Below, piece by piece: positions 1 through 64,000 of a DNA stretch of 64,000 bases; positions within the stretch are counted from its first letter, which is position 1; each line of letters starts with the position of its first letter. A program made the translations under genes and the position numbers. The stretch spans positions 1,906-65,905 of the forward strand of contig NZ_JAQTLY010000013.1 of the NCBI RefSeq assembly GCF_028714655.1, read 5' to 3'. The DNA comes from Sulfurimonas sp. GTDB lineage: Bacteria; Campylobacterota; Campylobacteria; Campylobacterales; Sulfurimonadaceae. The notes beneath the pieces were generated by a model, which was not told the DNA's origin, made no database searches, and saw only the letters and a list, made by a program, of their open reading frames with translations.

Positions 1-728
1 TTCGGTTCTGAATGAACTCTTGAAGCTATATGAATAGGCAGGGAGCCGTCAAAAAGAAGAGATGCTTCATAAAGCTCTTTGTAGCTAAGCCCGATGACGG
101 GATAAGCAGGAGGTCTGTCGATAGTGCCTAAATCAATTCTTGTGACATCCATTTTCAAAAGAGCCTTGTTGAGTTTTTCTATCTCCTCTTTTGTGTCGTT
201 AAGCCCATAAACAAAAAGTATCTCAATGAAGAGTTTGCCTTTAAAAATATGGCTAAATTCAATTACTTTTTGAACTATTTTTTCAATATCTATATTTGAG
301 TGCGGTCTGTCAATTCTTTTAAAAACGCTCTCGCTTACCGCATCAAGAGATAGTTTAACTTGGTCGAGTTTTAAGAGCGAGTTAAAAACTTTCTCATTAA
401 CTAAAGTCGAGCTGTTTGTTAAAATGAGAGTTTGAGCAGATGCCTTTATTTTGTTTAACTCATCGATGAGTTCATCTAAATACGGATAGAGAGTCGGTTC
501 TCCGTTTGCAGTTATAGTTATGACATCTATATGGTCGTTTAAATGTTCTTTGAGTTCATTGATGATTGCAGATACCGCTACTGTGCTTTTTTGCTCATCT
601 GTCGTCGCACTTGGAGCAAGCTCGCAATAGAGGCAGTCAAAATTGCACTGTTTTAGAACGGGGGAGAGGTCTATACCCAAAGAAGAACCGAATCTTCTTG
701 AGTTTATCGGTCCAAAAATAGTCTTCAC
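1..728 (-). CDS. Radical SAM protein (runs off the left edge; 3' end missing)
   Basis: GTG at 728 abuts the hemE stop; translation MKTIFGPINSRRFGSSLGIDLSPVLKQCNFDCLYCEL contains the CxxxCxxC radical-SAM motif. Not in the ORF track because it is truncated. Confidence 0.85.
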   Translation of the reverse strand, partial: MKTIFGPINSRRFGSSLGIDLSPVLKQCNFDCLYCELAPSATTDEQKSTVAVSAIINELKEHLNDHIDVITITANGEPTLYPYLDELIDELNKIKASAQTLILTNSSTLVNEKVFNSLLKLDQVKLSLDAVSESVFKRIDRPHSNIDIEKIVQKVIEFSHIFKGKLFIEILFVYGLNDTKEEIEKLNKALLKMDVTRIDLGTIDRPPAYPVIGLSYKELYEASLLFDGSLPIHIASRVHSEP

Positions 729-1760
729 TTATTTTTTGCTAACTCTATGACATTCAGAGATAAAATGTTTTGCATTTTCCACAGGTACATCAGGCAAAAT
801 TCCATGTCCTAGGTTAAATATATGTCTTTTCCCGCCCATGATATTTTGGAGTGCTTCTACGCACTGCGTCGTCGCTTCTTTGGAGTAGAGTCTGCACGGT
901 TCCATATTTCCTTGAAGAACATACTTGTCACCCAGTTTCTCTTTTGCTAGTCCCATAGGGGTTGACCAGTCCACGCCGAATACATCAAAGTTTCCGTACA
1001 CTTTGTCTAAAAATGCAGGTATGCCTTTTGGGAACATTATGATTGGAATATGCGGATATTTTGCTTTAAGATAATCGGCAATCTCCACCATGTATTTCCA
1101 AGAAAACTCATCGTATTTTGCAGGTTCAATTGCAGCAGCCCACGAGTCAAATATCTGAACGACATCAATCCCCGCTTTTATCTGTTTTTCCATATAAATT
1201 TTTACGACTTCTGTCACTTTTGCGAGTATTTTATGCAAAAGTTCAGGATTTGAGTACATCATCTTTTTGCAGATATTATATGTTTTTGTGCCTTCTCCCT
1301 CTATCATATATGTTGCAAGTGTCCACGGCGCACCTGTAAAACCGATTAGAGCTTTGTCATCTGCTAGTTGTTCTTTGATGATTTTTATCGTCTCATAAAC
1401 ATAAGTAAGTTTCGACGCTGCCTCTTCGCCGCCCAAAAGAGCATCCAAATCCGCCTCAGTTTTGACAGGCTTTTCAAAAACAGGTCCTTCTCCGACAAGA
1501 AAATCAAGCTTCATTCCCATCTCATTTGGAACAACCAAGATATCGCTAAATAAAATTGCTGCGTCAACACCGACGATATCGACAGGCTGAAGTGTAACCT
1601 CTGCGGCAAGTTTTGGATTGTGGCATAGATTTAAAAAGTTTCCGGCTTGTTTTCTTACTTCCATATATTCAGGAAGATAGCGACCTGCTTGCCTCATCAT
1701 CCAAACCGGAGTATATGGAGTCTCTTTGCCAAAGCATGCATCTACAAATATTTTACTCAT
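729..1760 (-). CDS. hemE: Uroporphyrinogen decarboxylase
   Basis: Motifs [37 protein letters not shown] and NLGHGI. Confidence 0.97.
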
Positions 1761-1799
1761 GTTTATCCTTAAAATAGTTCAATTTTTAAAATTTTTTAC

Positions 1800-2324
1800 T
1801 TAGTGTGCTTTTCCGACTTTGCTTAAAAAGAAAAGACCGACCGCAATAGCTGCAATAGAAAGAGCAAGATATAGTAGATCTAGTGCACTGGTATATGCAG
1901 TGTGTCCGACCTTTTGAAAAAATCCGACAACCAAGACCATAACTATTACTTTAGATATTTTATCTTTTAGCTGATCTAGCGAGTGTACTGCAAGGAGTTG
2001 ATTCTCTTTACCATCTTCATCTTTTGCAGGGTCAATCTCAGAGATAAAAAGTTCATATAGACCGAATGAAAATATTACCATAACTACACCGATTAGGTAC
2101 AAATCAACCGCACCTATAATTCCGCCGATAACCTCTTCGTGGAAATTTTCAGGATGAGCGTGTGCAAGATATGTGTTTATTACATAGACTGCAGTCTCAT
2201 ATACATCAAAACTGGCAACGACAAAGAGTAAGATGGCACCGATAAGACCAAAAATTACGGCAAGAATTATTACAAATCTTGAGCTCCACAGACCGCCTTC
2301 AAAAACCTCTTCCAACATATTCAT
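1800..2324 (-). CDS. YqhA/UPF0114 family membrane protein
   Basis: Four hydrophobic segments, DLYLIGVVMVIFSFGLYELFIS and SLDQLKDKI motifs; start placed at ATG 2324 (ATGA overlap with the asd stop); position after asd matches Campylobacter. Confidence 0.8.
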   Translation of the reverse strand: MNMLEEVFEGGLWSSRFVIILAVIFGLIGAILLFVVASFDVYETAVYVINTYLAHAHPENFHEEVIGGIIGAVDLYLIGVVMVIFSFGLYELFISEIDPAKDEDGKENQLLAVHSLDQLKDKISKVIVMVLVVGFFQKVGHTAYTSALDLLYLALSIAAIAVGLFFLSKVGKAH

Positions 2325-3355
2325 TTTTCTTCTTCCATCTCTGCCCATTTTTGAGCAATGCGAACCGCATTCGTAGCTGCCCCCACTCTTAGATTATCGG
2401 CAACAATGAACATATGAAGCATTGTTTTGTCAAAGTTGTCGACTCTTATTCTTCCGACAAATGTCTCATTTTTTTCCAATGCAAGTGACGGCATAGGATA
2501 GATTGACTCTTCGGGAGTATCGAGAATAACAATATTTGGAGCATTTTTTAAAATTTCTCTTGCCTTATCAACATCTACTTCACAAGCAAATTTAACACTA
2601 ATTGCTTCGGCGTGTCCTCTAAGTGTCGGTACGCGAACACATGTTGCACTTAGAGGAATTTCTTTGTGCATGATTTTAGTAGTTTCATTTACCATTTTCA
2701 TCTCCTCTTTTGTATAACCGTTGTCTAAAAACTTGTCTATTTGAGGGATAACATTGAGTGCGATTCTGTGTGCAAATGCTTTTACTTCCGCTTCATCAAG
2801 CTTAAAAGCAAAAAAGGATTGCATTTGAGCTACTAACTCTTCCATTGCAGTTTTTCCTGCGCCTGAAGTTGCTTGATAAGTGCTTACATCAACTCTTTGG
2901 ATATCATATGCATCATCAAGAGGTTTTAACGCTTGAACCATCTGAATAGTGGAGCAGTTAGGATTTGCTATGATTCCCGACTTTTTCCATTTTGATATAT
3001 CTTCGGGGTTTACTTCAGGCACTACAAGAGGAATATTTTCATCCATTCTAAAGTGAGATGTGTTGTCAATAACAACGGCACCGGCTTCAACCGCAAAAGA
3101 AGCAAATTTTGCACTTACACTTCCGCCTGCCGAAAAAAGAGCTATTTCTATATTCTCCTTTTCAAAAACATCTTCCGTAAGCTCTAAAATAAGGACTTCT
3201 TTGCCGTTATATTCAACTGCTTTTCCGACGCTTCTGGCACTTGCCAACGGTGTGAGTTTGCCGATTGGAAAGTTTACTTCTTCTAAAACCCTAAGCATCT
3301 CTTCTCCGACTGCTCCATTTGCTCCGACTACTGCTACATTATACTTCTTTGACAT
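2321..3355 (-). CDS. asd: Aspartate-semialdehyde dehydrogenase
   Basis: VAVVGANGAVG Rossmann motif, IANPNCSTIQ catalytic Cys, CVRVP and DNLRVGAATNA. Confidence 0.97.
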   Translation of the reverse strand: MSKKYNVAVVGANGAVGEEMLRVLEEVNFPIGKLTPLASARSVGKAVEYNGKEVLILELTEDVFEKENIEIALFSAGGSVSAKFASFAVEAGAVVIDNTSHFRMDENIPLVVPEVNPEDISKWKKSGIIANPNCSTIQMVQALKPLDDAYDIQRVDVSTYQATSGAGKTAMEELVAQMQSFFAFKLDEAEVKAFAHRIALNVIPQIDKFLDNGYTKEEMKMVNETTKIMHKEIPLSATCVRVPTLRGHAEAISVKFACEVDVDKAREILKNAPNIVILDTPEESIYPMPSLALEKNETFVGRIRVDNFDKTMLHMFIVADNLRVGAATNAVRIAQKWAEMEEEK

Positions 3356-3364
3356 TTTTACTCC

Positions 3365-4657
3365 TTATAGTTCATAAATTTTTATTTTTTTTGCTAAGTT
3401 TTCTTTGTTCATACCTAGCACTTCAGATGCTTTGTCAATATCACCGCCCTCGGAATTTAGGACTTTTTGTATAAGTTCTTTTTCCATAGTTGCGATATCT
3501 CTCTCTTTGGTCAATCCTCTATGTTCTAAAAATAGCTCATTGGGCGTTATTTTATCATTATCACTTAAGATAACCGCTCTCTCAACAACAGAGATGAGTT
3601 CTCTTATGTTTCCCGGCCAGCTATAAGATAAAAGCTGTTTTTGTGCATCATCTGAAAAACTTTTTAAAGTAAAACCGTATTTTTTACAATTTTGCTCTAA
3701 AACTTTTTGTGCAATTTGTAAAATCTCATCTTCTCTTTCTCTAAGAGGCGGAATGTTTAGAGGTATCGTATTTAGACGATAGTATAAATCTTCTCTAAAC
3801 TCACCGCTTTTTATCTTATCGGTTAAATTTGCGTTTGTCGCAGAAATAACTCTAATATCAATTTTTATGCTCTTAGCCGAACCAAGACGGCGTACCTCTT
3901 TTTCCTGAATTGCACGAAGCAGTTTAGCTTGAACGCTATAAGGCATTTCGCCGATTTCATCCAAAAAAAGCGTTCCGCCGTTTGCTAGTTCAAATTGTCC
4001 GACTTTGGCTTCGCCGGCATCGGTAAAAGCCCCTTTTTCAAATCCAAACAGCTCACTCTCGATGAGATTGTCCGGAATGGCTGCCATATTTATCGCAACA
4101 AAAGGCTTTTTTGCCCTAGGTGAGTTTTCATGTATAAAAGAGGCAAAAACTTCTTTGCCGACACCGCTCTCACCCAAGAGCAAAATACTCGCATCTGTTT
4201 TAGAAGCTTTTTTTGCAATGTTAAGAGTCGCCTCTAACGCTTTTGATGTGCCTAAAAAACCGCTTAAACTGCTTTTATCGCTGTTTTGCGTAAGAGTTTT
4301 TTTTACTTTTTGTATTTTATCTTCTCTTTTGATAGCGTTGATAAGAGTATCTACATCAAAAGGTTTTAGCAAAAAGTCTTTTACTCCGAGATGAATCGAC
4401 TCTATAGCTCTTTGCAGAGTTGCATTTCCGGTCATTATGATAATTTCGAATTTGCCTTTTAGCGCTTTTACAAACTCTATGCCGTCCATTCCAGGCATAT
4501 TTATATCCGTAATAATCAAATCAAAACTATCGTCAATGCTCTTTAGTGCATCTTTTGCATTTTTGAATGTTTTTACTTCAAACTCTTTATAGTCGCTCAT
4601 TGCGATTTCAAGAGATTTTCTCATATTGATATCATCTTCAACTATTGCAATTTTCAC
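3365..4657 (-). CDS. flgR: Sigma54-dependent response regulator (receiver-AAA+-HTH), FlgR type
   Basis: Receiver domain (IVEDD, ITDINMP), Walker A GESGVGKE, GAFTDA variant of GAFTGA as in Campylobacter/Helicobacter FlgR, WPGNIREL; lies between flgQ and asd. Confidence 0.85.
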   Translation of the reverse strand: MKIAIVEDDINMRKSLEIAMSDYKEFEVKTFKNAKDALKSIDDSFDLIITDINMPGMDGIEFVKALKGKFEIIIMTGNATLQRAIESIHLGVKDFLLKPFDVDTLINAIKREDKIQKVKKTLTQNSDKSSLSGFLGTSKALEATLNIAKKASKTDASILLLGESGVGKEVFASFIHENSPRAKKPFVAINMAAIPDNLIESELFGFEKGAFTDAGEAKVGQFELANGGTLFLDEIGEMPYSVQAKLLRAIQEKEVRRLGSAKSIKIDIRVISATNANLTDKIKSGEFREDLYYRLNTIPLNIPPLREREDEILQIAQKVLEQNCKKYGFTLKSFSDDAQKQLLSYSWPGNIRELISVVERAVILSDNDKITPNELFLEHRGLTKERDIATMEKELIQKVLNSEGGDIDKASEVLGMNKENLAKKIKIYEL

Positions 4658-4687
4658 GAAGAGCCTTAGAATTTGGGTATCTAAACA

Positions 4688-5101
4688 TCATTTTAAAGGT
4701 GCGATTTTAACAAAATTATCATTAAAATCGACTTTGAAGCAAGTTGTTTTAAGTACTAGAGTTGTTCTTGAAGAGTTTTGTAAATTTGCGGTTGTCTCTT
4801 TATGCTCTATATTAAGTCCAAGTTTGTGTATAAAGCCGATAAACTCCTCTGAATTTTCAGATATAATTTTTTTTAAATCTTTGCCATCACTCTTGCTAAA
4901 AACCAACTCATCATACGGCTTGCCGTGGCATTTTGTCATAGCTTCCGAGATAAGCAGTGTTTCATTGTAAAGCATAATATCTTCAATTATATATTTGTAG
5001 GAGATAAGATACTCGCTTGCATGGAGGAGTGTAAGCGAGTTAAAGACTATTATTGAGCAAAGTCTGAGTGAGAAATCATTATTTCCATCTCTACTTCGCA
5101 T
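4688..5101 (-). CDS. FlgQ-like hypothetical protein (start uncertain; 4975 is the shorter alternative)
   Basis: Position between the flgP-like gene and flgR matches C. jejuni flgQ; hydrophobic stretch ending LLHA-SEY looks like a signal peptide. Confidence 0.5.
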   Translation of the reverse strand: MRSRDGNNDFSLRLCSIIVFNSLTLLHASEYLISYKYIIEDIMLYNETLLISEAMTKCHGKPYDELVFSKSDGKDLKKIISENSEEFIGFIHKLGLNIEHKETTANLQNSSRTTLVLKTTCFKVDFNDNFVKIAPLK

Positions 5102-5571
5102 AATCCCTCTTTAAAAGTTGTTTCAACAATATTTGCATTTTTTACCATAGCCTGAACATAAGTTCGTACCGTTGATTTTTGAATCATCATATTTTTGATT
5201 GTGTCTTGTCCATCGATACGAACGCCTTTAACTTTCTCTGCTATTGCTCTGTATGCATCTGCGATTGCCGCTCTTTTTGCAAGTGCATAAGCTTGAGCAG
5301 GAGAAGCAGTATTCATAGGTGCAACACCTTGTCCGACAACTGAAATATGCATAGAACTATTTTTTTTCAAAAGTTCTTCTTGAGCTTTTATTGAAGCAAA
5401 TGCTTCTTCGTTTTGGGCTTTTGACTGGGCAAGTTCCTCTCTTATTTGAGCTGCCTCATTTCTTATTTTTTTAAGCTCGGCATTTGTTTGTTCTACGGTA
5501 GTAGCATCTCGCTCTGATGCAAAAAGTGATGAAACACTTAAAAGCAGTGCAAGCAGTACGGAATATCTCAT
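5050..5571 (-). CDS. flgP: FlgP-like LPP20-domain flagellar motor accessory protein
   Basis: LPP20 core (VVGQGVAP...AKRAAIADAYRAIAEKVKGVRI); directly downstream of gyrA as in C. jejuni; sigma54 promoter upstream. Confidence 0.65.
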   Translation of the reverse strand: MRYSVLLALLLSVSSLFASERDATTVEQTNAELKKIRNEAAQIREELAQSKAQNEEAFASIKAQEELLKKNSSMHISVVGQGVAPMNTASPAQAYALAKRAAIADAYRAIAEKVKGVRIDGQDTIKNMMIQKSTVRTYVQAMVKNANIVETTFKEGLCEVEMEIMISHSDFAQ

Positions 5572-5606
5572 TGTCTGTCCCTTAACATGATTTTATTAAC
5601 TAGTTT

Positions 5607-5624
5607 AAGCAACTATTATTCCAA
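5607..5624 (-). promoter_or_regulatory. Sigma54 (-24/-12) promoter for flgP, overlapping the gyrA stop
   Basis: Minus strand reads TTGGAATAATAGTTGCTT, an exact GG-N10-GC in the TTGGAA...TGCTT form; about 35 nt upstream of the flgP ATG. Confidence 0.7.
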
Positions 5625-8099
5625 CTCATTTGATTCAAAAAGAGAATCGTCATCTTCTTCATCTTCGGTTGGTTGTTTCGGACAACGAGAAACACTTGCT
5701 ACATCGTCCCCTTTTACTATGTAAACACCGCTTGTGTTTCTGCTTGATTTTGAGATTGTTTGCATATCTACTCTTATCATTTTTCCGGCTTTTGTAAGTG
5801 CCATCATATCCATGCTCTCATCGACCATCAGACATCCGACGACATATTTTCCGGTTTTTGCGGTCATTTTCATAGCAATTACACCTGAACCGCCACGATT
5901 TGTCAAACGATATTCACCGGCATCAGTTCGTTTTCCGATACCCTTTTCGCTTACTACTAAAATCTCCTGCTCATCGTTAGCGATAATATCCGCATCCACA
6001 ACTACATCATCTGCATGTTTAAACTTGATACCTCTGACACCTCTTGTATTTCTACCTTGATCACGAGTTTTTTCCATGTCAAATTTGATGCATTGAGACA
6101 TTTTAGTCATTATAAAGAGATATTTTATACTCTGATCTGCAATTTTTGCAGTTATGATAGAGTCATCATCATCAAGACTGATAGCTCTAACACCGTTGCT
6201 TCTAATATTTGCAAATTCACTTAAGTTTGTTCTCTTTACAACACCTTTTTTAGTGAAGAATACCAGAGATTTCTCTTCACTGAAGTCAGTTGTCGGATTT
6301 ATTGATTGGATTTGTTCATCTGCAACAAGGTTAAGCAGGTTTACGACTGCTTTACCCTTGGCTATTCTGCTTCCCTCAGGAATCTTATAAACTTTTAGCC
6401 AGTGAAGCTGTCCGCGGTCGGTTACAAAAAGAAGTGTATCATGCGTGTTGCATGTAAAGAATCTCTCTATAAAGTCATCTTCATAGGTTGTGACGGCAAT
6501 TTTTCCTTTACCGCCTCTTTTTTGTTTCTCATACTGTACGAGAGGAACTCTTTTGATGTAGCCTCTGTGAGTAATAGTTACGACCATTGGCTCGTTAGGG
6601 ATGAGATCTTCAACATCAATATCGTCATAATCGTCTTCAATTTCCGTTCTTCTTCCATCTGTATATATAGATAGAATTTCGTCAAATTCTTGATCTATGA
6701 TACCATGAAGTATCTCTTCGCTTTTTAGTATAGATTCTAGGTAAGTAATGAGTTCAAGAAGCTCACGCAGTTCATTCTCTATTTTCTCGCGTTCTAGTCC
6801 TGTAAGTCTTCCAAGGCGCATATCCACGATACTTTGCGCTTGTAACATGCTAAAATCAAACTCAGAAATCAGATTGTCTCTTGCTTCTTCAATATTTTTA
6901 CTGGATTTTATCACTCTGATGATTTCATCGATAATATCAAGAGCTTTTTTTAGACCTTCTAAGATATGCGCTCTGGCTTTTGCTTTTTCAAGGTCAAAGA
7001 TTGTGCGGCGGATAATAATTGTTTTACGGTGATTGATAAAGTGTTTTAGAATGTCGATTATTCCAAAAATTCTCGGTTCTTGATTTAAAATAGAGAGCAT
7101 AATAATACCAAAAGTAGTCTGCATGCTGGTTTGTTTGAAAAGATTGTTTAAAACTATTTCGCTCATTGCATCTTTTTTTAGTTCAATTACGACACGGATA
7201 CCGTCACGGTCGGATTCATCGCGAATCTCAGAAATACCGTCTATCATTTTATCTTTTACTAAATCCGCAATATTTTCAATCAGACGAGCTTTGTTCACTT
7301 GATACGGCAACTCGTCGATTACGATAACATCTTTGTTGCCTTTTTTCTCTATATGGGTTTTTGCACGAACTTTTATACGACCGCGACCGGTTGCATATGC
7401 ATCCATAATTCCTTTTTTGCCGAATATTGTTCCGCCTGTCGGGAAATCAGGTGCTTTTATATGCTCCATAAGTTCAAAAAGCTCTATGTTTGGATTTGCT
7501 AAAAGTGCTTTTAAACCGTTCATAATTTCTGCAGGATTGTGAGGTGGAATATTTGTTGCCATACCGACCGCAATACCCGATGAGCCGTTTATAAGAAGAT
7601 TTGGTACGCGAGTAGGCATAACATCCGGCTCTTTTGTAGTGCCGTCGTAGTTGTCTATCATATTAACCGTATTCTTTTCTAAATCTTTTAAAAGTTCTCC
7701 GGCATATTTTGTCATTCTTGCTTCGGTATAACGCATAGCAGCAGCGCTGTCTCCGTCTACCGAACCAAAGTTTCCTTGCCCGTCTACCAGCTGCATTCTC
7801 ATTGAGAAGTGTTGAGCCATACGAACAAGTGCATCGTAAACGGCCGTGTCACCGTGCGGGTGGTATTGACCGATAACATCACCGACTATACGAGCTGATT
7901 TTTTAAATTTTGACCCATGGGAAAGACTTAGTTTGTCCATAGCGTAAAGAATTCTTCTGTGAACGGGTTTAAGTCCGTCGCGAACATCAGGCAGTGCACG
8001 CCCCACGATTACGCTCATAGAGTAATCAAGGTAGCTGTTTTGAAGAGACTCTTCAATATTTATAGTTTGTATATTATCGTTGTTTAGCAGATTGCCCAT
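5616..8099 (-). CDS. gyrA: DNA gyrase subunit A
   Basis: [44 protein letters not shown] (catalytic Tyr) and GyrA box QKRGGKG; start at ATG 8099 behind an AGGTG RBS. Confidence 0.98.
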
Positions 8100-8225
8100 A
8101 TATAACACCTAATAGAAAATAAAATTTTTCGATGATATCCAAAAACGCCTTAAGCTTTATGGAAACGGCTAAAAAAAAGACAATTTTGCTTATACTTACC
8201 TCGAAAAATTATATTGAGACACCCT

Positions 8226-8242
8226 TGATTAAAAATTAATCA
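8226..8242. promoter_or_regulatory. Palindromic candidate operator upstream of amtB-glnK
   Basis: TGATTAA-AAA-TTAATCA perfect 7-3-7 inverted repeat; TATAAT at 8274-8279. Confidence 0.6.
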
Positions 8243-8310
8243 TTTTTTTGCCCTGTAATATATTTTTTGGATATATAATTTTGAATAGATTGGTTATAAA
8301 AGGATGAAAG

Positions 8311-9564
8311 ATGAAGAGGTTTTTACTTAGTTTGTTGGCTCTACCGTCTTTGGCGTTTGCTGAAGATTCGCTAAGTAGCGGCAATACCGCTTGGATGCTT
8401 GTTGCTACCGCTTTTGTTATGCTTATGACTCCTGCCGGGCTAGCACTGTTTTACGGAGGTTTAACTCGTAGTAAAAATGTGCTAAATACTATAGGTATGA
8501 GTTTAGGCGCTTACGCAGTCGGCACTTTGGTATGGGTTTTGGTCGGTTACTCTATAGCGTTCGGGGACGGAGATATTATAGGAAGCGGCAAGGTTTTACT
8601 TTCCGGAATAACATCGGATACTTTAAAGGGAACTATCCCTGAACTTTTGTTTGTAACATTTCAGGGAACTTTTGCGGCTATCGCGGTTGCAATTGCGAGC
8701 GGTTCTATGATTGAGAGGGTTAAGTTTTCTACATATATGATTTTTGCGGCTTTGTGGATTGTTGCGGTTTATGCACCGGTAGCACACTGGGCTTGGGGTG
8801 GGGGTTCATCGCTTAACTTTGGAGAGATGGACTTTGCAGGCGGAACGGTTGTTCACTTAAATGCAGGTATAGCAGGTTTTGTGGTTGCGATGATAATTGG
8901 CCGCAGAAGAGATTACGGCAAAGCGGCAATCAAACCGTTTTCGCCTGTGTTGGTTTCACTCGGTGCGGCGCTTTTATGGTTTGGCTGGTTCGGGTTTAAT
9001 GCAGGTTCGGCATTGGCTGCGGACGGTATAGCTTCATCTACATTTTTAGTTACAAATATTGCCGCATCTCTGGGTGTAATCGGTTGGATTATGGTAGAGT
9101 GGTTTGTTTATAAAAAAGCGACGATTATAGGCGGAGCTTCGGGAGCAGTTGCAGGGTTGGTTGCTATTACTCCTGCATCAGGAACTGCCGGTGTCGAGGG
9201 TGCGATTATAATTGGTTTAATCGGCGGAGCTTTAGGTTTTATCGGTGTGGCAAAACTAAAAACTATGTTTAAAGTAGATGATTCATTGGATGCGTTTTGG
9301 ATCCACGGTTTGGTAGGAATCTGGGGTTCGATTGCAACTGCAATATTTATTGCGCCTTATGCTATGATAGAGAACTACAGTATGGCTTCCCAGTTGGCAA
9401 GTCAGCTAAAAGCAATCGGATTAACAACTGTTTATAGTGCTGTTGCGACTGCAGTTGTTTATTTTATAGCTTCAGCAATAACAGGCGGCGGCAGAGTTGA
9501 CGATGAGAGCGAAAACAGAGGTCTTGACGAAACAATTCACGGTGAAAAAGCAATAAATCTGTAG
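8311..9564 (+). CDS. amtB: Ammonium transporter AmtB
   Basis: Signal peptide, LMTPAGLALFYGG, DFAGGTVVH and LWFGWFGFNAGS; twin His present (VVH, FWIHG). Confidence 0.95.
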   Translation: MKRFLLSLLALPSLAFAEDSLSSGNTAWMLVATAFVMLMTPAGLALFYGGLTRSKNVLNTIGMSLGAYAVGTLVWVLVGYSIAFGDGDIIGSGKVLLSGITSDTLKGTIPELLFVTFQGTFAAIAVAIASGSMIERVKFSTYMIFAALWIVAVYAPVAHWAWGGGSSLNFGEMDFAGGTVVHLNAGIAGFVVAMIIGRRRDYGKAAIKPFSPVLVSLGAALLWFGWFGFNAGSALAADGIASSTFLVTNIAASLGVIGWIMVEWFVYKKATIIGGASGAVAGLVAITPASGTAGVEGAIIIGLIGGALGFIGVAKLKTMFKVDDSLDAFWIHGLVGIWGSIATAIFIAPYAMIENYSMASQLASQLKAIGLTTVYSAVATAVVYFIASAITGGGRVDDESENRGLDETIHGEKAINL

Positions 9565-9606
9565 TATTGCTTAAAAGCACAAAAATGGTTACAATTTTAA
9601 ACTTAA

Positions 9607-9960
<354 letters not shown>

Positions 9961-9976
9961 TAATTTAACTTTTTTG

Positions 9977-10005
9977 TTCTCTATATCTAAAAAAGATATA
10001 GAGAA
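9977..10005. terminator. Hairpin / probable intrinsic terminator after glnK
   Basis: TTCTCTATATCT-AAAAA-AGATATAGAGAA, a 12-bp perfect stem; the downstream U tract is weak. Confidence 0.55.
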
Positions 10006-10034
10006 TCGACTTATACATTAAAAAATCCTCAAAC

Positions 10035-10051
10035 TGATTAAAATTTAATCA
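10035..10051. promoter_or_regulatory. Second copy of the palindromic candidate operator, upstream of the second amt gene
   Basis: TGATTAA-AAT-TTAATCA; TATAAT at 10082-10087. Confidence 0.6.
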
Positions 10052-10118
10052 ATTAAAAAAAACATTGCTTAATTTCTAAGATATAATCTTTCCTTTATTT
10101 TTCAAAAGGATCTCCTAC

Positions 10119-11294
10119 ATGTTAGAAGCAGATTTTAAATATATTCTCGATACATTCTTTACCCTTTTTGCAATGGTACTGATAATCTTTATGGTTCCCG
10201 GTTTTGCTATGCTTGAAGCAGGGCTTGTCAGGACAAAAAATGTCTCGGCTGTTCTCACCATTAATGTGATGATTTATGCGGTTGCTTCGCTGGCATTTTT
10301 GCTTGTCGGGTATAAACTTGCTTTTGGGAGCTGGGATAGCGTAAATAGTAGCATTTGGGCTCTTTTTATGTTCCAGATGGCATTTGTCGGTAAAACGGTA
10401 AATATTATGAGCGGAGGCGTAAGTGAGCGTGTTCGCATTATTCCGTTGGCTATTTTTACCGTTGTAATGGCTGCCGTTATCTATCCGCTTGTAGTCAATG
10501 TTTGCTGGGGTGCCGATATGATCAAAGGAACTATGCTTGATATCGAAATGTACGATTTGGCAGGTTCAACCGTTATTCACTCAACTGGCGGTTGGGCTCT
10601 TTTAGCGGCAATAATGATTATCGGTCCAAGAAAAGGTCGTTATCAAGACGGAAAAATCAAAGTTATTCCTGCTTCAAATATACCGCTTGTCGTTCTTGGA
10701 GCGCTTTTGCTTTGGATAGGCTGGTTTGGCTTTAACGGCGGAAGCGTAGGCTCAATATCAAGTATAGAGAAGGCTGATTTAGTAGCTAAAACGATTATGA
10801 ATACAAATACGGCAGGACTTGCAGGTGCAATAATTGCCGGAATAATTATGTATATGAGATACAAGCTTCTTGATATTACAATGATACTAAACGGTGCATT
10901 GGGCGGCTTGGTCGCAATTACTTCAGGACCTGATTTGTACGATGCATATACACCGATTTTAATCGGTTTGGTAGGTGGAGCTTTAGTAGTATTTGCGGTT
11001 CCGGTATTTGATAAGTTTAAGCTTGATGACCCAGTCGGAGCACTTTCAGTTCACTTGGTAAACGGTATATGGGGAACTTTGGCTGTTGGAATTTTTGCAG
11101 ATAGCGTATCTTTTGCCGCTCAGCTAAAAGGCGTAGTTCTTGTAGGAATTTTTGCATTTAGCGTTTCATATGTTGTTTTGTATATAATTAATAAAATTTC
11201 TGCATTTAGAGCAAGCGATGACAATCAAGTTGAGGGTATGGATGTAAATGAGTGCGGTGTGGAGTCATACCCTGAATTTAGAAGAGCTATATAG
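10119..11294 (+). CDS. amt: Second ammonium transporter (Amt family, divergent paralogue)
   Basis: MVPGFAMLEAGLVRTKN, DLAGSTVIH, LWIGWFGFNGGS and DDPVGALSVH; no signal peptide. Confidence 0.93.
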   Translation: MLEADFKYILDTFFTLFAMVLIIFMVPGFAMLEAGLVRTKNVSAVLTINVMIYAVASLAFLLVGYKLAFGSWDSVNSSIWALFMFQMAFVGKTVNIMSGGVSERVRIIPLAIFTVVMAAVIYPLVVNVCWGADMIKGTMLDIEMYDLAGSTVIHSTGGWALLAAIMIIGPRKGRYQDGKIKVIPASNIPLVVLGALLLWIGWFGFNGGSVGSISSIEKADLVAKTIMNTNTAGLAGAIIAGIIMYMRYKLLDITMILNGALGGLVAITSGPDLYDAYTPILIGLVGGALVVFAVPVFDKFKLDDPVGALSVHLVNGIWGTLAVGIFADSVSFAAQLKGVVLVGIFAFSVSYVVLYIINKISAFRASDDNQVEGMDVNECGVESYPEFRRAI

Positions 11295-11307
11295 ATACTC
11301 TTTAACA

Positions 11308-11340
11308 AAATAGTAATAGTTTTTCTGTTACTATTTCTTT
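11308..11340 (+). terminator. Probable terminator after amt2
   Basis: AAATAGTAATAG-TTTTT-CTGTTACTATTT, a 12-bp stem with one G-U pair, followed by CTTTT. Confidence 0.5.
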
Positions 11341-11341
11341 T

Positions 11342-12055
11342 ATGATTAGACAAAAAAGTTCACTTCTTATCTCTTTAGGCATACATGCCTCTTTGCTTGC
11401 AACTCTTTTTTTTGCATATAAAACTCATAGCAATTTCGAAAAAAAAGAGGAGCAAAGCAAGGTTTGTCTAAAGCTTTGCAATGTTGAAAACATTCAGCAA
11501 CCACCGCAGCAAATAGAATCAAAAAAAATTGAAAAAATCCAAGAGGCAATAGAACAAAAACCAAAAAAAGTCGAGACAAAAGAGATAAAACCTTTTGTTG
11601 CGTCTCAAAAAGCAGAAATTGCAGAGCCAAAAACCCGAGAGATTGAGCATGTAAAAGAGATAGCGCAAGAGGAGCTTCCTATCGCAAAAGAGGTTGTTTT
11701 GGAGCAAAAAATTGTTCAAAAAGAGCGTTTTGAGATACAAAAAGATAATCCGCCGCCAAAGCAAGAAGAGTTAAGCAAAGAGTATATTGAAGTAAATACG
11801 CAAAAAATAGCCCAGTTGATAAAAGATAACTTATCTTATCCGATTTCTGCCAGAAGAAGAGGGATTACGGGAACCGTAGTCGTAAAGTTTTGCCTAAGTG
11901 CCGATGCAAAAGTTTCAGATATAAAAGTAGTTGACTCTAGCAGTGAGATTCTTAGCGGTGCAGCAGTAAAAACTATAGAAGATTTGTCCCAAAAATTTCC
12001 AAAACCGAGCAGGGAAATCAGTCTCACTATACCTATAAACTATAATTTAAATTGA
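11342..12055 (+). CDS. tonB: TonB-family energy transducer
   Basis: N-terminal TM with S-x3-H motif (SLGIHA), charged linker, and TonB C-terminal domain YPISARRRGITGTVVVKF. Confidence 0.8.
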   Translation: MIRQKSSLLISLGIHASLLATLFFAYKTHSNFEKKEEQSKVCLKLCNVENIQQPPQQIESKKIEKIQEAIEQKPKKVETKEIKPFVASQKAEIAEPKTREIEHVKEIAQEELPIAKEVVLEQKIVQKERFEIQKDNPPPKQEELSKEYIEVNTQKIAQLIKDNLSYPISARRRGITGTVVVKFCLSADAKVSDIKVVDSSSEILSGAAVKTIEDLSQKFPKPSREISLTIPINYNLN

Positions 12056-12070
12056 AACTTCTAATTAGTA

Positions 12071-12158
12071 TAGATTGCTTCGTAGAAAACTCCTCGCAAT
12101 GACGATATGGTTTGCAATGACGGTCATTGCGAGCATCTGCAAGAGGCGCGGCAATCTA
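12071..12158. repeat. REP-like palindromic doublet, family A (copy 1)
   Basis: TAGATTGC...TCGCAATGAC / GTCATTGCGAG...GCAATCTA; related copies at 33569 and 37100. Confidence 0.8.
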
Positions 12159-12249
12159 ATATTGATTTAATAATAGACTTTAATTAAATAAATTATATTG
12201 ATATCCGGTATCAAAAATTAAGAAATAAGTAGTTATACTAGACCTTTAA

Positions 12250-12381
12250 TAGATTTCTTTCAAACCAAAAATCCTGAATCAAGTTCAGGATGACCGGAAC
12301 TCATAAATCTCGTCATTCCAAACTTGTTCCGCAAGGGTATTTCCTTTGGTCATTTGGAATCTAGGTTATGCAAAAAGTCTA
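12250..12381 (+). mobile_element. MITE-like composite repeat, family B (132 bp)
   Basis: Imperfect TIRs TAGATTTCTTTCAAACC / GGTTATGCAAAAAGTCTA around two hairpins; near-identical copy at 33715 and inverted copy at 26559. Confidence 0.75.
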
Positions 12382-12431
12382 ATACGAGGAGATTAAATGA
12401 TAACTTTACTTAAAAGAGCGGTACATATATA

Positions 12432-13361
12432 ATGGTTTGCAAATATCATCACATTCATCATCCGCTTTCAAACCAGAAGCATAAGCATGAAGATGGTCAT
12501 GAACATAATCATCACGACAAAAGCGACAAAAAGCTTTTAGCCATATCTTTGGTAATTACATTTACGGTTATGATAGTTGAAATAGCCGGCGGAGTTTATG
12601 TAAATTCATTGGCACTTATCAGCGATGCTATTCATATGTTTACACATGCTTTTGCTTTAGGATTGTCGCTTTTTGCTCTTGTAATTTCTACAAAGAAAAT
12701 TGATAACAAAAAATCATTCGGATATTTTAGAGCCGAGGTATTAGCCGCATTTATCAACGGGCTTACTATTGCACTCTCCGTAATATGGATAGTATATGAA
12801 GCGATAATGAGATTTTTAAACCCTGAGGAGATACTGGCAAGTGCTACGATAATGATAGCCGCTTTGGGACTTGTAGTAAATATAATCACGGGGCTTATTT
12901 TACTTAAAGCAAATCATGACAATATAAATATAAAATCGGCATTTTTGCATATGTTAGCGGATACTTTTTCATCTGCCGCGATTATTATAGGTGCTATAAT
13001 AATTTATTATACCAATTTTTATATGCTTGATACCATTTTAGCTCTAGTCGTCGCCGTGGTTATAGCAAAATGGGCAAAAGGTTTGCTAAGTGATTCGGTG
13101 CATGTGCTTTTAGAAGGTTCACCTTACGAGGTTGACACTATAAGAGAGGCAATTTTAGCGGAGTTTGACTATATAGAGGATGTTCATGATATTCACTGTT
13201 GGGAGATTTCTCACAACTATTACTACCTTACATGCCATATAATTTTGGATAAAGTTAATGAAGAGCTTTATGATAAAACTATTTCTGAAGTCAGTGAGTT
13301 TTTAGAGTGTAAATTTATCATAGCTCACACGACAATTCAGATAGAGCACAAAGAGAATTAA
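12432..13361 (+). CDS. Cation diffusion facilitator (CzcD/ZitB-like Zn/Co/Cd exporter)
   Basis: His-rich N-terminus, [11 protein letters not shown] (TM2), AFLHMLAD (TM5), and C-terminal domain DVHDIHCW...HTTIQIE. Confidence 0.9.
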
Positions 13362-15352
13362 AATTTCTTTGTGCTGATATCTTGGAGTGTTTTTGCAGAC
13401 ATGCTGTCAAGCTCTATAGCGATACTCTCTATTTCTCTGGTGTAAGAGGCATTTTGTGCCGTAGTTTTGTCGATATCTCTTATTGAGTCGGTTGCTTCGT
13501 TGATATCACCGACTTGTTCCTCTATGGCGCTTCCTATCTCCAAAATAGCTTGAGAGAGTGTTTCAACGCTTACATTTATCTCATTTAAGCTTTTTTGAGT
13601 GTTTTCTGCAAGTTTTCTTACCTCATCCGCAACGACTGCAAAACCTCTTCCGTGTTCTCCTGCTCTTGCGGCTTCGATTGCAGCATTAAGAGCCAATAAG
13701 TTTGTCTGATCGGCTATGTCGGAGATAACATTTATAACCGATTTTATCTCCATTGATTGTGAAGCTACCTGTTTTGTTTTTTGTGACACATCAATAATTG
13801 AGCTGTTTGTTGACTCCATTGATGAAGATATAGCTTTTAACATTGATGCCTGTTTTGACGATGCCGCACTTAGCGTTTGCATCTTCTCTTTTAGCGTTAT
13901 GGATTTTTGAGACAAATCTGAAGCGTTTTGGCTAGATGCTCTTAACATATCGCGTATAGTTTCACCCATATTATTGACGGCATGTGCAATTTTTCCGTTA
14001 TCGTTTTTGACATTAGCGGTAAAATCCGAATTTTTAAAGTGATCCAATGTTGCAATAAGGTTGTTTGTATCTCTACAAATGCTATTTTGAAGCGAGTACA
14101 ACATCTTGTTGAGATTCTCTTTTAATTCGTTTAAGGCTTGATTTTTTGTATTCTCGACTACGCTTTGCTCCAAACTTCCTCTGTCTATCCCTGAAACTAC
14201 TCTTTTAACATCTTCTATCAGGATTCTATCCTCTTCTATGTTTTGTTTTGTTTTTAGGATATTTTCATTAACTGCTTTAGCCATCTTTCCTATCTCGTCA
14301 TTTTCATAAATCTTGATAGGGTTTGCTTCTTTGCTCTCTTTGTTTAGATATTTGAAAAAGTTTAAAAGTCCCTCTTCAAATCTATTTAGAGGATTTAGAA
14401 CAATTTTTCTAATGGTAATTAAAATTGCAATTGTTATAATGATGATTAGTATAACAACCAAAGCCAAAGCGCTGTTTATGATACTGCCGGCACCGTCTAT
14501 GGCTTTTTCAACGCTTGCTTTATCTTTTCCTAAAAGATATATACCGATTGAGTTGCCTTTAAAATCTTTTATATCAGAGTATGTATAAAAATATTTGTCA
14601 TCAGATACATAACCTTTTTCCATAAGTTTTTTACTATCTATTTTTTGTGCAGATTTTAAAAAGTCATCATTGATTGTCTTTTGGCTTAAGATATAGTTGG
14701 ATACTCTGTTTTTTGTATCTGCCAAATCTGCAATGTTTAGAAGTTTGTCATCCATCAATACCAAAAGATTCTCTTTTTGCGATGTAAACTGATTTATAAC
14801 GGATTCAAAAGCTTGCATAAACTCTAGTGAGCCTATATATTTACCGTCTTTTATAATCGGAGTCAAACCTCTGATAGTAAGCCCGTTTCTGCCTACTTCT
14901 ATGGCAGCCATTGATTTTTTGTCGGCTTTTACGCTGTTTAGAGTGTGTCTGAAGCTGCTTAAATCATCTCCGAATTTTTCTACCTCCCAGTTTCTAAGAA
15001 AAGATTTTAGATCTTTATCGTGGATATGGATTTTGACATTTTTAAAACTTGTCTCGCTTTTATATATATCGCCGATAGATTTTAGAGTGTTTATTGCCAG
15101 CTCTCTGTTGTTTTCATCCAATGCTTTTACTATGCTTGCACCGTTTGCAATTGCAACTGCATTTGTTACGCCTACATCAAATTTAGCACTCATTCTATCT
15201 TTTATCTTAGAGTTAAGTGCATTTTTTTCATTTTCATAAACAGTCGCTTCAATTCCTGATTTGAAGTAATTTAAAACAAAAAAACTGGCAACCAGCAACA
15301 CCAAAGATATCGCAGTAATAAGTACCGTGATTTTTTTCCCTATAGATATCAT
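13358..15352 (-). CDS. Methyl-accepting chemotaxis protein with periplasmic Cache domain
   Basis: Two TMs, HAMP-like [11 protein letters not shown], and signalling hairpin [38 protein letters not shown]. Confidence 0.95.
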
Positions 15353-15391
15353 TTTAACTCCTGAATTTAATATAACATTTTAGCAAATATT

Positions 15392-18037
15392 TTAACATTC
15401 TACTCTATTTCTTCCGCTTTTTTTTGCGATATAGAGTTTTTCATCCGCTTTTTTTATAGTGTTTTCAATCAATTCTCCCTCTTCGTGCATTACAACTCCA
15501 AAGCTGCATGTCAAGTTTTGTGTATGTTCAAATTTATGATTTTGTATAACTACTCTTAAATGCTCCGCTTCTCTTTTAATATCTTCTATATTTTTAGCAT
15601 AAAGAAGTATGATAAACTCCTCGCCGCCCCATCTTATAAGTTTGTCGTCTTTTCTTATAAAACGGTTTACTGCTTCAACTAAACTCTTTAAAACTTCATC
15701 GCCCACGCTGTGTCCGTAGTTGTCATTTATGTTTTTGAAGTGATCTATGTCAAACATAATAACTCCGGTTTTACCGTTTTGTTTATCATTGTTTTTTATG
15801 ATATTTTCTATTGAAGATTCAAAATAGTTTCTATTGTAAGCATTTGTAAGCTGATCTTTAACTGCTTTCATCTCAAGCTGAAGTTTTTCAAACATAGTGT
15901 CGCTGATATCGCTAAAATTCAGTATATAACTTTGCGGGTCATAGTTGTTTATAGATACAGAAAAGGCATGGGCCTGATTTTTACCGTTTAGCATGGAGAC
16001 TATTCTCTCTCTGCCCGATACATTTAGCAGACTTCTTACCCAATGCTCCTCTTTTGGCAGCATTTTGTCTAAATGAAAAAAGTTATCATCTTTTACAAAT
16101 TTATTGCAGATACAGTCGTAATGTTTTTTAAACTCTTCTAGGTTTTTATACCCGAAGAAGTCAAAAAATTTCTTATTTGCAAATAAAATCTTTTTCTCAT
16201 CTGTCAAAATAACGATGCTGTCTTGTATATCAATAAACTTCTGTAGTTTATCCATGGCGTTTTTTTGACTCGTGATATCTGAAATAAGACCTTCTATTAT
16301 CTCCAAGCCATCTTTGGTTAGAGTTTTTTTGCCTGTTTCGCGAACCCAGAGTGTATCTCCTATGGAGTTTATGATTCTATACTCAAAAGAGTAGTCGTTC
16401 CCCTCTTTAAGAGCTTGCAAAATCTCTTTGGTTATACTCTCCCTATCTTGCGGGTCTATTATGCTTCTGTAACTTCTGACACCGTTTAGTATAAAACCTT
16501 CTGCTTTATAGCCCGTAATTTTAAAAATAGCGTTATTTACAAAGAGCATAGTCATTTCGTCATCAATTTTGCATCTAAATAAAATATCGGGAATATGATT
16601 TATGATAGACTCCAGTTCATTCTCTATACTTTTAATCTTCTCTTCGTACTCTATAATATTTGTTACATCATGAACAGTTCCTATGGTTTGGATATGTTCG
16701 CCGTTTTCGTTATATACATGGTATCCTGCTTCGTTTATATAAGAGATAGTTTTATCGGGATTTATAATTCTGTGTTGAATTAGATACGGTTTTTTTTCTT
16801 TTATAGATTTTGCAAATTCGCTTTTTACTTTTCCTACATCCTGCGGATGAACAAATGATAAAAATTTATCGGAAGAGGGTTCAAATGATTGAGGTTTGGT
16901 TTTAAAGATATTATATACCTCATCGCTCCATAAAATTTTTTTTGTTTTTGCATCAAACTCGCATGAACCGAGTTTTGCAATATGCTGAATCTCATTAAGC
17001 GCGCTGTTTTTTTTCTTTAAAACCCAAGTGCTGTTTTGGATTCTATAGTAAGCATAGGTTAAGAGACCGATAAAAATAATCATTAAGATGTTGATAAATC
17101 TATCTTTTTCTACTATATACTCAAGAGATAGGTTTGGTCTGTTTACTATGATACTTGCAACATGTTTTTTCGTGTATTTGTTATAAATGGGAATAAATGT
17201 CGTGATATAGACTTTTCCGTCATACGGTGTGAAAAAGTTAAAAACTGCACCGCTTGATATATATTTTTTTATCTCCTGATGAGTGCTTATAATAGTTTCA
17301 AGGAGTTTGTCCCCATCGCCTGAAATACTTTTTTCATAGAGATAATCATCGCTGATTTTGCTAGAAGTATAGTTTTTTAGCTCATCGTCAAAAACTTTTT
17401 CACGAACTTCGCTTTTTTTGATTATAAACTCAACATTGGCAACTGTTTCATCTCTCATCTGCTGGATTATTTCATACATAGATACGGAGATCTCAACACT
17501 TCCGTAATGTTCTGCTTTGTCAATAAGAGGGTAGATGAAACGGTATCCGTTATAGATTTTACCCTCTTCAAAACCTGAAACAGGCTCTTTATGTTTGTTT
17601 ACATAAGCAACGGTATCTCTTATGCCTATTAAACTGTCTCCAAATTTTTCGGGTCTGTGAAATCTTAAAAAACTATCGTTATTTGGGAGATGGAAGTGAA
17701 GTTGTCTGATTTTAAAGAGTTTTAAGGCGTTATAGCTATCAATTAGCGAGTCGTAAAGCTCTTCTCTTGCTCTGTTTTTTTCCAATATATCATTGCTATT
17801 TGCTCTTTTCATTATTTCATATATAGCAGGTACATTGATTTTAGTGCTAAAGTAGATTTCCGAATGTGTCTTGTAAGCTTTTGTTATCGTGTTATAAGTT
17901 ATAGATAGAAGCTCTTTTTCCTGATCTAAAATCTCTTTTTCATGATTTTTTATCTGATAGTTTGATATAAAAATAGCAATAGCGCTTAAGGTGATAAAAA
18001 TAAGCGGATATTTTATGAGATTTTTTTTGTTTGTCAA
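15392..18037 (-). CDS. Diguanylate cyclase (Cache-PAS-PAS-PAS-like-GGDEF)
   Basis: DQLTNAYNR, FDIDHFKNINDNYGHSVGDEVL, RWGGEEF with RxxD I-site (RKDD) five residues upstream; PAS-like segments (FVHPQD, IIDPQD); no EAL domain. Confidence 0.92.
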   Translation of the reverse strand: MTNKKNLIKYPLIFITLSAIAIFISNYQIKNHEKEILDQEKELLSITYNTITKAYKTHSEIYFSTKINVPAIYEIMKRANSNDILEKNRAREELYDSLIDSYNALKLFKIRQLHFHLPNNDSFLRFHRPEKFGDSLIGIRDTVAYVNKHKEPVSGFEEGKIYNGYRFIYPLIDKAEHYGSVEISVSMYEIIQQMRDETVANVEFIIKKSEVREKVFDDELKNYTSSKISDDYLYEKSISGDGDKLLETIISTHQEIKKYISSGAVFNFFTPYDGKVYITTFIPIYNKYTKKHVASIIVNRPNLSLEYIVEKDRFINILMIIFIGLLTYAYYRIQNSTWVLKKKNSALNEIQHIAKLGSCEFDAKTKKILWSDEVYNIFKTKPQSFEPSSDKFLSFVHPQDVGKVKSEFAKSIKEKKPYLIQHRIINPDKTISYINEAGYHVYNENGEHIQTIGTVHDVTNIIEYEEKIKSIENELESIINHIPDILFRCKIDDEMTMLFVNNAIFKITGYKAEGFILNGVRSYRSIIDPQDRESITKEILQALKEGNDYSFEYRIINSIGDTLWVRETGKKTLTKDGLEIIEGLISDITSQKNAMDKLQKFIDIQDSIVILTDEKKILFANKKFFDFFGYKNLEEFKKHYDCICNKFVKDDNFFHLDKMLPKEEHWVRSLLNVSGRERIVSMLNGKNQAHAFSVSINNYDPQSYILNFSDISDTMFEKLQLEMKAVKDQLTNAYNRNYFESSIENIIKNNDKQNGKTGVIMFDIDHFKNINDNYGHSVGDEVLKSLVEAVNRFIRKDDKLIRWGGEEFIILLYAKNIEDIKREAEHLRVVIQNHKFEHTQNLTCSFGVVMHEEGELIENTIKKADEKLYIAKKSGRNRVEC

Positions 18038-18132
18038 TAGATATTCTTTTTTGTTAAAATCGCACTAAAGAGCATTTTAGCACTTATAGTTTGAATTTAA
18101 AGTTAAAGAAATTCATAAAAGCTTATAAATTT

Positions 18133-18372
18133 TTATTGAGCTTTTATCTCGTCTATGGAAATATTTAGGAGGGTGCATACTTTTTCAAATACGGAGTTGG
18201 CAAAGTCATAAAACTTTCTGGCATCTTCAAGTAGGGCTTTAAGTGTTTTTTCTACGCTCTGCTGTGCATGAAAAGCTACAATATGGGTTAAAAAGTTATT
18301 GTTAATTATCTCATTGATTGTTAAAAGATCATCGTTAGCAGCTTTAAGCCACTCTTTGGTAAAAGCTCTCAT
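18133..18372 (-). pseudogene. HEPN-domain toxin, internally deleted (79 aa)
   Basis: HEPN N-terminus (EWLKAANDDL...AFHAQQSVEKTLKALL) is fused directly to the C-terminal helix (LEDARKFY); the central H-x-L and RY motifs are absent. Confidence 0.7.
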
Positions 18373-18701
18373 ACAAGCTGCACTCCATCTTTCATAATTT
18401 TTCTACTAAACATACTATCCATCTCAAGAAATTTTGTATGCATAGCTTTTGTATGTGTGATTAAATCTGTCGGATATCTTTGCATAATATCTCTTATAGC
18501 GCTAGAAACCTTTGCATAAACTTCACTTTTTTCTCTCCAATTTTGAGGCATAAAATCATCTTTTGTGACAACATAGAGATCTATATCACTATCCTCATCC
18601 GGAGTGCCATAAGCATAGGAACCAAAGAGGATGATTTTATCCGGATCAAGAGGCTTCAGGCATGCTACAATTTCATGCTTTAGCGCTTCTATATCTATCA
18701 T
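18369..18701 (-). CDS. Minimal nucleotidyltransferase (MNT) antitoxin
   Basis: ILFGSYAYGTPDEDSDIDL (GS-x10-DxD); 110 aa; ATGA overlap with the HEPN gene. Confidence 0.88.
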   Translation of the reverse strand: MIDIEALKHEIVACLKPLDPDKIILFGSYAYGTPDEDSDIDLYVVTKDDFMPQNWREKSEVYAKVSSAIRDIMQRYPTDLITHTKAMHTKFLEMDSMFSRKIMKDGVQLV

Positions 18702-18874
18702 TATAAACCTCCTCTATTTTTTCTCTGTGTAAATTATACTCAACCAAAGTAAAATAAATCAAATAATAGCGAAATGAGTAAAAAGTTAGCTGATTGATTT
18801 TAAGTGAAAATTGCACTTATTTTTAGAATTGGCGATTTTTAAAAATGGAAAGTTAGATAAAAGAAGTATTTAGT

Positions 18875-18949
18875 TGGTGACCCCGAGGAGAATCGAACTC
18901 CTGTAACATGGATGAAAACCATGGATCCTTACCGCTAGACGACGGGGCC
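18875..18949 (-). tRNA. tRNA-Glu(UUC)
   Basis: GGCCCCG acceptor stem, anticodon stem CATGG-TTTTCAT-CCATG, GTTCGATTC T-loop, encoded CCA. Confidence 0.96.
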
Positions 18950-18960
18950 AAAAAATAAAA

Positions 18961-19036
18961 TGGTGTCCTGTGATGGATTCGAACCATCGGCCACCTCATT
19001 AAAAGTGAGATGCTCTACCGGCTGAGCTAACAAGAC
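18961..19036 (-). tRNA. tRNA-Lys(UUU)
   Basis: GTCTTGT acceptor stem, TAGCTCAGCCGGTAGAGC D arm, anticodon loop CTTTTAA, GTTCGAATC, encoded CCA. Confidence 0.96.
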
Positions 19037-19065
19037 ATTTACAAACACAGTGTTTGTGGACGCGA

Positions 19066-19094
19066 ATTATAGACAAATAGAATTTATATGTCAA
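19066..19094 (-). promoter_or_regulatory. Consensus sigma70 promoter of the tRNA-Lys-Glu operon
   Basis: Minus strand reads TTGACA-17 nt-TATAAT followed by the GC-rich discriminator TCGCGTCC. Confidence 0.85.
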
Positions 19095-19139
19095 GAAAAA
19101 AAGATAGAAAATTTAAAATTTTTCGGTAAAATGTAAACT

Positions 19140-20063
19140 ATGAATCTTTTTAGCTTTGAATATCCCTTTATCATACTGTTTTTAGCTCCGATAATGTACT
19201 GTATGTACAGATGCAAGGAGCAGATAAAACCTATATACTTTGTTCATCTGCACTTTTTATCTGCAAAAAAGAGTTTTTTAAAACTTGAGTGGCTTTTAAA
19301 AATAGCTATTTTTGTACTTTTGTGTCTCTCTCTTGCTTCGCCCATAGTCGTCGATAAGATAAATCCGTCAAACAGAGACGGAAAAGATATAGTCTTGGCA
19401 ATCGATGGGAGCGGTTCTATGAATGCGTCGGGGTTTGATGTTGATAAAGAGATGAGCAAAGAGGAGCGATTGAGCAGGTTTGAGATAGTAAAGATTATCG
19501 CAACAGATTTTATAAAAAAGAGAGAGAGTGACAATATCGGTGTAGTTTTGTACGGAGATTTTGCTTTTATAGCTTCGCCTATAACTTATGAAAAAGAGAT
19601 AGTAAGCGAGATGCTTAGCTATCTTTCTCATGGTATGGCGGGGCAAAACACGGCTATCGGCGAGGGAATTGCAATGAGTGTCCGTGCATTTAAGCACTCA
19701 AAAGCCAAAACAAAAATCATTATACTTCTAACGGACGGCGAGCATAACAGCGGCGATATTTCTCCAAAAGATGCAATAAAGTTAGCACAAGATGAAAATA
19801 TAAAGATATACACAATAGGTATGGGAAACAAAGGCGAGCCTGATGAGGCGCTTTTGAGAAAAATTGCCGATGAGAGCGGCGGAGAATTTTTTAGCGCGGA
19901 GTCTGCAAAAGAGTTAAAAAAGATTTATGAGAAGATTGATGAGATGGAGTCGTCAAAGATAAAGAGCAAAGAGTATCTTTTGAAAGATTTTTACTATTGG
20001 GTATTTTTGCTTTTAGCACTTGGGATTTTGTCCTATCTGCTTTATAGAGAGGTAAAAAAATGA
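19140..20063 (+). CDS. BatA-like vWA membrane protein (module 1)
   Basis: N-terminal TM (FEYP), MIDAS DGSGS, DNIGVVLYG, ASPITY, GQNTAIG and LLTDG. Confidence 0.85.
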   Translation: MNLFSFEYPFIILFLAPIMYCMYRCKEQIKPIYFVHLHFLSAKKSFLKLEWLLKIAIFVLLCLSLASPIVVDKINPSNRDGKDIVLAIDGSGSMNASGFDVDKEMSKEERLSRFEIVKIIATDFIKKRESDNIGVVLYGDFAFIASPITYEKEIVSEMLSYLSHGMAGQNTAIGEGIAMSVRAFKHSKAKTKIIILLTDGEHNSGDISPKDAIKLAQDENIKIYTIGMGNKGEPDEALLRKIADESGGEFFSAESAKELKKIYEKIDEMESSKIKSKEYLLKDFYYWVFLLLALGILSYLLYREVKK

Positions 20064-21484
20064 GCGTTTTGTATCCGCAATATTTTTGGCTTTTGCTTCT
20101 TCTCTTGCCGCTTTTTATAAAGAGAAATTTTAGAGAGTTTAGAGTTGTAGTCTATGGGTATATGCTGACTTTTGTTTTTATAGTAATTGCACTTAGCCGT
20201 CCCGTCATAGAACAAGAACCTATCGAGTCAAAACAGATGCTAAGCGATGTGATAATCGGGGTTGATTTGTCATACTCTATGCAGACAAACGATATCGAAC
20301 CTACAAGACTTCTCTTTGCGAAAGAGATGTTAAAGAAGTTGGTTGAGAAAGAGCAAAAGAGCAGATTCGGCGTTCTCGGCTTTACTACAAATGCTATTGT
20401 TTTATCCCCGATGACGGAAGATAAAGAGCTTCTTCTTCATCTTTTTGCCTCTCTTGATGAAAAACTCATTATCACGAAAGGCAGCAGCGTTATGTCTGCG
20501 TTGGAGCTTTCAAGAAAGATGTCAAACTCAAAAAAAGCTACGGTCGTACTCTTTAGCGACGGAGCGGATGAGCTTGGTTATGAGTCCGAAGCCGTCTTTG
20601 CTAAAAAGAACAATCTTGTAGTAAACATTTTTATGACTGCTTCAACAATGGGCGGAACGATGAAGCTTGAGGGCGGAGAGCTTTTAAAAGATGAACTCGG
20701 AGATATCGTAGTAAGCAGGGAAAACAGCGCGATTAAAGAGATTTCAGATGCTACGGGCGGAGTTTATACAAAAGATTTTGATAAGCTTCTTGATGCGTTA
20801 GCGGCTCAAAAATCAAAAGACAAAGAGAGCAAAACAACGATAGTTAGAAATCTGGAACTTTTTTACTATTTTATTGTTTTGGCAATTATTATATTTTTAC
20901 TGAGCGTGACGACTCTAAAAAGATTTGTCGTGGCTTTTTTGCTCTTTTTTGGCGTACATCTAAGTGCAAATCAAAATATGGAATTTTTCAATAAAGCGAC
21001 AGAGCTTTACAGAAGCGGCGAGTATGAAAAAGCGCTTGAAAATTATGAAAGAGTAAAATCAAATGACCCGCAAACAAAATCAATCGTTTACTATAATATC
21101 GCCAATTCGCTAGTCAGGCTTCAAGAGTTTAAAAAAGCAAGAGAGGCGTATATCAAATCTTTGACGCTTTTTTACTCTAAAGAGGCAGACGAAAATTTGG
21201 AGTTTATCAGGGATGTAGGTGATAAAAAAGAGATGAGTACGGGGCAACAGCAGAGCAAAGATAAATCGGCGCTTGCCAAAAAAGAGCAAAACTCGCAAAA
21301 GCAAAAAGAGGGCGGCGGTTCAAATATGAATGTAAGTGCGCAAGCCGGCAGCGGAACAGATGATAAGGGTAAAAAAGCAGAGTCTCAGAGTCGGGTGGAT
21401 TTAAACGGCGGCAAAGCAAAACTTAGCTCAAAACAGTATGAACTTATAAATAAGAGGAAAGTAGATGAAAAAAAACCTTGGTAG
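20060..21484 (+). CDS. BatB/BatC-like vWA + TPR protein (module 1)
   Basis: MIDAS DLSYS, DIEPTRL, LFSDG, TPR (YYNIANSLVRLQEFKKAREAY), Q/K-rich linker, C-terminal KPW. Confidence 0.82.
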   Translation: MSVLYPQYFWLLLLLLPLFIKRNFREFRVVVYGYMLTFVFIVIALSRPVIEQEPIESKQMLSDVIIGVDLSYSMQTNDIEPTRLLFAKEMLKKLVEKEQKSRFGVLGFTTNAIVLSPMTEDKELLLHLFASLDEKLIITKGSSVMSALELSRKMSNSKKATVVLFSDGADELGYESEAVFAKKNNLVVNIFMTASTMGGTMKLEGGELLKDELGDIVVSRENSAIKEISDATGGVYTKDFDKLLDALAAQKSKDKESKTTIVRNLELFYYFIVLAIIIFLLSVTTLKRFVVAFLLFFGVHLSANQNMEFFNKATELYRSGEYEKALENYERVKSNDPQTKSIVYYNIANSLVRLQEFKKAREAYIKSLTLFYSKEADENLEFIRDVGDKKEMSTGQQQSKDKSALAKKEQNSQKQKEGGGSNMNVSAQAGSGTDDKGKKAESQSRVDLNGGKAKLSSKQYELINKRKVDEKKPW

Positions 21485-22583
21485 GGTATTTCTAGCAATA
21501 TTGATATTTTTACATGCAGAACTTTTTGCCTCGACTTATACATGGAGCGCAACTTCAAATAAAACGACTGCTTATGTAAACGAGCCTATCTATCTCAAAT
21601 ATATTTGCGAATTTAGTGACCGTGCGGAACTTTTTAGCGTAGAGTTTAATCCGGCAGGCGAGTATGAAAAATATATAGTAAAAAATCTAAGAGAGAGTCA
21701 AAATATAGTTGACGGTAAAAAAATAAACAGCTACGAGTTTGTTGTATTTGCCAAAACGGCAGGGAAGATAAAGTTTGATTTTGAAGCTCTGATGAAGCTC
21801 ACTACCAAAGAGTCTATAGAAGATATGGTAATCGGCAGAGATAATGTAAAAAAAGAGTCGGTTACAAAAAAAACTATTAAACAAGAAATTTTAGAAGTAG
21901 ATATAAAAGAGACAAATAGCTCTTTGGTCGGGGAATTTAATCTTGAAGTTAAGAAAAATGAGCCAAAAGTCAAAGCAAATGAGCCGTATCATCTAACTAT
22001 AACAATAAAAGGCGACGGAAATTTTGAAGCTTTAAAACCGCTGCAGTTTAACATAGAGGGTGTGAAGATTTTTACGGGCGAGGTTGTAAAAAAAGAGAAG
22101 TTAAGCGAAGCGGGCGAGAGCGGAGAGTGGAGTCAAAAATTTGCTTTTGTAGGCGAGAAAGACTTTATCGTTCCCGAATTTAAGATAGAGTATTTTAACA
22201 CCAAAGAGAAAAAACTAGATGCTTTGGTATATGAAGCGCTAACCGTAAGCGTTGAAAAAGGATTTAGCAAAGAGGAACTGCTTGATAAGGCAGAGGATGA
22301 CAGTTTTAAATTTAACTACACTTATCTATACTATGTATTGATTTTTATAGCCGGTTTTTTGATAGGAAAAATAGATATAAAAAAGAGGGTTGTAAAACAG
22401 AGTGCAGAGGAAGAGTTTAAACAAAAGATAGACAAGGCAAAATCTCTTGAAGAGCTTATGATGATTTTAGCGTTAAATGATTCAAAAAAATATGAACAGA
22501 TAATCTTGGATATCGAGAGAAAAAAAATCGTGTCGTTAAAGAGTGCAAAGAATACTAAGCCACTAAGTGAGAGTTTTGTTTGA
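21465..22583 (+). CDS. BatD-like protein (module 1)
   Basis: Signal peptide, beta-rich repeats, GEFNLEV...TITIKGDGNF and a C-terminal TM; follows the vWA pair. Confidence 0.7.
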   Translation: MKKNLGRVFLAILIFLHAELFASTYTWSATSNKTTAYVNEPIYLKYICEFSDRAELFSVEFNPAGEYEKYIVKNLRESQNIVDGKKINSYEFVVFAKTAGKIKFDFEALMKLTTKESIEDMVIGRDNVKKESVTKKTIKQEILEVDIKETNSSLVGEFNLEVKKNEPKVKANEPYHLTITIKGDGNFEALKPLQFNIEGVKIFTGEVVKKEKLSEAGESGEWSQKFAFVGEKDFIVPEFKIEYFNTKEKKLDALVYEALTVSVEKGFSKEELLDKAEDDSFKFNYTYLYYVLIFIAGFLIGKIDIKKRVVKQSAEEEFKQKIDKAKSLEELMMILALNDSKKYEQIILDIERKKIVSLKSAKNTKPLSESFV

Positions 22584-23274
22584 TATAGTAACTTAGCAAA
22601 TACTCTATTGCTTTTTGGATATTATTACTATCGTAAAACCGGATCATTACCTGATTAAATTCCAATTTGTCTTTAGCTTTGATATTTAAGATAGGATAGC
22701 CATTGTCTAAAAGTATCCCATTCATCATTAACCTTGATGTTCTTTTGTTGCCATCGAAGAAAAATTGAGATTTTGCACCAAATAAAAAGTATGTTATAGC
22801 TCTAATTATTGGATGATTTATCTTTTTTATCTCAGTTGTTCCATTTTCAAATATAGTATCAAGTTCGGATGCTTTTGGCGGTATATAGTCTGTTCCGCCT
22901 ATATTTACTCCACTTGTTCTAAACTCTCCCCAAGTGATAGCTTCTTCTTGTGCAACTTTACTATGAAGTTTCAAAAGTGTGGGCTTGTCTAAAGCAAACT
23001 CATTTTTTTCTATCAGTTCAAAGAGTAGATTGACACTTCTATTTTGATTGAGTATCTGTTGCTCATCGCTTAATTTGTGTCCACCTACAGTTACACCCTC
23101 AAGAAGTGTCTGCACCTCCGGAAAAGTCATAGCATTTCCCTCAAGCGCTGAAGTGTTATAGATAAAGTCTATTTTGTCTTTTTTTGCTAGCATAAACGAC
23201 AAATTTTTATTTGGTATAAAAATATTTAGATTTGTTGTGTCTATATTATTGACGATATTACTATTTATTTGCAT
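22555..23274 (-). CDS. Fic/Doc-family protein with atypical active-site motif
   Basis: YNTSALEGN inhibitory-type motif, GEFRTSGVNIGG flap, and QFFFDGNKRTSR at the Fic motif position. Confidence 0.85.
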   Translation of the reverse strand: MQINSNIVNNIDTTNLNIFIPNKNLSFMLAKKDKIDFIYNTSALEGNAMTFPEVQTLLEGVTVGGHKLSDEQQILNQNRSVNLLFELIEKNEFALDKPTLLKLHSKVAQEEAITWGEFRTSGVNIGGTDYIPPKASELDTIFENGTTEIKKINHPIIRAITYFLFGAKSQFFFDGNKRTSRLMMNGILLDNGYPILNIKAKDKLEFNQVMIRFYDSNNIQKAIEYLLSYYIKQNSHLVA

Positions 23275-23484
23275 GTTATATTACCTCCAAATATCCACTT
23301 TTGCGGCTTCGTGCCAAATACGCTTATCCATTTTATATACTTATATCTCTTTAATAAGTCCATTCGGTATTGTATAATAGTAATATAAATATGCAGAGAG
23401 TAAGTTTTTCTGATACAATTTATATACTGCGATATTATAGAAAAAGCATATAATATCGTTTTGATTTTAATAAAAGGTTTTTTT

Positions 23485-24243
23485 ATGAAAAAGATTGGTA
23501 GCGTTTTTACTTTATTGACGGCAGTCGGTATCACGGTTTTGGGTTTGAGCTTGGGCGGGTGCAGTGCTATGGATACTGCAATTAAAAAAAGAGATTTGGA
23601 TGTTCAGACTAAAATGTCCGAGACTGTATTTTTAGAGCCGGTAGCACCGGATAAGAGAGTCGTTTATTTTGATATCAGAAACACATCCGACAAAGAGATG
23701 AATGTAAAAGAGAACATAATATCTGCTTTTAAAAGCAGAGGGTATCGCATTACCGAAGATCCTAAAGAAGCAACTTATATGCTTCAGGGAAATATCTTAA
23801 AGGTAGGCAAATCTAACCTTAAAGAGGCGCAATTACATCTTGGCTCCGGTTTTGATGCGGGGTTAACGGGTGCAGCCGTAGCAGGTGGAGCCTCATATGC
23901 ATTAGGCGGAAGCAACCGAGGTACCGCTGGAGCGGCTTTAGCCGGAGCTGCTATAGGTTTTGTGGGTGATGCTTTGGTTACGGATGTTATGTATGTTATG
24001 GTTACGGATTTGCAGATTCGTGAAAGACCGTTAGAGGGTGAGGTTGTTACTCAAACGCAAAAAGCATATTTGGAACAAGGAAGTTCAACTACTACAAAAC
24101 AAGATATCAAAGGCGGAAAAGTGGAGTGGAAAACATATCGTACCCGTATAGTCAGTACCGCAAACAAGATGAATCTTGAGTTTGAAGAGGCAAAACCGGT
24201 TCTTGAGAATGCATTGGCAAAATCAATCTCAGGAATTTTTTAA
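23485..24243 (+). CDS. traT: TraT-family outer-membrane lipoprotein
   Basis: Lipobox LGGC, KKRDLDVQTKMSETVFLEP, IRNTSDK, glycine zipper, YVMVTDLQIRER and TRIVSTANKMNLEFEEAKP. Confidence 0.85.
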   Translation: MKKIGSVFTLLTAVGITVLGLSLGGCSAMDTAIKKRDLDVQTKMSETVFLEPVAPDKRVVYFDIRNTSDKEMNVKENIISAFKSRGYRITEDPKEATYMLQGNILKVGKSNLKEAQLHLGSGFDAGLTGAAVAGGASYALGGSNRGTAGAALAGAAIGFVGDALVTDVMYVMVTDLQIRERPLEGEVVTQTQKAYLEQGSSTTTKQDIKGGKVEWKTYRTRIVSTANKMNLEFEEAKPVLENALAKSISGIF

Positions 24244-24269
24244 TTGAATGCTATAAGTAGTTGTCGAAT

Positions 24270-24332
24270 TAGATCCTGAATCAAGTTCATGATGACAAAT
24301 TTTCCGTCATTCCAGGCTTGACCTGGAATCTA
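24270..24332. repeat. REP-like palindromic doublet, family B core without outer TIRs
   Basis: TAGATCCTGAA-TCAAG-TTCATGATGAC ... CGTCATTCCAGG-CTTGA-CCTGGAATCTA. Confidence 0.8.
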
Positions 24333-24447
24333 ATTTATGATTTAATCAGAGATTTCAATTTTTATGGAGCTGTTTTGTTATTATATAAATATTCTTACTT
24401 TTTTTTCTTATAAATTTCTTCTTTTAGTTAATAATAATTTATTAAAA

Positions 24448-24456
24448 TGTTATAAT
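24448..24456 (+). promoter_or_regulatory. Extended -10 promoter for the CsgG-like/LPP20 pair
   Basis: TGTTATAAT (TGnTATAAT) 25 nt upstream of the ATG, behind a long AT-rich stretch. Confidence 0.5.
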
Positions 24457-24481
24457 AAAAATAGTATAAAAAAGGCTTTTT

Positions 24482-25486
24482 ATGATTAAAATTTTTAAGA
24501 TTTTATCGTTATTTTTAATTTTAATCATAAGCGTCGGATGTTCACAAAAAGTTACTATCCGTGCGCTTGAACCATCCGAAATAGACCGCGCTGCATCGAC
24601 AAAAAAGCTTAGCGTAGCCGTGTTTGAACATGACAGAGTAGGGCTTTCAGACAAGATAGAGGCAAATCTCGCAAATCAAAAAATCGATAACAAAAACTAT
24701 TTTACTATGATCAACAGAAAAAATTTTGACAAAATAATAGCTGAACAAAAGATACAAAACAGCGGTCTTGTGGATATCTCAACTGCCGCTCAGGTCGGTA
24801 ATTTGCTGGGTGCAGAGGCAATAATCTCCGGCAGTGTCGGCAGAGTGGCTTCAAATGATACGCACTATTTGGAGACTCGCTTAAGATGTGCGGACAATAA
24901 GTGCAAAGAGCTGGTTCCTTATAATGTCGGGTGCACAAAAAGAGAAGTCGCTTTATCTGCGGAAGTTCGTATGGTTGATGTTGCAAAAGGCGATATTATC
25001 TATGCCGATACGATGAGCAAAACATCTCAGTGGTCGCATTGCAGCGATGATTCTAACCCTTTGCCATCAACGGAGATGGCGGCACAAAAATTAGCTTCTA
25101 CTATTGCAGCAAATTTTGCATACAAATTAACACCGCATTATCGTTATTTTGAGGTTGTTTTACTGGAAAAGCCGGATATAAAGTACAACGACAGAGAGGA
25201 TAAACTCTTGGATGTCTCTTTGGAGTACATTAAGCAAGACAGGTTTGACAAAGCGGAAAAATTTCTTATTGATTTGATTGATTCTACGGGGCAGAAAAGT
25301 TATGTTCCTTTCTATAATTTGGGTGTTATAAAAGAGGCGAACGGCAAATATGCAGAGGCGCAAAAATATTATAAAAGGGCAGACGAGCTGATGATAAAAC
25401 CGGTAGGCGAGATAAGCCAAGCATGTCTTAGGATTGAAGATTTGATAGAAAAAAACAACAGAGCCAAAGAGCAGTTGACAAAGTAG
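24482..25486 (+). CDS. CsgG/HfaB-like lipoprotein with C-terminal TPR
   Basis: Lipobox SVGC; CsgG-type core (MINRKNFDKIIAEQKIQNSGLVD...VGNLLGAEAIISGSV; VRMVDVAKGDIIY); TPR (FYNLGVIKEANGKYAEAQKYY). Confidence 0.7.
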   Translation: MIKIFKILSLFLILIISVGCSQKVTIRALEPSEIDRAASTKKLSVAVFEHDRVGLSDKIEANLANQKIDNKNYFTMINRKNFDKIIAEQKIQNSGLVDISTAAQVGNLLGAEAIISGSVGRVASNDTHYLETRLRCADNKCKELVPYNVGCTKREVALSAEVRMVDVAKGDIIYADTMSKTSQWSHCSDDSNPLPSTEMAAQKLASTIAANFAYKLTPHYRYFEVVLLEKPDIKYNDREDKLLDVSLEYIKQDRFDKAEKFLIDLIDSTGQKSYVPFYNLGVIKEANGKYAEAQKYYKRADELMIKPVGEISQACLRIEDLIEKNNRAKEQLTK

Positions 25487-25491
25487 GATGC

Positions 25492-26502
25492 GTGGCAAAT
25501 AAATTTTTTTCCGTAATAATTTTAATAATCGGCTTACTTTTTCTATCCGGCTGTTTATCCAAAAAAGAGGTTGATTTAACCCAAAAAAAAGTGCTTCCCT
25601 CTTGGTATGCAAATCCTCCGCAAACAACGCCTGCAACACTCTACGCAACGGGTGAGGGTGAAGATAGGGATGATGCCGTGGCAAATGCGCTAAGTATGAT
25701 GGCTTCAACCCTAAGCGTATCCATAGCATCGCAATTTAGCTCAAAAAAAGTTGTAAAAGAGGGTTTGGAAAACAGCATCAGTTCAACCGTTTCAAACGAG
25801 GTTCAAAGCGATGTTAAAAAAATCCGTATCAGCCATTATGAAATTCTTAACTCTTGGGAACTCGGGTTTAAAAAATATATAGTTTTAATCAAATCCGATA
25901 AACAAAAGCTCTTTGAGAGTATGAAAAACGAGTTGGAACAAAAATTTGCTTTTATAGAGAGCGAGATAAAACAGTCTCAAAAATATAATGCGCTAGAGCA
26001 GTTAAATAGCTACAAAAAAGCAAAAGCCGATACGAATGATGTACCGAATATATTAACCGTAATGAATGTTTTAAACGGCACTTTTGATGCAAGAGAGTAT
26101 ATCGGCAAGATGGAGATGATAGAGAGCCGTTACGGTACTTTGCTTGCATCTATTACCGTGAGTATAGAGTGTGATGCCGAGTCAAAAAATTTAGAAGCAC
26201 CGATAAGAGAGGGACTTGGTTTAAAAAAAGTGCAAATCAAAAACGGCAGCGGTGAAAAACACTTTTATATAACGGTATCTTCAAATATCCAAAAAGCATC
26301 TTCATACGGATTTGCGCTTGCACGCTCTGCTATAGAGATAACCGTAAAAGATTATAAAAACTCTGTTATAGGAAGCAAAAAGTTAAATATCACTGGGCAA
26401 TCTACGCAAGGTTATGAGATAGCTAAAGAGAGTGTTGCCGTAAAATTCGGTGAGATGATAAAAAAAGAGGGTGTAGGTAAAGTTTTGGGACTTGATTTGT
26501 AG
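25492..26502 (+). CDS. LPP20-domain lipoprotein
   Basis: GTG start, lipobox LSGC, LPSWY...YATGEGEDRDDAVANALSMMA typical of the LPP20 family. Confidence 0.72.
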   Translation: MANKFFSVIILIIGLLFLSGCLSKKEVDLTQKKVLPSWYANPPQTTPATLYATGEGEDRDDAVANALSMMASTLSVSIASQFSSKKVVKEGLENSISSTVSNEVQSDVKKIRISHYEILNSWELGFKKYIVLIKSDKQKLFESMKNELEQKFAFIESEIKQSQKYNALEQLNSYKKAKADTNDVPNILTVMNVLNGTFDAREYIGKMEMIESRYGTLLASITVSIECDAESKNLEAPIREGLGLKKVQIKNGSGEKHFYITVSSNIQKASSYGFALARSAIEITVKDYKNSVIGSKKLNITGQSTQGYEIAKESVAVKFGEMIKKEGVGKVLGLDL

Positions 26503-26558
26503 TTTTTTTCACTTATTATTAACACCGTTTTGATATACTCCGAGAATAAAAGTAGTAA

Positions 26559-26747
26559 TAGACTTCTTGCATAACTAAAAAAAATAGATTCCAAAGCAAG
26601 TTTGGAATGACGAAGTTGTCAAGTTTGAAATGACGAGATTTCAGAGTTTCCGTCATCTTTGGAATGGCGAGATTTATGACTTTTCGTCATCCTGAACTCG
26701 CGTGCCCTTTGGGTATGATTTGGAATCTTTGGTTTGAAAGAAATTTA
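26559..26747 (-). mobile_element. MITE-like composite repeat, family B (189 bp, inverted, internally expanded)
   Basis: Begins TAGACTTCTTGCATAAC and ends GGTTTGAAAGAAATTTA (reverse complement of the 12250 left end); contains GATTCCAAA..TTTGGAATGAC and CGTCATCCTGAAC hairpins. Confidence 0.72.
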
Positions 26748-26774
26748 ATAAAATAATAAACAAGGTTACAATTT

Positions 26775-27722
26775 ATGATTTCAAAAATAGAGTTGATAAA
26801 AAAAGAGGTTTCAAAGGTTGTCGTAGGTCAAGAGAAGATGATAGATGCTCTTCTTATCGGGCTGTTGTGTGAGGGGCATATCCTTATAGAGGGTGTTCCG
26901 GGGCTTGCAAAAACTACGACGGTCAATGCACTTGCTCAAAGCTTGGGACTTAACTTTAAACGCGCCCAATTTACTCCCGACTTGCTTCCCTCAGACATAC
27001 TCGGAGCAGAGATTTACGATCCGCAAAGCAATAGTTTTAAAATCAAAAAAGGTCCTATTTTTACAAATCTGCTCTTAGCAGACGAGATAAACCGCTCTCC
27101 CGCAAAAGTCCAATCCGCACTTCTTGAAGTTATGCAGGAGAAGCAAGTTACGCTCGGCGATACTTCGTTTAAGTTAGAACCTCCGTTTTTTGTTATGGCG
27201 ACTCAAAATCCGGTTGAACAAGAGGGAGTTTACCAGCTTCCGGAAGCTCAACTCGATAGATTTATGTTAAAACTTATAGTCGATTACAATACAAAGGCGC
27301 AAGAGTTAGAGATCGCCAGAAGAATTTCAAGCGGCAATTTTGAGACGATTCATAGTGTTATTACACATGATGATTTGGAAGAGTTAAAAAAAGCAGTAAA
27401 AGCCGTGCATGTAGATTCGCAGGTTGAAGAGTATATGATAGAGCTTGTAAACGCAACGAGAAATCCTGAGGAGTACGGACTTGGAGAGATAAAAAACTAT
27501 ATCCAGTTCGGTGCATCGCCTCGTGTGAGTATCGATATGTTTAAAGCCGTAAAAGCTATGGCATATTTAAGAGGAAAAGATTTTGTAACGCCTGTCGATG
27601 TGGCTTTCATCGCAAAAGAACTTATGCGTCACCGTATTGTTTTAACCTATGAGGCAGAGGCGGAGGGTATTACGACCGATGAGATTATACAGAGAGTTTT
27701 AGAAACCGTAGCAATACCGTAA
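26775..27722 (+). CDS. moxR: MoxR-family AAA+ ATPase
   Basis: LIEGVPGLAKT (Walker A), AQFTPDLLPSDI, LLADEINRSPAKVQSALLEVMQE, ATQNPVEQEG and EAQLDRF. Confidence 0.95.
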   Translation: MISKIELIKKEVSKVVVGQEKMIDALLIGLLCEGHILIEGVPGLAKTTTVNALAQSLGLNFKRAQFTPDLLPSDILGAEIYDPQSNSFKIKKGPIFTNLLLADEINRSPAKVQSALLEVMQEKQVTLGDTSFKLEPPFFVMATQNPVEQEGVYQLPEAQLDRFMLKLIVDYNTKAQELEIARRISSGNFETIHSVITHDDLEELKKAVKAVHVDSQVEEYMIELVNATRNPEEYGLGEIKNYIQFGASPRVSIDMFKAVKAMAYLRGKDFVTPVDVAFIAKELMRHRIVLTYEAEAEGITTDEIIQRVLETVAIP

Positions 27723-27738
27723 GCCAAAGTATACAGAT

Positions 27739-28569
27739 ATGAGTAAACTACAAAAAATTTTGATTCGTGCAAGACGACAGGTTTTTAGCGAAATGGTCGG
27801 TAACAATCCATCCATCTTTCAAGGCGAGGGCTATGATTTTATTGAACTTCGCGAATATATGAGCGGTGATGATATCCGTCATATCGACTGGAATATTACC
27901 GCTAAAATGCAAAAACCTTTTATCAAAATCTTTCGCGAAGAGAGAGAACTGAGTGTCGTGATAGTTTCTGTTTTAAACGGAAGCGTACATTTCGGTTCAA
28001 AAAAATTCAAACAAGAGAGTATCGCCGAGGTAGTAGCACTTCTTGGGTATTCTACTCTTAAAAACGGAGATTTGCTTAGTTCGTATATATTTACGGATGA
28101 GATGATTTCACACTCAAAACCGAGCAAAAAACTACATCTTGTTCAAAAAAGCGTTGAAGAGGTTTTAAATTTTGATGCGTTAAACCAGAAAGTTGATTTT
28201 AAAGTTATCGCAGATACTCTTTTTAAAAGACTCAAGAGAAAATCGCTTATATTGATTGTCGGTGATTATTTTGAGATGCCTGATTTTAAACTTTTAGCTA
28301 AAAAACATGAGGTAATCGCAGTCATTGTAAGAGACAGACTTGAAGAAAATCCGCCTGAGATGGGTTTCGCGTCTTTGGTAGACCCCCAGAGCGGAGCGGT
28401 GCTTGAGGGTGATTTTAACGCTTCAAGTGTAAGAGCTTATAGTAAAAAAGTTGCTATGCATGACCATAATCTCTTTGAGAGGCTTAGAAAAGATGACATA
28501 AGATTTACAAAAGTGTATACCGATTCTATTGCAAGCGTAGAACTTCGCAGACTTTTTGGAGGCAGATAG
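27739..28569 (+). CDS. DUF58 family protein (MoxR partner)
   Basis: GEGYDFIELREYMSGDDIRHIDWNITAK...IFREERE. Confidence 0.9.
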   Translation: MSKLQKILIRARRQVFSEMVGNNPSIFQGEGYDFIELREYMSGDDIRHIDWNITAKMQKPFIKIFREERELSVVIVSVLNGSVHFGSKKFKQESIAEVVALLGYSTLKNGDLLSSYIFTDEMISHSKPSKKLHLVQKSVEEVLNFDALNQKVDFKVIADTLFKRLKRKSLILIVGDYFEMPDFKLLAKKHEVIAVIVRDRLEENPPEMGFASLVDPQSGAVLEGDFNASSVRAYSKKVAMHDHNLFERLRKDDIRFTKVYTDSIASVELRRLFGGR

Positions 28570-28977
28570 ATGGCTGATATGCAAAGTTACGATATACCGC
28601 TTCACGATATAAAGCCGATTGTCCGGATAGAAGAGTATTCGCTATACTATTTTTTAGGCATCTCTCTTTTTGCCGTTGTTTTGGTCTTACTACTCTCTTA
28701 TCTGCTTTTTTCTTGGCTGAAAAAACGAAACCGATACAACAAAAGAAGAGAACATTTTGAGAGTTTAAAAACGCTGGATTTAAAGAGGACGAAAGAGAGT
28801 GCGTATGATATTACTTTTTACGGCGCAACATTTAAAAACGATTCTTTAAGACATAAAGAGTCGTATGATAACTTAGTCGGCAGGCTAGAGCGCTACAAGT
28901 ATAAAAAAGAGGTTGAGGGGTATGATGATGAGACTCTCGGTTATATAGAACTTTATAAAGGTATGATTGATGTTTGA
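28570..28977 (+). CDS. DUF4381-like small membrane protein of Bat operons
   Basis: PLHDIKP followed by one TM; position between DUF58 and the vWA gene. Confidence 0.6.
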   Translation: MADMQSYDIPLHDIKPIVRIEEYSLYYFLGISLFAVVLVLLLSYLLFSWLKKRNRYNKRREHFESLKTLDLKRTKESAYDITFYGATFKNDSLRHKESYDNLVGRLERYKYKKEVEGYDDETLGYIELYKGMIDV

Positions 28978-29899
28978 CGGAATCTACTTTGAGTTTCCTC
29001 AAATAGCATTCGTATTTCTTCTTTTTATCTTGTGTGCGAAGCTCTGCAAAATGAGATTGCCTTCTATCTACTTTCCTCATACAAGCAGTTTTTTAAAAAA
29101 CTCCGTTGCGGTATCAAAGCCGCTTTTTTTTCTAAAATGGATCGGAATCGTGATGATGATAGTTGCACTTATGTCACCGGTAAAAGATGAGAAGTACGAG
29201 TTAGAGCCAAAAGAGGGGTATGATATTGCTTTGATTTTAGATACTTCCGAGTCCATGAAAGCGGAAGGATTTGACGCAAATAATCAACGCTTAAACAGAT
29301 TTGATGTCGTAAAGAGCATAGTTAGCGATTTTATAGCCAAAAGAAAAAACGACAACATAGGTTTGGTTGTTTTTGGAGCATTCTCTTTTATAGCTTCTCC
29401 GCTTACTTATGATGAAAATATTTTAAATAAGATTGTCTCACAGCTATATATAGGAATGGCGGGAAAATATACCGCGCTCAACACTTCTCTTGCCCAAAGC
29501 GTAAATCTTTTGAAAATGAGCAAATCAAAAACCAAAATAGCTATTTTGCTTACAGACGGTTACAGTACGCCCGAGATAGACAAAATCCCGCTTGCCGTTG
29601 CCGTAGAGATGGTAAAAAAAGAGGGCATAAAGGTCTACCCCATAGGTATAGGAATGGCGCATGAGTACAACAGGGAAGTACTGCAAAAAATAGCAAATGA
29701 GAGCGGCGGAGTTGCTTTTAGCGCTTCAAGTGCCAATGAACTAAAAGAGATATACCGAAAAATCGATGAACTGGAAAAATCAGAGATAAAGGGTGAGAGT
29801 TTCAGTTATGCAAAATATTACTATCAATTTCCGCTCTTTATATCGCTTCTTTCTTTGATGCTCTATATCTATCTTAGAAATAAAAGAGGGTATGCATGA
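28970..29899 (+). CDS. batA: BatA-like vWA membrane protein (module 2)
   Basis: FEFP TM, MIDAS DTSES, DNIGLVVFG, ASPLTY and LLTDG. Confidence 0.85.
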   Translation: MFDGIYFEFPQIAFVFLLFILCAKLCKMRLPSIYFPHTSSFLKNSVAVSKPLFFLKWIGIVMMIVALMSPVKDEKYELEPKEGYDIALILDTSESMKAEGFDANNQRLNRFDVVKSIVSDFIAKRKNDNIGLVVFGAFSFIASPLTYDENILNKIVSQLYIGMAGKYTALNTSLAQSVNLLKMSKSKTKIAILLTDGYSTPEIDKIPLAVAVEMVKKEGIKVYPIGIGMAHEYNREVLQKIANESGGVAFSASSANELKEIYRKIDELEKSEIKGESFSYAKYYYQFPLFISLLSLMLYIYLRNKRGYA

Positions 29900-31710
29900 C
29901 TTTTTTGCACCCTGAATTTTTATACTATATGCTGCCTCCGCTGTTTATCCTTTTTGGTTTTTTGCTTACCCAAAAAGAGTCTAATGCCTACTTTTTTTCC
30001 AAAGAAGTTATGGATAAACTTCGCGTAAGAGCCGATACTTTGACGCTTCAAGCCAGAAATGCTCTTTTTTTGCTTATGGGATTTTTTATGATAATTGCCC
30101 TTGCCCAGCCCGTCATAAAAGAGGGTAAAGCTCAGGTGATGGCAAAAAGCGCGGATATTATGATTGCCATAGATATATCGGACTCTATGCTTGCTACAGA
30201 TATTTATCCAAACCGCTTGGAAGCGGCAAAACAAAAGGTGCTTGCTCTTTTGGGCGGGGATTTTAATGAGCGTGTAGGCATAGTGGCATTTGCAAAAAAT
30301 TCATATCTTGTTTCACCGCTTAGTTTTGATAAAAGTGCGGTGTCGTTTTTGCTTCGTCAGTTGGATACATCGTCTATTACCGAAAAAGGAACCGATTTTT
30401 TATCTGTTTTGGATGTGGTGAGCAAAGCGCAAGAGAGTCAGGATAAAAAGTATCTTCTAATTTTGAGCGACGGCGGAGACAATGATGATTTTAAAAATGA
30501 GATAGAGTTGGCAAAAAAGCACAATATAACGGTTTTTATCTTAGGCACCGCAACAAAAAAAGGTTCTCCGGTAAAGCTTCAAGACGGAACTTTTATAAAA
30601 TATAACGGTGATATCATTATCTCAAAACTGAATGAGAAAATTGCACCTTTGGCTACAAATACAGGCGGAGTTTATATAGAGAGCACAACCTCCTTGGATG
30701 ACATAAAAACAATGCTAAGCGAGATAAAGAGCGTGAGTGAGAAAAAAGAGCTAAAGAGCCAAGAGATTCAAAAAAACAGACCGCTCTTTTACTATCCTCT
30801 TGGAGTTGCACTTCTTATTTTACTTATCGCTACAAGCTCTCTTAGCAAGAGAAAAAGTGTAAATACGGCATCTCTGTTTATACTCTTCTCTCTTTTATTT
30901 AACCCATCATATACGCAAGCGGGAATGTTTGATTTTATGGAGCTTAAAAAAGCAAAAGAGGCTTATGAAAACGGAGAGTTTGAAGAGTCGGCAAAGTTAT
31001 ATGAAAAGTATGCAAAAGAGAGTGCAAAACCTGAAGCGTACTTTAATGCGGGAAATGCTTTTTATAAACAAAAAAAGTATAAAGAGGCGATAGAGTCATA
31101 CAATAAAGCAGCGTTTGCCGATGAAAATGCAAAAGCAAAAAATTTCTCAAACTTGGGTAATGCTTATGCCAAAGAGGCGAAACAGGATAGTCTGCAAAAG
31201 GCAAAAGAGGCATATGAAAAATCGCTTGGCATCAAAGAAGACAAAGAGACAAGAGAAAATCTGCAAGAAGTTGAAAAACTCCTAGAGAAGCAAAAAGAGA
31301 GCGGACAAAACAAAGAGAATAAACAAAACGATAAAGACCAAAACTCAAAAGAGGGTGAAAAAAAATCGGACGAAAAAGATAAATCAAAAGAGCAAAAAGA
31401 GAGTTCAAAAGATAAAGAGTCCAAAGACAAAGCTAAAAATCCCGATGAGGCTAAAAGTCAAAAAGAGCAAAACGGCAAATCCGATCAACCTAAGCAGAGT
31501 AAAAAAGATGAGCCTAAAGAGGCAGATAAAAGTGATAAAAATGCTTCAACAAGTTCACATACGACAGAGCAAAAGCCCGATAAAGAGAATATGAGCGATG
31601 CAGAACAGCAGAAGTGGATAGAGCAACTGGGTACTAAAAACAGTACATATCTCTATAAGCTAAATGATGAAAAATCAAAGAGAAGTAATTTAAACGAGAA
31701 ACCTTGGTAG
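29896..31710 (+). CDS. batB: BatB/BatC-like vWA + TPR protein (module 2)
   Basis: MIDAS DISDS, DIYPNRL, LSDGG, TPRs (YFNAGNAFYKQKKYKEA; NLGNAY), long K/E/Q/D low-complexity linker, C-terminal KPW. Confidence 0.82.
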   Translation: MTFLHPEFLYYMLPPLFILFGFLLTQKESNAYFFSKEVMDKLRVRADTLTLQARNALFLLMGFFMIIALAQPVIKEGKAQVMAKSADIMIAIDISDSMLATDIYPNRLEAAKQKVLALLGGDFNERVGIVAFAKNSYLVSPLSFDKSAVSFLLRQLDTSSITEKGTDFLSVLDVVSKAQESQDKKYLLILSDGGDNDDFKNEIELAKKHNITVFILGTATKKGSPVKLQDGTFIKYNGDIIISKLNEKIAPLATNTGGVYIESTTSLDDIKTMLSEIKSVSEKKELKSQEIQKNRPLFYYPLGVALLILLIATSSLSKRKSVNTASLFILFSLLFNPSYTQAGMFDFMELKKAKEAYENGEFEESAKLYEKYAKESAKPEAYFNAGNAFYKQKKYKEAIESYNKAAFADENAKAKNFSNLGNAYAKEAKQDSLQKAKEAYEKSLGIKEDKETRENLQEVEKLLEKQKESGQNKENKQNDKDQNSKEGEKKSDEKDKSKEQKESSKDKESKDKAKNPDEAKSQKEQNGKSDQPKQSKKDEPKEADKSDKNASTSSHTTEQKPDKENMSDAEQQKWIEQLGTKNSTYLYKLNDEKSKRSNLNEKPW

Positions 31711-31732
31711 GAACTGATTTAAAGGAAAAAAA

Positions 31733-33151
31733 TTGAACACTATTTTAAAACTGCTATTTTTACTGCTGATAACTTCACATGGAGTAGAAGCGTCTGTTAT
31801 AGCTAAAGTCGATTCTAAAAAAGTAGAACTTGGAGAGATGGTTACTTACTCTTTGACGATTGTAGGGGAGGATGTCACAAGACCAAATATACAAAGATTG
31901 TGCGATAACGATGTCATCTCTACGAGTTCCCAAACAAATATGCAGATTATTAACGGAAAAGTTAGTAAAAGTTATACGCTAAGTTATAAATTCGTGCCGC
32001 AAAAGAGTTGTAAGATTGAACCTCTCGAAATTGAGATTAACTCTAAGCTAGAAGCAAGCAATGCGGTAGAGATAGAAGTAGTTCCTGTAAGCGGAACAAA
32101 AGATTCGGACTTTGCTTTAACTCTTAGCAGTGATAAAAAAGAGCTTTTTGTCGGTGAAGCGTTTGACTTGACGCTTACTTTTAAGCAAAAAAGCAATGCC
32201 GAAGCCGTTGATAGTAAATTTACGCCTCCGGAGTTAAAAGGTTTTTGGGTTAAAAGTGAGTCAAAACCCCAGAGATATGAAGATGCAAAATATATAATAA
32301 CAAAGATAATCTATACTATGGCGCCTCAAAGAGCAGGGGAACTTATCGTTACAAAAGCTCAAATGCAGATAGCTTCAAGAAGCAGCGGTGCAGATAGTTG
32401 GGGCGCTTGGATTCCTACTATTAAGTGGAAAACTTACTTCTCAAATGAACTGACTTTTGATGTAAAACCGCTTCCGTCTGGAGTTACATTGGCAGGCAGT
32501 TTTAGCATAAATGCAACGGTCGATAAAACTCAAGTAGATGCAAATGAGCCGGCAAATGTAACTATAGAAGTGCAGGGAAGCGGAAATTTAGAGGATATAA
32601 AAAGTTTTAAACCAAATATCGATGGAGTAGCGGTTTTTGATGAAAAGATTGTCATTGACGGTGCAAAACTGACTCAAAAGATAACTTTTGTCGCTGAGGG
32701 AGATTTTGTCATCCCATCATTTTCTCTAAACTATTTTGATACAAAAACAAGAGATGTAAAAACCGTATCGACCAAAGAGATAGCCCTAAATGTAAAAAAC
32801 TCCAAACAAAAAGAGAGCTTAAATATACAAAGAGAAGTTCCAAAAGCAGAGCAAACAGAGATGCTCTCAACTGAAAAACAAGAGAATTCTTTGTTGTTTG
32901 TACTATTTTTATTAGGTCTTGTATGCGGGATTTTGATTATGATTTTTAAAGGTAAAATGAGCTTTAAAAGAGAGCAAAAAAGCTCCCCAAAAGAGCCAAA
33001 AACTCTTCTGATGAGACTTCTTCCTTTTAAGGATGATGCAGAAGTAAAAGAGATAATAGAAAATTTAGAAAAAAATATATACTCAAATCAAAATATACAA
33101 TTAGATAAAAAAGTTCTAAATAAAATTAAAAATAGATATAAAATTTTATAG
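31733..33151 (+). CDS. batD: BatD-like protein (module 2)
   Basis: TTG start, signal peptide, AKVDSKKVELGEMVTY, SSQTNMQIING, GSFSI...TIEVQGSGN and a C-terminal TM. Confidence 0.78.
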   Translation: MNTILKLLFLLLITSHGVEASVIAKVDSKKVELGEMVTYSLTIVGEDVTRPNIQRLCDNDVISTSSQTNMQIINGKVSKSYTLSYKFVPQKSCKIEPLEIEINSKLEASNAVEIEVVPVSGTKDSDFALTLSSDKKELFVGEAFDLTLTFKQKSNAEAVDSKFTPPELKGFWVKSESKPQRYEDAKYIITKIIYTMAPQRAGELIVTKAQMQIASRSSGADSWGAWIPTIKWKTYFSNELTFDVKPLPSGVTLAGSFSINATVDKTQVDANEPANVTIEVQGSGNLEDIKSFKPNIDGVAVFDEKIVIDGAKLTQKITFVAEGDFVIPSFSLNYFDTKTRDVKTVSTKEIALNVKNSKQKESLNIQREVPKAEQTEMLSTEKQENSLLFVLFLLGLVCGILIMIFKGKMSFKREQKSSPKEPKTLLMRLLPFKDDAEVKEIIENLEKNIYSNQNIQLDKKVLNKIKNRYKIL

Positions 33152-33314
33152 AATGATTTGTATTTCTTATAATGCAGCCGTTTCATAAAGAGACATTACA
33201 ATAAATTATATTTTTTATTATTTCAAATTAACTTTAATTTAAGAATATCACTATACAATTCCACTCCATTTTTAAAAATAGCAGCTTGAGTTGCTAATTA
33301 CACAGGAGAAAGAG

Positions 33315-33548
33315 ATGAAAAAGTTAATAAGCGGTTTAATAGTTGTATCTGTATTATTTATAGGTTGTGATAAAAAAACGAAAGAGGCTCCGGCAGCAGC
33401 AACTACGGTTGTAGCTCCGGCGGCAGTAGCTCCTACAGCTCCGGTTGAAGCTGCGGCTCCGGCAGCTCCTGTTGCAGAAACTCCGGCAGTTCCGGTTGCA
33501 GAAGCTCCGGCTACACCGGCTCCGACTGAAGCTCCGGCAACTAAATAA
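33315..33548 (+). CDS. Small Ala/Pro-rich lipoprotein (77 aa)
   Basis: AGGAG RBS, lipobox FIGC, mature region of imperfect APA/EAP repeats encoded by GCTCCG repeats. Confidence 0.8.
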   Translation: MKKLISGLIVVSVLFIGCDKKTKEAPAAATTVVAPAAVAPTAPVEAAAPAAPVAETPAVPVAEAPATPAPTEAPATK

Positions 33549-33568
33549 TTTAATACTCTGATTAAACA

Positions 33569-33639
33569 TAGATTGCTTCGTCGCAGGCTCCTTGGCACAT
33601 GACCGTCATTGCGAGCTTCTTTAGAAGCGCGGCAATCTA
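33569..33639. repeat. REP-like palindromic doublet, family A (copy 2)
   Basis: TAGATTGCTTCG...ATGAC-C-GTCATTGCGAG...GCGCGGCAATCTA. Confidence 0.8.
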
Positions 33640-33671
33640 AAAAACATAATTATTCAGAGAGTTCAATTACT

Positions 33672-33701
33672 AAAAGAGCAATACAAAGGTGTTGCTCTTT
33701 T
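33672..33701. terminator. Bidirectional intrinsic terminator between the small lipoprotein gene and tyrA
   Basis: AAAAGAGCAATA-CAAAGG-TGTTGCTCTTTT; A tract before and T tract after, between convergent genes. Confidence 0.7.
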
Positions 33702-33714
33702 CTACCTTTTTGAA

Positions 33715-33853
33715 TAGACTTCTTGCAAACCAAAGATCCTGAATCAAGTTCAGGATGACGGAAGTTCACAAATCTAGTCATTCCAAGCTTGTACCACAAG
33801 GGTATTTCCTTTGGTCACTTGGAATCTAATTTTTAGGTTATGCAAGAACTCTA
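33715..33853 (+). mobile_element. MITE-like composite repeat, family B (139 bp)
   Basis: TIRs TAGACTTCTTGCAAACC / GGTTATGCAAGAACTCTA; same internal layout as 12250-12381. Confidence 0.78.
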
Positions 33854-33873
33854 ATAAAAAATTTTATAAAAAT

Positions 33874-34704
33874 CTAATCCAAAATATCGTGAAGTCTGTT
33901 TCCGGCTTCCAAGTTTTTATGCACCTTTTCCCACTCTTCGTTTTCAATGTACCCTTTGAGAAGTTTTAGCTCATCTTCAAATAACTCAATTGCTTCAATG
34001 AGATTTATTTTGTTCTGTCTAAAGATATCTTCCCACATATTTGCGGAACTTTTTGCCAAACGGCTCATAGAACGAAATCCTCCTGCCGCAAGAGCCAAAA
34101 TATTGTGCTTGTTCTCTTGGTTCATAACGGTGTTTGCAAGGGAATACGAGATAGCGTGAGGCATATGCGAGATAAATGCCGCATGTCGGTCATGTTCATT
34201 TGCAGGCATAAAATACTTCTTCATCTCAAGCGCTTTAAATATCTTTTTTGCGACCTTTGCCTGTTTTTCTCCGCTGTTGCCGATGTCGCATAAAACTACG
34301 ACTTTATCTCTGTATAGGTCATCAATAGCCGCTTTTGGACCGAAGTTTTCAGTTCCCGTCATAGGGTGAGCTGCTACAAAATTTTCTCTTATCTCCGCCG
34401 GAACTGAAGCGACAATTTTGGCTTTTGTACTGCCGAGATCTATAATAGTTGTCTCTTTTTTTACATCGGTTAAATTTTTAAGTGCCGATATAACTCCGTC
34501 AACCGGTATTGCAAGAAAAATAACATCATAATTTTTAACTTCGCCAAACTCTACTATACTATCGACTAAACCGAGTTCCATAGCTTCTTGCCGGTGGATT
34601 TTATTGTGATCGCTTCCAACGATGCTGTTGATAAAATCTAATTTTTTTAGACTTATGGCAAGTGAACCTCCCATAAGTCCCAATCCTACTATCGCTACAT
34701 TCAT
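33874..34704 (-). CDS. tyrA: Prephenate dehydrogenase
   Basis: IVGLGLMGGSLA, DLGSTK, HPMTGTE and HDRHAAFISHMPH. Confidence 0.93.
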   Translation of the reverse strand: MNVAIVGLGLMGGSLAISLKKLDFINSIVGSDHNKIHRQEAMELGLVDSIVEFGEVKNYDVIFLAIPVDGVISALKNLTDVKKETTIIDLGSTKAKIVASVPAEIRENFVAAHPMTGTENFGPKAAIDDLYRDKVVVLCDIGNSGEKQAKVAKKIFKALEMKKYFMPANEHDRHAAFISHMPHAISYSLANTVMNQENKHNILALAAGGFRSMSRLAKSSANMWEDIFRQNKINLIEAIELFEDELKLLKGYIENEEWEKVHKNLEAGNRLHDILD

Positions 34705-34807
34705 TCTATAATTCTTTGTAATAAATTTGCTAAATTATACAGAGTTTACTTAATATTAACCTCATAAAAGGTAAAATCTCTACTTATTTTACAATCTTGG
34801 AAATTTA

Positions 34808-37069
34808 ATGAGAATATTTTTACCACTATTTCTATCTCTGCTGGCGGCAAACTCTTTTGCAGATACGATAAAATCAATAAAATATGACGGTATGGTTCAT
34901 ATGTCGGAGTCCGTAGCGCTGAGAATGCTTAAGTTTGAAGTGGGCGATACGCTCGATAAAGAGAAGCTTGACGCGTCTATAAAAGAGTATTATAGACAGG
35001 GCTACTTTGAAGATATTTGGGCAGATATCAATGATGAGGGAGTTTTGACATTTCACTTTAAAGAGAAACCTCATATTTCAAAGATAGAGTTAAAAGGATG
35101 GAAAGAGAACGATTCCGATATTAGAAACAGTATTATCCAGATAAAAGTGGGTTCTCTTTACGATGAGAAAAAGCTTGAAGCCGCAAAAAAAAGAATTATC
35201 GAAGCGATAAATAAAGATGCAAAGATTGACAGCGTAGTTGAAATAAAGAAAGAGTATCTTGAAAACGGAAGTGTCGCGGTTACTTTTTTGGTAAACGAGG
35301 GTGAAGAGATAATCATTAAAGATTTAACCTATAGCGGTATGAATAATTTGAATATTGATGAACTTGATGATGTTATCGCAAATAAAGAGCGAGAGTTTAT
35401 GGGATGGCTGTGGGGAAGAAACGACGGTAAGATGAAAGTAGCTGATTTGGCATACGATCCTCTTAGAATCCGCGATGTTTATATGCAACACGGTTATTTG
35501 GATATTGATGTAAAAGAACCTTTTGCAAAGGTGAATTTTGATAATTATACTGCCGATATGAGCTATCAGATAGCAGAGGGTGAGGTTTACAGCGTAAGCG
35601 ATATAAAAATAAATCAGGTTAAAAATGTAGTTGATGATGCACTCATTAAAGAGTTGATAAAACTACAGATCGGTAAACCTTTCAATATTAAAACTTTCCG
35701 CGAAGATGCCCAAAGAATTAAAACTCTTATAGCGGATTTGAGTTATGCATTTGTTGAAGTCGTTCCGGATTTGAAAAAAAATCCTGAAAAACAGACTGTT
35801 GAGGTTGTTTTTAAAATTACTCCGGGTGACAAAGTGAAAATTAGAAATGTAATCATCTCCGGAAATAACAGAACGCTAGACAGAATTATCCGAAGAGAGC
35901 TATATCTAGGTCCAAATGATATGTACTCTTTAACGGATTTAACAGACTCAAGAAATGCACTTGGACGACTCGGCTTTTTTGACGGAAATACTATCGAAGA
36001 AAAAAGAATAAACAATCAAACTATGGATTTGATTGTTAAGGTAAAAGAGGCTCCGACGGGAAATATTCAACTTGGCGGCGGATATGGAAGTTACGGCGGG
36101 ATTCTTATAAGCGTTGCCGTTAATGATAGAAATATTTGGGGTTCCGGTATTGATATCGGTATAAAAGCGGAACGCTCAGAATTGACATCTAACTACTCAT
36201 TTAATATATCAAATCCACGGCTAAACGATAGCGATTTTAGCGGTAACTTTTCTATTTTTACATCTGAGTATCAGTACAACGACTATACCGTTATGTCAGA
36301 CGGATTGACTCTTGGGGTGGGACATAGATTCACCAGATATATTAGCGGACATATCGGCTACGGTTTTTCAGATAATAGTTATAAGTTTGAGAATAATTCA
36401 CTAGACAAAGATAACCCTTACTTTCAAGATTATGCAAAAAGTTCTGTTACCGTAAGTGCAAAATATGACAATACGGATGATTTTTATATGCCTAGAAAAG
36501 GTATTATAGTAACTCAAAGTATAGAAAATGCAGGACTTGGATCCGATGCCAGTTTTATAAAAAGCAGAACGGGCTTTTCGACATTTAAAGGGCTTGACGA
36601 GTATGTCGGTTTTGATCTTATTGCAAGATACAAAGCAAGGCTAAACTATGTAAAAGAGTTGGATTTTTTACCTGTAGCCGAGAGATTTTATATGGGCGGT
36701 ATCGGAAGCGTTAGAGGATATGAGTCATATTCATTGTCTCCAAAAACAAGAGTAGATTCAAACGCTAAAGACGGGATAAGAAGATACGGAGGAGAATATA
36801 GCGCTACAAACAGTTTTGAGCTAAGCTTTCCTTTGGTTCCAAAGGCAAAAATGCGTGCGGTTACATATCTTGATTGGGGTTATATAGGAACAAGCGAGAG
36901 CGCCGGAAACGGCTATGATATACAAAATCTCTCTCGCGGCGGATGCGGAGCAGGATTGGAATGGTTCTCCCCCGTCGGACCTATTCAGTTGATGTTCTCG
37001 AAAGCTTTAGCAGAAGAGAAGGGTGATAAAACAGCCGTATTTGAGTTTACTATGGGGCAAAGATTTTAA
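34808..37069 (+). CDS. bamA: Outer-membrane protein assembly factor BamA
   Basis: Signal peptide, POTRA repeats, GNNRTLDRIIRRE, VRGYE motif, SPVGPI and terminal F. Confidence 0.96.
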   Translation: MRIFLPLFLSLLAANSFADTIKSIKYDGMVHMSESVALRMLKFEVGDTLDKEKLDASIKEYYRQGYFEDIWADINDEGVLTFHFKEKPHISKIELKGWKENDSDIRNSIIQIKVGSLYDEKKLEAAKKRIIEAINKDAKIDSVVEIKKEYLENGSVAVTFLVNEGEEIIIKDLTYSGMNNLNIDELDDVIANKEREFMGWLWGRNDGKMKVADLAYDPLRIRDVYMQHGYLDIDVKEPFAKVNFDNYTADMSYQIAEGEVYSVSDIKINQVKNVVDDALIKELIKLQIGKPFNIKTFREDAQRIKTLIADLSYAFVEVVPDLKKNPEKQTVEVVFKITPGDKVKIRNVIISGNNRTLDRIIRRELYLGPNDMYSLTDLTDSRNALGRLGFFDGNTIEEKRINNQTMDLIVKVKEAPTGNIQLGGGYGSYGGILISVAVNDRNIWGSGIDIGIKAERSELTSNYSFNISNPRLNDSDFSGNFSIFTSEYQYNDYTVMSDGLTLGVGHRFTRYISGHIGYGFSDNSYKFENNSLDKDNPYFQDYAKSSVTVSAKYDNTDDFYMPRKGIIVTQSIENAGLGSDASFIKSRTGFSTFKGLDEYVGFDLIARYKARLNYVKELDFLPVAERFYMGGIGSVRGYESYSLSPKTRVDSNAKDGIRRYGGEYSATNSFELSFPLVPKAKMRAVTYLDWGYIGTSESAGNGYDIQNLSRGGCGAGLEWFSPVGPIQLMFSKALAEEKGDKTAVFEFTMGQRF

Positions 37070-37099
37070 AATAATGAATTGAAGTCTTTAAGTCAAGAT

Positions 37100-37187
37100 T
37101 AGATTGCCGCGCCTCTTGCAGAGGCTCGCAATATCATCGCGAGAAGCAATGTGCAACAACCGTCATCGCGAAAAGCGAAGCAATCTC
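37100..37187. repeat. REP-like palindromic doublet, family A (copy 3, inverted)
   Basis: First 23 bp TAGATTGCCGCGCCTCTTGCAGA are the exact reverse complement of 12136-12158; lies between convergent bamA and ppx. Confidence 0.8.
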
Positions 37188-37213
37188 TGTTTGCTTAGTG
37201 ATGCCATTTATAT

Positions 37214-38686
37214 TCAGCTATAAAAAGAGATGTTTATACTGCCATTTTTAATTAGTTCTAATTTTTCTATACTCTCTTTTGCCAAATAAAGACTATTTTT
37301 AGACTCGATTTTTAGTTCGCCTTTTTCAAAACTAAGCGTAAAATCGATATTTCTCGGCTGATGGCTTAGCAAAGCTACACCCAGAGATAGAAGATAGCTA
37401 AGAGAGTTTAGCTGGTCTACGGCAGGAAGAAGATTTCTAAATTTATCTATATGCGCAGATGAAGGTAATTTTCTCTTTGCATATCGCGCCAGTGTTGCAA
37501 TAAGAATTATCTGTTTATGCGTAAAACCGAATTCCAAAGCATCTTCTATAAGATAGTAGCTGTGTCTGTTGTGGGAGTAGTAGTGGATAGAACTTCCGCT
37601 AATGTAGAGTTTCGCCGCGATTGCCAGCTCATAACGATAGTTTTTATCGATGTTAAGCGTTTCGCGGGTTAGGTCAAAAAGCTCTTTTGTAACTCTGCAA
37701 AGTTGGTTTGCATAAGCGATATTGTCAACATGTGAATCAAGTATATATCGCATAGATGTGTTGTAGTTTGGAGGAAATCTATCTTTTGCCGTTCTAAGCA
37801 AATCGGCTAAAAAAACACCCTCTCTCACACCGACACCGCTTGTGATTAGATTTTTTACTTTGAATTTTTTAAAGACCCTTAAAAGTATTAATGCACCCGG
37901 TTTTATAATATCAAACCTGCTGTTTTTTATGCCTAATTTTTGTAAATCATCTTCATCCGAAACCAAGATTTTTTTTAAAAGTTGTATAAATTCGTCATAG
38001 TTTGGCTCAAAAGCGTGAAGCTTTTGTATAGGATAATCGCTGTTGTTTAGTATGGCATTGGATATTGCCCTAAATGTGCCGCCGATTCCGATAATTGTTT
38101 GTGGATTGATATTTTGGAGTTGTGCCAGTTGTGAATCAATATATTTTTTAGCACCCTCGATATCGTTTTTGTCAAAAAACAGTTCTTTTAATCTTACCGT
38201 TCCGAGATTGAGAGAAATATTTAAACTAATCTCTTTATTGTTTACAAGTGAAAATTCAGTAGAACCGCCGCCGATATCGATGCTCAGGGCATTTTTTTGC
38301 TCAGGTAAAAGATTTGCGCATGCAATAGCGCCGAGGTACGCTTCTCTTTCCCCATCTATGACTTTTATCTGTATGCCCAGAGAGTTTTTTACTCTATTTA
38401 TAAAATCTTTTTTATTTGGTGCATCTCTAAGTGCAGAGGTGGCTACGCAGAGAGTTTTTCTGGCTTTAAGTGAAGAGATTATGGATGAAAAGTTATCTAA
38501 TGCGTCAAATGCTCTTTGCATCGGAGTCTCTTGAAGAACTCCGTTGTTTTGATAAGCATGCTCGGAGAGTCGAACCCTGCTTTTTGCTTCATGCAAAATA
38601 TGAAACGCAAAGCGAGAACTTTTTTCATAGACTACCATTCTAACCGAGTTAGAACCTATATCTATGACTGCTACTCTTTTTGACAT
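37214..38686 (-). CDS. ppx: Ppx/GppA family exopolyphosphatase / pppGpp phosphohydrolase
   Basis: VIDIGSNSVR, ATSALRDA, DGEREA, DIGGGSTE, GIGGT and GVREG. Confidence 0.92.
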   Translation of the reverse strand: MSKRVAVIDIGSNSVRMVVYEKSSRFAFHILHEAKSRVRLSEHAYQNNGVLQETPMQRAFDALDNFSSIISSLKARKTLCVATSALRDAPNKKDFINRVKNSLGIQIKVIDGEREAYLGAIACANLLPEQKNALSIDIGGGSTEFSLVNNKEISLNISLNLGTVRLKELFFDKNDIEGAKKYIDSQLAQLQNINPQTIIGIGGTFRAISNAILNNSDYPIQKLHAFEPNYDEFIQLLKKILVSDEDDLQKLGIKNSRFDIIKPGALILLRVFKKFKVKNLITSGVGVREGVFLADLLRTAKDRFPPNYNTSMRYILDSHVDNIAYANQLCRVTKELFDLTRETLNIDKNYRYELAIAAKLYISGSSIHYYSHNRHSYYLIEDALEFGFTHKQIILIATLARYAKRKLPSSAHIDKFRNLLPAVDQLNSLSYLLSLGVALLSHQPRNIDFTLSFEKGELKIESKNSLYLAKESIEKLELIKNGSINISFYS

Positions 38687-38696
38687 CTAATGCTTT

Positions 38697-38948
38697 TTAC
38701 TCTTCGTCTTGTAGTTGTTTGTATTTAAATTGAAGTTCCGCGATTGATTCTATATTGTCTTTATCAGGGATAATACAGTCAACAGGGCAAACTGATACAC
38801 ATGCAGGTTCATCATAAACACTGACACACTCCGTACAGCGATCAGGATCTATGAAATAGACAGGGTCTCCCTCTTCAATAGCCATAGTAGGGCACTCTTC
38901 ACGACACGCATCACATGCTATACATTCATCCATTATTATTAAAGCCAT
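38697..38948 (-). CDS. 2[4Fe-4S] ferredoxin (YfhL type)
   Basis: CIACDACREECP and CTEC-x8-CVSVCP. Confidence 0.92.
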   Translation of the reverse strand: MALIIMDECIACDACREECPTMAIEEGDPVYFIDPDRCTECVSVYDEPACVSVCPVDCIIPDKDNIESIAELQFKYKQLQDEE

Positions 38949-39053
38949 TTAAATACCTTCTAGTTATAATCCAATTTAAATACATCTCAAAAAATATATT
39001 TTTCATGTGCACGATTTATATCGAAATAAAGCTTTATTATTTTTTAAACTTTA

Positions 39054-40358
39054 CTATTTTTTATTTATAGGCAGTATGCATGAGAGTTTTGAGTTTAGGT
39101 TTATGCTGGCTACCGTTCCTGCAACACCGTCTGTTCTGTTTTTAATGCTTATTTTTGCGCCCAGTGCATCTGCCGCACTTTTAGCCAAAAAGAGTCCAAG
39201 ACCGACCCCCGGTTTATTTCCTTCTCTCTTAAACGGAGCAAAAAGGTCAGAACTCTCATCTATACCGCACCCTTCGTCTATCACTTCGATAAGCAAACCA
39301 TAGCTGTTTAGCGAACTTATAAGAGATACGCTTTTGTCTTTAGGAGTAAATTTTAGCGCATTTTGCAGAAAATTTTGAATGATTTGGTTTAGCAGGCTTA
39401 CTTGAAGAAATGCCATATATCCGTTTGGTTCAAAACTCATATAAAGTGTTTTACCCTCGTTTTCTGCTAAAAGTTTAAAATCGTCCGCTTTTTGATGAAG
39501 AACCTCTATAACATCTACCTCTTGAGGTTTTTCTAACTGTGCACCCTCTTGGCGACCGATATTGAGAATATTTGAGACGATGATATTCATCTCGTCTACC
39601 GTCTTGTTCGTCACTTTAAGAGCATCTATATACTCTTCTGCCGAGCGTTTCTTTATAAGAGTCACTTGATTTTTTAGTTTTATAACGGCAAGCGGTGTTT
39701 TTAGCTCATGTGCCGTTCCGATAAATAACTCCTTTTGGTATTTGACAAAGTTTTGGATCCTTGCTATTAAGTGATTAATAGTCGTGCCAAGCGGTTCAAA
39801 CTCTTCAGGCAGCTCTTCTACTACTATCGGGCGCATAAGATGTTCATTCATATTTGAAAGTTTGTTGCTTAGAGTCTTAACGGGTGTCACCAACATTTTG
39901 GATAATCCGATAGCATAAATAACAACAAGCAGAAATCCTGCAATATTTATAATAAAAAGGTAGTTTAGTATTTTATCAAGAAGTAGTTTAGTAGATGTTA
40001 TCTCTTTTGTGATTTTCAGGTAGCTTAGCTCATCCAAATTAAAAGGATATATGAGTGTTAAGTATGATTTTGAATTTTTTGTCATTTCGTATAGGTCAAT
40101 ATCCAAATGTGCTTTATTTAGATGAACTATCTCAATACTTAACCCCAAATATGTTTCAGGGGTGGGTATTTCGCTACCGTATATAGATTGATTGTTTGCT
40201 ACATTTTTTGCATAGTTGAGAAGTTCTTGATGTTTCTCCTCGATGATGGATCTTTGGATATAGAAGTATAAAAGAGATGAAAATATAAATATAAGCGATG
40301 CGGAAGCAAAGATAAGTTGGATTAAAAAGCTTTGTCTGATACTTCTTTTTGAGAACAT
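39054..40358 (-). CDS. Sensor histidine kinase, probable cognate of the upstream OmpR-type regulator
   Basis: Two TMs, HAMP, H-box AHELKTPL, N-box NFLQNALKF, G-boxes DEGCGI and GVGLGL. Confidence 0.92.
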   Translation of the reverse strand: MFSKRSIRQSFLIQLIFASASLIFIFSSLLYFYIQRSIIEEKHQELLNYAKNVANNQSIYGSEIPTPETYLGLSIEIVHLNKAHLDIDLYEMTKNSKSYLTLIYPFNLDELSYLKITKEITSTKLLLDKILNYLFIINIAGFLLVVIYAIGLSKMLVTPVKTLSNKLSNMNEHLMRPIVVEELPEEFEPLGTTINHLIARIQNFVKYQKELFIGTAHELKTPLAVIKLKNQVTLIKKRSAEEYIDALKVTNKTVDEMNIIVSNILNIGRQEGAQLEKPQEVDVIEVLHQKADDFKLLAENEGKTLYMSFEPNGYMAFLQVSLLNQIIQNFLQNALKFTPKDKSVSLISSLNSYGLLIEVIDEGCGIDESSDLFAPFKREGNKPGVGLGLFLAKSAADALGAKISIKNRTDGVAGTVASINLNSKLSCILPINKK

Positions 40359-40426
40359 CTCTTTACCTTATAGAAACAAAAGTGTGTAATTGTAGCCTAT
40401 TTAGTAGAAACTTATGATTAAGCAAG

Positions 40427-40456
40427 AGATTGACCCCGTGCTCGGCACGGAGTAAT
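40427..40456. repeat. Single GC-rich REP-like hairpin
   Basis: AGATTGACCCCGTGC-TCG-GCACGGAGTAAT, 10 nt beyond the regulator stop. Confidence 0.5.
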
Positions 40457-40466
40457 TTTAGTCGGA

Positions 40467-41141
40467 TTAGTTAATCTCTTTTGGAAAGCAGAAACGGTAA
40501 CCGCGGCGACGAACAGTCTCAATGGTAGTTATATTTAAAGGTTTGTCCATCTTTTGTCTAATCTGGTTAATAGCAACCTCAATTACATTTGGTGTAACGA
40601 GTTCAGGCTCTTCCCAAATCGCATCAAGCAGTTGCTCTTTGGATACGATTTGATCACGGTGACGCGCCAAGTGAGTAAGAACCTCAAAAGGTTTGCCTTT
40701 AAGCTCTATCTCTTGATCTTTGTAAGTGATTTTTTCCTCTTCAGGGTTAATTATTAAATCTTCGATTTCGATAATATTGCTGCCGCCAAAACGAAGACGA
40801 GCATCAAGACGAGCAACTAAAACATCAAAATCAAACGGTTTTCTTATATAGTCGTCGGCTCCGCTTCTTAGAGCTTCGATTTCGCTCTCATTGTCATCTC
40901 TTGCAGATAAAACCACAACAACCGTTTTTGGAGTTTTTGATTTAATATCACCTATAATGTCAACGCTATTTCCATCCGGAAGCATCCAGTCCATCAATAC
41001 TAAATCGTAATTGCGAATATCTAAGTAGTATTCTCCATCTTTAAGAGTCTCTACTACATCGCTTTGGTAGCCAAACTCTTTTAATCCCTCGGCAAGCATT
41101 TTGTTTAATGTAACTTCATCTTCTATAATAAGAATGCGCAT
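40467..41141 (-). CDS. hsrA: OmpR-family response regulator, HsrA/CosR (HP1043) orthologue
   Basis: LKGKPFEVLTHLARHRDQIVSKEQLLDAIWEEPELVTPNVIEVAINQIRQKMDKPL is characteristic; position next to folB. Confidence 0.85.
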   Translation of the reverse strand: MRILIIEDEVTLNKMLAEGLKEFGYQSDVVETLKDGEYYLDIRNYDLVLMDWMLPDGNSVDIIGDIKSKTPKTVVVVLSARDDNESEIEALRSGADDYIRKPFDFDVLVARLDARLRFGGSNIIEIEDLIINPEEEKITYKDQEIELKGKPFEVLTHLARHRDQIVSKEQLLDAIWEEPELVTPNVIEVAINQIRQKMDKPLNITTIETVRRRGYRFCFPKEIN

Positions 41142-41242
41142 AAATTGTGTCCTATAAGTGAATATTTTGTCGGAATGATATCATATTTTTAGGTTAATTT
41201 AAAGAAAATTTCAATTTTTTTTAATAATTTTTTAACTTATAT

Positions 41243-41572
41243 TTAAGATTTGGTTTTGTAATAATTGCTTACACTCACCTTACAACCCTCTAAAATAGAC
41301 GGTTTCGTTATTTTTAAATGTATACTTTTTATGGTGTTGAATTCTTTAATTAATTTTAAATTTATATTCTCTAAAGCATCTTCAATTAGTAAAAACTCAC
41401 TCTTTTTCATCATATTTTTAACAATTTCGACAACATCTGCATAATTTATAAACTTTTTTTGGTAGTCATACTCAATAGCAAGATTTATAATTACATCTTG
41501 AGGCGTAGTTCTCTCAAAATCCAAAATTCCAATAATGCATTGAAATTTCAAATCTTCTATATGTATCGTCAT
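41243..41572 (-). CDS. folB: Dihydroneopterin aldolase
   Basis: IIGILDFERTTPQ, INYAD, LIEDA and KITKP. Confidence 0.8.
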   Translation of the reverse strand: MTIHIEDLKFQCIIGILDFERTTPQDVIINLAIEYDYQKKFINYADVVEIVKNMMKKSEFLLIEDALENINLKLIKEFNTIKSIHLKITKPSILEGCKVSVSNYYKTKS

Positions 41573-42183
41573 ACGACTCTTTTTTCTTCACCTTTTAAAA
41601 GACGAATAATATTTGGGATATGTTTATAAAAAAGTATAAATCCTATGATAACTACGGGAGCATGAGCCATATCGGGATGGAGTATAAAACTGGCAATCAT
41701 AAGCGATACAAGAGCCGTAAGTGAAGAGAGTGAAGAGATACGGATAAATTTTGCGCCGAGTGCCCAAACAACAAGTGCGATAACGGTTTCAAGCGGAAGC
41801 ATAAACATCATAACTCCCATCCCGGTTGCCACGCCTTTGCCGCCTTCAAAGTTTAAGTATGGGCTAAAACAGTGACCGATTACGGCTAAAACGGATATGC
41901 CCCAAAGCGTAGCTTCGCTAACTCCCGCAAAATATGCAACAATTAAAACTAAAACACCTTTGATGGCATCAAGAGCCAGTGTTGCTGCGCCGAGTTTTTT
42001 TGCCAGAAAGGGATTTGTCTCTTTGACGACTCTTAAAACATTTGTTGCGCCGATACTGCCCGAACCGCTTGCTTTAATGTCTACACCTGCATATTTTTTA
42101 GCCAAAAGCAGACCAAAAGGAATACCGCCTACTAAATAAGCCGCTATAAAAAACTGAGCATTCGTGTTAAATAAAAAATCCAT
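41569..42183 (-). CDS. plsY: Glycerol-3-phosphate acyltransferase
   Basis: GSGSIGATNVLR, GHCFSPYLNFEGGKGVATG and HIPNIIRL. Confidence 0.95.
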   Translation of the reverse strand: MDFLFNTNAQFFIAAYLVGGIPFGLLLAKKYAGVDIKASGSGSIGATNVLRVVKETNPFLAKKLGAATLALDAIKGVLVLIVAYFAGVSEATLWGISVLAVIGHCFSPYLNFEGGKGVATGMGVMMFMLPLETVIALVVWALGAKFIRISSLSSLTALVSLMIASFILHPDMAHAPVVIIGFILFYKHIPNIIRLLKGEEKRVV

Positions 42184-42297
42184 AAATCAACCTGTTAAAA
42201 TTTTTTAGTATTGTACATAAGATACTATTATAGAGATATAAAATCTATTTGCTATATTTGGTATAATAACGCCACTATAAAAATATGAGGAATTTTT

Positions 42298-43296
42298 TTG
42301 CAGCTTACAAATGAAGAATTAAAACAAAAAATTAGCGAATACAAAAAAAAGTTAAGTGTAACCGTTGTTGCCCATTTTTACCAAAGAGATGAAGTTTTTG
42401 AAGTCGGCGATATAACGGGTGATTCTCTTGAGCTTGCAATCAAAACAAGAGACGACAACTCTGAATTTGTCGTTTTCTGCGGTGTAGGGTTTATGGGACA
42501 GAGCGTAAAAGTTCTCTCTCCGAACAAAAGAGTCGTTATGCCAAAAGCCGCATGTTGTGCGATGGCTGTAATGATAGACGGTATGCAGTTTGACTCATCC
42601 GTTAAAGCGCTTAACGAAGCGGGAATACCGAATGAAAACATCTTGCCGATTACTTATATAAACTCAAATGCCGATGTGAAAGCAAAAGTCGGAGAGATGG
42701 GCGGTATGGTTTGTACAAGCTCAAATGCGAAAAAAATTATAACAACCGCTTTGCAAGAAGGAAAAAAGATACTTTTCGTTCCCGATAGATGCTTGGGGCA
42801 AAATATAGCAAATCAAATGGGGCTAAAATCTTGTGTAATCGGCGACGGCTCAAACCTGCTTGAAGCAGACATAATATGTTTTAACGGTTTTTGCTCCGTG
42901 CATCAGCTTTTTACGGTTGAGGATATAAAATTTTACCGTAAAAAATATCCGGGAATTTTGATAGCAGTGCATCCTGAGTGCGATCCTGCTATTTGCAGTG
43001 CGGCTGATTTTGTGGGTTCGACCTCTCAGCTCATAAAGTATATAAGAGAGTTGCCCGAAGATCAAAAAGTAGCGGTGGGAACTGAATTTAACCTTGTAAA
43101 CCGTCTTCGTCCTAAAAATACTTTCGTTCTCTCTTCAACAAAACCTGAGTGCCCGACTATGAATGAGACGACGCTTAAAGATGTTTATGATGTACTGAAG
43201 TCCATTGACGAGGGTGAACCTTTAAATGAGATATTTGTGGATGAAAAAACGCAAAAATGGGCAAAAATTGCCTTAGAGAGAATGTTGGCGCTATGA
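42298..43296 (+). CDS. nadA: Quinolinate synthase
   Basis: VAHFYQ, GDSLEL, FCGVGFM, YINS, CTSSNA, CSVH and HPEC; TTG start with GAGG RBS; TGGTATAAT at 42259-42267. Confidence 0.95.
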   Translation: MQLTNEELKQKISEYKKKLSVTVVAHFYQRDEVFEVGDITGDSLELAIKTRDDNSEFVVFCGVGFMGQSVKVLSPNKRVVMPKAACCAMAVMIDGMQFDSSVKALNEAGIPNENILPITYINSNADVKAKVGEMGGMVCTSSNAKKIITTALQEGKKILFVPDRCLGQNIANQMGLKSCVIGDGSNLLEADIICFNGFCSVHQLFTVEDIKFYRKKYPGILIAVHPECDPAICSAADFVGSTSQLIKYIRELPEDQKVAVGTEFNLVNRLRPKNTFVLSSTKPECPTMNETTLKDVYDVLKSIDEGEPLNEIFVDEKTQKWAKIALERMLAL

Positions 43297-44108
43297 TAGA
43301 AGAGTTTGTAAAAGCAACGCTGGCTCAGGATGTAGGTCGCGGTGATTTGTATGCACTGGTTGAACCCAGCGTGGATGCAACCGCAAAGATAATTGCAAAA
43401 AGCGACGGCGTTATGGCGGGAGCAGAGTATATAAATGTTTTGGCAAAGTTAGAAAATTTTGAGATAAAATGGAATAAAAACGACTCGCAAATTTTTAGCA
43501 AAGGTGATGTTTTGGCAACTTTGCGCGGAACTTCGCATATACTTTTAAAAATCGAGAGGACTCTTTTAAATATGCTTCTGCACGCAAGTTCAATAGCAAC
43601 TTTGACCAAAAAATATGCAGATATAGTGGAACCTTACGGTGTTAAACTTTTAGATACCAGAAAAACAAGACCGCTTTTGAGAGTGTTTGAAAAGTATGCT
43701 ACAAGATGCGGCGGAGCGGTTAATCATCGTATGGGTTTGGATGACTCTTTAATGATAAAAGATACGCATCATAAAACCATAAAAGATCTAAAAAGTTATA
43801 TACAAAAAGCAAGAAAAGTCATTCCTTTTACTTCAAAAATAGAAGTAGAAGTTGAAGATTTTGAGATGGCAAAAGTAGCATTTGCCGCGGGAGCCGATAT
43901 CGTTATGTGTGACAATATGACGCCTTTGCAGGTGGAAGAAATTGTAAAATACAGAGATGAAAATTTCTCACATATACTCCTTGAAGCAAGCGGCAATATA
44001 TCGTTTGAAACCATAGAGGGCTACGCTAAAACAGGAGTTGACGCTATTAGCAGCGGTTCGCTTATACATCAAGCAAATTGGATAGATTTGTCTATGAAAA
44101 TAGATTGA
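43293..44108 (+). CDS. nadC: Nicotinate-nucleotide diphosphorylase (quinolinate phosphoribosyltransferase)
   Basis: LLDTRKTRP, NHRMGLDDSLMIKDTH, EVEVE, MCDNM and EASGNI; ATGA overlap with nadA. Confidence 0.95.
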   Translation: MIEEFVKATLAQDVGRGDLYALVEPSVDATAKIIAKSDGVMAGAEYINVLAKLENFEIKWNKNDSQIFSKGDVLATLRGTSHILLKIERTLLNMLLHASSIATLTKKYADIVEPYGVKLLDTRKTRPLLRVFEKYATRCGGAVNHRMGLDDSLMIKDTHHKTIKDLKSYIQKARKVIPFTSKIEVEVEDFEMAKVAFAAGADIVMCDNMTPLQVEEIVKYRDENFSHILLEASGNISFETIEGYAKTGVDAISSGSLIHQANWIDLSMKID

Positions 44109-44120
44109 AGTTTGTGCAAT

Positions 44121-44317
44121 ATTTGTGTAGATTCTTCTAGGAGAGACTAATGGCAGATGATGCCAAAATAACAGAAGATTACATTATTTTGAACGAAAAA
44201 GGAACAAGTCCCTTTTTCTGCGCTAGCCGCTATGGCTACTAAAGCAAATCTTATTCAAGATTTGTGTAGATTCTTCTAGGAGAGACTAATGGCAGATGAT
44301 GCTGAAAAAACAGAAGA
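44121..44317 (+). repeat. 58-bp direct repeat (period 139 bp) of the flhB RBS and first codons
   Basis: 44121-44163 is identical to 44260-44302 (43 bp); the next 15 bp have 3 mismatches. Confidence 0.92.
44150..44242 (+). other. 30-codon upstream ORF created by the duplication (MADDAKITEDYIILNEKGTSPFFCASRYGY)
   Basis: Same AGGAG RBS and ATG context as flhB; TAA at 44240-44242. Expression is not shown. Confidence 0.4.
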
Positions 44318-45341
44318 ACCCACCTCCAAGAAGATAGAGGATGCAAGAAAAGAGGGAAATGTTCCCAAATCTCAAGAGACTTCGGGAGTCTTAACTCTTT
44401 TTGTTGCAATTTTGGCTTTTTTATTGCTTTTTCCATATATGAAAGAGCATATAGCACTCTTGTTTAAGTACTACTTTTCGCTGCTGGGTATGCCTCTTGA
44501 TAAAGCACTGATGATTGATATCGCTATAGTAACGGTTAGAGAGTTTCTTCTTATAGTAATGCCCCTTTCTCTTGCGGTTGCAGTTGCCGGTGTTGCAGCA
44601 GCAGTTGCTCAATTTGGTTTTTTATTTACGACAAAAGCAATTACTCCCGATTTTGCAAAAATAGACCCTATAAAGGGAACAAAAAATCTGTTTTCGATAA
44701 GAAAAATGATTGAAGGTATAAAGATAACATTTAAATCTTTTATTACTTTAGGCGTTGGATTTATCTTCTTTTTTTTATTTATAGCCGAATTACCTACGGT
44801 TGCACTTTTTGGACTCGGCGATCAGATGGAGTGGCTTAAGAGTAAAACTCTTATTATCGCATTTGTTATGCTTTTGGTTATATTCGTTTTTGCCATGATT
44901 GATTTGATAATAGTTCGAAAACAGTATTTTGACGGACTTAAGATGAGTAAGCAAGAGATTAAAGATGAGATGAAAAATATGGACGGGGATCCGCACATTA
45001 AAGCAAAAATCCGTCAAATTCAGATGCAGGCTTCAAGAAAAAGGATGATGGCGGCAGTTCCAAGCGCGGATGTCGTTATAACAAATCCGACTCACTATGC
45101 AGTTGCAATAAAGTATGACGAAGAGAAATCGCATGCGCCTATCGTTGTAGCAAAGGGTATGGACAATATTGCCCAGCAGATTAAAAAAGTAGCCAGAGAA
45201 AACGGGGTGCATATAGTTCAAAATCCTCCGCTTGCCAGAAACCTATACGCACAAGTTGATTTGGACAGACCTATTCCTACCGAGCTTTTTGCGGCGGTTG
45301 CAGAGGTGTTGGCTTATGTTTATAAAATGAATAGGAAATAG
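44289..45341 (+). CDS. flhB: Flagellar export protein FlhB
   Basis: EKTEEPTSKK, four TMs, LKMSKQEIKDE, ITNPTHYAVA (NPTH autocleavage) and AEVLAYVY. Confidence 0.97.
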   Translation: MADDAEKTEEPTSKKIEDARKEGNVPKSQETSGVLTLFVAILAFLLLFPYMKEHIALLFKYYFSLLGMPLDKALMIDIAIVTVREFLLIVMPLSLAVAVAGVAAAVAQFGFLFTTKAITPDFAKIDPIKGTKNLFSIRKMIEGIKITFKSFITLGVGFIFFFLFIAELPTVALFGLGDQMEWLKSKTLIIAFVMLLVIFVFAMIDLIIVRKQYFDGLKMSKQEIKDEMKNMDGDPHIKAKIRQIQMQASRKRMMAAVPSADVVITNPTHYAVAIKYDEEKSHAPIVVAKGMDNIAQQIKKVARENGVHIVQNPPLARNLYAQVDLDRPIPTELFAAVAEVLAYVYKMNRK

Positions 45342-45371
45342 TATATAATTTTGAATCTAAAGAGAGTTTTT

Positions 45372-46316
45372 ATGAACAAAATTATACAAATGATAAAAAG
45401 CGCCGACCATATCGTTGTGGTGTCACATCTCAACCCCGATGCGGATTCGATAGGGAGTGCGAGTGCGATGTATAGCTTTTTGCTGCAAAACCATAAAAAA
45501 GTTTCATGGTTTTGTAAAACAGAAATTATAGATCAAAAACTCTCATGTATACCATGGTTTGAAAAGATTAGAACATCATTCCCAAGTTCTGCGGATTTAG
45601 CAATTTCGCTAGATTGTGCCGATAAAAAACGCTTAGGCGCGGAGATAGAGTGTGATTTGATAAACATAGACCATCATGCTAGTAACACTTTTTACGGCAG
45701 TGTAAATTTTGTTAAAGCTGATTTTATAAGTACGACTGAGATTTTATATGATTTTTTTACGATAAACGGCGTAAAAATAAACAAAAAGATGGCTACAGCT
45801 TTATATGCAGGGCTTTTGGATGATTCCGACGCTTTTTTATCCGATAGAGTCGATGGCACGACATTTGCTACCGTAAAAGAGTTGATAGAATTAGGGGCTG
45901 ATTTTAAGCTCTGTAATAAAAATATCGTAAAAAGCATCTCATTGGCAGCTTTGAGATTAAAAGCAATAATGTTTAAAAATATGTCGCTTGAGTGTGACGG
46001 AAAGGTTGCGCTGTTTTGCGTAAGCGATGAAGATATGAAAGCAAGCGGTGCGGTTGCAGAAGATTGCGAAGCTCCGCTTGAAGAGTCGTTAAATCTTGCT
46101 TATGTGGAAGTTGCTTTGCTTCTTAGGCAAAACAGCGATTTTACGATAAAAGGTTCGCTTCGTTCAAAATCTAGTGTCGATGTCGCCAAAATAGCCTCAG
46201 AAGCAGGGGGCGGCGGGCATGCCTATAGAGCAGGTTTTGATCTAAATAGTACGCTATCTTTAGAGGAAGCAAAGAGTGAAATATTAATTTTAATAAAAAA
46301 AGGATTTGTAGTTTGA
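45372..46316 (+). CDS. DHH/DHHA1 phosphoesterase (NrnA-like oligoribonuclease / pAp phosphatase)
   Basis: SHLNPDADSIGS, IDHH, STTE and GGGGHAYRAG. Confidence 0.88.
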   Translation: MNKIIQMIKSADHIVVVSHLNPDADSIGSASAMYSFLLQNHKKVSWFCKTEIIDQKLSCIPWFEKIRTSFPSSADLAISLDCADKKRLGAEIECDLINIDHHASNTFYGSVNFVKADFISTTEILYDFFTINGVKINKKMATALYAGLLDDSDAFLSDRVDGTTFATVKELIELGADFKLCNKNIVKSISLAALRLKAIMFKNMSLECDGKVALFCVSDEDMKASGAVAEDCEAPLEESLNLAYVEVALLLRQNSDFTIKGSLRSKSSVDVAKIASEAGGGGHAYRAGFDLNSTLSLEEAKSEILILIKKGFVV

Positions 46317-47683
46317 AAAGAAGAAGAAATAACGGCTCTTCATTTGTGCTGTTTGGTATATTTGCAATGATTGCGGGCGGGGTTTTTTATGTATATAATT
46401 CAGCGATGTTTGAAAAAGATGCTCCAAAGATTTCGATGGAAAGCGGCGGATATTGGAATTTAAAAAATCCGCTTGAGATTGCAATAAATGATGCAAGCGG
46501 ATTAAAATCATACAAAGTTACGCTAAAGAGTAGTACGGAAGAGACGGTTTTATATCATGAGCAGTTTATGACGCCTAAAGAGTCGGTACATGTAAAAGTT
46601 GAACCGCCAAAGAGCGCTTATGTTATGAAAGACAAAGAGATTAAAATAATTGTCGAAGCACTAGATGCCAGTAAGTGGAATTATTTTAAAGGAAACAGCG
46701 TTGTAGCCGAATCTAAATTTATAATTGACAAAAAAAGACCGCAGCTGAATATTGTTTCAAATTCGTATAAAATAGGCAGGGGCGGTGCCGCACTTGTTAT
46801 ATTCAAGGCAGAGGATGAAAATTTAAAAGAGTTTTATGTTGAAACAAATTTCGGTAAAAAGTTTTTAGCACAGCCTTTTTATAAAGAGGGATATTTTATA
46901 TCTCTTATAGCTTGGCCAATCACTGAAGAGAGCTTCAAAGCGACCGTTGTTGCAAAAGATCGTGCACAAAATGTATCGCAGGCATATGTTCCGTTCTTTT
47001 TACAAAATAAAATTTATAATGTTTCAAATATAAAGATAAGCAATGACTTTTTAAAAGGAAAGATTGCCGATTTAGCAGAAGAGTTTGATGAAACACAAGG
47101 TATTTCCGTTCCGATAGAGCAGTTTAAAATGATTAATGAAACAGTAAGAATAAAAAATGAGAAATTGATTCATGAAGTAACATCAAAAGTACCGACGGAA
47201 ATGATTAGCGATTTTGCCATAACTGAAATGTATCCTCTTAGAAACGGTGCCGTCGTTGCGCAGTTTGGAGACCATAGAATCTACTCTTATGAGGATAAGG
47301 TTGTTAGCGAAGCGTATCATATGGGAATAGATTTGGCAAGCAATGCAATGTCTGAGATAAAAACCCAAAACGGCGGTGAAGTTGTTTATGCTGCTTATAA
47401 CGGTTTATACGGAAATATGCCGATTATTCATCACGGATTGGGGCTATATACGCTTTACGGTCACTGTTCTACTTTAAATGTAAATATCGGGGACACCGTA
47501 CAACCTGGTATGAGCATAGCAAATACAGGTAAAAGCGGATATGCTATGGGCGACCATTTACATTTCGGAGTTCTTATTCAAGGTATTGAAGTTCGTCCTG
47601 CAGAGTGGATGGATCGTTCTTGGATGAAGTTAAATATAACTGATGTTATAAATAGCGCCAAAGAGATTATGAATAAGGGATGA
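46313..47683 (+). CDS. M23-family metallopeptidase
   Basis: HMGID (HxxxD), TLYGHC and HLHF (HxH); N-terminal TM; directly upstream of lpxC as in Campylobacter/Helicobacter. Confidence 0.88.
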
Positions 47684-47684
47684 T

Positions 47685-48569
47685 ATGTATCAGACAACTA
47701 TAAAAAAGAGTGTTGAACTGGTCGGAATAGGGCTTCATAAGGGTTCTGCAGTAAGATTAAGACTAGAGCCGTTAGAATCAAACAGCGGGCTTGTGTTTTA
47801 CAGAAGCGATGTTGATGTAGCCATTCCTCTTATTCCCGACAATGTTGTTGATACAAAGATGGCTACGGTTATCGGAAAAGACGGCTATATTATATCAACG
47901 ATTGAACATATGTTATCTGCTATTTATGCTTATGGAATTGACAATCTTAGAATAATAGTCGATGCTGATGAAGTTCCCGTAATGGACGGAAGCAGTGCGA
48001 GTTTTTGTATGCTTTTAGATGAGGCGGGAATAGTTCAATTGGATGTACCGAAAAAAATTATGCTTATAAAAAAAGATGTAGTAGTTCAAGAGGGAGACAA
48101 ATATGTAAAGCTCTCTCCTTCACCGGATTTGAAGTATGGTTTTACTATTAAATTCCCGCATCCCGTTATACAAAAACAGGAGTATGTTTTAAATTTTACG
48201 AAACAAAATTATAAAGATGAGATAGCAAGAGCCAGAACTTTCGGTTTTTTACATGAAGTTCAATATCTTCGCTCAAAAGGTCTTGCTCTTGGCGGTTCAC
48301 TGGAAAATGCCGTTGTTTTAGATGAGAAAAAAGTTTTAAATCCTGAAGGGCTTAGATACTCTGATGAGTTTGTAAGGCATAAAATACTTGATGCAATCGG
48401 CGATATGGCTCTTATAGGTATGAACTTTGTAGGTAATTACGAAGCTATGGCGGGAAGTCATGACCTTAATCATAAGCTTACGCTTGAACTTTTAAAAGAT
48501 GCTCAAAATTATGAAGTGGTAGAACTTGTCGGTGAGAAAACAAAAGAGTTAGAAAAAGCGTATGCCTAA
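47685..48569 (+). CDS. lpxC: UDP-3-O-acyl-N-acetylglucosamine deacetylase
   Basis: [24 protein letters not shown] and HKILDAIGD. Confidence 0.97.
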
Positions 48570-49023
48570 GAGTGTTGATTTGCTCTTTATTACCCTCTCT
48601 TCTCCGCTTCAAGTAGGAATATATGAAGATAACAGACTTATAGAGACTATTGTAACTCACGAAAAAAGTTCAGATGTTTTGCCAAAAATATTTAATGAAC
48701 TCTCATACAAGTATGTGATTAAAAAACTCTTTTATGCCAATGGACCGGGTAGTTTTATGGCGATAAAAATAGCATATATATTTCTAAAATCAATGAGCAT
48801 ATTAAAAAATATACCGCTTTTAGCAACAGATGCATTTTATTTTAATAAAAATCAGCCAATCAAAGCGATTGGAAAGCTATTTTTTGTTAAAGTTTCATCA
48901 GAAATAAAAACTCAAAAACTAGAAATAGCGCCAGAGGTAAGTTTTATGCTTCCGGATGTGCTTGAGTATAGTGAGTTTAGCACAACTGCCACTCCTCTTT
49001 ACGGCATCGGGGCGGTTGGATAG
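48562..49023 (+). CDS. Short TsaB-like (t6A tRNA modification) protein
   Basis: [10 protein letters not shown] motif; conserved lpxC-tsaB-thrB position. Confidence 0.7.
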
Positions 49024-49030
49024 GAATAAA

Positions 49031-49912
49031 GTGACAGTAAGTGTACCGGCAACCAGTGCGAACCTTGGACCAGGATTTGATTCTTTAGGCTTGGCAGTTG
49101 ATTTAAGAAATGTAGTTGAATTTCATCCGTCGAAATTTTTTAGCGTAAGCATTAAAGGCGAGGGTGAAGATAACCCAAAATTAAAAGGCAATAACCTTTT
49201 CATTAGTATTTTTAATGAACATTACAATAGACTGACTAAAAAAAGACAAAGTTTTAAATTTAATTTTTATAACCAGATACCTATGTCAAGAGGACTCGGA
49301 AGCTCATCTGCGGTAATAGTAAGCGCCATTGCAAGTGCTCATGAGGCTGCCGGAATTAAAGTTTCAAACAGAAGAATACTTAACCATGCGCTAGTTTATG
49401 AATCTCATCCGGATAATATCACTCCTGCGGTTATGGGTGGCTTTAATGCCGCTACGGTAGAGAAAGGAAAAGTTTTTTCCCAAAAGAAACATCTTCCAAA
49501 CTATATCAAAGCAGTCGTAGTTATACCGAACAAACAGATGAGTACGGCAAAAGCAAGAACACTTCTTCCAAAATCATACTCAAAAGAGAATGCCGTTTAT
49601 AACCTTTCTCATACGGCACTAAGTGTTGCTGCATTTTTTAATGAAGATTGGGAGATTTTAAAACTTGCTTCTCAAGACAGGTTTCATCAAAAGGCTAGAA
49701 TGAAAACTCTGCCGGAGCTCTTTAATGTACAAAAAATAGCTTATGAGAGCGGAGCACTTATGAGTACGCTCTCAGGAAGCGGATCTACATTTTTTTCAAT
49801 GGTTTACGATGAAGATTCGGCAGCAATAGCCAACAAGCTTAGTCAAAAATTTCCGGAGTTCGTCGTAAAAATATTAGATTTTGATAATGACGGGCTTATT
49901 GTAGATAAATAA
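49031..49912 (+). CDS. thrB: Homoserine kinase
   Basis: [27 protein letters not shown] and LSGSGST; start placed at GTG 49031 behind AGGA. Confidence 0.95.
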
Positions 49913-49954
49913 GTTCGTTTACTTCTTCTATAAATCAAGGAACTTTTGGATATA

Positions 49955-50218
49955 ATGGCAAAAAAATTTAATCAACCTCTTAGGATGTGTATATCTTGCA
50001 GGCAAAGAGATGCACAAAACAATCTTATCAGACTTCAGTGCGTAGATTCACAACTTAGTCTTTTTAGAGGTAACGGTAGAAGTTTTTATATATGTAAAAT
50101 TTGTCTTGAAGATAGCAAAAAAGTATTAAAAGCACTTATGCGGCAATGCAAAAGTGGGGATAGGGACAAATTTTCGAACATACTAAAGGAGATCATCACT
50201 GATGACAGAAAAAGTTAG
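49955..50218 (+). CDS. YlxR/DUF448 family RNA-binding protein
   Basis: [10 protein letters not shown]...GRSFYIC; directly upstream of infB. Confidence 0.8.
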
Positions 50219-52847
50219 AGTACACGAAATTGCAAAAGAGCTTGGAATAGCTTCTAAAGATGTAGTTAAAAAAGCCTTAGATATGGGGATTGATGTAAAA
50301 TCAGCAAACAGCTCGGTTACAATGCAAGAAGCTGAGGGCTTAATGAACTATATTATGAGCGGTGAACATGCAGAAACACCGAAATCAGAAACAAATACGC
50401 CTGTTAAATCAATAAGTGATACTCAAAAAGAAGAAAAAACTCCTAAAGATGAAATCAAAAAAATAGAGACGACAACACCAAACGCAGTGCGTGCGGAGAG
50501 TGTAAACAAAGATGCTTTTGTAAGAGAAGTTCAGAAAATCGAGAAAAAAGAAGATTTTGGGATGAGAGAGATTGCATCGGAGGCAAAAACTGAAGAAAAA
50601 GAGATTAAAGAAGATGACAGCGCATTAGATGTTATTGATCCTAAAAAAATGCAGATAAAGCCATCCGGACTTAAAATTGTTAAAAAGAAACAACCAAGAG
50701 AAGATGAAAAAAGTGTTCAAAGCCAAGTCCAGTCGGTAAAACAGGCTCCGACGGTATCTTCTTACGGCAAGATTAGCGCAGAAGTTTTAGAAGAGTTGGC
50801 AAAAAAGAAAAAAATAAAACAGACTTCCGGAGCTAAAAAGCAGGAACAAGGCATAAAAATCGATATTTTCGGCGGCTCTTTAAGCGAAGTTTCTATGGAT
50901 ATGGATGATCAAATTGTTTTACTTGATTTAAATGCTACGGAGAGACGCGAAATTATTGCCGATGAGCCGAAAAAATCTAAACTTCCAAAACCGGCCGGCA
51001 GAAATGCAAATAAAAAATCAGCGCCGAAAGTAAAAAATGTTTCTCGCGATAAGAGAAAAAAATATTCTAAGGACAAACCGGAAGATGTAGTTATAACGCA
51101 TGTTGAAATTCCTGAAGATATTCGTGTTTATGAGTTTGCAGAGAAATTAAACCGCCCGATTTCTGATGTTATAAAAACTCTGTTTAATCTCGGTGTAATG
51201 AAGACAAAAAATGACTTTTTAGGAAATGATGAGATAGAGATTTTATCTGAAGAGTTCGGTGTTGAAGTAACTATAATTGATCCGAAAAATGAGTTTAATT
51301 ATGAAGAAGACTTATCACAAGAGATAGATGAAAATGCTACTGAGAGACCGCCTGTAATCACTATTATGGGGCATGTCGACCATGGTAAAACATCACTTTT
51401 AGATGCGATTAGAAAAGCAAAAGTAACAGCCGGTGAGGCAGGCGGTATTACGCAGCATATCGGTGCTTATACAATCGAACAGCACGGAAAAGCAATTACC
51501 TTTATAGATACTCCGGGTCACGCGGCATTTTCTCAAATGAGACAAAGAGGTACCGATGTTACCGATATTATAGTTATAGTTGTAGCTGCAGATGACGGTG
51601 TTAAGCCTCAAACGGACGAAGTTATCAAGCTGGCAAAAGAGTCGGGAGTTCCTGTAATCGTTGCACTTAACAAGATGGATAAACCGACCGCAAACCCTGA
51701 TATGGTAAAGGCTCAAATGGCTGAGCGCGGTCTTAATCCAATTGACTGGGGCGGAGATATAGAGTTTATTCCTCTTTCTGCAAAATCAGGAATGGGAATT
51801 GACGAGTTACTTGAAAATATTTTGATAACTGCTGAAGTTTTAGAACTAAAAGCAAATGAAAATGCAATGGCAAAAGCTGCCGTAGTTGAGAGTTCGTTAG
51901 AAAAAGGTCGCGGTCCTGTTGCAACCGTAATTGTTCAAAACGGAACTTTAAAAGTCGGAGACTATGTAGTTTGCGGTAGTTCGTACGGTCGTATAAAAGC
52001 TCTGATTAATGAGCATAAGCAACAGATTAAGAGCATAAAACCTAGTCATACGGCAGTAGTTGTCGGTTTGAATGAAGTTCCGCCTTCAGGTGAAGTTATG
52101 ATGGCAATGGCTAGCGATAAAGAGGCTAGAGAGTATGCGCAAAAACGACATGAGTATGACAGACATAAAGAGCTGTCTCACAGTACAAAATCTACGCTAG
52201 AAGATATGACTAGTATGATTGCCGAGGGAAGATTAAAATCTCTTAAAGTCGTTCTTAAAACAGATGTTCACGGTTCTCTTGAGGCGATTAGAAGTGCACT
52301 TAGTGAACTAAGAAATGATGAAGTAAAAATTAATATTATCTCTTCGGGTGTCGGCGGAATTACGGAAAATGATGTTGAACTTGTCGGAAACAGCGAAAAC
52401 TGCGTTTTACTTGGATTTAATGTTCGTCCGACGGGCAGTGTAAAAGCGTTAGCTAAGCAGAGAAATGTAGATATCAGAACTTACTCTATCATTTACCAAC
52501 TTCTTGATGATATGACCGGTATGCTAACGGGAATGATGTCGCCGAAATTCAGTGAAGAAAACACAGGTCAAGCAGAAGTTAGAGATACATTTAAATCTCC
52601 TAAGGGTATGGTTGCAGGATGTGTCGTTGTTGACGGTAAACTTGTTCGCGGCGGTCTTGTTCGTGTTATCAGAAACGGAGTCGTTGTTCATGAGGGTTCA
52701 TTGACTTCACTAAAACGCTTCAAAGATGATGCTGAAGAAGTAGGTTACGGATATGAGTGCGGTGTTATGATTAAAGGCTATGATGATGTTATTGTCGGCG
52801 ATGTAATCGAAACATTCAAAAAAATTGAGCAAAAAGTATCTCTGTGA
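50202..52847 (+). CDS. infB: Translation initiation factor IF-2
   Basis: [36 protein letters not shown] and NKMD. Confidence 0.98.
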
Positions 52848-53194
52848 CGGAAGCCCAGATAAAAGTAAAGAGAACGGAGTCGGTTCTCTTAGAATTGATT
52901 CCCGAAGCTCTTGGCAGTTTAAATGATAAAAGATTGCATCAGTTAACCGTTATAGATGTCAAATGCTCACGCGGCAGAAGCGATGCTAAAGTTTATATCG
53001 ATCCATCTTCATTTAGTGAAGAAGAGAAGGGTGAATTTTTAAAATTGCTAAAAAAAGCCAGACCGATTATAGAAGATTTTTGCATGAAAGATCAAGGTTG
53101 GTTTCGCCCTGTAAAATTTACATTTGAGTTTGATGAACAACTAAAAAAAGCTCAAAGTATTGAAGAGTTATTTAAAAAAATTGCTAAAGAGTAG
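52844..53194 (+). CDS. rbfA: Ribosome-binding factor A
   Basis: 116 aa; DAKVY and FEFDE; follows infB. Confidence 0.88.
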
Positions 53195-53201
53195 GTAGTT
53201 T

Positions 53202-53651
53202 ATGAGTTTAGAAAAAGATATAGAACTGTTTGCCAAATCAGTAGGTTTGGAGCTTTACGATATTTCTGTAGCAAGAGACGGCGATGACACTATCTATAGG
53301 GTAAATGTGCTCTCAGGCACTTTTGAAGATGGAAAAAGAAAGGGTGTGAGTTTGGACGAGTGCGTTAATCTAACCCGTCTTATTTCGCCCCTTCTTGATG
53401 TTAAACCGCCTGTTTCCGGAGATTATAGACTTGAAGTCGGAAGTGCCGGAATAGAGAGAAAAATTAGCTCTTTAAGACAGTTTGAAATGTCAGTCGGAGA
53501 GAGAGTTGCTCTTACGGTAAAACCAAAAGATAAAATCAGGGGACTACTTGTTAAAGTTGTAGATTCGAAGATTTTTTTAGATGTTGAGGGCGAAGAGGTT
53601 GTAGTTGATTTTTCTCAAATTGCAAAAGCCAAAACATACTTTGAATGGTAA
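53202..53651 (+). CDS. rimP: Ribosome maturation factor RimP
   Basis: GVSLDEC...LD and YRLEVGSAGIER. Confidence 0.9.
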   Translation: MSLEKDIELFAKSVGLELYDISVARDGDDTIYRVNVLSGTFEDGKRKGVSLDECVNLTRLISPLLDVKPPVSGDYRLEVGSAGIERKISSLRQFEMSVGERVALTVKPKDKIRGLLVKVVDSKIFLDVEGEEVVVDFSQIAKAKTYFEW

Positions 53652-54652
53652 TTGACAATAATTTCTATATGAACTTAGCCTTGCAAGAGGCTTGGAAATA
53701 TCAGGGATTAACTTACCCAAACCCCGCAGTCGGTTGCGCAATAGTAGGAAAAAGCGGTGAAATTTTAGCAGTGGAAGCCCACAAAAGGGCAGGAGAGCCG
53801 CATGCCGAAGTTGAAGCGTTGAAAACAGCGTATTTTAAATTAACAAATGATGGAAAAATTTTAGAACTTACTATTTCAGCTCAAATACACACATATCTTT
53901 TAGAAAATCATAATGACTGTTTTAACGGCATAACTGTTTTTACGACATTAGAGCCATGTTCACATATAGGCAAAACCCCGTCTTGTGCGACTCTTTTATC
54001 AAAACTAAAAATTAAAAAACTTTTTGTAGGTTCATTAGACTCCAATGAAGCGGCCTCTGGCGGCAATAAAATAGTCGAAGATGCAGATATTGAAGTTGAA
54101 AATTGTGTTTTGGCAAAGGAGTGCGATGCTTTGCTAAACCCTTTTAAATTATGGCAAAGCAAGAGATTTGTTTTTTTTAAGTGGGCACAGAGATTAAACG
54201 GTACGGTTGAGGGCGGAACTATAAGTTCAAACAGTTCCAGAACTTTGGTTCATGCCATGAGAGCCGTATGTGATTTGCTGGTTATCGGCGGAAATACGGT
54301 ACGAGTCGACAGACCGACTTTGGATGCAAGATTGGTAGACGGCAGAGCACCTGATATTTTAATCATATCAAAAAGTACGGAATTTGATAAAAGCATCCCT
54401 CTTTTTAATGTAAATGGCAGAAAAGTAATAATTTCTGACAATTTTTCTATTTTAGAAAATTATAAAAACATTATGATTGAGGGGGGACAAAGTATGTTTG
54501 AACTCTCTAAAGATTTTGTTGATTATTATTTATGTTTTTTGTCCGCACAAATCGGCGGAAATATGAATTTTACGGGAATTGAAGATAAATTTGATATTTT
54601 AAATATACAAAAAGATGAGCAAGATATAATTATGTGGATGAGAAGGGGTTAA
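53645..54652 (+). CDS. ribD: Riboflavin biosynthesis deaminase/reductase RibD
   Basis: PNPAVG, HAEV, TLEPCSHIGKTPSC, IGGNTVRVDRPTL and IEGG. Confidence 0.94.
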   Translation: MVIDNNFYMNLALQEAWKYQGLTYPNPAVGCAIVGKSGEILAVEAHKRAGEPHAEVEALKTAYFKLTNDGKILELTISAQIHTYLLENHNDCFNGITVFTTLEPCSHIGKTPSCATLLSKLKIKKLFVGSLDSNEAASGGNKIVEDADIEVENCVLAKECDALLNPFKLWQSKRFVFFKWAQRLNGTVEGGTISSNSSRTLVHAMRAVCDLLVIGGNTVRVDRPTLDARLVDGRAPDILIISKSTEFDKSIPLFNVNGRKVIISDNFSILENYKNIMIEGGQSMFELSKDFVDYYLCFLSAQIGGNMNFTGIEDKFDILNIQKDEQDIIMWMRRG

Positions 54653-54657
54653 GAGTT

Positions 54658-55368
54658 ATGGAAAAACAAGAAAAAATAGTATCGATGTTTGATAATATCG
54701 CACCTACATACGATACTGCAAATCGTGTTATGAGCATGGGAGTAGATAAGAGCTGGAGAAGAAAGGCTTGTGATTTAGCTTACGGCTTTTATGCGCAAGA
54801 CTCTATTGATAAAATAGTGGATGTTGCTTGCGGAACCGGCGACATGATGGATTTTTGGAAAAAAAGATCGGAGACAAACGGTATAGCCGTAGGCGAGATA
54901 GTAGGCGTAGATCCCTCAAATGGAATGGTTGCGGTTGCAAGAGAGAAATTTCCTAAATTTAACTACTATATATCAAAGGCAACTGAAATTCCTCTTCAAG
55001 ATAGCAGTGCCGATATCCTAAGTATCACATACGGTATCAGAAATGTCGTTGAGAGAGAAGCAGCCTTAAGGGAGTTTAACAGAGTTTTAAAACAGGGCGG
55101 TCTTGTAGTGATACTTGAGTTTATGAAAAACGAAAATCCGTCAATGCTTGGAAAAATCAGAGATTTTTACATGAATAAAGTTTTGCCGAAAATCGGCGGT
55201 TTTATCTCTAAAAACCTAGAAGCGTACGAATATCTGCCAAACTCCATAGAAGATTTTTCAACAGTTGAAAATATGAAAAAAGAGCTTATGGAAGCAGGAT
55301 TTGAGATTGTCTATGCAAAGAGTTTCTCAATGGATATCTCAACCCTCTTAATAGCAAGAAAAAAATAG
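54658..55368 (+). CDS. ubiE: UbiE/MenG-type C-methyltransferase (menaquinone biosynthesis)
   Basis: MFDNIAPTYD, DVACGTGD, YGIRNV and YEYLPNSI. Confidence 0.92.
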   Translation: MEKQEKIVSMFDNIAPTYDTANRVMSMGVDKSWRRKACDLAYGFYAQDSIDKIVDVACGTGDMMDFWKKRSETNGIAVGEIVGVDPSNGMVAVAREKFPKFNYYISKATEIPLQDSSADILSITYGIRNVVEREAALREFNRVLKQGGLVVILEFMKNENPSMLGKIRDFYMNKVLPKIGGFISKNLEAYEYLPNSIEDFSTVENMKKELMEAGFEIVYAKSFSMDISTLLIARKK

Positions 55369-55377
55369 GCAAAGTAG

Positions 55378-56640
55378 TTGTATACCCTAAGTGTCTCTTC
55401 GCTCAATGAGCAGATAAAAACTCTGCTTGAAAGTACATTTGAGAGAGTTTTGGTCGAGGGGGAACTTTCTCGCATAACTTTTCATAACAGCGGACATATC
55501 TATTTTACGCTCAAAGATGAATCTTCAACCATTAAAGCCGTTATATTTAAAGCAAACGCCGCGAAACTAAAATTTCAACTCCAAGAGGGTTTAAAAGTAG
55601 TTCTTGACGGAGCGGTAACACTTTATAAGCCGCGCGGCGAGTATCAGATAAACTGTTTTTCGATTCAGCCTTCCGGTCACGGCGCTTTGGCATTGGCGTT
55701 CGAGCAGTTAAAAAACAAACTATCGTCTCAGGGCTATTTTGAAGTTTCCAGAAAAAAACAACTTCCCAAATTTCCAAAAAGAGTCGCTCTTATAACCTCT
55801 GCGACGGGTGCGGCTTTGCAAGATATGCTCAGGGTCGCTCAAAACAGATACAGAGCTTTGGAAATTGATATTTATGATGTTTTGGTTCAGGGAGAAAATG
55901 CTGCTCCTTCCATCGTAAAAGCTCTCTCTTTAGCCGATACCAAAGGGTATGACATTATCGTGATAGGGCGAGGCGGCGGAAGCATGGAAGATCTATGGGC
56001 TTTTAATGAAGAGATAGTGGCAGATGCGATTTTTAAAGCCCTAACTCCCATCGTTTCAGCGGTTGGACATGAGATAGACTGGGTGATAAGCGATTTTGTA
56101 GCAGACCTTAGAGCGCCTACGCCTAGTGCGGCTATGCAGATGATATTGCCCGATACAAATGAACTATACCAATATATTGACTCTCTTTCATCCGCTTTTA
56201 CTCAAAGGATAGAACAAAAAATCTATAATTCCAAACAGGAGCTTGCACATCTTGCAAATCTATATTTGCAACACTCCATTGAGAAAAAAATAACTCAAAA
56301 AATAGATGAAATCAAGCAGATAAGAGAGACGCTAAATCAAACGATTTCATTTAAGATGCAAAGCTTTAGTAAAGATATGGAACTCTTAATAGATAGATTT
56401 CCTTATATGATTGAGAATAAAATCAATATTGCTCAAAATCAAGTGTCAAATTTGCAAAAAATGTTAGAATCCAACCATCCAAAATTCAGAAGTAAAAAGG
56501 GTTTTGCGCAGATTTCTAAAGATTCTAAAGTTATTGATATTGCTTCGCTTAAATTAGATGAAATCTTTGATTTGATGAGTGATGAAGTTATCGTAAGCGC
56601 AAAAGTTCTTAAAAAAATAGATATAAAGGGGTTAGTATGA
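55378..56640 (+). CDS. xseA: Exodeoxyribonuclease VII large subunit
   Basis: SGHIYFTLKD, ITSATGAALQD, RGGGSMEDLWAFN, SAVGHEID and APTPSAA. Confidence 0.96.
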   Translation: MYTLSVSSLNEQIKTLLESTFERVLVEGELSRITFHNSGHIYFTLKDESSTIKAVIFKANAAKLKFQLQEGLKVVLDGAVTLYKPRGEYQINCFSIQPSGHGALALAFEQLKNKLSSQGYFEVSRKKQLPKFPKRVALITSATGAALQDMLRVAQNRYRALEIDIYDVLVQGENAAPSIVKALSLADTKGYDIIVIGRGGGSMEDLWAFNEEIVADAIFKALTPIVSAVGHEIDWVISDFVADLRAPTPSAAMQMILPDTNELYQYIDSLSSAFTQRIEQKIYNSKQELAHLANLYLQHSIEKKITQKIDEIKQIRETLNQTISFKMQSFSKDMELLIDRFPYMIENKINIAQNQVSNLQKMLESNHPKFRSKKGFAQISKDSKVIDIASLKLDEIFDLMSDEVIVSAKVLKKIDIKGLV

Positions 56641-57236
56641 AATATCCGGAGTTTTTTAACAGCGTAGAGAGTATTAAAGTTGTAGATCCGCTCTCAAATG
56701 TTTTAGGTGCATTTGAAGACGGCATATATGAGTTTACATTTTTAGATGCAGTAAAATCTGCAGGGCATAGTTGTCCTACGGTTGCAGGTGCTTATTTAAT
56801 CACTTTGGAGGGATTAAAAGCTCTCTATCCAAACTCTTTAGCCGTTAGAGGGGAGATTAAAGTTAAGTTTAAAGAGTCTCTTGAGGATGGAGTTGCCGGT
56901 GTAATCAGCAATGTTGTTTCCCAGATCACGGGTGCAACCGACAAAAGCGGTTTTAAAGGGCTGGCAGGGAAATTTGCAAGACACTCTTTGATGGATTTCA
57001 ATGCAGATATCAATTCGTCGGTTAGATTTACAAGGGTCGACAGCGGTAAAAGTGTAGATGTATATTATGATCCTTCATCAATCGGCGGAAACCCTAAAAT
57101 GCAGCAGTTGATGCAAAAAATGATGGGCGGTATGGCGAACAAGGAAGAGATAAAAGAGTTCGGTGCGCTCTGGCAAGAGAGAGTTAAGAGAATATTTGAA
57201 AACAAATCCAGCGTTGTTAAAGTCGTAGAACTGTAA
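56637..57236 (+). CDS. FmdE-like domain protein, function unknown
   Basis: GHSCPTVAGAY resembles the FmdE/FwdE HGHxCP motif. Confidence 0.6.
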   Translation: MKYPEFFNSVESIKVVDPLSNVLGAFEDGIYEFTFLDAVKSAGHSCPTVAGAYLITLEGLKALYPNSLAVRGEIKVKFKESLEDGVAGVISNVVSQITGATDKSGFKGLAGKFARHSLMDFNADINSSVRFTRVDSGKSVDVYYDPSSIGGNPKMQQLMQKMMGGMANKEEIKEFGALWQERVKRIFENKSSVVKVVEL

Positions 57237-57286
57237 TTTTTTAGTAATCAATATAGTGTATAATCCTAAAAAAAGAGGATTATAAC

Positions 57287-57700
57287 ATGGCTTATTTTGA
57301 TAGTGCTAAAGTTGGGGACAGCGTCTATGGCTTGGTGTTCGGTGCGGGTGAAGTTTCTCAGATTTTTGAAAATAGCCACTATAAACTGATGGTAAACTTT
57401 AAAAACGATTATGAAGTTCCCTACACCGAAGACGGAATTCCGGGATGGGGAAACTTCAACAAGCAGACGCTTTTTTATAAAAACGATATAGATTTAACTG
57501 ATGTCGATTTCTCTCCTGTTTCAAAAATACTCTCCGTTAAAAAGATTATAAAACTAAAAGAGAAGAAAAGACTTCAAGTAAGACTTCCCTCAGGCATTTG
57601 GAAAAATGTAAAAAAAGCAGAACCGTCGTATGTTGAAGATCTGCTTGAGAGAGAAAAATACCATATGTTTAGAAAAAAGCCCGAAAAAAAAGAGAAATAA
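57287..57700 (+). CDS. Hypothetical protein (137 aa)
   Basis: GAGGA RBS, TATAAT at 57259-57264, host-like codon use; no family recognised. Confidence 0.7.
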   Translation: MAYFDSAKVGDSVYGLVFGAGEVSQIFENSHYKLMVNFKNDYEVPYTEDGIPGWGNFNKQTLFYKNDIDLTDVDFSPVSKILSVKKIIKLKEKKRLQVRLPSGIWKNVKKAEPSYVEDLLEREKYHMFRKKPEKKEK

Positions 57701-57708
57701 ATAGCCCA

Positions 57709-58176
57709 GTGAAATCATCTTCTTTTGTACGCATTATTGCAACCCCCATCGGTACGATGATAGCCGAAGCCGACAACGATGTTCTTACTTGTCTTGATTT
57801 TATAGACGACTTGTCTGTGGCGAATGAGAACTCAAACCATACGCTTTTAACTCAATTAGAAGTGGAGCTTGGGGAATACTTTGCAAAAAAACGACAGATT
57901 TTTACCATACCGCTCTCTCCAAGCGGAACTATATTTCAAAAGGGTGTTTGGGATACGCTGTTAAAAATACCGTACGGTTCAACACTGTCTTACGCGGATG
58001 AGGCAAAAATATTCGGCAATCCAAAAGCCACAAGAGCCGTTGCAAATGCAAACTCTAAAAATCCCATCTCTATCCTTATCCCGTGTCACCGCGTTATCTC
58101 TTCAAACGGCAGCATAGGCGGATATAGCGGAGGATTATGGAGAAAAGAGTTTTTACTCTCTCTTGAGAAAGAGTAA
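57709..58176 (+). CDS. ogt: Methylated-DNA--protein-cysteine methyltransferase
   Basis: GTIFQKGVW, IPYGSTLSY, RAVANAN and active-site PCHR. Confidence 0.93.
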   Translation: MKSSSFVRIIATPIGTMIAEADNDVLTCLDFIDDLSVANENSNHTLLTQLEVELGEYFAKKRQIFTIPLSPSGTIFQKGVWDTLLKIPYGSTLSYADEAKIFGNPKATRAVANANSKNPISILIPCHRVISSNGSIGGYSGGLWRKEFLLSLEKE

Positions 58177-58192
58177 AAAAATAGTATTGTTC

Positions 58193-59062
58193 TTACTTAA
58201 GTATTAAAGCCGGAAAGTAGGTATGGAGAGTAACTGCCGTCTGTGCCGAGATCTTTTTCATCAGTTTGTCTATCTTATCCTCTTCATTCCATTTCGGTTT
58301 AGTTACTCCGCTAAGCTCAATCAATTTATTCTTGGCATCATATGCAACTCCGATACTGTCGATGAGGCCGACATCTTTTGCTTGGTGAGCCGTAAATATA
58401 TGGGCATTTGCAAATGTATCTCTTTTGTTTATATCCAATCCTCTTGCAGCCGCAACATCAGAAGTAAAGAGGTCGTATGTTCCGTATATTACTTTATTTA
58501 ACTCATTTTTTTCATATTCAGTCCACTCTCTATCGCTCGCTCCGACTTTTTTGTATTTTCCTGCTTGAACGCTTTGGGATTTGACTCCTACTTTGTTCAT
58601 AAGCTCGCTTATATCGGCTCCTTGCATAATAACACCGATACTTCCGACCATAGAGCCGGGATTTGCGATTATCTCATTTGCCCAGATACTTGCATAGTAG
58701 CTTCCGCTTGCAATCGTTCCGCTCGCATATACAACAACGGGTTTTAGCTCTTTTGCTCTTTTTATGGCATAAGCAACCTCGATTGACGGTGCGACAGCTC
58801 CGCCGGGAGAGTCGACATTTAGTAAAATACCTTTTATAAATTTATTTGATGCTGCTTCATCAATCTGTTTTACTACCTCTGCAACTTCCATAATAGGACC
58901 GGAGAGGTTTATTTGCTGAAGATTGTTTTGTGTTAAATCATCATTGCTTTGCGGTGCAAAAATCAGAAAAACTATAAGTAAAAAAATCATAGCTTTAAAA
59001 TGATCTTGAATAAATTTCATTATCGCTAAAATCGGAGAAAATATATTTTTTATAGACTGCAT
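58193..59062 (-). CDS. sppA: Signal peptide peptidase SppA (36K type)
   Basis: VDSPGG, IASGSYY, GSIGV and GKYK. Confidence 0.93.
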   Translation of the reverse strand: MQSIKNIFSPILAIMKFIQDHFKAMIFLLIVFLIFAPQSNDDLTQNNLQQINLSGPIMEVAEVVKQIDEAASNKFIKGILLNVDSPGGAVAPSIEVAYAIKRAKELKPVVVYASGTIASGSYYASIWANEIIANPGSMVGSIGVIMQGADISELMNKVGVKSQSVQAGKYKKVGASDREWTEYEKNELNKVIYGTYDLFTSDVAAARGLDINKRDTFANAHIFTAHQAKDVGLIDSIGVAYDAKNKLIELSGVTKPKWNEEDKIDKLMKKISAQTAVTLHTYFPALILK

Positions 59063-60273
59063 TTTACTAATGTCCCATTAATGTAAATTTTTGAGATATT
59101 ATACCTATGAAGTATTAAATGAACGGCTAACTCATCGTTTGGTTCTTTGTCTAAATCAAGCACAATCATATCGGCATTTTTCCCATCGGCTATTGCTCCC
59201 GTATTGATTCCAAGCGCCTCGGCAGCATTAATTGTGACACTTTTTATAAGAGCATTTGCAAATTTCACAAGAGGAGCATTAGAGTGCATAAAAAGAGACA
59301 TTTTCATCTCTTCAAACAAATCAAGTTTATAGTTTGAACTAAGTCCGTCAGTTGCTACTATCCACCTTATATTATTGTCATTTAGCTTTTTGATATTTAG
59401 TGTAGCATTTCCTAAAAGTCTATTTGAAATAGGGCAATGAATGACTGTATGTCTATTTGAAGAGAGTTTTTTCAACTCTTCATCATTAGCTTTTACAACA
59501 TGTGTAAGAAGAGTGCTAAAACCGTCAAAATGCTCTAAAAACTCTTTTGAATCACTTACGGCAGAGTTTTGTTTTAAAAATTTTTCAAAAAATCCCTTAA
59601 AATCACCTTCGCTGCTATCAAGCCATTTTCTTTCAGCTTCACTTTCCATAAAGTGAGCCGTGAGTTTAAGATTTTCATTTTTTACTTTCTGGAGTGCTTT
59701 TTTTATTAAAATCGGATGAACCGAGTATGGCGAGTGAATAGCGACTGCGGGGTAAAATCCCTCTCTTTTAACACTTTTTGAAGCATCAAGCCTTGCTAAG
59801 AAATCGCCAAAAAGCGCATCTGCCATGGTTGCTTGCGAACCGATTAGCTCATTGAAAAAAACAACATTTTGAGGAGCATTTGCACAAACATTCAAATCCA
59901 TACCGTGCGAACTAATAGCACCGAATGTAGTAATTCCGGACTCCAACATAGAGTCAATAGCCTTTGCCATACACTTGTCATCGCATCCGTTTACAAGTTC
60001 CTCACGGTTTTCTATGACACTGTAAAGCCAAGAGACAAAATCTCCGTAAGAGAGTTCTGTTTTGTTTGCACTAAACTCTATATGCACATGAGCATTTATA
60101 AGACCGGGCATTAGAAGTGAATTCTTTTTTAGTTCTATCACCTCGGCATCCTTGAACTCTTCTTTTAGCTCTTCAAGCGGGGCAATTTTTCGAATAGTTT
60201 TGTCAAAGGCAACCGACATATTTGAGAGTAGTGTATCAGGCGTTAAAATATAGTTTGGAGTAATTATCTGCAT
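59050..60273 (-). CDS. mqnF: Amidohydrolase, probable aminofutalosine deaminase (futalosine menaquinone pathway)
   Basis: PGLINAHVHIEFS, HSPYS, HFMES, HCPISN and TDG; sppA-adjacent position matches Campylobacter. Confidence 0.72.
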   Translation of the reverse strand: MQIITPNYILTPDTLLSNMSVAFDKTIRKIAPLEELKEEFKDAEVIELKKNSLLMPGLINAHVHIEFSANKTELSYGDFVSWLYSVIENREELVNGCDDKCMAKAIDSMLESGITTFGAISSHGMDLNVCANAPQNVVFFNELIGSQATMADALFGDFLARLDASKSVKREGFYPAVAIHSPYSVHPILIKKALQKVKNENLKLTAHFMESEAERKWLDSSEGDFKGFFEKFLKQNSAVSDSKEFLEHFDGFSTLLTHVVKANDEELKKLSSNRHTVIHCPISNRLLGNATLNIKKLNDNNIRWIVATDGLSSNYKLDLFEEMKMSLFMHSNAPLVKFANALIKSVTINAAEALGINTGAIADGKNADMIVLDLDKEPNDELAVHLILHRYNISKIYINGTLVKCSL

Positions 60274-60361
60274 ATTTCATCTTTTTTTAGAATTTAGAAT
60301 AGATTATGCTTAATTTAGATAAAATAGCTCCTTAAAAATTGTAATTTTAAAAAGGCAGAGT

Positions 60362-60844
60362 ATGAAATTAGTAGTGATTCAAGGACCAAACTTAAATATG
60401 TTGGGAGTAAGAGAACAACAAGTTTACGGTTCAATGAAGTTAGAGCAGATACATTCGCAAATGAGAGATTTTGCAACTCAAAGCGGGATAGAGATAGAGT
60501 TTTTTCAAAGTAATTTTGAGGGTGAGTTAGTAGATAAAATTCAAGAGTGTTACGGAGACGCTAGCGGTATTATCATCAACGCAGCGGCATACACCCACAC
60601 ATCAATTGCTATCCGCGATGCAATTTCAGCCGTAAATCTTCCTACTATAGAGGTTCATATAAGCAATATTCATCGTCGAGAAGAGTTTAGAAAGCAAAAT
60701 ATGATTGCTCCCGTCTGTACATCTTCTATAGTAGGATTTGGTCCATTTGGGTATCATCTTGCAATGGTTGGAATGGTGCAAATTATGAATGAGATAAAAG
60801 CGGTTCAAGAGATGCAAAAACAGTCTCAAGCTGCCCAAGCATAG
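60362..60844 (+). CDS. aroQ: Type II 3-dehydroquinate dehydratase
   Basis: [32 protein letters not shown] and [11 protein letters not shown]. Confidence 0.96.
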
Positions 60845-60847
60845 GCT

Positions 60848-61336
60848 ATGTATATAAAGCGTAAATTGGATAAAAGTTTAGAAACTTTTAAAAATTTACG
60901 CGCAGATTATAAAAACTCCAAAGAGAGTTCGCATAGATATGTTGCTACTGTCGGAGTCGGCGGAAATGTCGGTGATGTAATGAGAAGATTTAACCGCTTA
61001 TACTCTTATTTGAAAAAAGACAAAAGGGTAGATTTGCTTCAGACATCGTTGATTTTAAAAAATCCTCCTTTTGGTTTTGTAAATCAAGATGATTTTTTTA
61101 ATTCAATAATTTTACTTGGGACAAATATGCAACCTAAAGTGTTTTTAGACTATTTGATGAGATTAGAGAAAAAATTTGCACGCAAAAGAAGCTTTGCGAA
61201 TGCTCCAAGGACGCTAGATTTGGATATTATTTTTTTTGATAACAGAGTTGTTAAAACGCCAAAACTTCAAATTCCGCATGCCGAGTGGTTTGAGAGAAAA
61301 AGTGTGCTGATACCGTTGATGGATATATATAGATGA
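60848..61336 (+). CDS. folK: 6-hydroxymethyl-7,8-dihydropterin pyrophosphokinase
   Basis: GVGGNVG, DFFNS, PRTLDLDII and IPH. Confidence 0.93.
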   Translation: MYIKRKLDKSLETFKNLRADYKNSKESSHRYVATVGVGGNVGDVMRRFNRLYSYLKKDKRVDLLQTSLILKNPPFGFVNQDDFFNSIILLGTNMQPKVFLDYLMRLEKKFARKRSFANAPRTLDLDIIFFDNRVVKTPKLQIPHAEWFERKSVLIPLMDIYR

Positions 61337-62604
61337 AGATATTGACTTTTACTGGAAAAACACCATCCGAGGCTCTCAAAAAAGCCAGATTAGACCCAAA
61401 TTATGAAAATATGCTTCATATCGACACAAAAGAGATTCAAAAAAAATCACTTGGGCGAGAGGCAATGTATGAGATAGTTATGGGCATAGAAACCGATACC
61501 GCGCACAATACATACCAAAAAACGAACGGCATACCAAAAGACGGCAAACCGCTTACCCAAAAAAGCGCCGATGTTTTATATGATATTTCTTATGCGGCAC
61601 AGCAAATCTCTAAAATTGCGGATGTTAGAGATCCTCTTCATGAGTATCAAGAACCTAAAACACAAACTGTTTTTGAGCCAAAAGAGCTAAAAGAGATAAA
61701 AGCAGAAATTGCAAAACTAGGCGATAAAGTCAAAATTATTCAAAATATGTTTTGGGATGAAAAAGCACCTGAGCTGGAGAGCCATATTCCCGCTGAGTTT
61801 GCGGAGATTTATCGTCTTGCTTCTCAAAGCGGGATGAATAGGGAACATCTTGATACGATTATGAGAATGACTCTGGAACATATGCCTTTTAGAATGAGAG
61901 AAAATTCGGAAACTATAAAAAGGTATTTTCAGACGCTTCTTAGAAAAATGGTGCCTGTCCGGTTGGAGAGCACGCCTTCGGTCGGGAACAAAAAAGTTAT
62001 GATGTTGGTCGGTCCAACCGGCGTCGGCAAAACAACTTCAGTGGCAAAATTAGCCGCAAGATATTCATATCTTATGCAAAAAAAATATAAAGTCGGTTTA
62101 GTCGTGTTAGATACTTATCGTATCGGTGCGGTTGAGCAGTTAATGCAGTACGCAAGAATGATGAAGTTAGGCATTGAAACGGTTGTGGACCCGATAGATT
62201 TTGCAAGTGCGCTTGACTCACTTAGATATTGTGATTATATTCTAATCGATACAATGGGATCAAGTCCGTATGACAAAACCAAAATAGAAAAAATTTATGA
62301 GTGTTTAGAGGGAAATGATACAAAATACAACATTGATGTCGTTTTGGTTATGCCGAGTTCCATCAAATATGAAGATTTAAAAGCTACATATGAAAACTTT
62401 TCAGCTCTCAATATAGACACCCTTATGTTTACAAAATTGGATGAGACTATAGGTTTTGGAAATATATTTTCCCTCTCCTATGAGACAAAAAAACCGATAA
62501 GTTATTTCTCGGTCGGGCAAGAAGTTCCGGAGGATTTGGTAAGTGCTAGCAGTGATTTTTTAGTAGAGTGCTTGTTAAACGGCTTCAATAGGAGTAAAAC
62601 ATGA
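61333..62604 (+). CDS. flhF: Flagellar biosynthesis GTPase FlhF
   Basis: GPTGVGKTTSVAKLAA, DTYRIGAVEQL, DTMG, TKLDET and GQEVPED. Confidence 0.95.
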   Translation: MKILTFTGKTPSEALKKARLDPNYENMLHIDTKEIQKKSLGREAMYEIVMGIETDTAHNTYQKTNGIPKDGKPLTQKSADVLYDISYAAQQISKIADVRDPLHEYQEPKTQTVFEPKELKEIKAEIAKLGDKVKIIQNMFWDEKAPELESHIPAEFAEIYRLASQSGMNREHLDTIMRMTLEHMPFRMRENSETIKRYFQTLLRKMVPVRLESTPSVGNKKVMMLVGPTGVGKTTSVAKLAARYSYLMQKKYKVGLVVLDTYRIGAVEQLMQYARMMKLGIETVVDPIDFASALDSLRYCDYILIDTMGSSPYDKTKIEKIYECLEGNDTKYNIDVVLVMPSSIKYEDLKATYENFSALNIDTLMFTKLDETIGFGNIFSLSYETKKPISYFSVGQEVPEDLVSASSDFLVECLLNGFNRSKT

Positions 62605-63476
62605 TAGGTCATCAGGCTCAAAAGCTAGAAGAACTTGTTTCATCTTCTTTACAAAAAAAATCTAAAAAAACCCGTTTTATTGCCGTAACAAGCGGAAAAG
62701 GCGGTGTCGGAAAGAGTACGATAAGCTCCAATCTGGCTTATGTTCTCTCTCTTGGCGGGCTTAATGTAGGTATTTTTGATGCCGATATCGGTCTTGCAAA
62801 TTTAGATGTGATGTTTAATGTAAAAATAAAGAAAAATATATTGCATGTACTAAAAGGCGAAGCGAGTGTTTCAGATATTTTGATTCCTATTACAAGAAAT
62901 CTTATACTTATTCCGGGCGAGAGCGGTGATGAGATACTAAAATATTCAGATAAAGCTTTATTTGAGAGATTTATGAGTGAAGCTGAAGTTTTAGATAAAC
63001 TAGATATCATGATAATAGACACGGGTGCGGGCATAGGTGAACATATACAGATGTTTTTAGATGCGGCGGATGATGTTATCGTCGTAACGGTACCGGATCC
63101 GGCGGCGATAACTGATGCGTATGCCACTATAAAAACAATTGCAACTTCTAGAAATGACATAAGTTTAATAATGAATCAGGTAAAAAGTGAAAAAGAGGCT
63201 ATAGCGGTATATGAGAAGATAAAAAAAGTAGCTTTGGCAAATATCGGAGATAAATTAAATTTAAAACTAATTGGAAAGATTAACAGCGATATTAAGGTTT
63301 CATCCTCGGTAAAACAGAGAGCACTTTTTGCCGTTTCATATCCGGGATCGGTGGTACACAAAGATATAGTCGATATAGCAAATGCAATTAATAAAAATTT
63401 GGAACGAGATGTGCTTGTTACACCTAGTGAGAGCGGGTTATCGGGGCTTTTTAGACGCTTGATAAAACATTTTTAA
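62601..63476 (+). CDS. flhG: Flagellar number regulator FlhG (MinD-like ATPase)
   Basis: TSGKGGVGKS, DADIGLANL, DTGAG and PDPAAITDAY. Confidence 0.94.
   Translation: MIGHQAQKLEELVSSSLQKKSKKTRFIAVTSGKGGVGKSTISSNLAYVLSLGGLNVGIFDADIGLANLDVMFNVKIKKNILHVLKGEASVSDILIPITRNLILIPGESGDEILKYSDKALFERFMSEAEVLDKLDIMIIDTGAGIGEHIQMFLDAADDVIVVTVPDPAAITDAYATIKTIATSRNDISLIMNQVKSEKEAIAVYEKIKKVALANIGDKLNLKLIGKINSDIKVSSSVKQRALFAVSYPGSVVHKDIVDIANAINKNLERDVLVTPSESGLSGLFRRLIKHF
63399..63416 (+). promoter_or_regulatory. Sigma54 promoter inside the 3' end of flhG, driving the downstream ORF and fliA
   Basis: TTGGAACGAGATGTGCTT, an exact GG-N10-GC with the same form as the flgP promoter. Confidence 0.7.
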
Positions 63477-63498
63477 ATCAAATTCGGGGCAGTTGTAA

Positions 63499-63828
63499 AT
63501 GTTAGGTGAAAATTTTGTATATTTCTTTACTGTTCAGGGTTTTTTTGTTGGGATAGTTTTCGGTGTGCTAAAATCATTCGATGCAGAGGGTTTGTTTATA
63601 TATACATTTTTTATAACTGCATTTTTTTACCTGTTTTCCCATATAATTATTGCATTTTATTATAGAACTGCTATCGGAAAACTTTATTTTTTTCCAAAAG
63701 AACTACATGAGAAGCAGCTTGACTTATTTGTAAACGAGATAAATAAACGAGAAAAACTAATAGATTCAGCTATAAAAATTACAGATATTGCAGTAAAGAC
63801 AAATGCTTTAGATGTTGGAAAAAAATAG
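63499..63828 (+). CDS. Conserved membrane protein between flhG and fliA (Cj0062c/HP1033-like)
   Basis: Two TMs; conserved position in the Campylobacterota flhF-flhG-orf-fliA operon. Confidence 0.75.
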   Translation: MLGENFVYFFTVQGFFVGIVFGVLKSFDAEGLFIYTFFITAFFYLFSHIIIAFYYRTAIGKLYFFPKELHEKQLDLFVNEINKREKLIDSAIKITDIAVKTNALDVGKK

Positions 63829-64000
63829 ATGATTACCGCATATACACAAGATCTTAAGCATAAAAAAGATGAACTGGCAATCCAGTATTTACCTGCCGTA
63901 AAAGCTATGGCATTTAGGCTAAAAGAAAGGCTTCCCAGCTCTATCGATTATATGGATTTATCGGCTATAGGGACTGAGGAACTTATAAAAGTAGCTCGCA
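63829..64000 (+). CDS. fliA: Flagellar sigma28 factor (5' part only; runs off the right edge)
   Basis: MITAYTQDLKHKKDELAIQYLPAVKAMAFRLKERLPSSIDYMDL, sigma28 region 2.1. Confidence 0.9.
   Translation, partial: MITAYTQDLKHKKDELAIQYLPAVKAMAFRLKERLPSSIDYMDLSAIGTEELIKVAR

Follow-up and report, generated by a model that had tools for sequence, protein, structure and literature searches.

How did one genome come to carry two sets of Bat-type membrane adaptors beside one AAA+ motor, and does that motor serve both? The question arises from a 64,000-nucleotide stretch of Sulfurimonas sp. DNA (the window). Operons combining MoxR, DUF58 and vWA proteins (Bat operons) are widespread in Bacteroidota, Spirochaetes, Campylobacterota and other phyla, with reported links to stress tolerance and virulence.

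Two adaptor modules beside one motor

The window holds the parts of a Bat operon: MoxR, a DUF58 gene after moxR, a TPR (BatC) part, BatD and, twice over, two membrane vWA proteins with the MIDAS motif DxSxS. Module 1, on the forward strand, starts with A1 (19140..20063), a BatA-type vWA membrane protein with MIDAS DGSGS (Pfam VWA, 89 bits). By its coordinates, A1 overlaps by 4 nt with B1 (20060..21484), a fused BatB (vWA, MIDAS DLSYS)/BatC (TPR) protein matching Pfam VWA_2 and TPR, and the module ends with D1 (21465..22583), a short BatD-type protein (Pfam BatD 30.5 bits, cut-off 24.1). A Fic-family gene (22555..23274, reverse strand; Pfam Fic) follows, and then, on the forward strand, Pfam-assigned genes for TraT, a CsgG-like/TPR lipoprotein and an LPP20 lipoprotein (23461..26502).

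The remaining genes are all on the forward strand. A MoxR AAA+ ATPase of the canonical Bat type (26775..27722; AAA_3 214 bits, AAA_lid_2 66 bits) is followed, after a 16-nt gap, by DUF58 (27739..28569; Pfam 142 bits) and a DUF4381-like small membrane protein (28570..28977). The Pfam match of the latter is weak (E 0.0056, below the cut-off); its position, size and topology fit, with a short N-terminus outside, one transmembrane (TM) segment and an 89-aa K/R-rich cytoplasmic domain. Module 2 consists of A2 (28967..29899; BatA-type vWA membrane protein, MIDAS DTSES, Pfam VWA), B2 (29896..31710; fused BatB/BatC, MIDAS DISDS, Pfam VWA_2 and TPR) and D2 (31733..33151; BatD with three repeats, Pfam BatD 105 bits).

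Profile and structure matches agree with this inventory. B1 matches the NCBIfam models of Leptospira BatB (residues 35-192) and BatC (residues 310-429), MoxR matches PDB 2r44 (3.7e-109), and the vWA proteins match the BatB structure 3ibs and 4rck; the PDB holds isolated vWA and MoxR domains only and no Bat complex. Both B proteins end in KPW: B1 has a disordered K/E-rich linker and the conserved tail ...LSSKQYELINK....EKKPW-COOH, and B2 has a long K/E/D-rich linker, TPR repeats and the end ...EKPW-COOH. A search for BatE (TPR plus SH3) found no SH3-containing ORF between 15.4 and 37 kb of the window. Together these genes make up a Bat-type envelope system of MoxR, DUF58, DUF4381-like protein, BatA, BatB/C and BatD, with a second, motor-less triplet fused upstream. 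A sequence-only reading had already placed two A-B/C-D modules here; the ORFs lie exactly where it put them, Pfam and BLASTP agree, and the four MIDAS motifs and the shared KPW end that it listed are present.

The two modules are collinear paralogues. Pairwise BLASTP gave 43% identity for A1/A2 (2e-73), 28% for B1/B2 (2e-48) and 27% for D1/D2 (9e-21), D1 aligning to residues 125-363 of D2. The A1 and A2 clades separate in the tree with support of 97/100, placing the duplication, by phylogeny, before the split between Sulfurimonadaceae and Nitratiruptoraceae, and bearing out the earlier view that it is old.

We then asked how many motors the genome encodes. The assembly (96.3% complete, 26 contigs) contains one strong AAA_3 match by profile search, which is the MoxR of the locus, and a MoxR protein query likewise returned one copy. 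There is one true DUF58, and all four VWA_2 genes lie in this locus. The single MoxR-DUF58 motor of the sequence-only reading thus stands for this assembly, although a further copy could lie in the missing 4%. A 334-aa AAA+ protein on contig 3 is a hardly credible motor for module 1: its AAA_3 match of 34 bits exceeds the Pfam cut-off, but it is not MoxR-like, having neither AAA_lid_2 nor a MoxR-specific match and, as its best NCBIfam hit, a 15-bit NtrX-like one. It is flanked by an unannotated 419-aa ORF and a ferritin gene, with no DUF58 or vWA gene beside it.

Gene order and the origin of module 1

Gene order in the Sulfurimonadaceae was tallied by hand from match coordinates in the 59 family genomes with A1 and MoxR on one contig, an array counting as contiguous when A1 starts 3.5-3.85 kb before MoxR. 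Contiguity was found in 37; the other 22 comprise 18 with inserts and 4 in which the genes are unlinked. The family norm is a gap-free A1-B1-D1-MoxR-DUF58-DUF4381-A2-B2-D2 array, reported here for the first time and seen as nine contiguous genes in, for example, L013, L021, L100, L101 and L103. Across 12 loci, the distance from D1 to MoxR ranges from -10 to +109 nt, with 4-nt overlaps in genus g17, and the module 1 stop codon often overlaps the MoxR start codon.

The window itself has a 4.2 kb gap between D1 and MoxR, which, on comparison with its relatives, is a later insert into the array. CsgG-like and LPP20 genes occupy this position in many Sulfurimonas loci, with TraT in a subset, and gaps of 3-115 nt to the neighbouring genes in relatives; the five contiguous arrays named above lack the lipoprotein block. 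The Fic gene is found in this strain only: it is antisense, parts D1 from the rest of the array and lies in a segment (22553-23449) that the closest relative (L025) lacks, the matching blocks there being 58 bp apart. Because 4.2 kb and a convergent gene come between them, co-transcription of module 1 and MoxR is unlikely in the window.

In the Nitratiruptoraceae we found two systems at separate loci with separate motors. One of them, system 1, has the order PgpA-A-B-D-MoxR1-DUF58-small TM protein with overlapping junctions, as read in two genomes (G156, G182) and three related database contigs; match coordinates give the same A1/MoxR pairing in G132, G148 and G150. To judge from its apparent absence from the literature, system 1 is described here for the first time. 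Its A protein forms one clade with Sulfurimonadaceae A1 (97/100) and its B protein one clade with B1 (97/94). MoxR1 falls outside all canonical MoxRs (95/89), and the window MoxR falls within the canonical Sulfurimonadaceae clade (99/99). An AU test rejected MoxR1 as an in-family copy (p 0.014, for a clade chosen after the tree had been seen); its basal position could partly reflect faster evolution on a long branch. The small protein after DUF58 in system 1 shares the architecture of the DUF4381-like protein and has a FYKY/PYRY motif similar to the ...RYKYKKE motif in the window.

Among the Campylobacterales there are thus at least two ancient types of Bat-like operon, related by cyclic permutation: the canonical MoxR-DUF58-TM-A-B-D and the A-B-D-MoxR1-DUF58-TM of system 1. 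In the fused array, the MoxR-DUF58-DUF4381 trio stands where the motor is found in either type. A further trace comes from a genome of family f10, which carries A, B, a truncated D and then a broken DUF58 relic (tblastn 5.5e-19), with no MoxR found; this relic is a fossil of motor loss beside a module-1-type triplet.

Since the module-1 type keeps its own MoxR, DUF58 and TM protein in Nitratiruptoraceae, we regard module 1 as the orphaned adaptor half, a motor-less remnant, of a second Bat-like system. The Sulfurimonadaceae have lost the system-1 motor, and the triplet stands directly upstream of the canonical motor cassette. A local copying of module 2 was also considered as the source of module 1 and was rejected in favour of this separate, cyclically permuted system. 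A second moxR/DUF58 paired with module 1, which the sequence-only reading had named as evidence against its view, is absent from this genome and present in the Nitratiruptoraceae, where it explains where module 1 came from.

Selection, topology and possible sharing of the motor

Next we examined whether module 1 is maintained. Its dN/dS values are 0.096 (A1), 0.089 and 0.125 at unsaturated dS (0.32-0.44), equal to or lower than those of module 2; MoxR and DUF58 give 0.049 and 0.043. Every full-length A1 or B1 orthologue scanned retains the DxSxS motif, and B1 residues D69/S71/S73/T139/D167 are invariant in 33 orthologues. These values, well below the ratio near 1 that relaxed selection would give, show purifying selection on module 1 and agree with the earlier impression that both copies are maintained. 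It is accordingly very improbable that module 1 is a redundant duplicate drifting to loss. Such drift would fit its want of a dedicated motor, its absence or relocation in some congeners and the rate of D1, the fastest-evolving of its genes, but is at odds with the dN/dS, with invariant MIDAS and tail motifs and ORFs intact across more than 40 genomes, and with a duplication older than the family split.

Genus g17 shows the reverse loss. There, neither A2 nor B2 retains the MIDAS or the PW tail, and the D2 gene has been deleted; A1, B1 and D1 are conserved and translationally coupled with the single MoxR, DUF58 and DUF4381, and module 1 is the only MIDAS-competent set beside a motor retained at 72-75% identity.

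A1 has TM segments at 3-21, 53-71 and 280-298, with a K/R-rich loop and tail, and both A and B proteins show the three-TM layout of Borrelia BB0173. Hydropathy, the positive-inside rule and this layout predict a periplasmic location for the vWA domains of A and B, in which case a cytoplasmic motor cannot touch their MIDAS sites. This speaks against treating them as classical MoxR adaptors, as the sequence-only reading did, and corrects a tempting assumption, the MIDAS-bearing domains being predicted to lie across the membrane from MoxR. DUF58 has no TM segment and is soluble, hence presumably cytoplasmic; as the only cytoplasmic vWA-like partner it could fill the ViaA/NorD role. The AF2 model of B1 (mean pLDDT 75) is confident for the vWA and TPR parts, with residues 389-454 disordered. 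That of D1 (mean pLDDT 84.5) comprises a signal/anchor helix, two Ig-like beta-sandwiches, one TM segment and a confident K/R-rich cytoplasmic helical tail of about 67 aa; Foldseek returned only generic tandem Ig matches for it. D2, with its three repeats, has a TM segment at 387-405 and a 67-aa cytoplasmic tail.

We put at about even the chance that the single motor is shared by both modules, acting on two alternative complexes. A MoxR hexamer, together with DUF58 and the DUF4381-like protein, would act at the cytoplasmic face. There it may contact K/R-rich loops in the A and B proteins as well as the helical tails of the two D proteins, and so assemble or remodel two alternative inner-membrane complexes. 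The periplasmic parts (two MIDAS-bearing vWA heads, a TPR arm with a ...PW-COOH tail, and Ig-like BatD domains) might bind different envelope partners in the two sets, which would work in parallel and not as one obligate complex. The lines of evidence drawn on are the paralogy with a single motor, the contiguity of the array, system 1, the trees, the f10 fossil, selection, g17 and topology. Somewhat more tentatively, the array may be an overlap fusion in which two Bat-like operons, cyclically permuted, share one cassette and dependence can shift between the sets. If so, one AAA+ motor might serve two distinct periplasm-facing vWA/TPR/Ig complexes, and g17 might, as a suggestion of similar standing, have nearly completed a swap to module 1.

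Alternatively, module 1 may work without any motor, as a periplasmic scaffold or adhesion complex that became self-sufficient after the loss of MoxR1/DUF58, its adjacency to the motor being historical. We consider this unlikely. In g10 (about 0.9 Mb), g21, g22 and some Sulfurimonas, intact triplets of the module-1 type lie far from MoxR or on another contig, without a remnant of MoxR or DUF58 beside them. Several of these genomes possess just one MoxR, so linkage to the motor is not required. In the window, moreover, the antisense Fic gene isolates module 1 from MoxR, and module 1 has no DUF4381-like gene of its own. Yet genes acting in trans need no linkage, the D1-MoxR junction, at which the genes often overlap, is conserved in two families whose MoxR proteins belong to different lineages, and g17 keeps its motor where only module 1 is MIDAS-competent.

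Less probable by far is that both modules build one larger, obligate hetero-complex around the motor, an option that the sequence-only reading had also offered. The co-directional array of 9 to 12 genes with tiny gaps, the norm of the family, would suit it, and the differences between the modules could be complementary, D1 lacking the first BatD repeat of D2 and B1 having a shorter linker than B2. But either module can be found where the other is absent or not functional: in most of the Campylobacterales families sampled, module 2 and its motor are the only set, at least one near-complete Sulfurimonas genome (G113) shows an A2-type match only, Nitratiruptoraceae keep separate loci with separate motors, and in g17 it is module 2 that has decayed.

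Taken together, the comparative series runs from two complete systems with separate motors, through two sets with one motor, to one set decaying with the motor kept. These natural genotypes bear on ATPase-adaptor specificity and on the cytoplasmic segments that couple the motor to periplasmic parts. Should the overlap fusion be correct, it would be the first natural case of exchangeable MoxR motors and membrane adaptor sets, and would supply matched genotypes for Bat function, with own motor in Nitratiruptor, shared in Sulfurimonas and swapped in g17. For the biology of Sulfurimonas the result is descriptive.

Relation to known Bat and MoxR systems

The aerotolerance operon of Bacteroides fragilis has the order moxR-DUF58-hyp-batA-batB-batC-batD-batE, with homologues in Riemerella anatipestifer (PMC5700661, PMC11834572). 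From MoxR to BatD, module 2 and its motor follow this operon part by part. The window differs in that BatB and BatC are fused, BatE was not found at the locus and an additional A-B/C-D triplet precedes the motor; BatE is absent or fused in spirochaete loci and so is not universal (PMC5700661). Published Bat phenotypes conflict: complete bat deletion in Leptospira biflexa gave no phenotype, whereas bat genes of R. anatipestifer affect stress and virulence (PMC11834572). This conflict weakens the tie to aerotolerance and a microaerophilic life that the sequence-only reading had suggested.

The spirochaete loci (Leptospira batA/batB/batD; Borrelia BB0170-BB0176) share with the window the BatA-type three-TM layout, and experiments on BB0173 placed that protein in the inner membrane with its vWA domain in the periplasm (PMC5700661). 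They are described as having single BatA and BatD copies in the region, whereas the window has every adaptor gene twice (PMC5700661). The closest counterpart of module 1 is Nitratiruptoraceae system 1, which is orthologous, places A-B-D before the motor and has the same ...INKGY..E..PW tail; it keeps its own MoxR1, DUF58 and small TM protein, whereas the window lacks these and uses or abuts the canonical motor. RavA-ViaA, NorQ-NorD and CbbQ-CbbO likewise pair a MoxR-class AAA+ protein with a vWA/MIDAS protein encoded next to it (PMC9976466, PMC13036017, PMC10585395). In these systems the soluble vWA protein meets its ATPase in the cytoplasm, whereas the A and B vWA domains of the window are predicted to face the other side of the membrane.

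Two paralogous modules beside one motor

Both the coordinates of the genes called by the sequence-only reading on the + strand at 19.1-33.2 kb and its quoted MIDAS strings (the vWA metal-site motif, core DxSxS) and ...KPW ends were recovered identically from the sequence. Module 1 (19140-22583, +) consists of the BatA-type A1 (Pfam VWA), the fused BatB/BatC-type B1 (VWA_2 plus TPR) and the BatD-type D1 (BatD, 30.5 bits; cut-off 24.1). NCBIfam describes B1 as a Leptospira-type BatB (residues 35-192) fused to BatC (310-429). The canonical motor (26775-28977, +) comprises MoxR (AAA_3, 214 bits, plus AAA_lid_2), DUF58 (142 bits) and a 135-aa DUF4381-like small membrane protein with a weak Pfam DUF4381 match (E 0.0056, below threshold), and is followed by module 2 (28967-33151, +) with A2 (VWA), B2 (VWA_2 plus TPR) and D2 (BatD, 105 bits, three repeats). 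The two modules are collinear paralogues, with 43% identity between A1 and A2 (2e-73), 28% between B1 and B2 (2e-48) and 27% between D1 and D2 (9e-21); D1 matches D2 residues 125-363 and thus is without the first BatD repeat.

We found one strong AAA_3 gene and one true DUF58 gene in the assembly containing the window (2.19 Mb, 96% complete), together with four VWA_2 genes, every one inside this locus; across the assembly the BatD model matched D2 alone. A second AAA_3 match (34 bits), to a 334-aa AAA+ protein on contig 3, was considered as a hidden second motor and rejected, as it lacks a MoxR lid, has neither vWA nor DUF58 genes as neighbours, and gives only a 15-bit NtrX-like NCBIfam match. 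This contig 3 locus is not Bat-related. It lies at about 157 kb (L002 182-3020 in G000, the window's genome), where an unannotated 419-aa ORF overlaps the AAA+ gene and a ferritin-like gene comes next; the AAA+ gene itself has weak AAA_3, AAA_5 and sigma-54-activator matches.

Next, dN/dS was computed against the closest relative, at an unsaturated dS of 0.32-0.44. The sequence-only reading had named a dN/dS near 1 in module 1 as the mark of relaxed selection; the values came out at 0.089-0.125 (A1 0.096, B1 0.089, D1 0.125), which indicates purifying selection. The corresponding values are 0.087, 0.131 and 0.240 for A2, B2 and D2, and 0.049 and 0.043 for MoxR and DUF58. Furthermore, DxSxS is kept in 42/42 full-length A1 and 41/41 full-length B1 sequences scanned, and a 33-sequence B1 alignment has both the MIDAS set (D69, S71, S73, T139, D167) and a C-terminal block, LSS..YE.IN.....E..PW, invariant. 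Collectively, the trees described below, dN/dS and the genome-wide profile counts support that the duplication is old, that both copies are maintained and that the window's genome has one motor.

The ...PW-COOH end closes the BatC-type TPR subunit in nearly all Campylobacterales Bat-like systems examined, and is no special link between the two paralogues. A long linker, charged and disordered, precedes it (window 21440-21484 and 31666-31710; loci L105-L137), and a longer tail, ..INKGY..E..PW, is common to module-1-type proteins. TPR domains often bind C-terminal peptides, and the tail could be a self- or cross-association signal. An AF2 monomer of B1 scores below 50 in pLDDT at both tail and linker, which makes the model uninformative on docking of the tail into its own TPR groove.

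Gene order and inserted DNA across the family

The named genomes that carry relatives of this MoxR are exclusively Sulfurimonas or Sulfurimonadaceae, the closest being Sulfurimonas sp. STA_12 at 97% identity. On the 5′ side of module 1 lie a GGDEF/PAS sensor, a HEPN/nucleotidyltransferase pair and, between that pair and A1, tRNA-Glu(UUC) and tRNA-Lys(UUU) on the minus strand (18875-19036, 19066-19094). A perfect TTGACA-17-TATAAT just upstream of the tRNA genes, also on the minus strand, is probably their promoter. The HEPN/nucleotidyltransferase block is absent from the closest relative, which has unrelated sequence in its place. D2 is followed by prephenate dehydrogenase (PDH, minus strand) and BamA, a pair with the same place after D2 in many more Sulfurimonadaceae loci, and also in loci from Nitratiruptoraceae and two further families, f4 and f11.

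In the window, Fic (minus strand), TraT and two lipoprotein genes, one CsgG-like/TPR and one LPP20, separate the two modules. Other genera of the family have the nine genes in an uninterrupted run, A1-B1-D1-MoxR-DUF58-DUF4381-A2-B2-D2, followed by PDH (minus strand) and BamA (L013, L021, L100, L101, L103), and across 12 loci the D1-MoxR spacing is -10 to +109 nt, with 4-nt overlaps in three genomes of genus g17. We tallied contiguity by hand in the 59 family genomes, among matches listed, that have an A1-type gene and the main MoxR on one contig. Among these listed matches, A1 starts 3.5-3.85 kb before MoxR in 37/59 genomes, a distance that leaves space for B1 and D1 alone; 18/59, the window included, have 0.7-5 kb of inserted DNA between the two genes, and in the remaining 4/59, all of genus g10, they lie about 0.9 Mb apart. 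The gap between modules 1 and 2 in the window is secondary.

CsgG-like and LPP20 genes separate D1 from MoxR in many Sulfurimonas loci, TraT being present too in a subset, and with gaps of 3-115 nt they make up a 12-gene co-directional array in relatives such as L026, L039 and L042. The Fic gene (22555-23274, minus strand), convergent with D1 and overlapping its 3′ end by 29 nt, is strain-specific when compared with the relative of 97% MoxR identity: in the closest relative, L025, window 22553-23449 is represented by 58 bp, so that the Fic segment is an insertion. The spacer between LPP20 and MoxR is 272 nt in the window versus 38-80 nt in relatives and 115 nt in L025. Within it are three direct repeats of TTTGRAATGRCGA (26601-26670, +), with a fourth copy at 12310-12322 (minus strand); four matches were reached by 0/100 shuffles. 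Lying ahead of the motor operon, the repeats could form an operator, or else a small element that was inserted there. A scan for sigma-70 promoters and terminators gave match counts near those of shuffled sequence in this AT-rich DNA, and operon boundaries therefore cannot be set from it. D1-type genes come in pairs in two single-cell genomes of Sulfurimonas, in tandem in one (L067 5679-7864) and with an LPP20-like gene between them in the other (L072 4413-7757).

Origin of module 1 and its possible use of the motor

Nitratiruptoraceae have two Bat-like systems at separate loci. The canonical locus, MoxR (71% identical to the window's)-DUF58-DUF4381-A2-B2-D2, is syntenic with PDH and BamA. The other, hereafter system 1, reads PgpA-A-B-D-MoxR1-DUF58-small membrane protein with overlapping junctions, its MoxR1 and DUF58 being 55-56% and 30-32% identical to the window proteins. 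This order was observed directly in two genomes (G156, G182) and three related database contigs with the same flanking genes, and the coordinates of A1 and MoxR matches put the same A-MoxR1 pairing in three more (G132, G148, G150). Like the window's DUF4381-like protein, the small protein runs from a short N-terminus through a single TM segment into a K/R-rich tail, which carries FYKY/PYRY where the window protein has RYKY. By its gene order, system 1 is a cyclic permutation of the canonical operon.

When the A tree is rooted with B-type vWA domains, system-1 A and Sulfurimonadaceae A1 form one clade (97/100), and system-1 B groups likewise with B1 (97/94). The MoxR tree places MoxR1 (95/91) outside all canonical Bat MoxRs (95/89) and the window MoxR within the canonical Sulfurimonadaceae clade (99/99). 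An origin of MoxR1 by duplication of the canonical MoxR of the same family was rejected (AU test, p 0.014, for a group defined post hoc and with a long MoxR1 branch). A chimeric MoxR1/canonical motor was likewise rejected: sliding-window identity puts Sulfurimonadaceae MoxR and DUF58 nearer the canonical type over their full length, hence without a recombination junction. Among the long-contig matches inspected we found no MoxR1 relatives beyond Nitratiruptoraceae, and all inspected MoxR1 contigs share IspDF/response-regulator/ATP-sulfurylase/PgpA synteny, indicating one lineage.

A locus of another family, f10 (L135, G172 contig 2, about 6985-10669, minus strand), carries A, B and D, the last truncated, and after them a broken DUF58 relic (tblastn 5.5e-19), split over several frames by stops or frameshifts; MoxR is absent. 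The locus is a fossil trace of a lost motor next to a triplet of the module 1 type. Taken together, system 1, the trees and this relic show that the ancestral place of module-1-type triplets was directly 5′ of a MoxR-DUF58 motor. The dedicated system-1 motor was lost in Sulfurimonadaceae and the triplet now abuts the canonical one, so that the motor position of either operon type is filled by the central MoxR-DUF58-DUF4381 trio. A second Bat-like system, of permuted order, has left module 1 as its orphaned adaptor half, now joined to the cassette of the canonical motor.

In some Sulfurimonadaceae, one or two further complete systems of the canonical order MoxR-DUF58-DUF4381-A-B(-C)-D are present (L128, L125, L126, L130); we found none in the window's genome. 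Two canonical systems of G115, the genome of L128, follow one another head to tail with 1068 nt between them, and the permuted A-B-D-MoxR order could have arisen from tandems of this kind.

Next we considered whether module 1 can use the canonical motor. The best, if indirect, sign that it may do so comes from the genes of g17. In the three g17 genomes inspected (L014, L015, L022), A1-B1-D1 is intact and overlaps MoxR, and the motor is intact, whereas A2 is shortened to 244-259 aa, A2 and B2 are without DxSxS, B2 is without the PW end, and D2 is deleted, as B2 abuts PDH. A single MoxR is present in all but one sampled g17 genome, and there module 1 is the only MIDAS-competent set beside the only motor. 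The reduced module 2 genes are nevertheless intact ORFs with dN/dS of about 0.1-0.2, at saturated dS. Against use of the canonical motor by module 1, triplets of its type unlinked to any motor persist in g10, g21, g22 and some Sulfurimonas. Their A form (A1b) clusters with Nitratiruptoraceae A and not with the motor-adjacent form A1a (95/90), and tblastn beside six such Sulfurimonadaceae triplets found no MoxR, DUF58 or small-TM remnants, the f10 locus being the sole relic. A single chaperone serving two interchangeable adaptor sets is a plausible reading, the considerations for and against being about evenly balanced; that modules 1 and 2 form one obligate hetero-complex is unlikely.

Predicted topology and comparison with known Bat systems

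From hydropathy and charge, the A proteins are predicted to have three TM segments: a K/R-rich loop of about 30 aa separates TM1 from TM2, the vWA domain lies between TM2 and TM3, and the end after TM3 is rich in K/R. The B proteins start in the same way and continue with a TM hairpin and the TPR domain, and a conserved YF.H motif is shared by the A and B loops. D proteins begin with a signal or anchor helix, continue with Ig-like domains and a single TM segment, and end in a K/R-rich tail of 67 aa; in the DUF4381-like protein a single TM segment joins a short N-terminus to a K/R-rich domain of 89 aa. DUF58 has zero predicted TM segments; the single marginal segment of MoxR (residues 23-41, score 1.61), immediately N-terminal to the Walker A region, is read as part of the soluble AAA+ core and not as a TM helix. 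The AF2 model of D1 is confident (pLDDT 84.5) and shows two beta-sandwiches, one TM helix and, on the cytoplasmic side, a helical bundle; for this model Foldseek against PDB gave generic tandem Ig-like matches alone (TM-scores <=0.2). In the B1 model the vWA and TPR domains are confident, and residues 389-454 and the tail are disordered.

The predicted A layout equals that of Borrelia BB0173, an inner-membrane protein whose vWA domain was shown experimentally to be periplasmic (PMC5700661). Together, the predicted topology and BB0173 indicate that the MIDAS sites probably face the periplasm, where they could not be the contact of a cytoplasmic ATPase, which is at odds with the earlier premise that vWA proteins act as MoxR adaptors. 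Coupling would instead run via DUF58, the DUF4381-like protein, the A/B loops and the D tails.

PDB searches matched isolated vWA domains (4rck, 3ibs, 4jdu) and one MoxR (2r44), with no match for DUF58, BatD or any Bat complex. Published Bat phenotypes conflict: a full bat deletion in Leptospira biflexa has no phenotype (PMC3557215), and moxR of Riemerella anatipestifer has stress and virulence effects (PMC11834572). We found no description of a doubled Bat triplet or of a permuted A-B-D-MoxR order in the literature searched, and the loci described here provide a natural comparative series for Bat systems. Compared with the parts list of a Bat operon, module 2 with the motor has every component except BatE and DUF4381, the latter matched below threshold. 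Published Bat gene sets are single, save for a BatA/BatB pair and a BatD-domain duplicate in one B. fragilis operon (PMC5700661).
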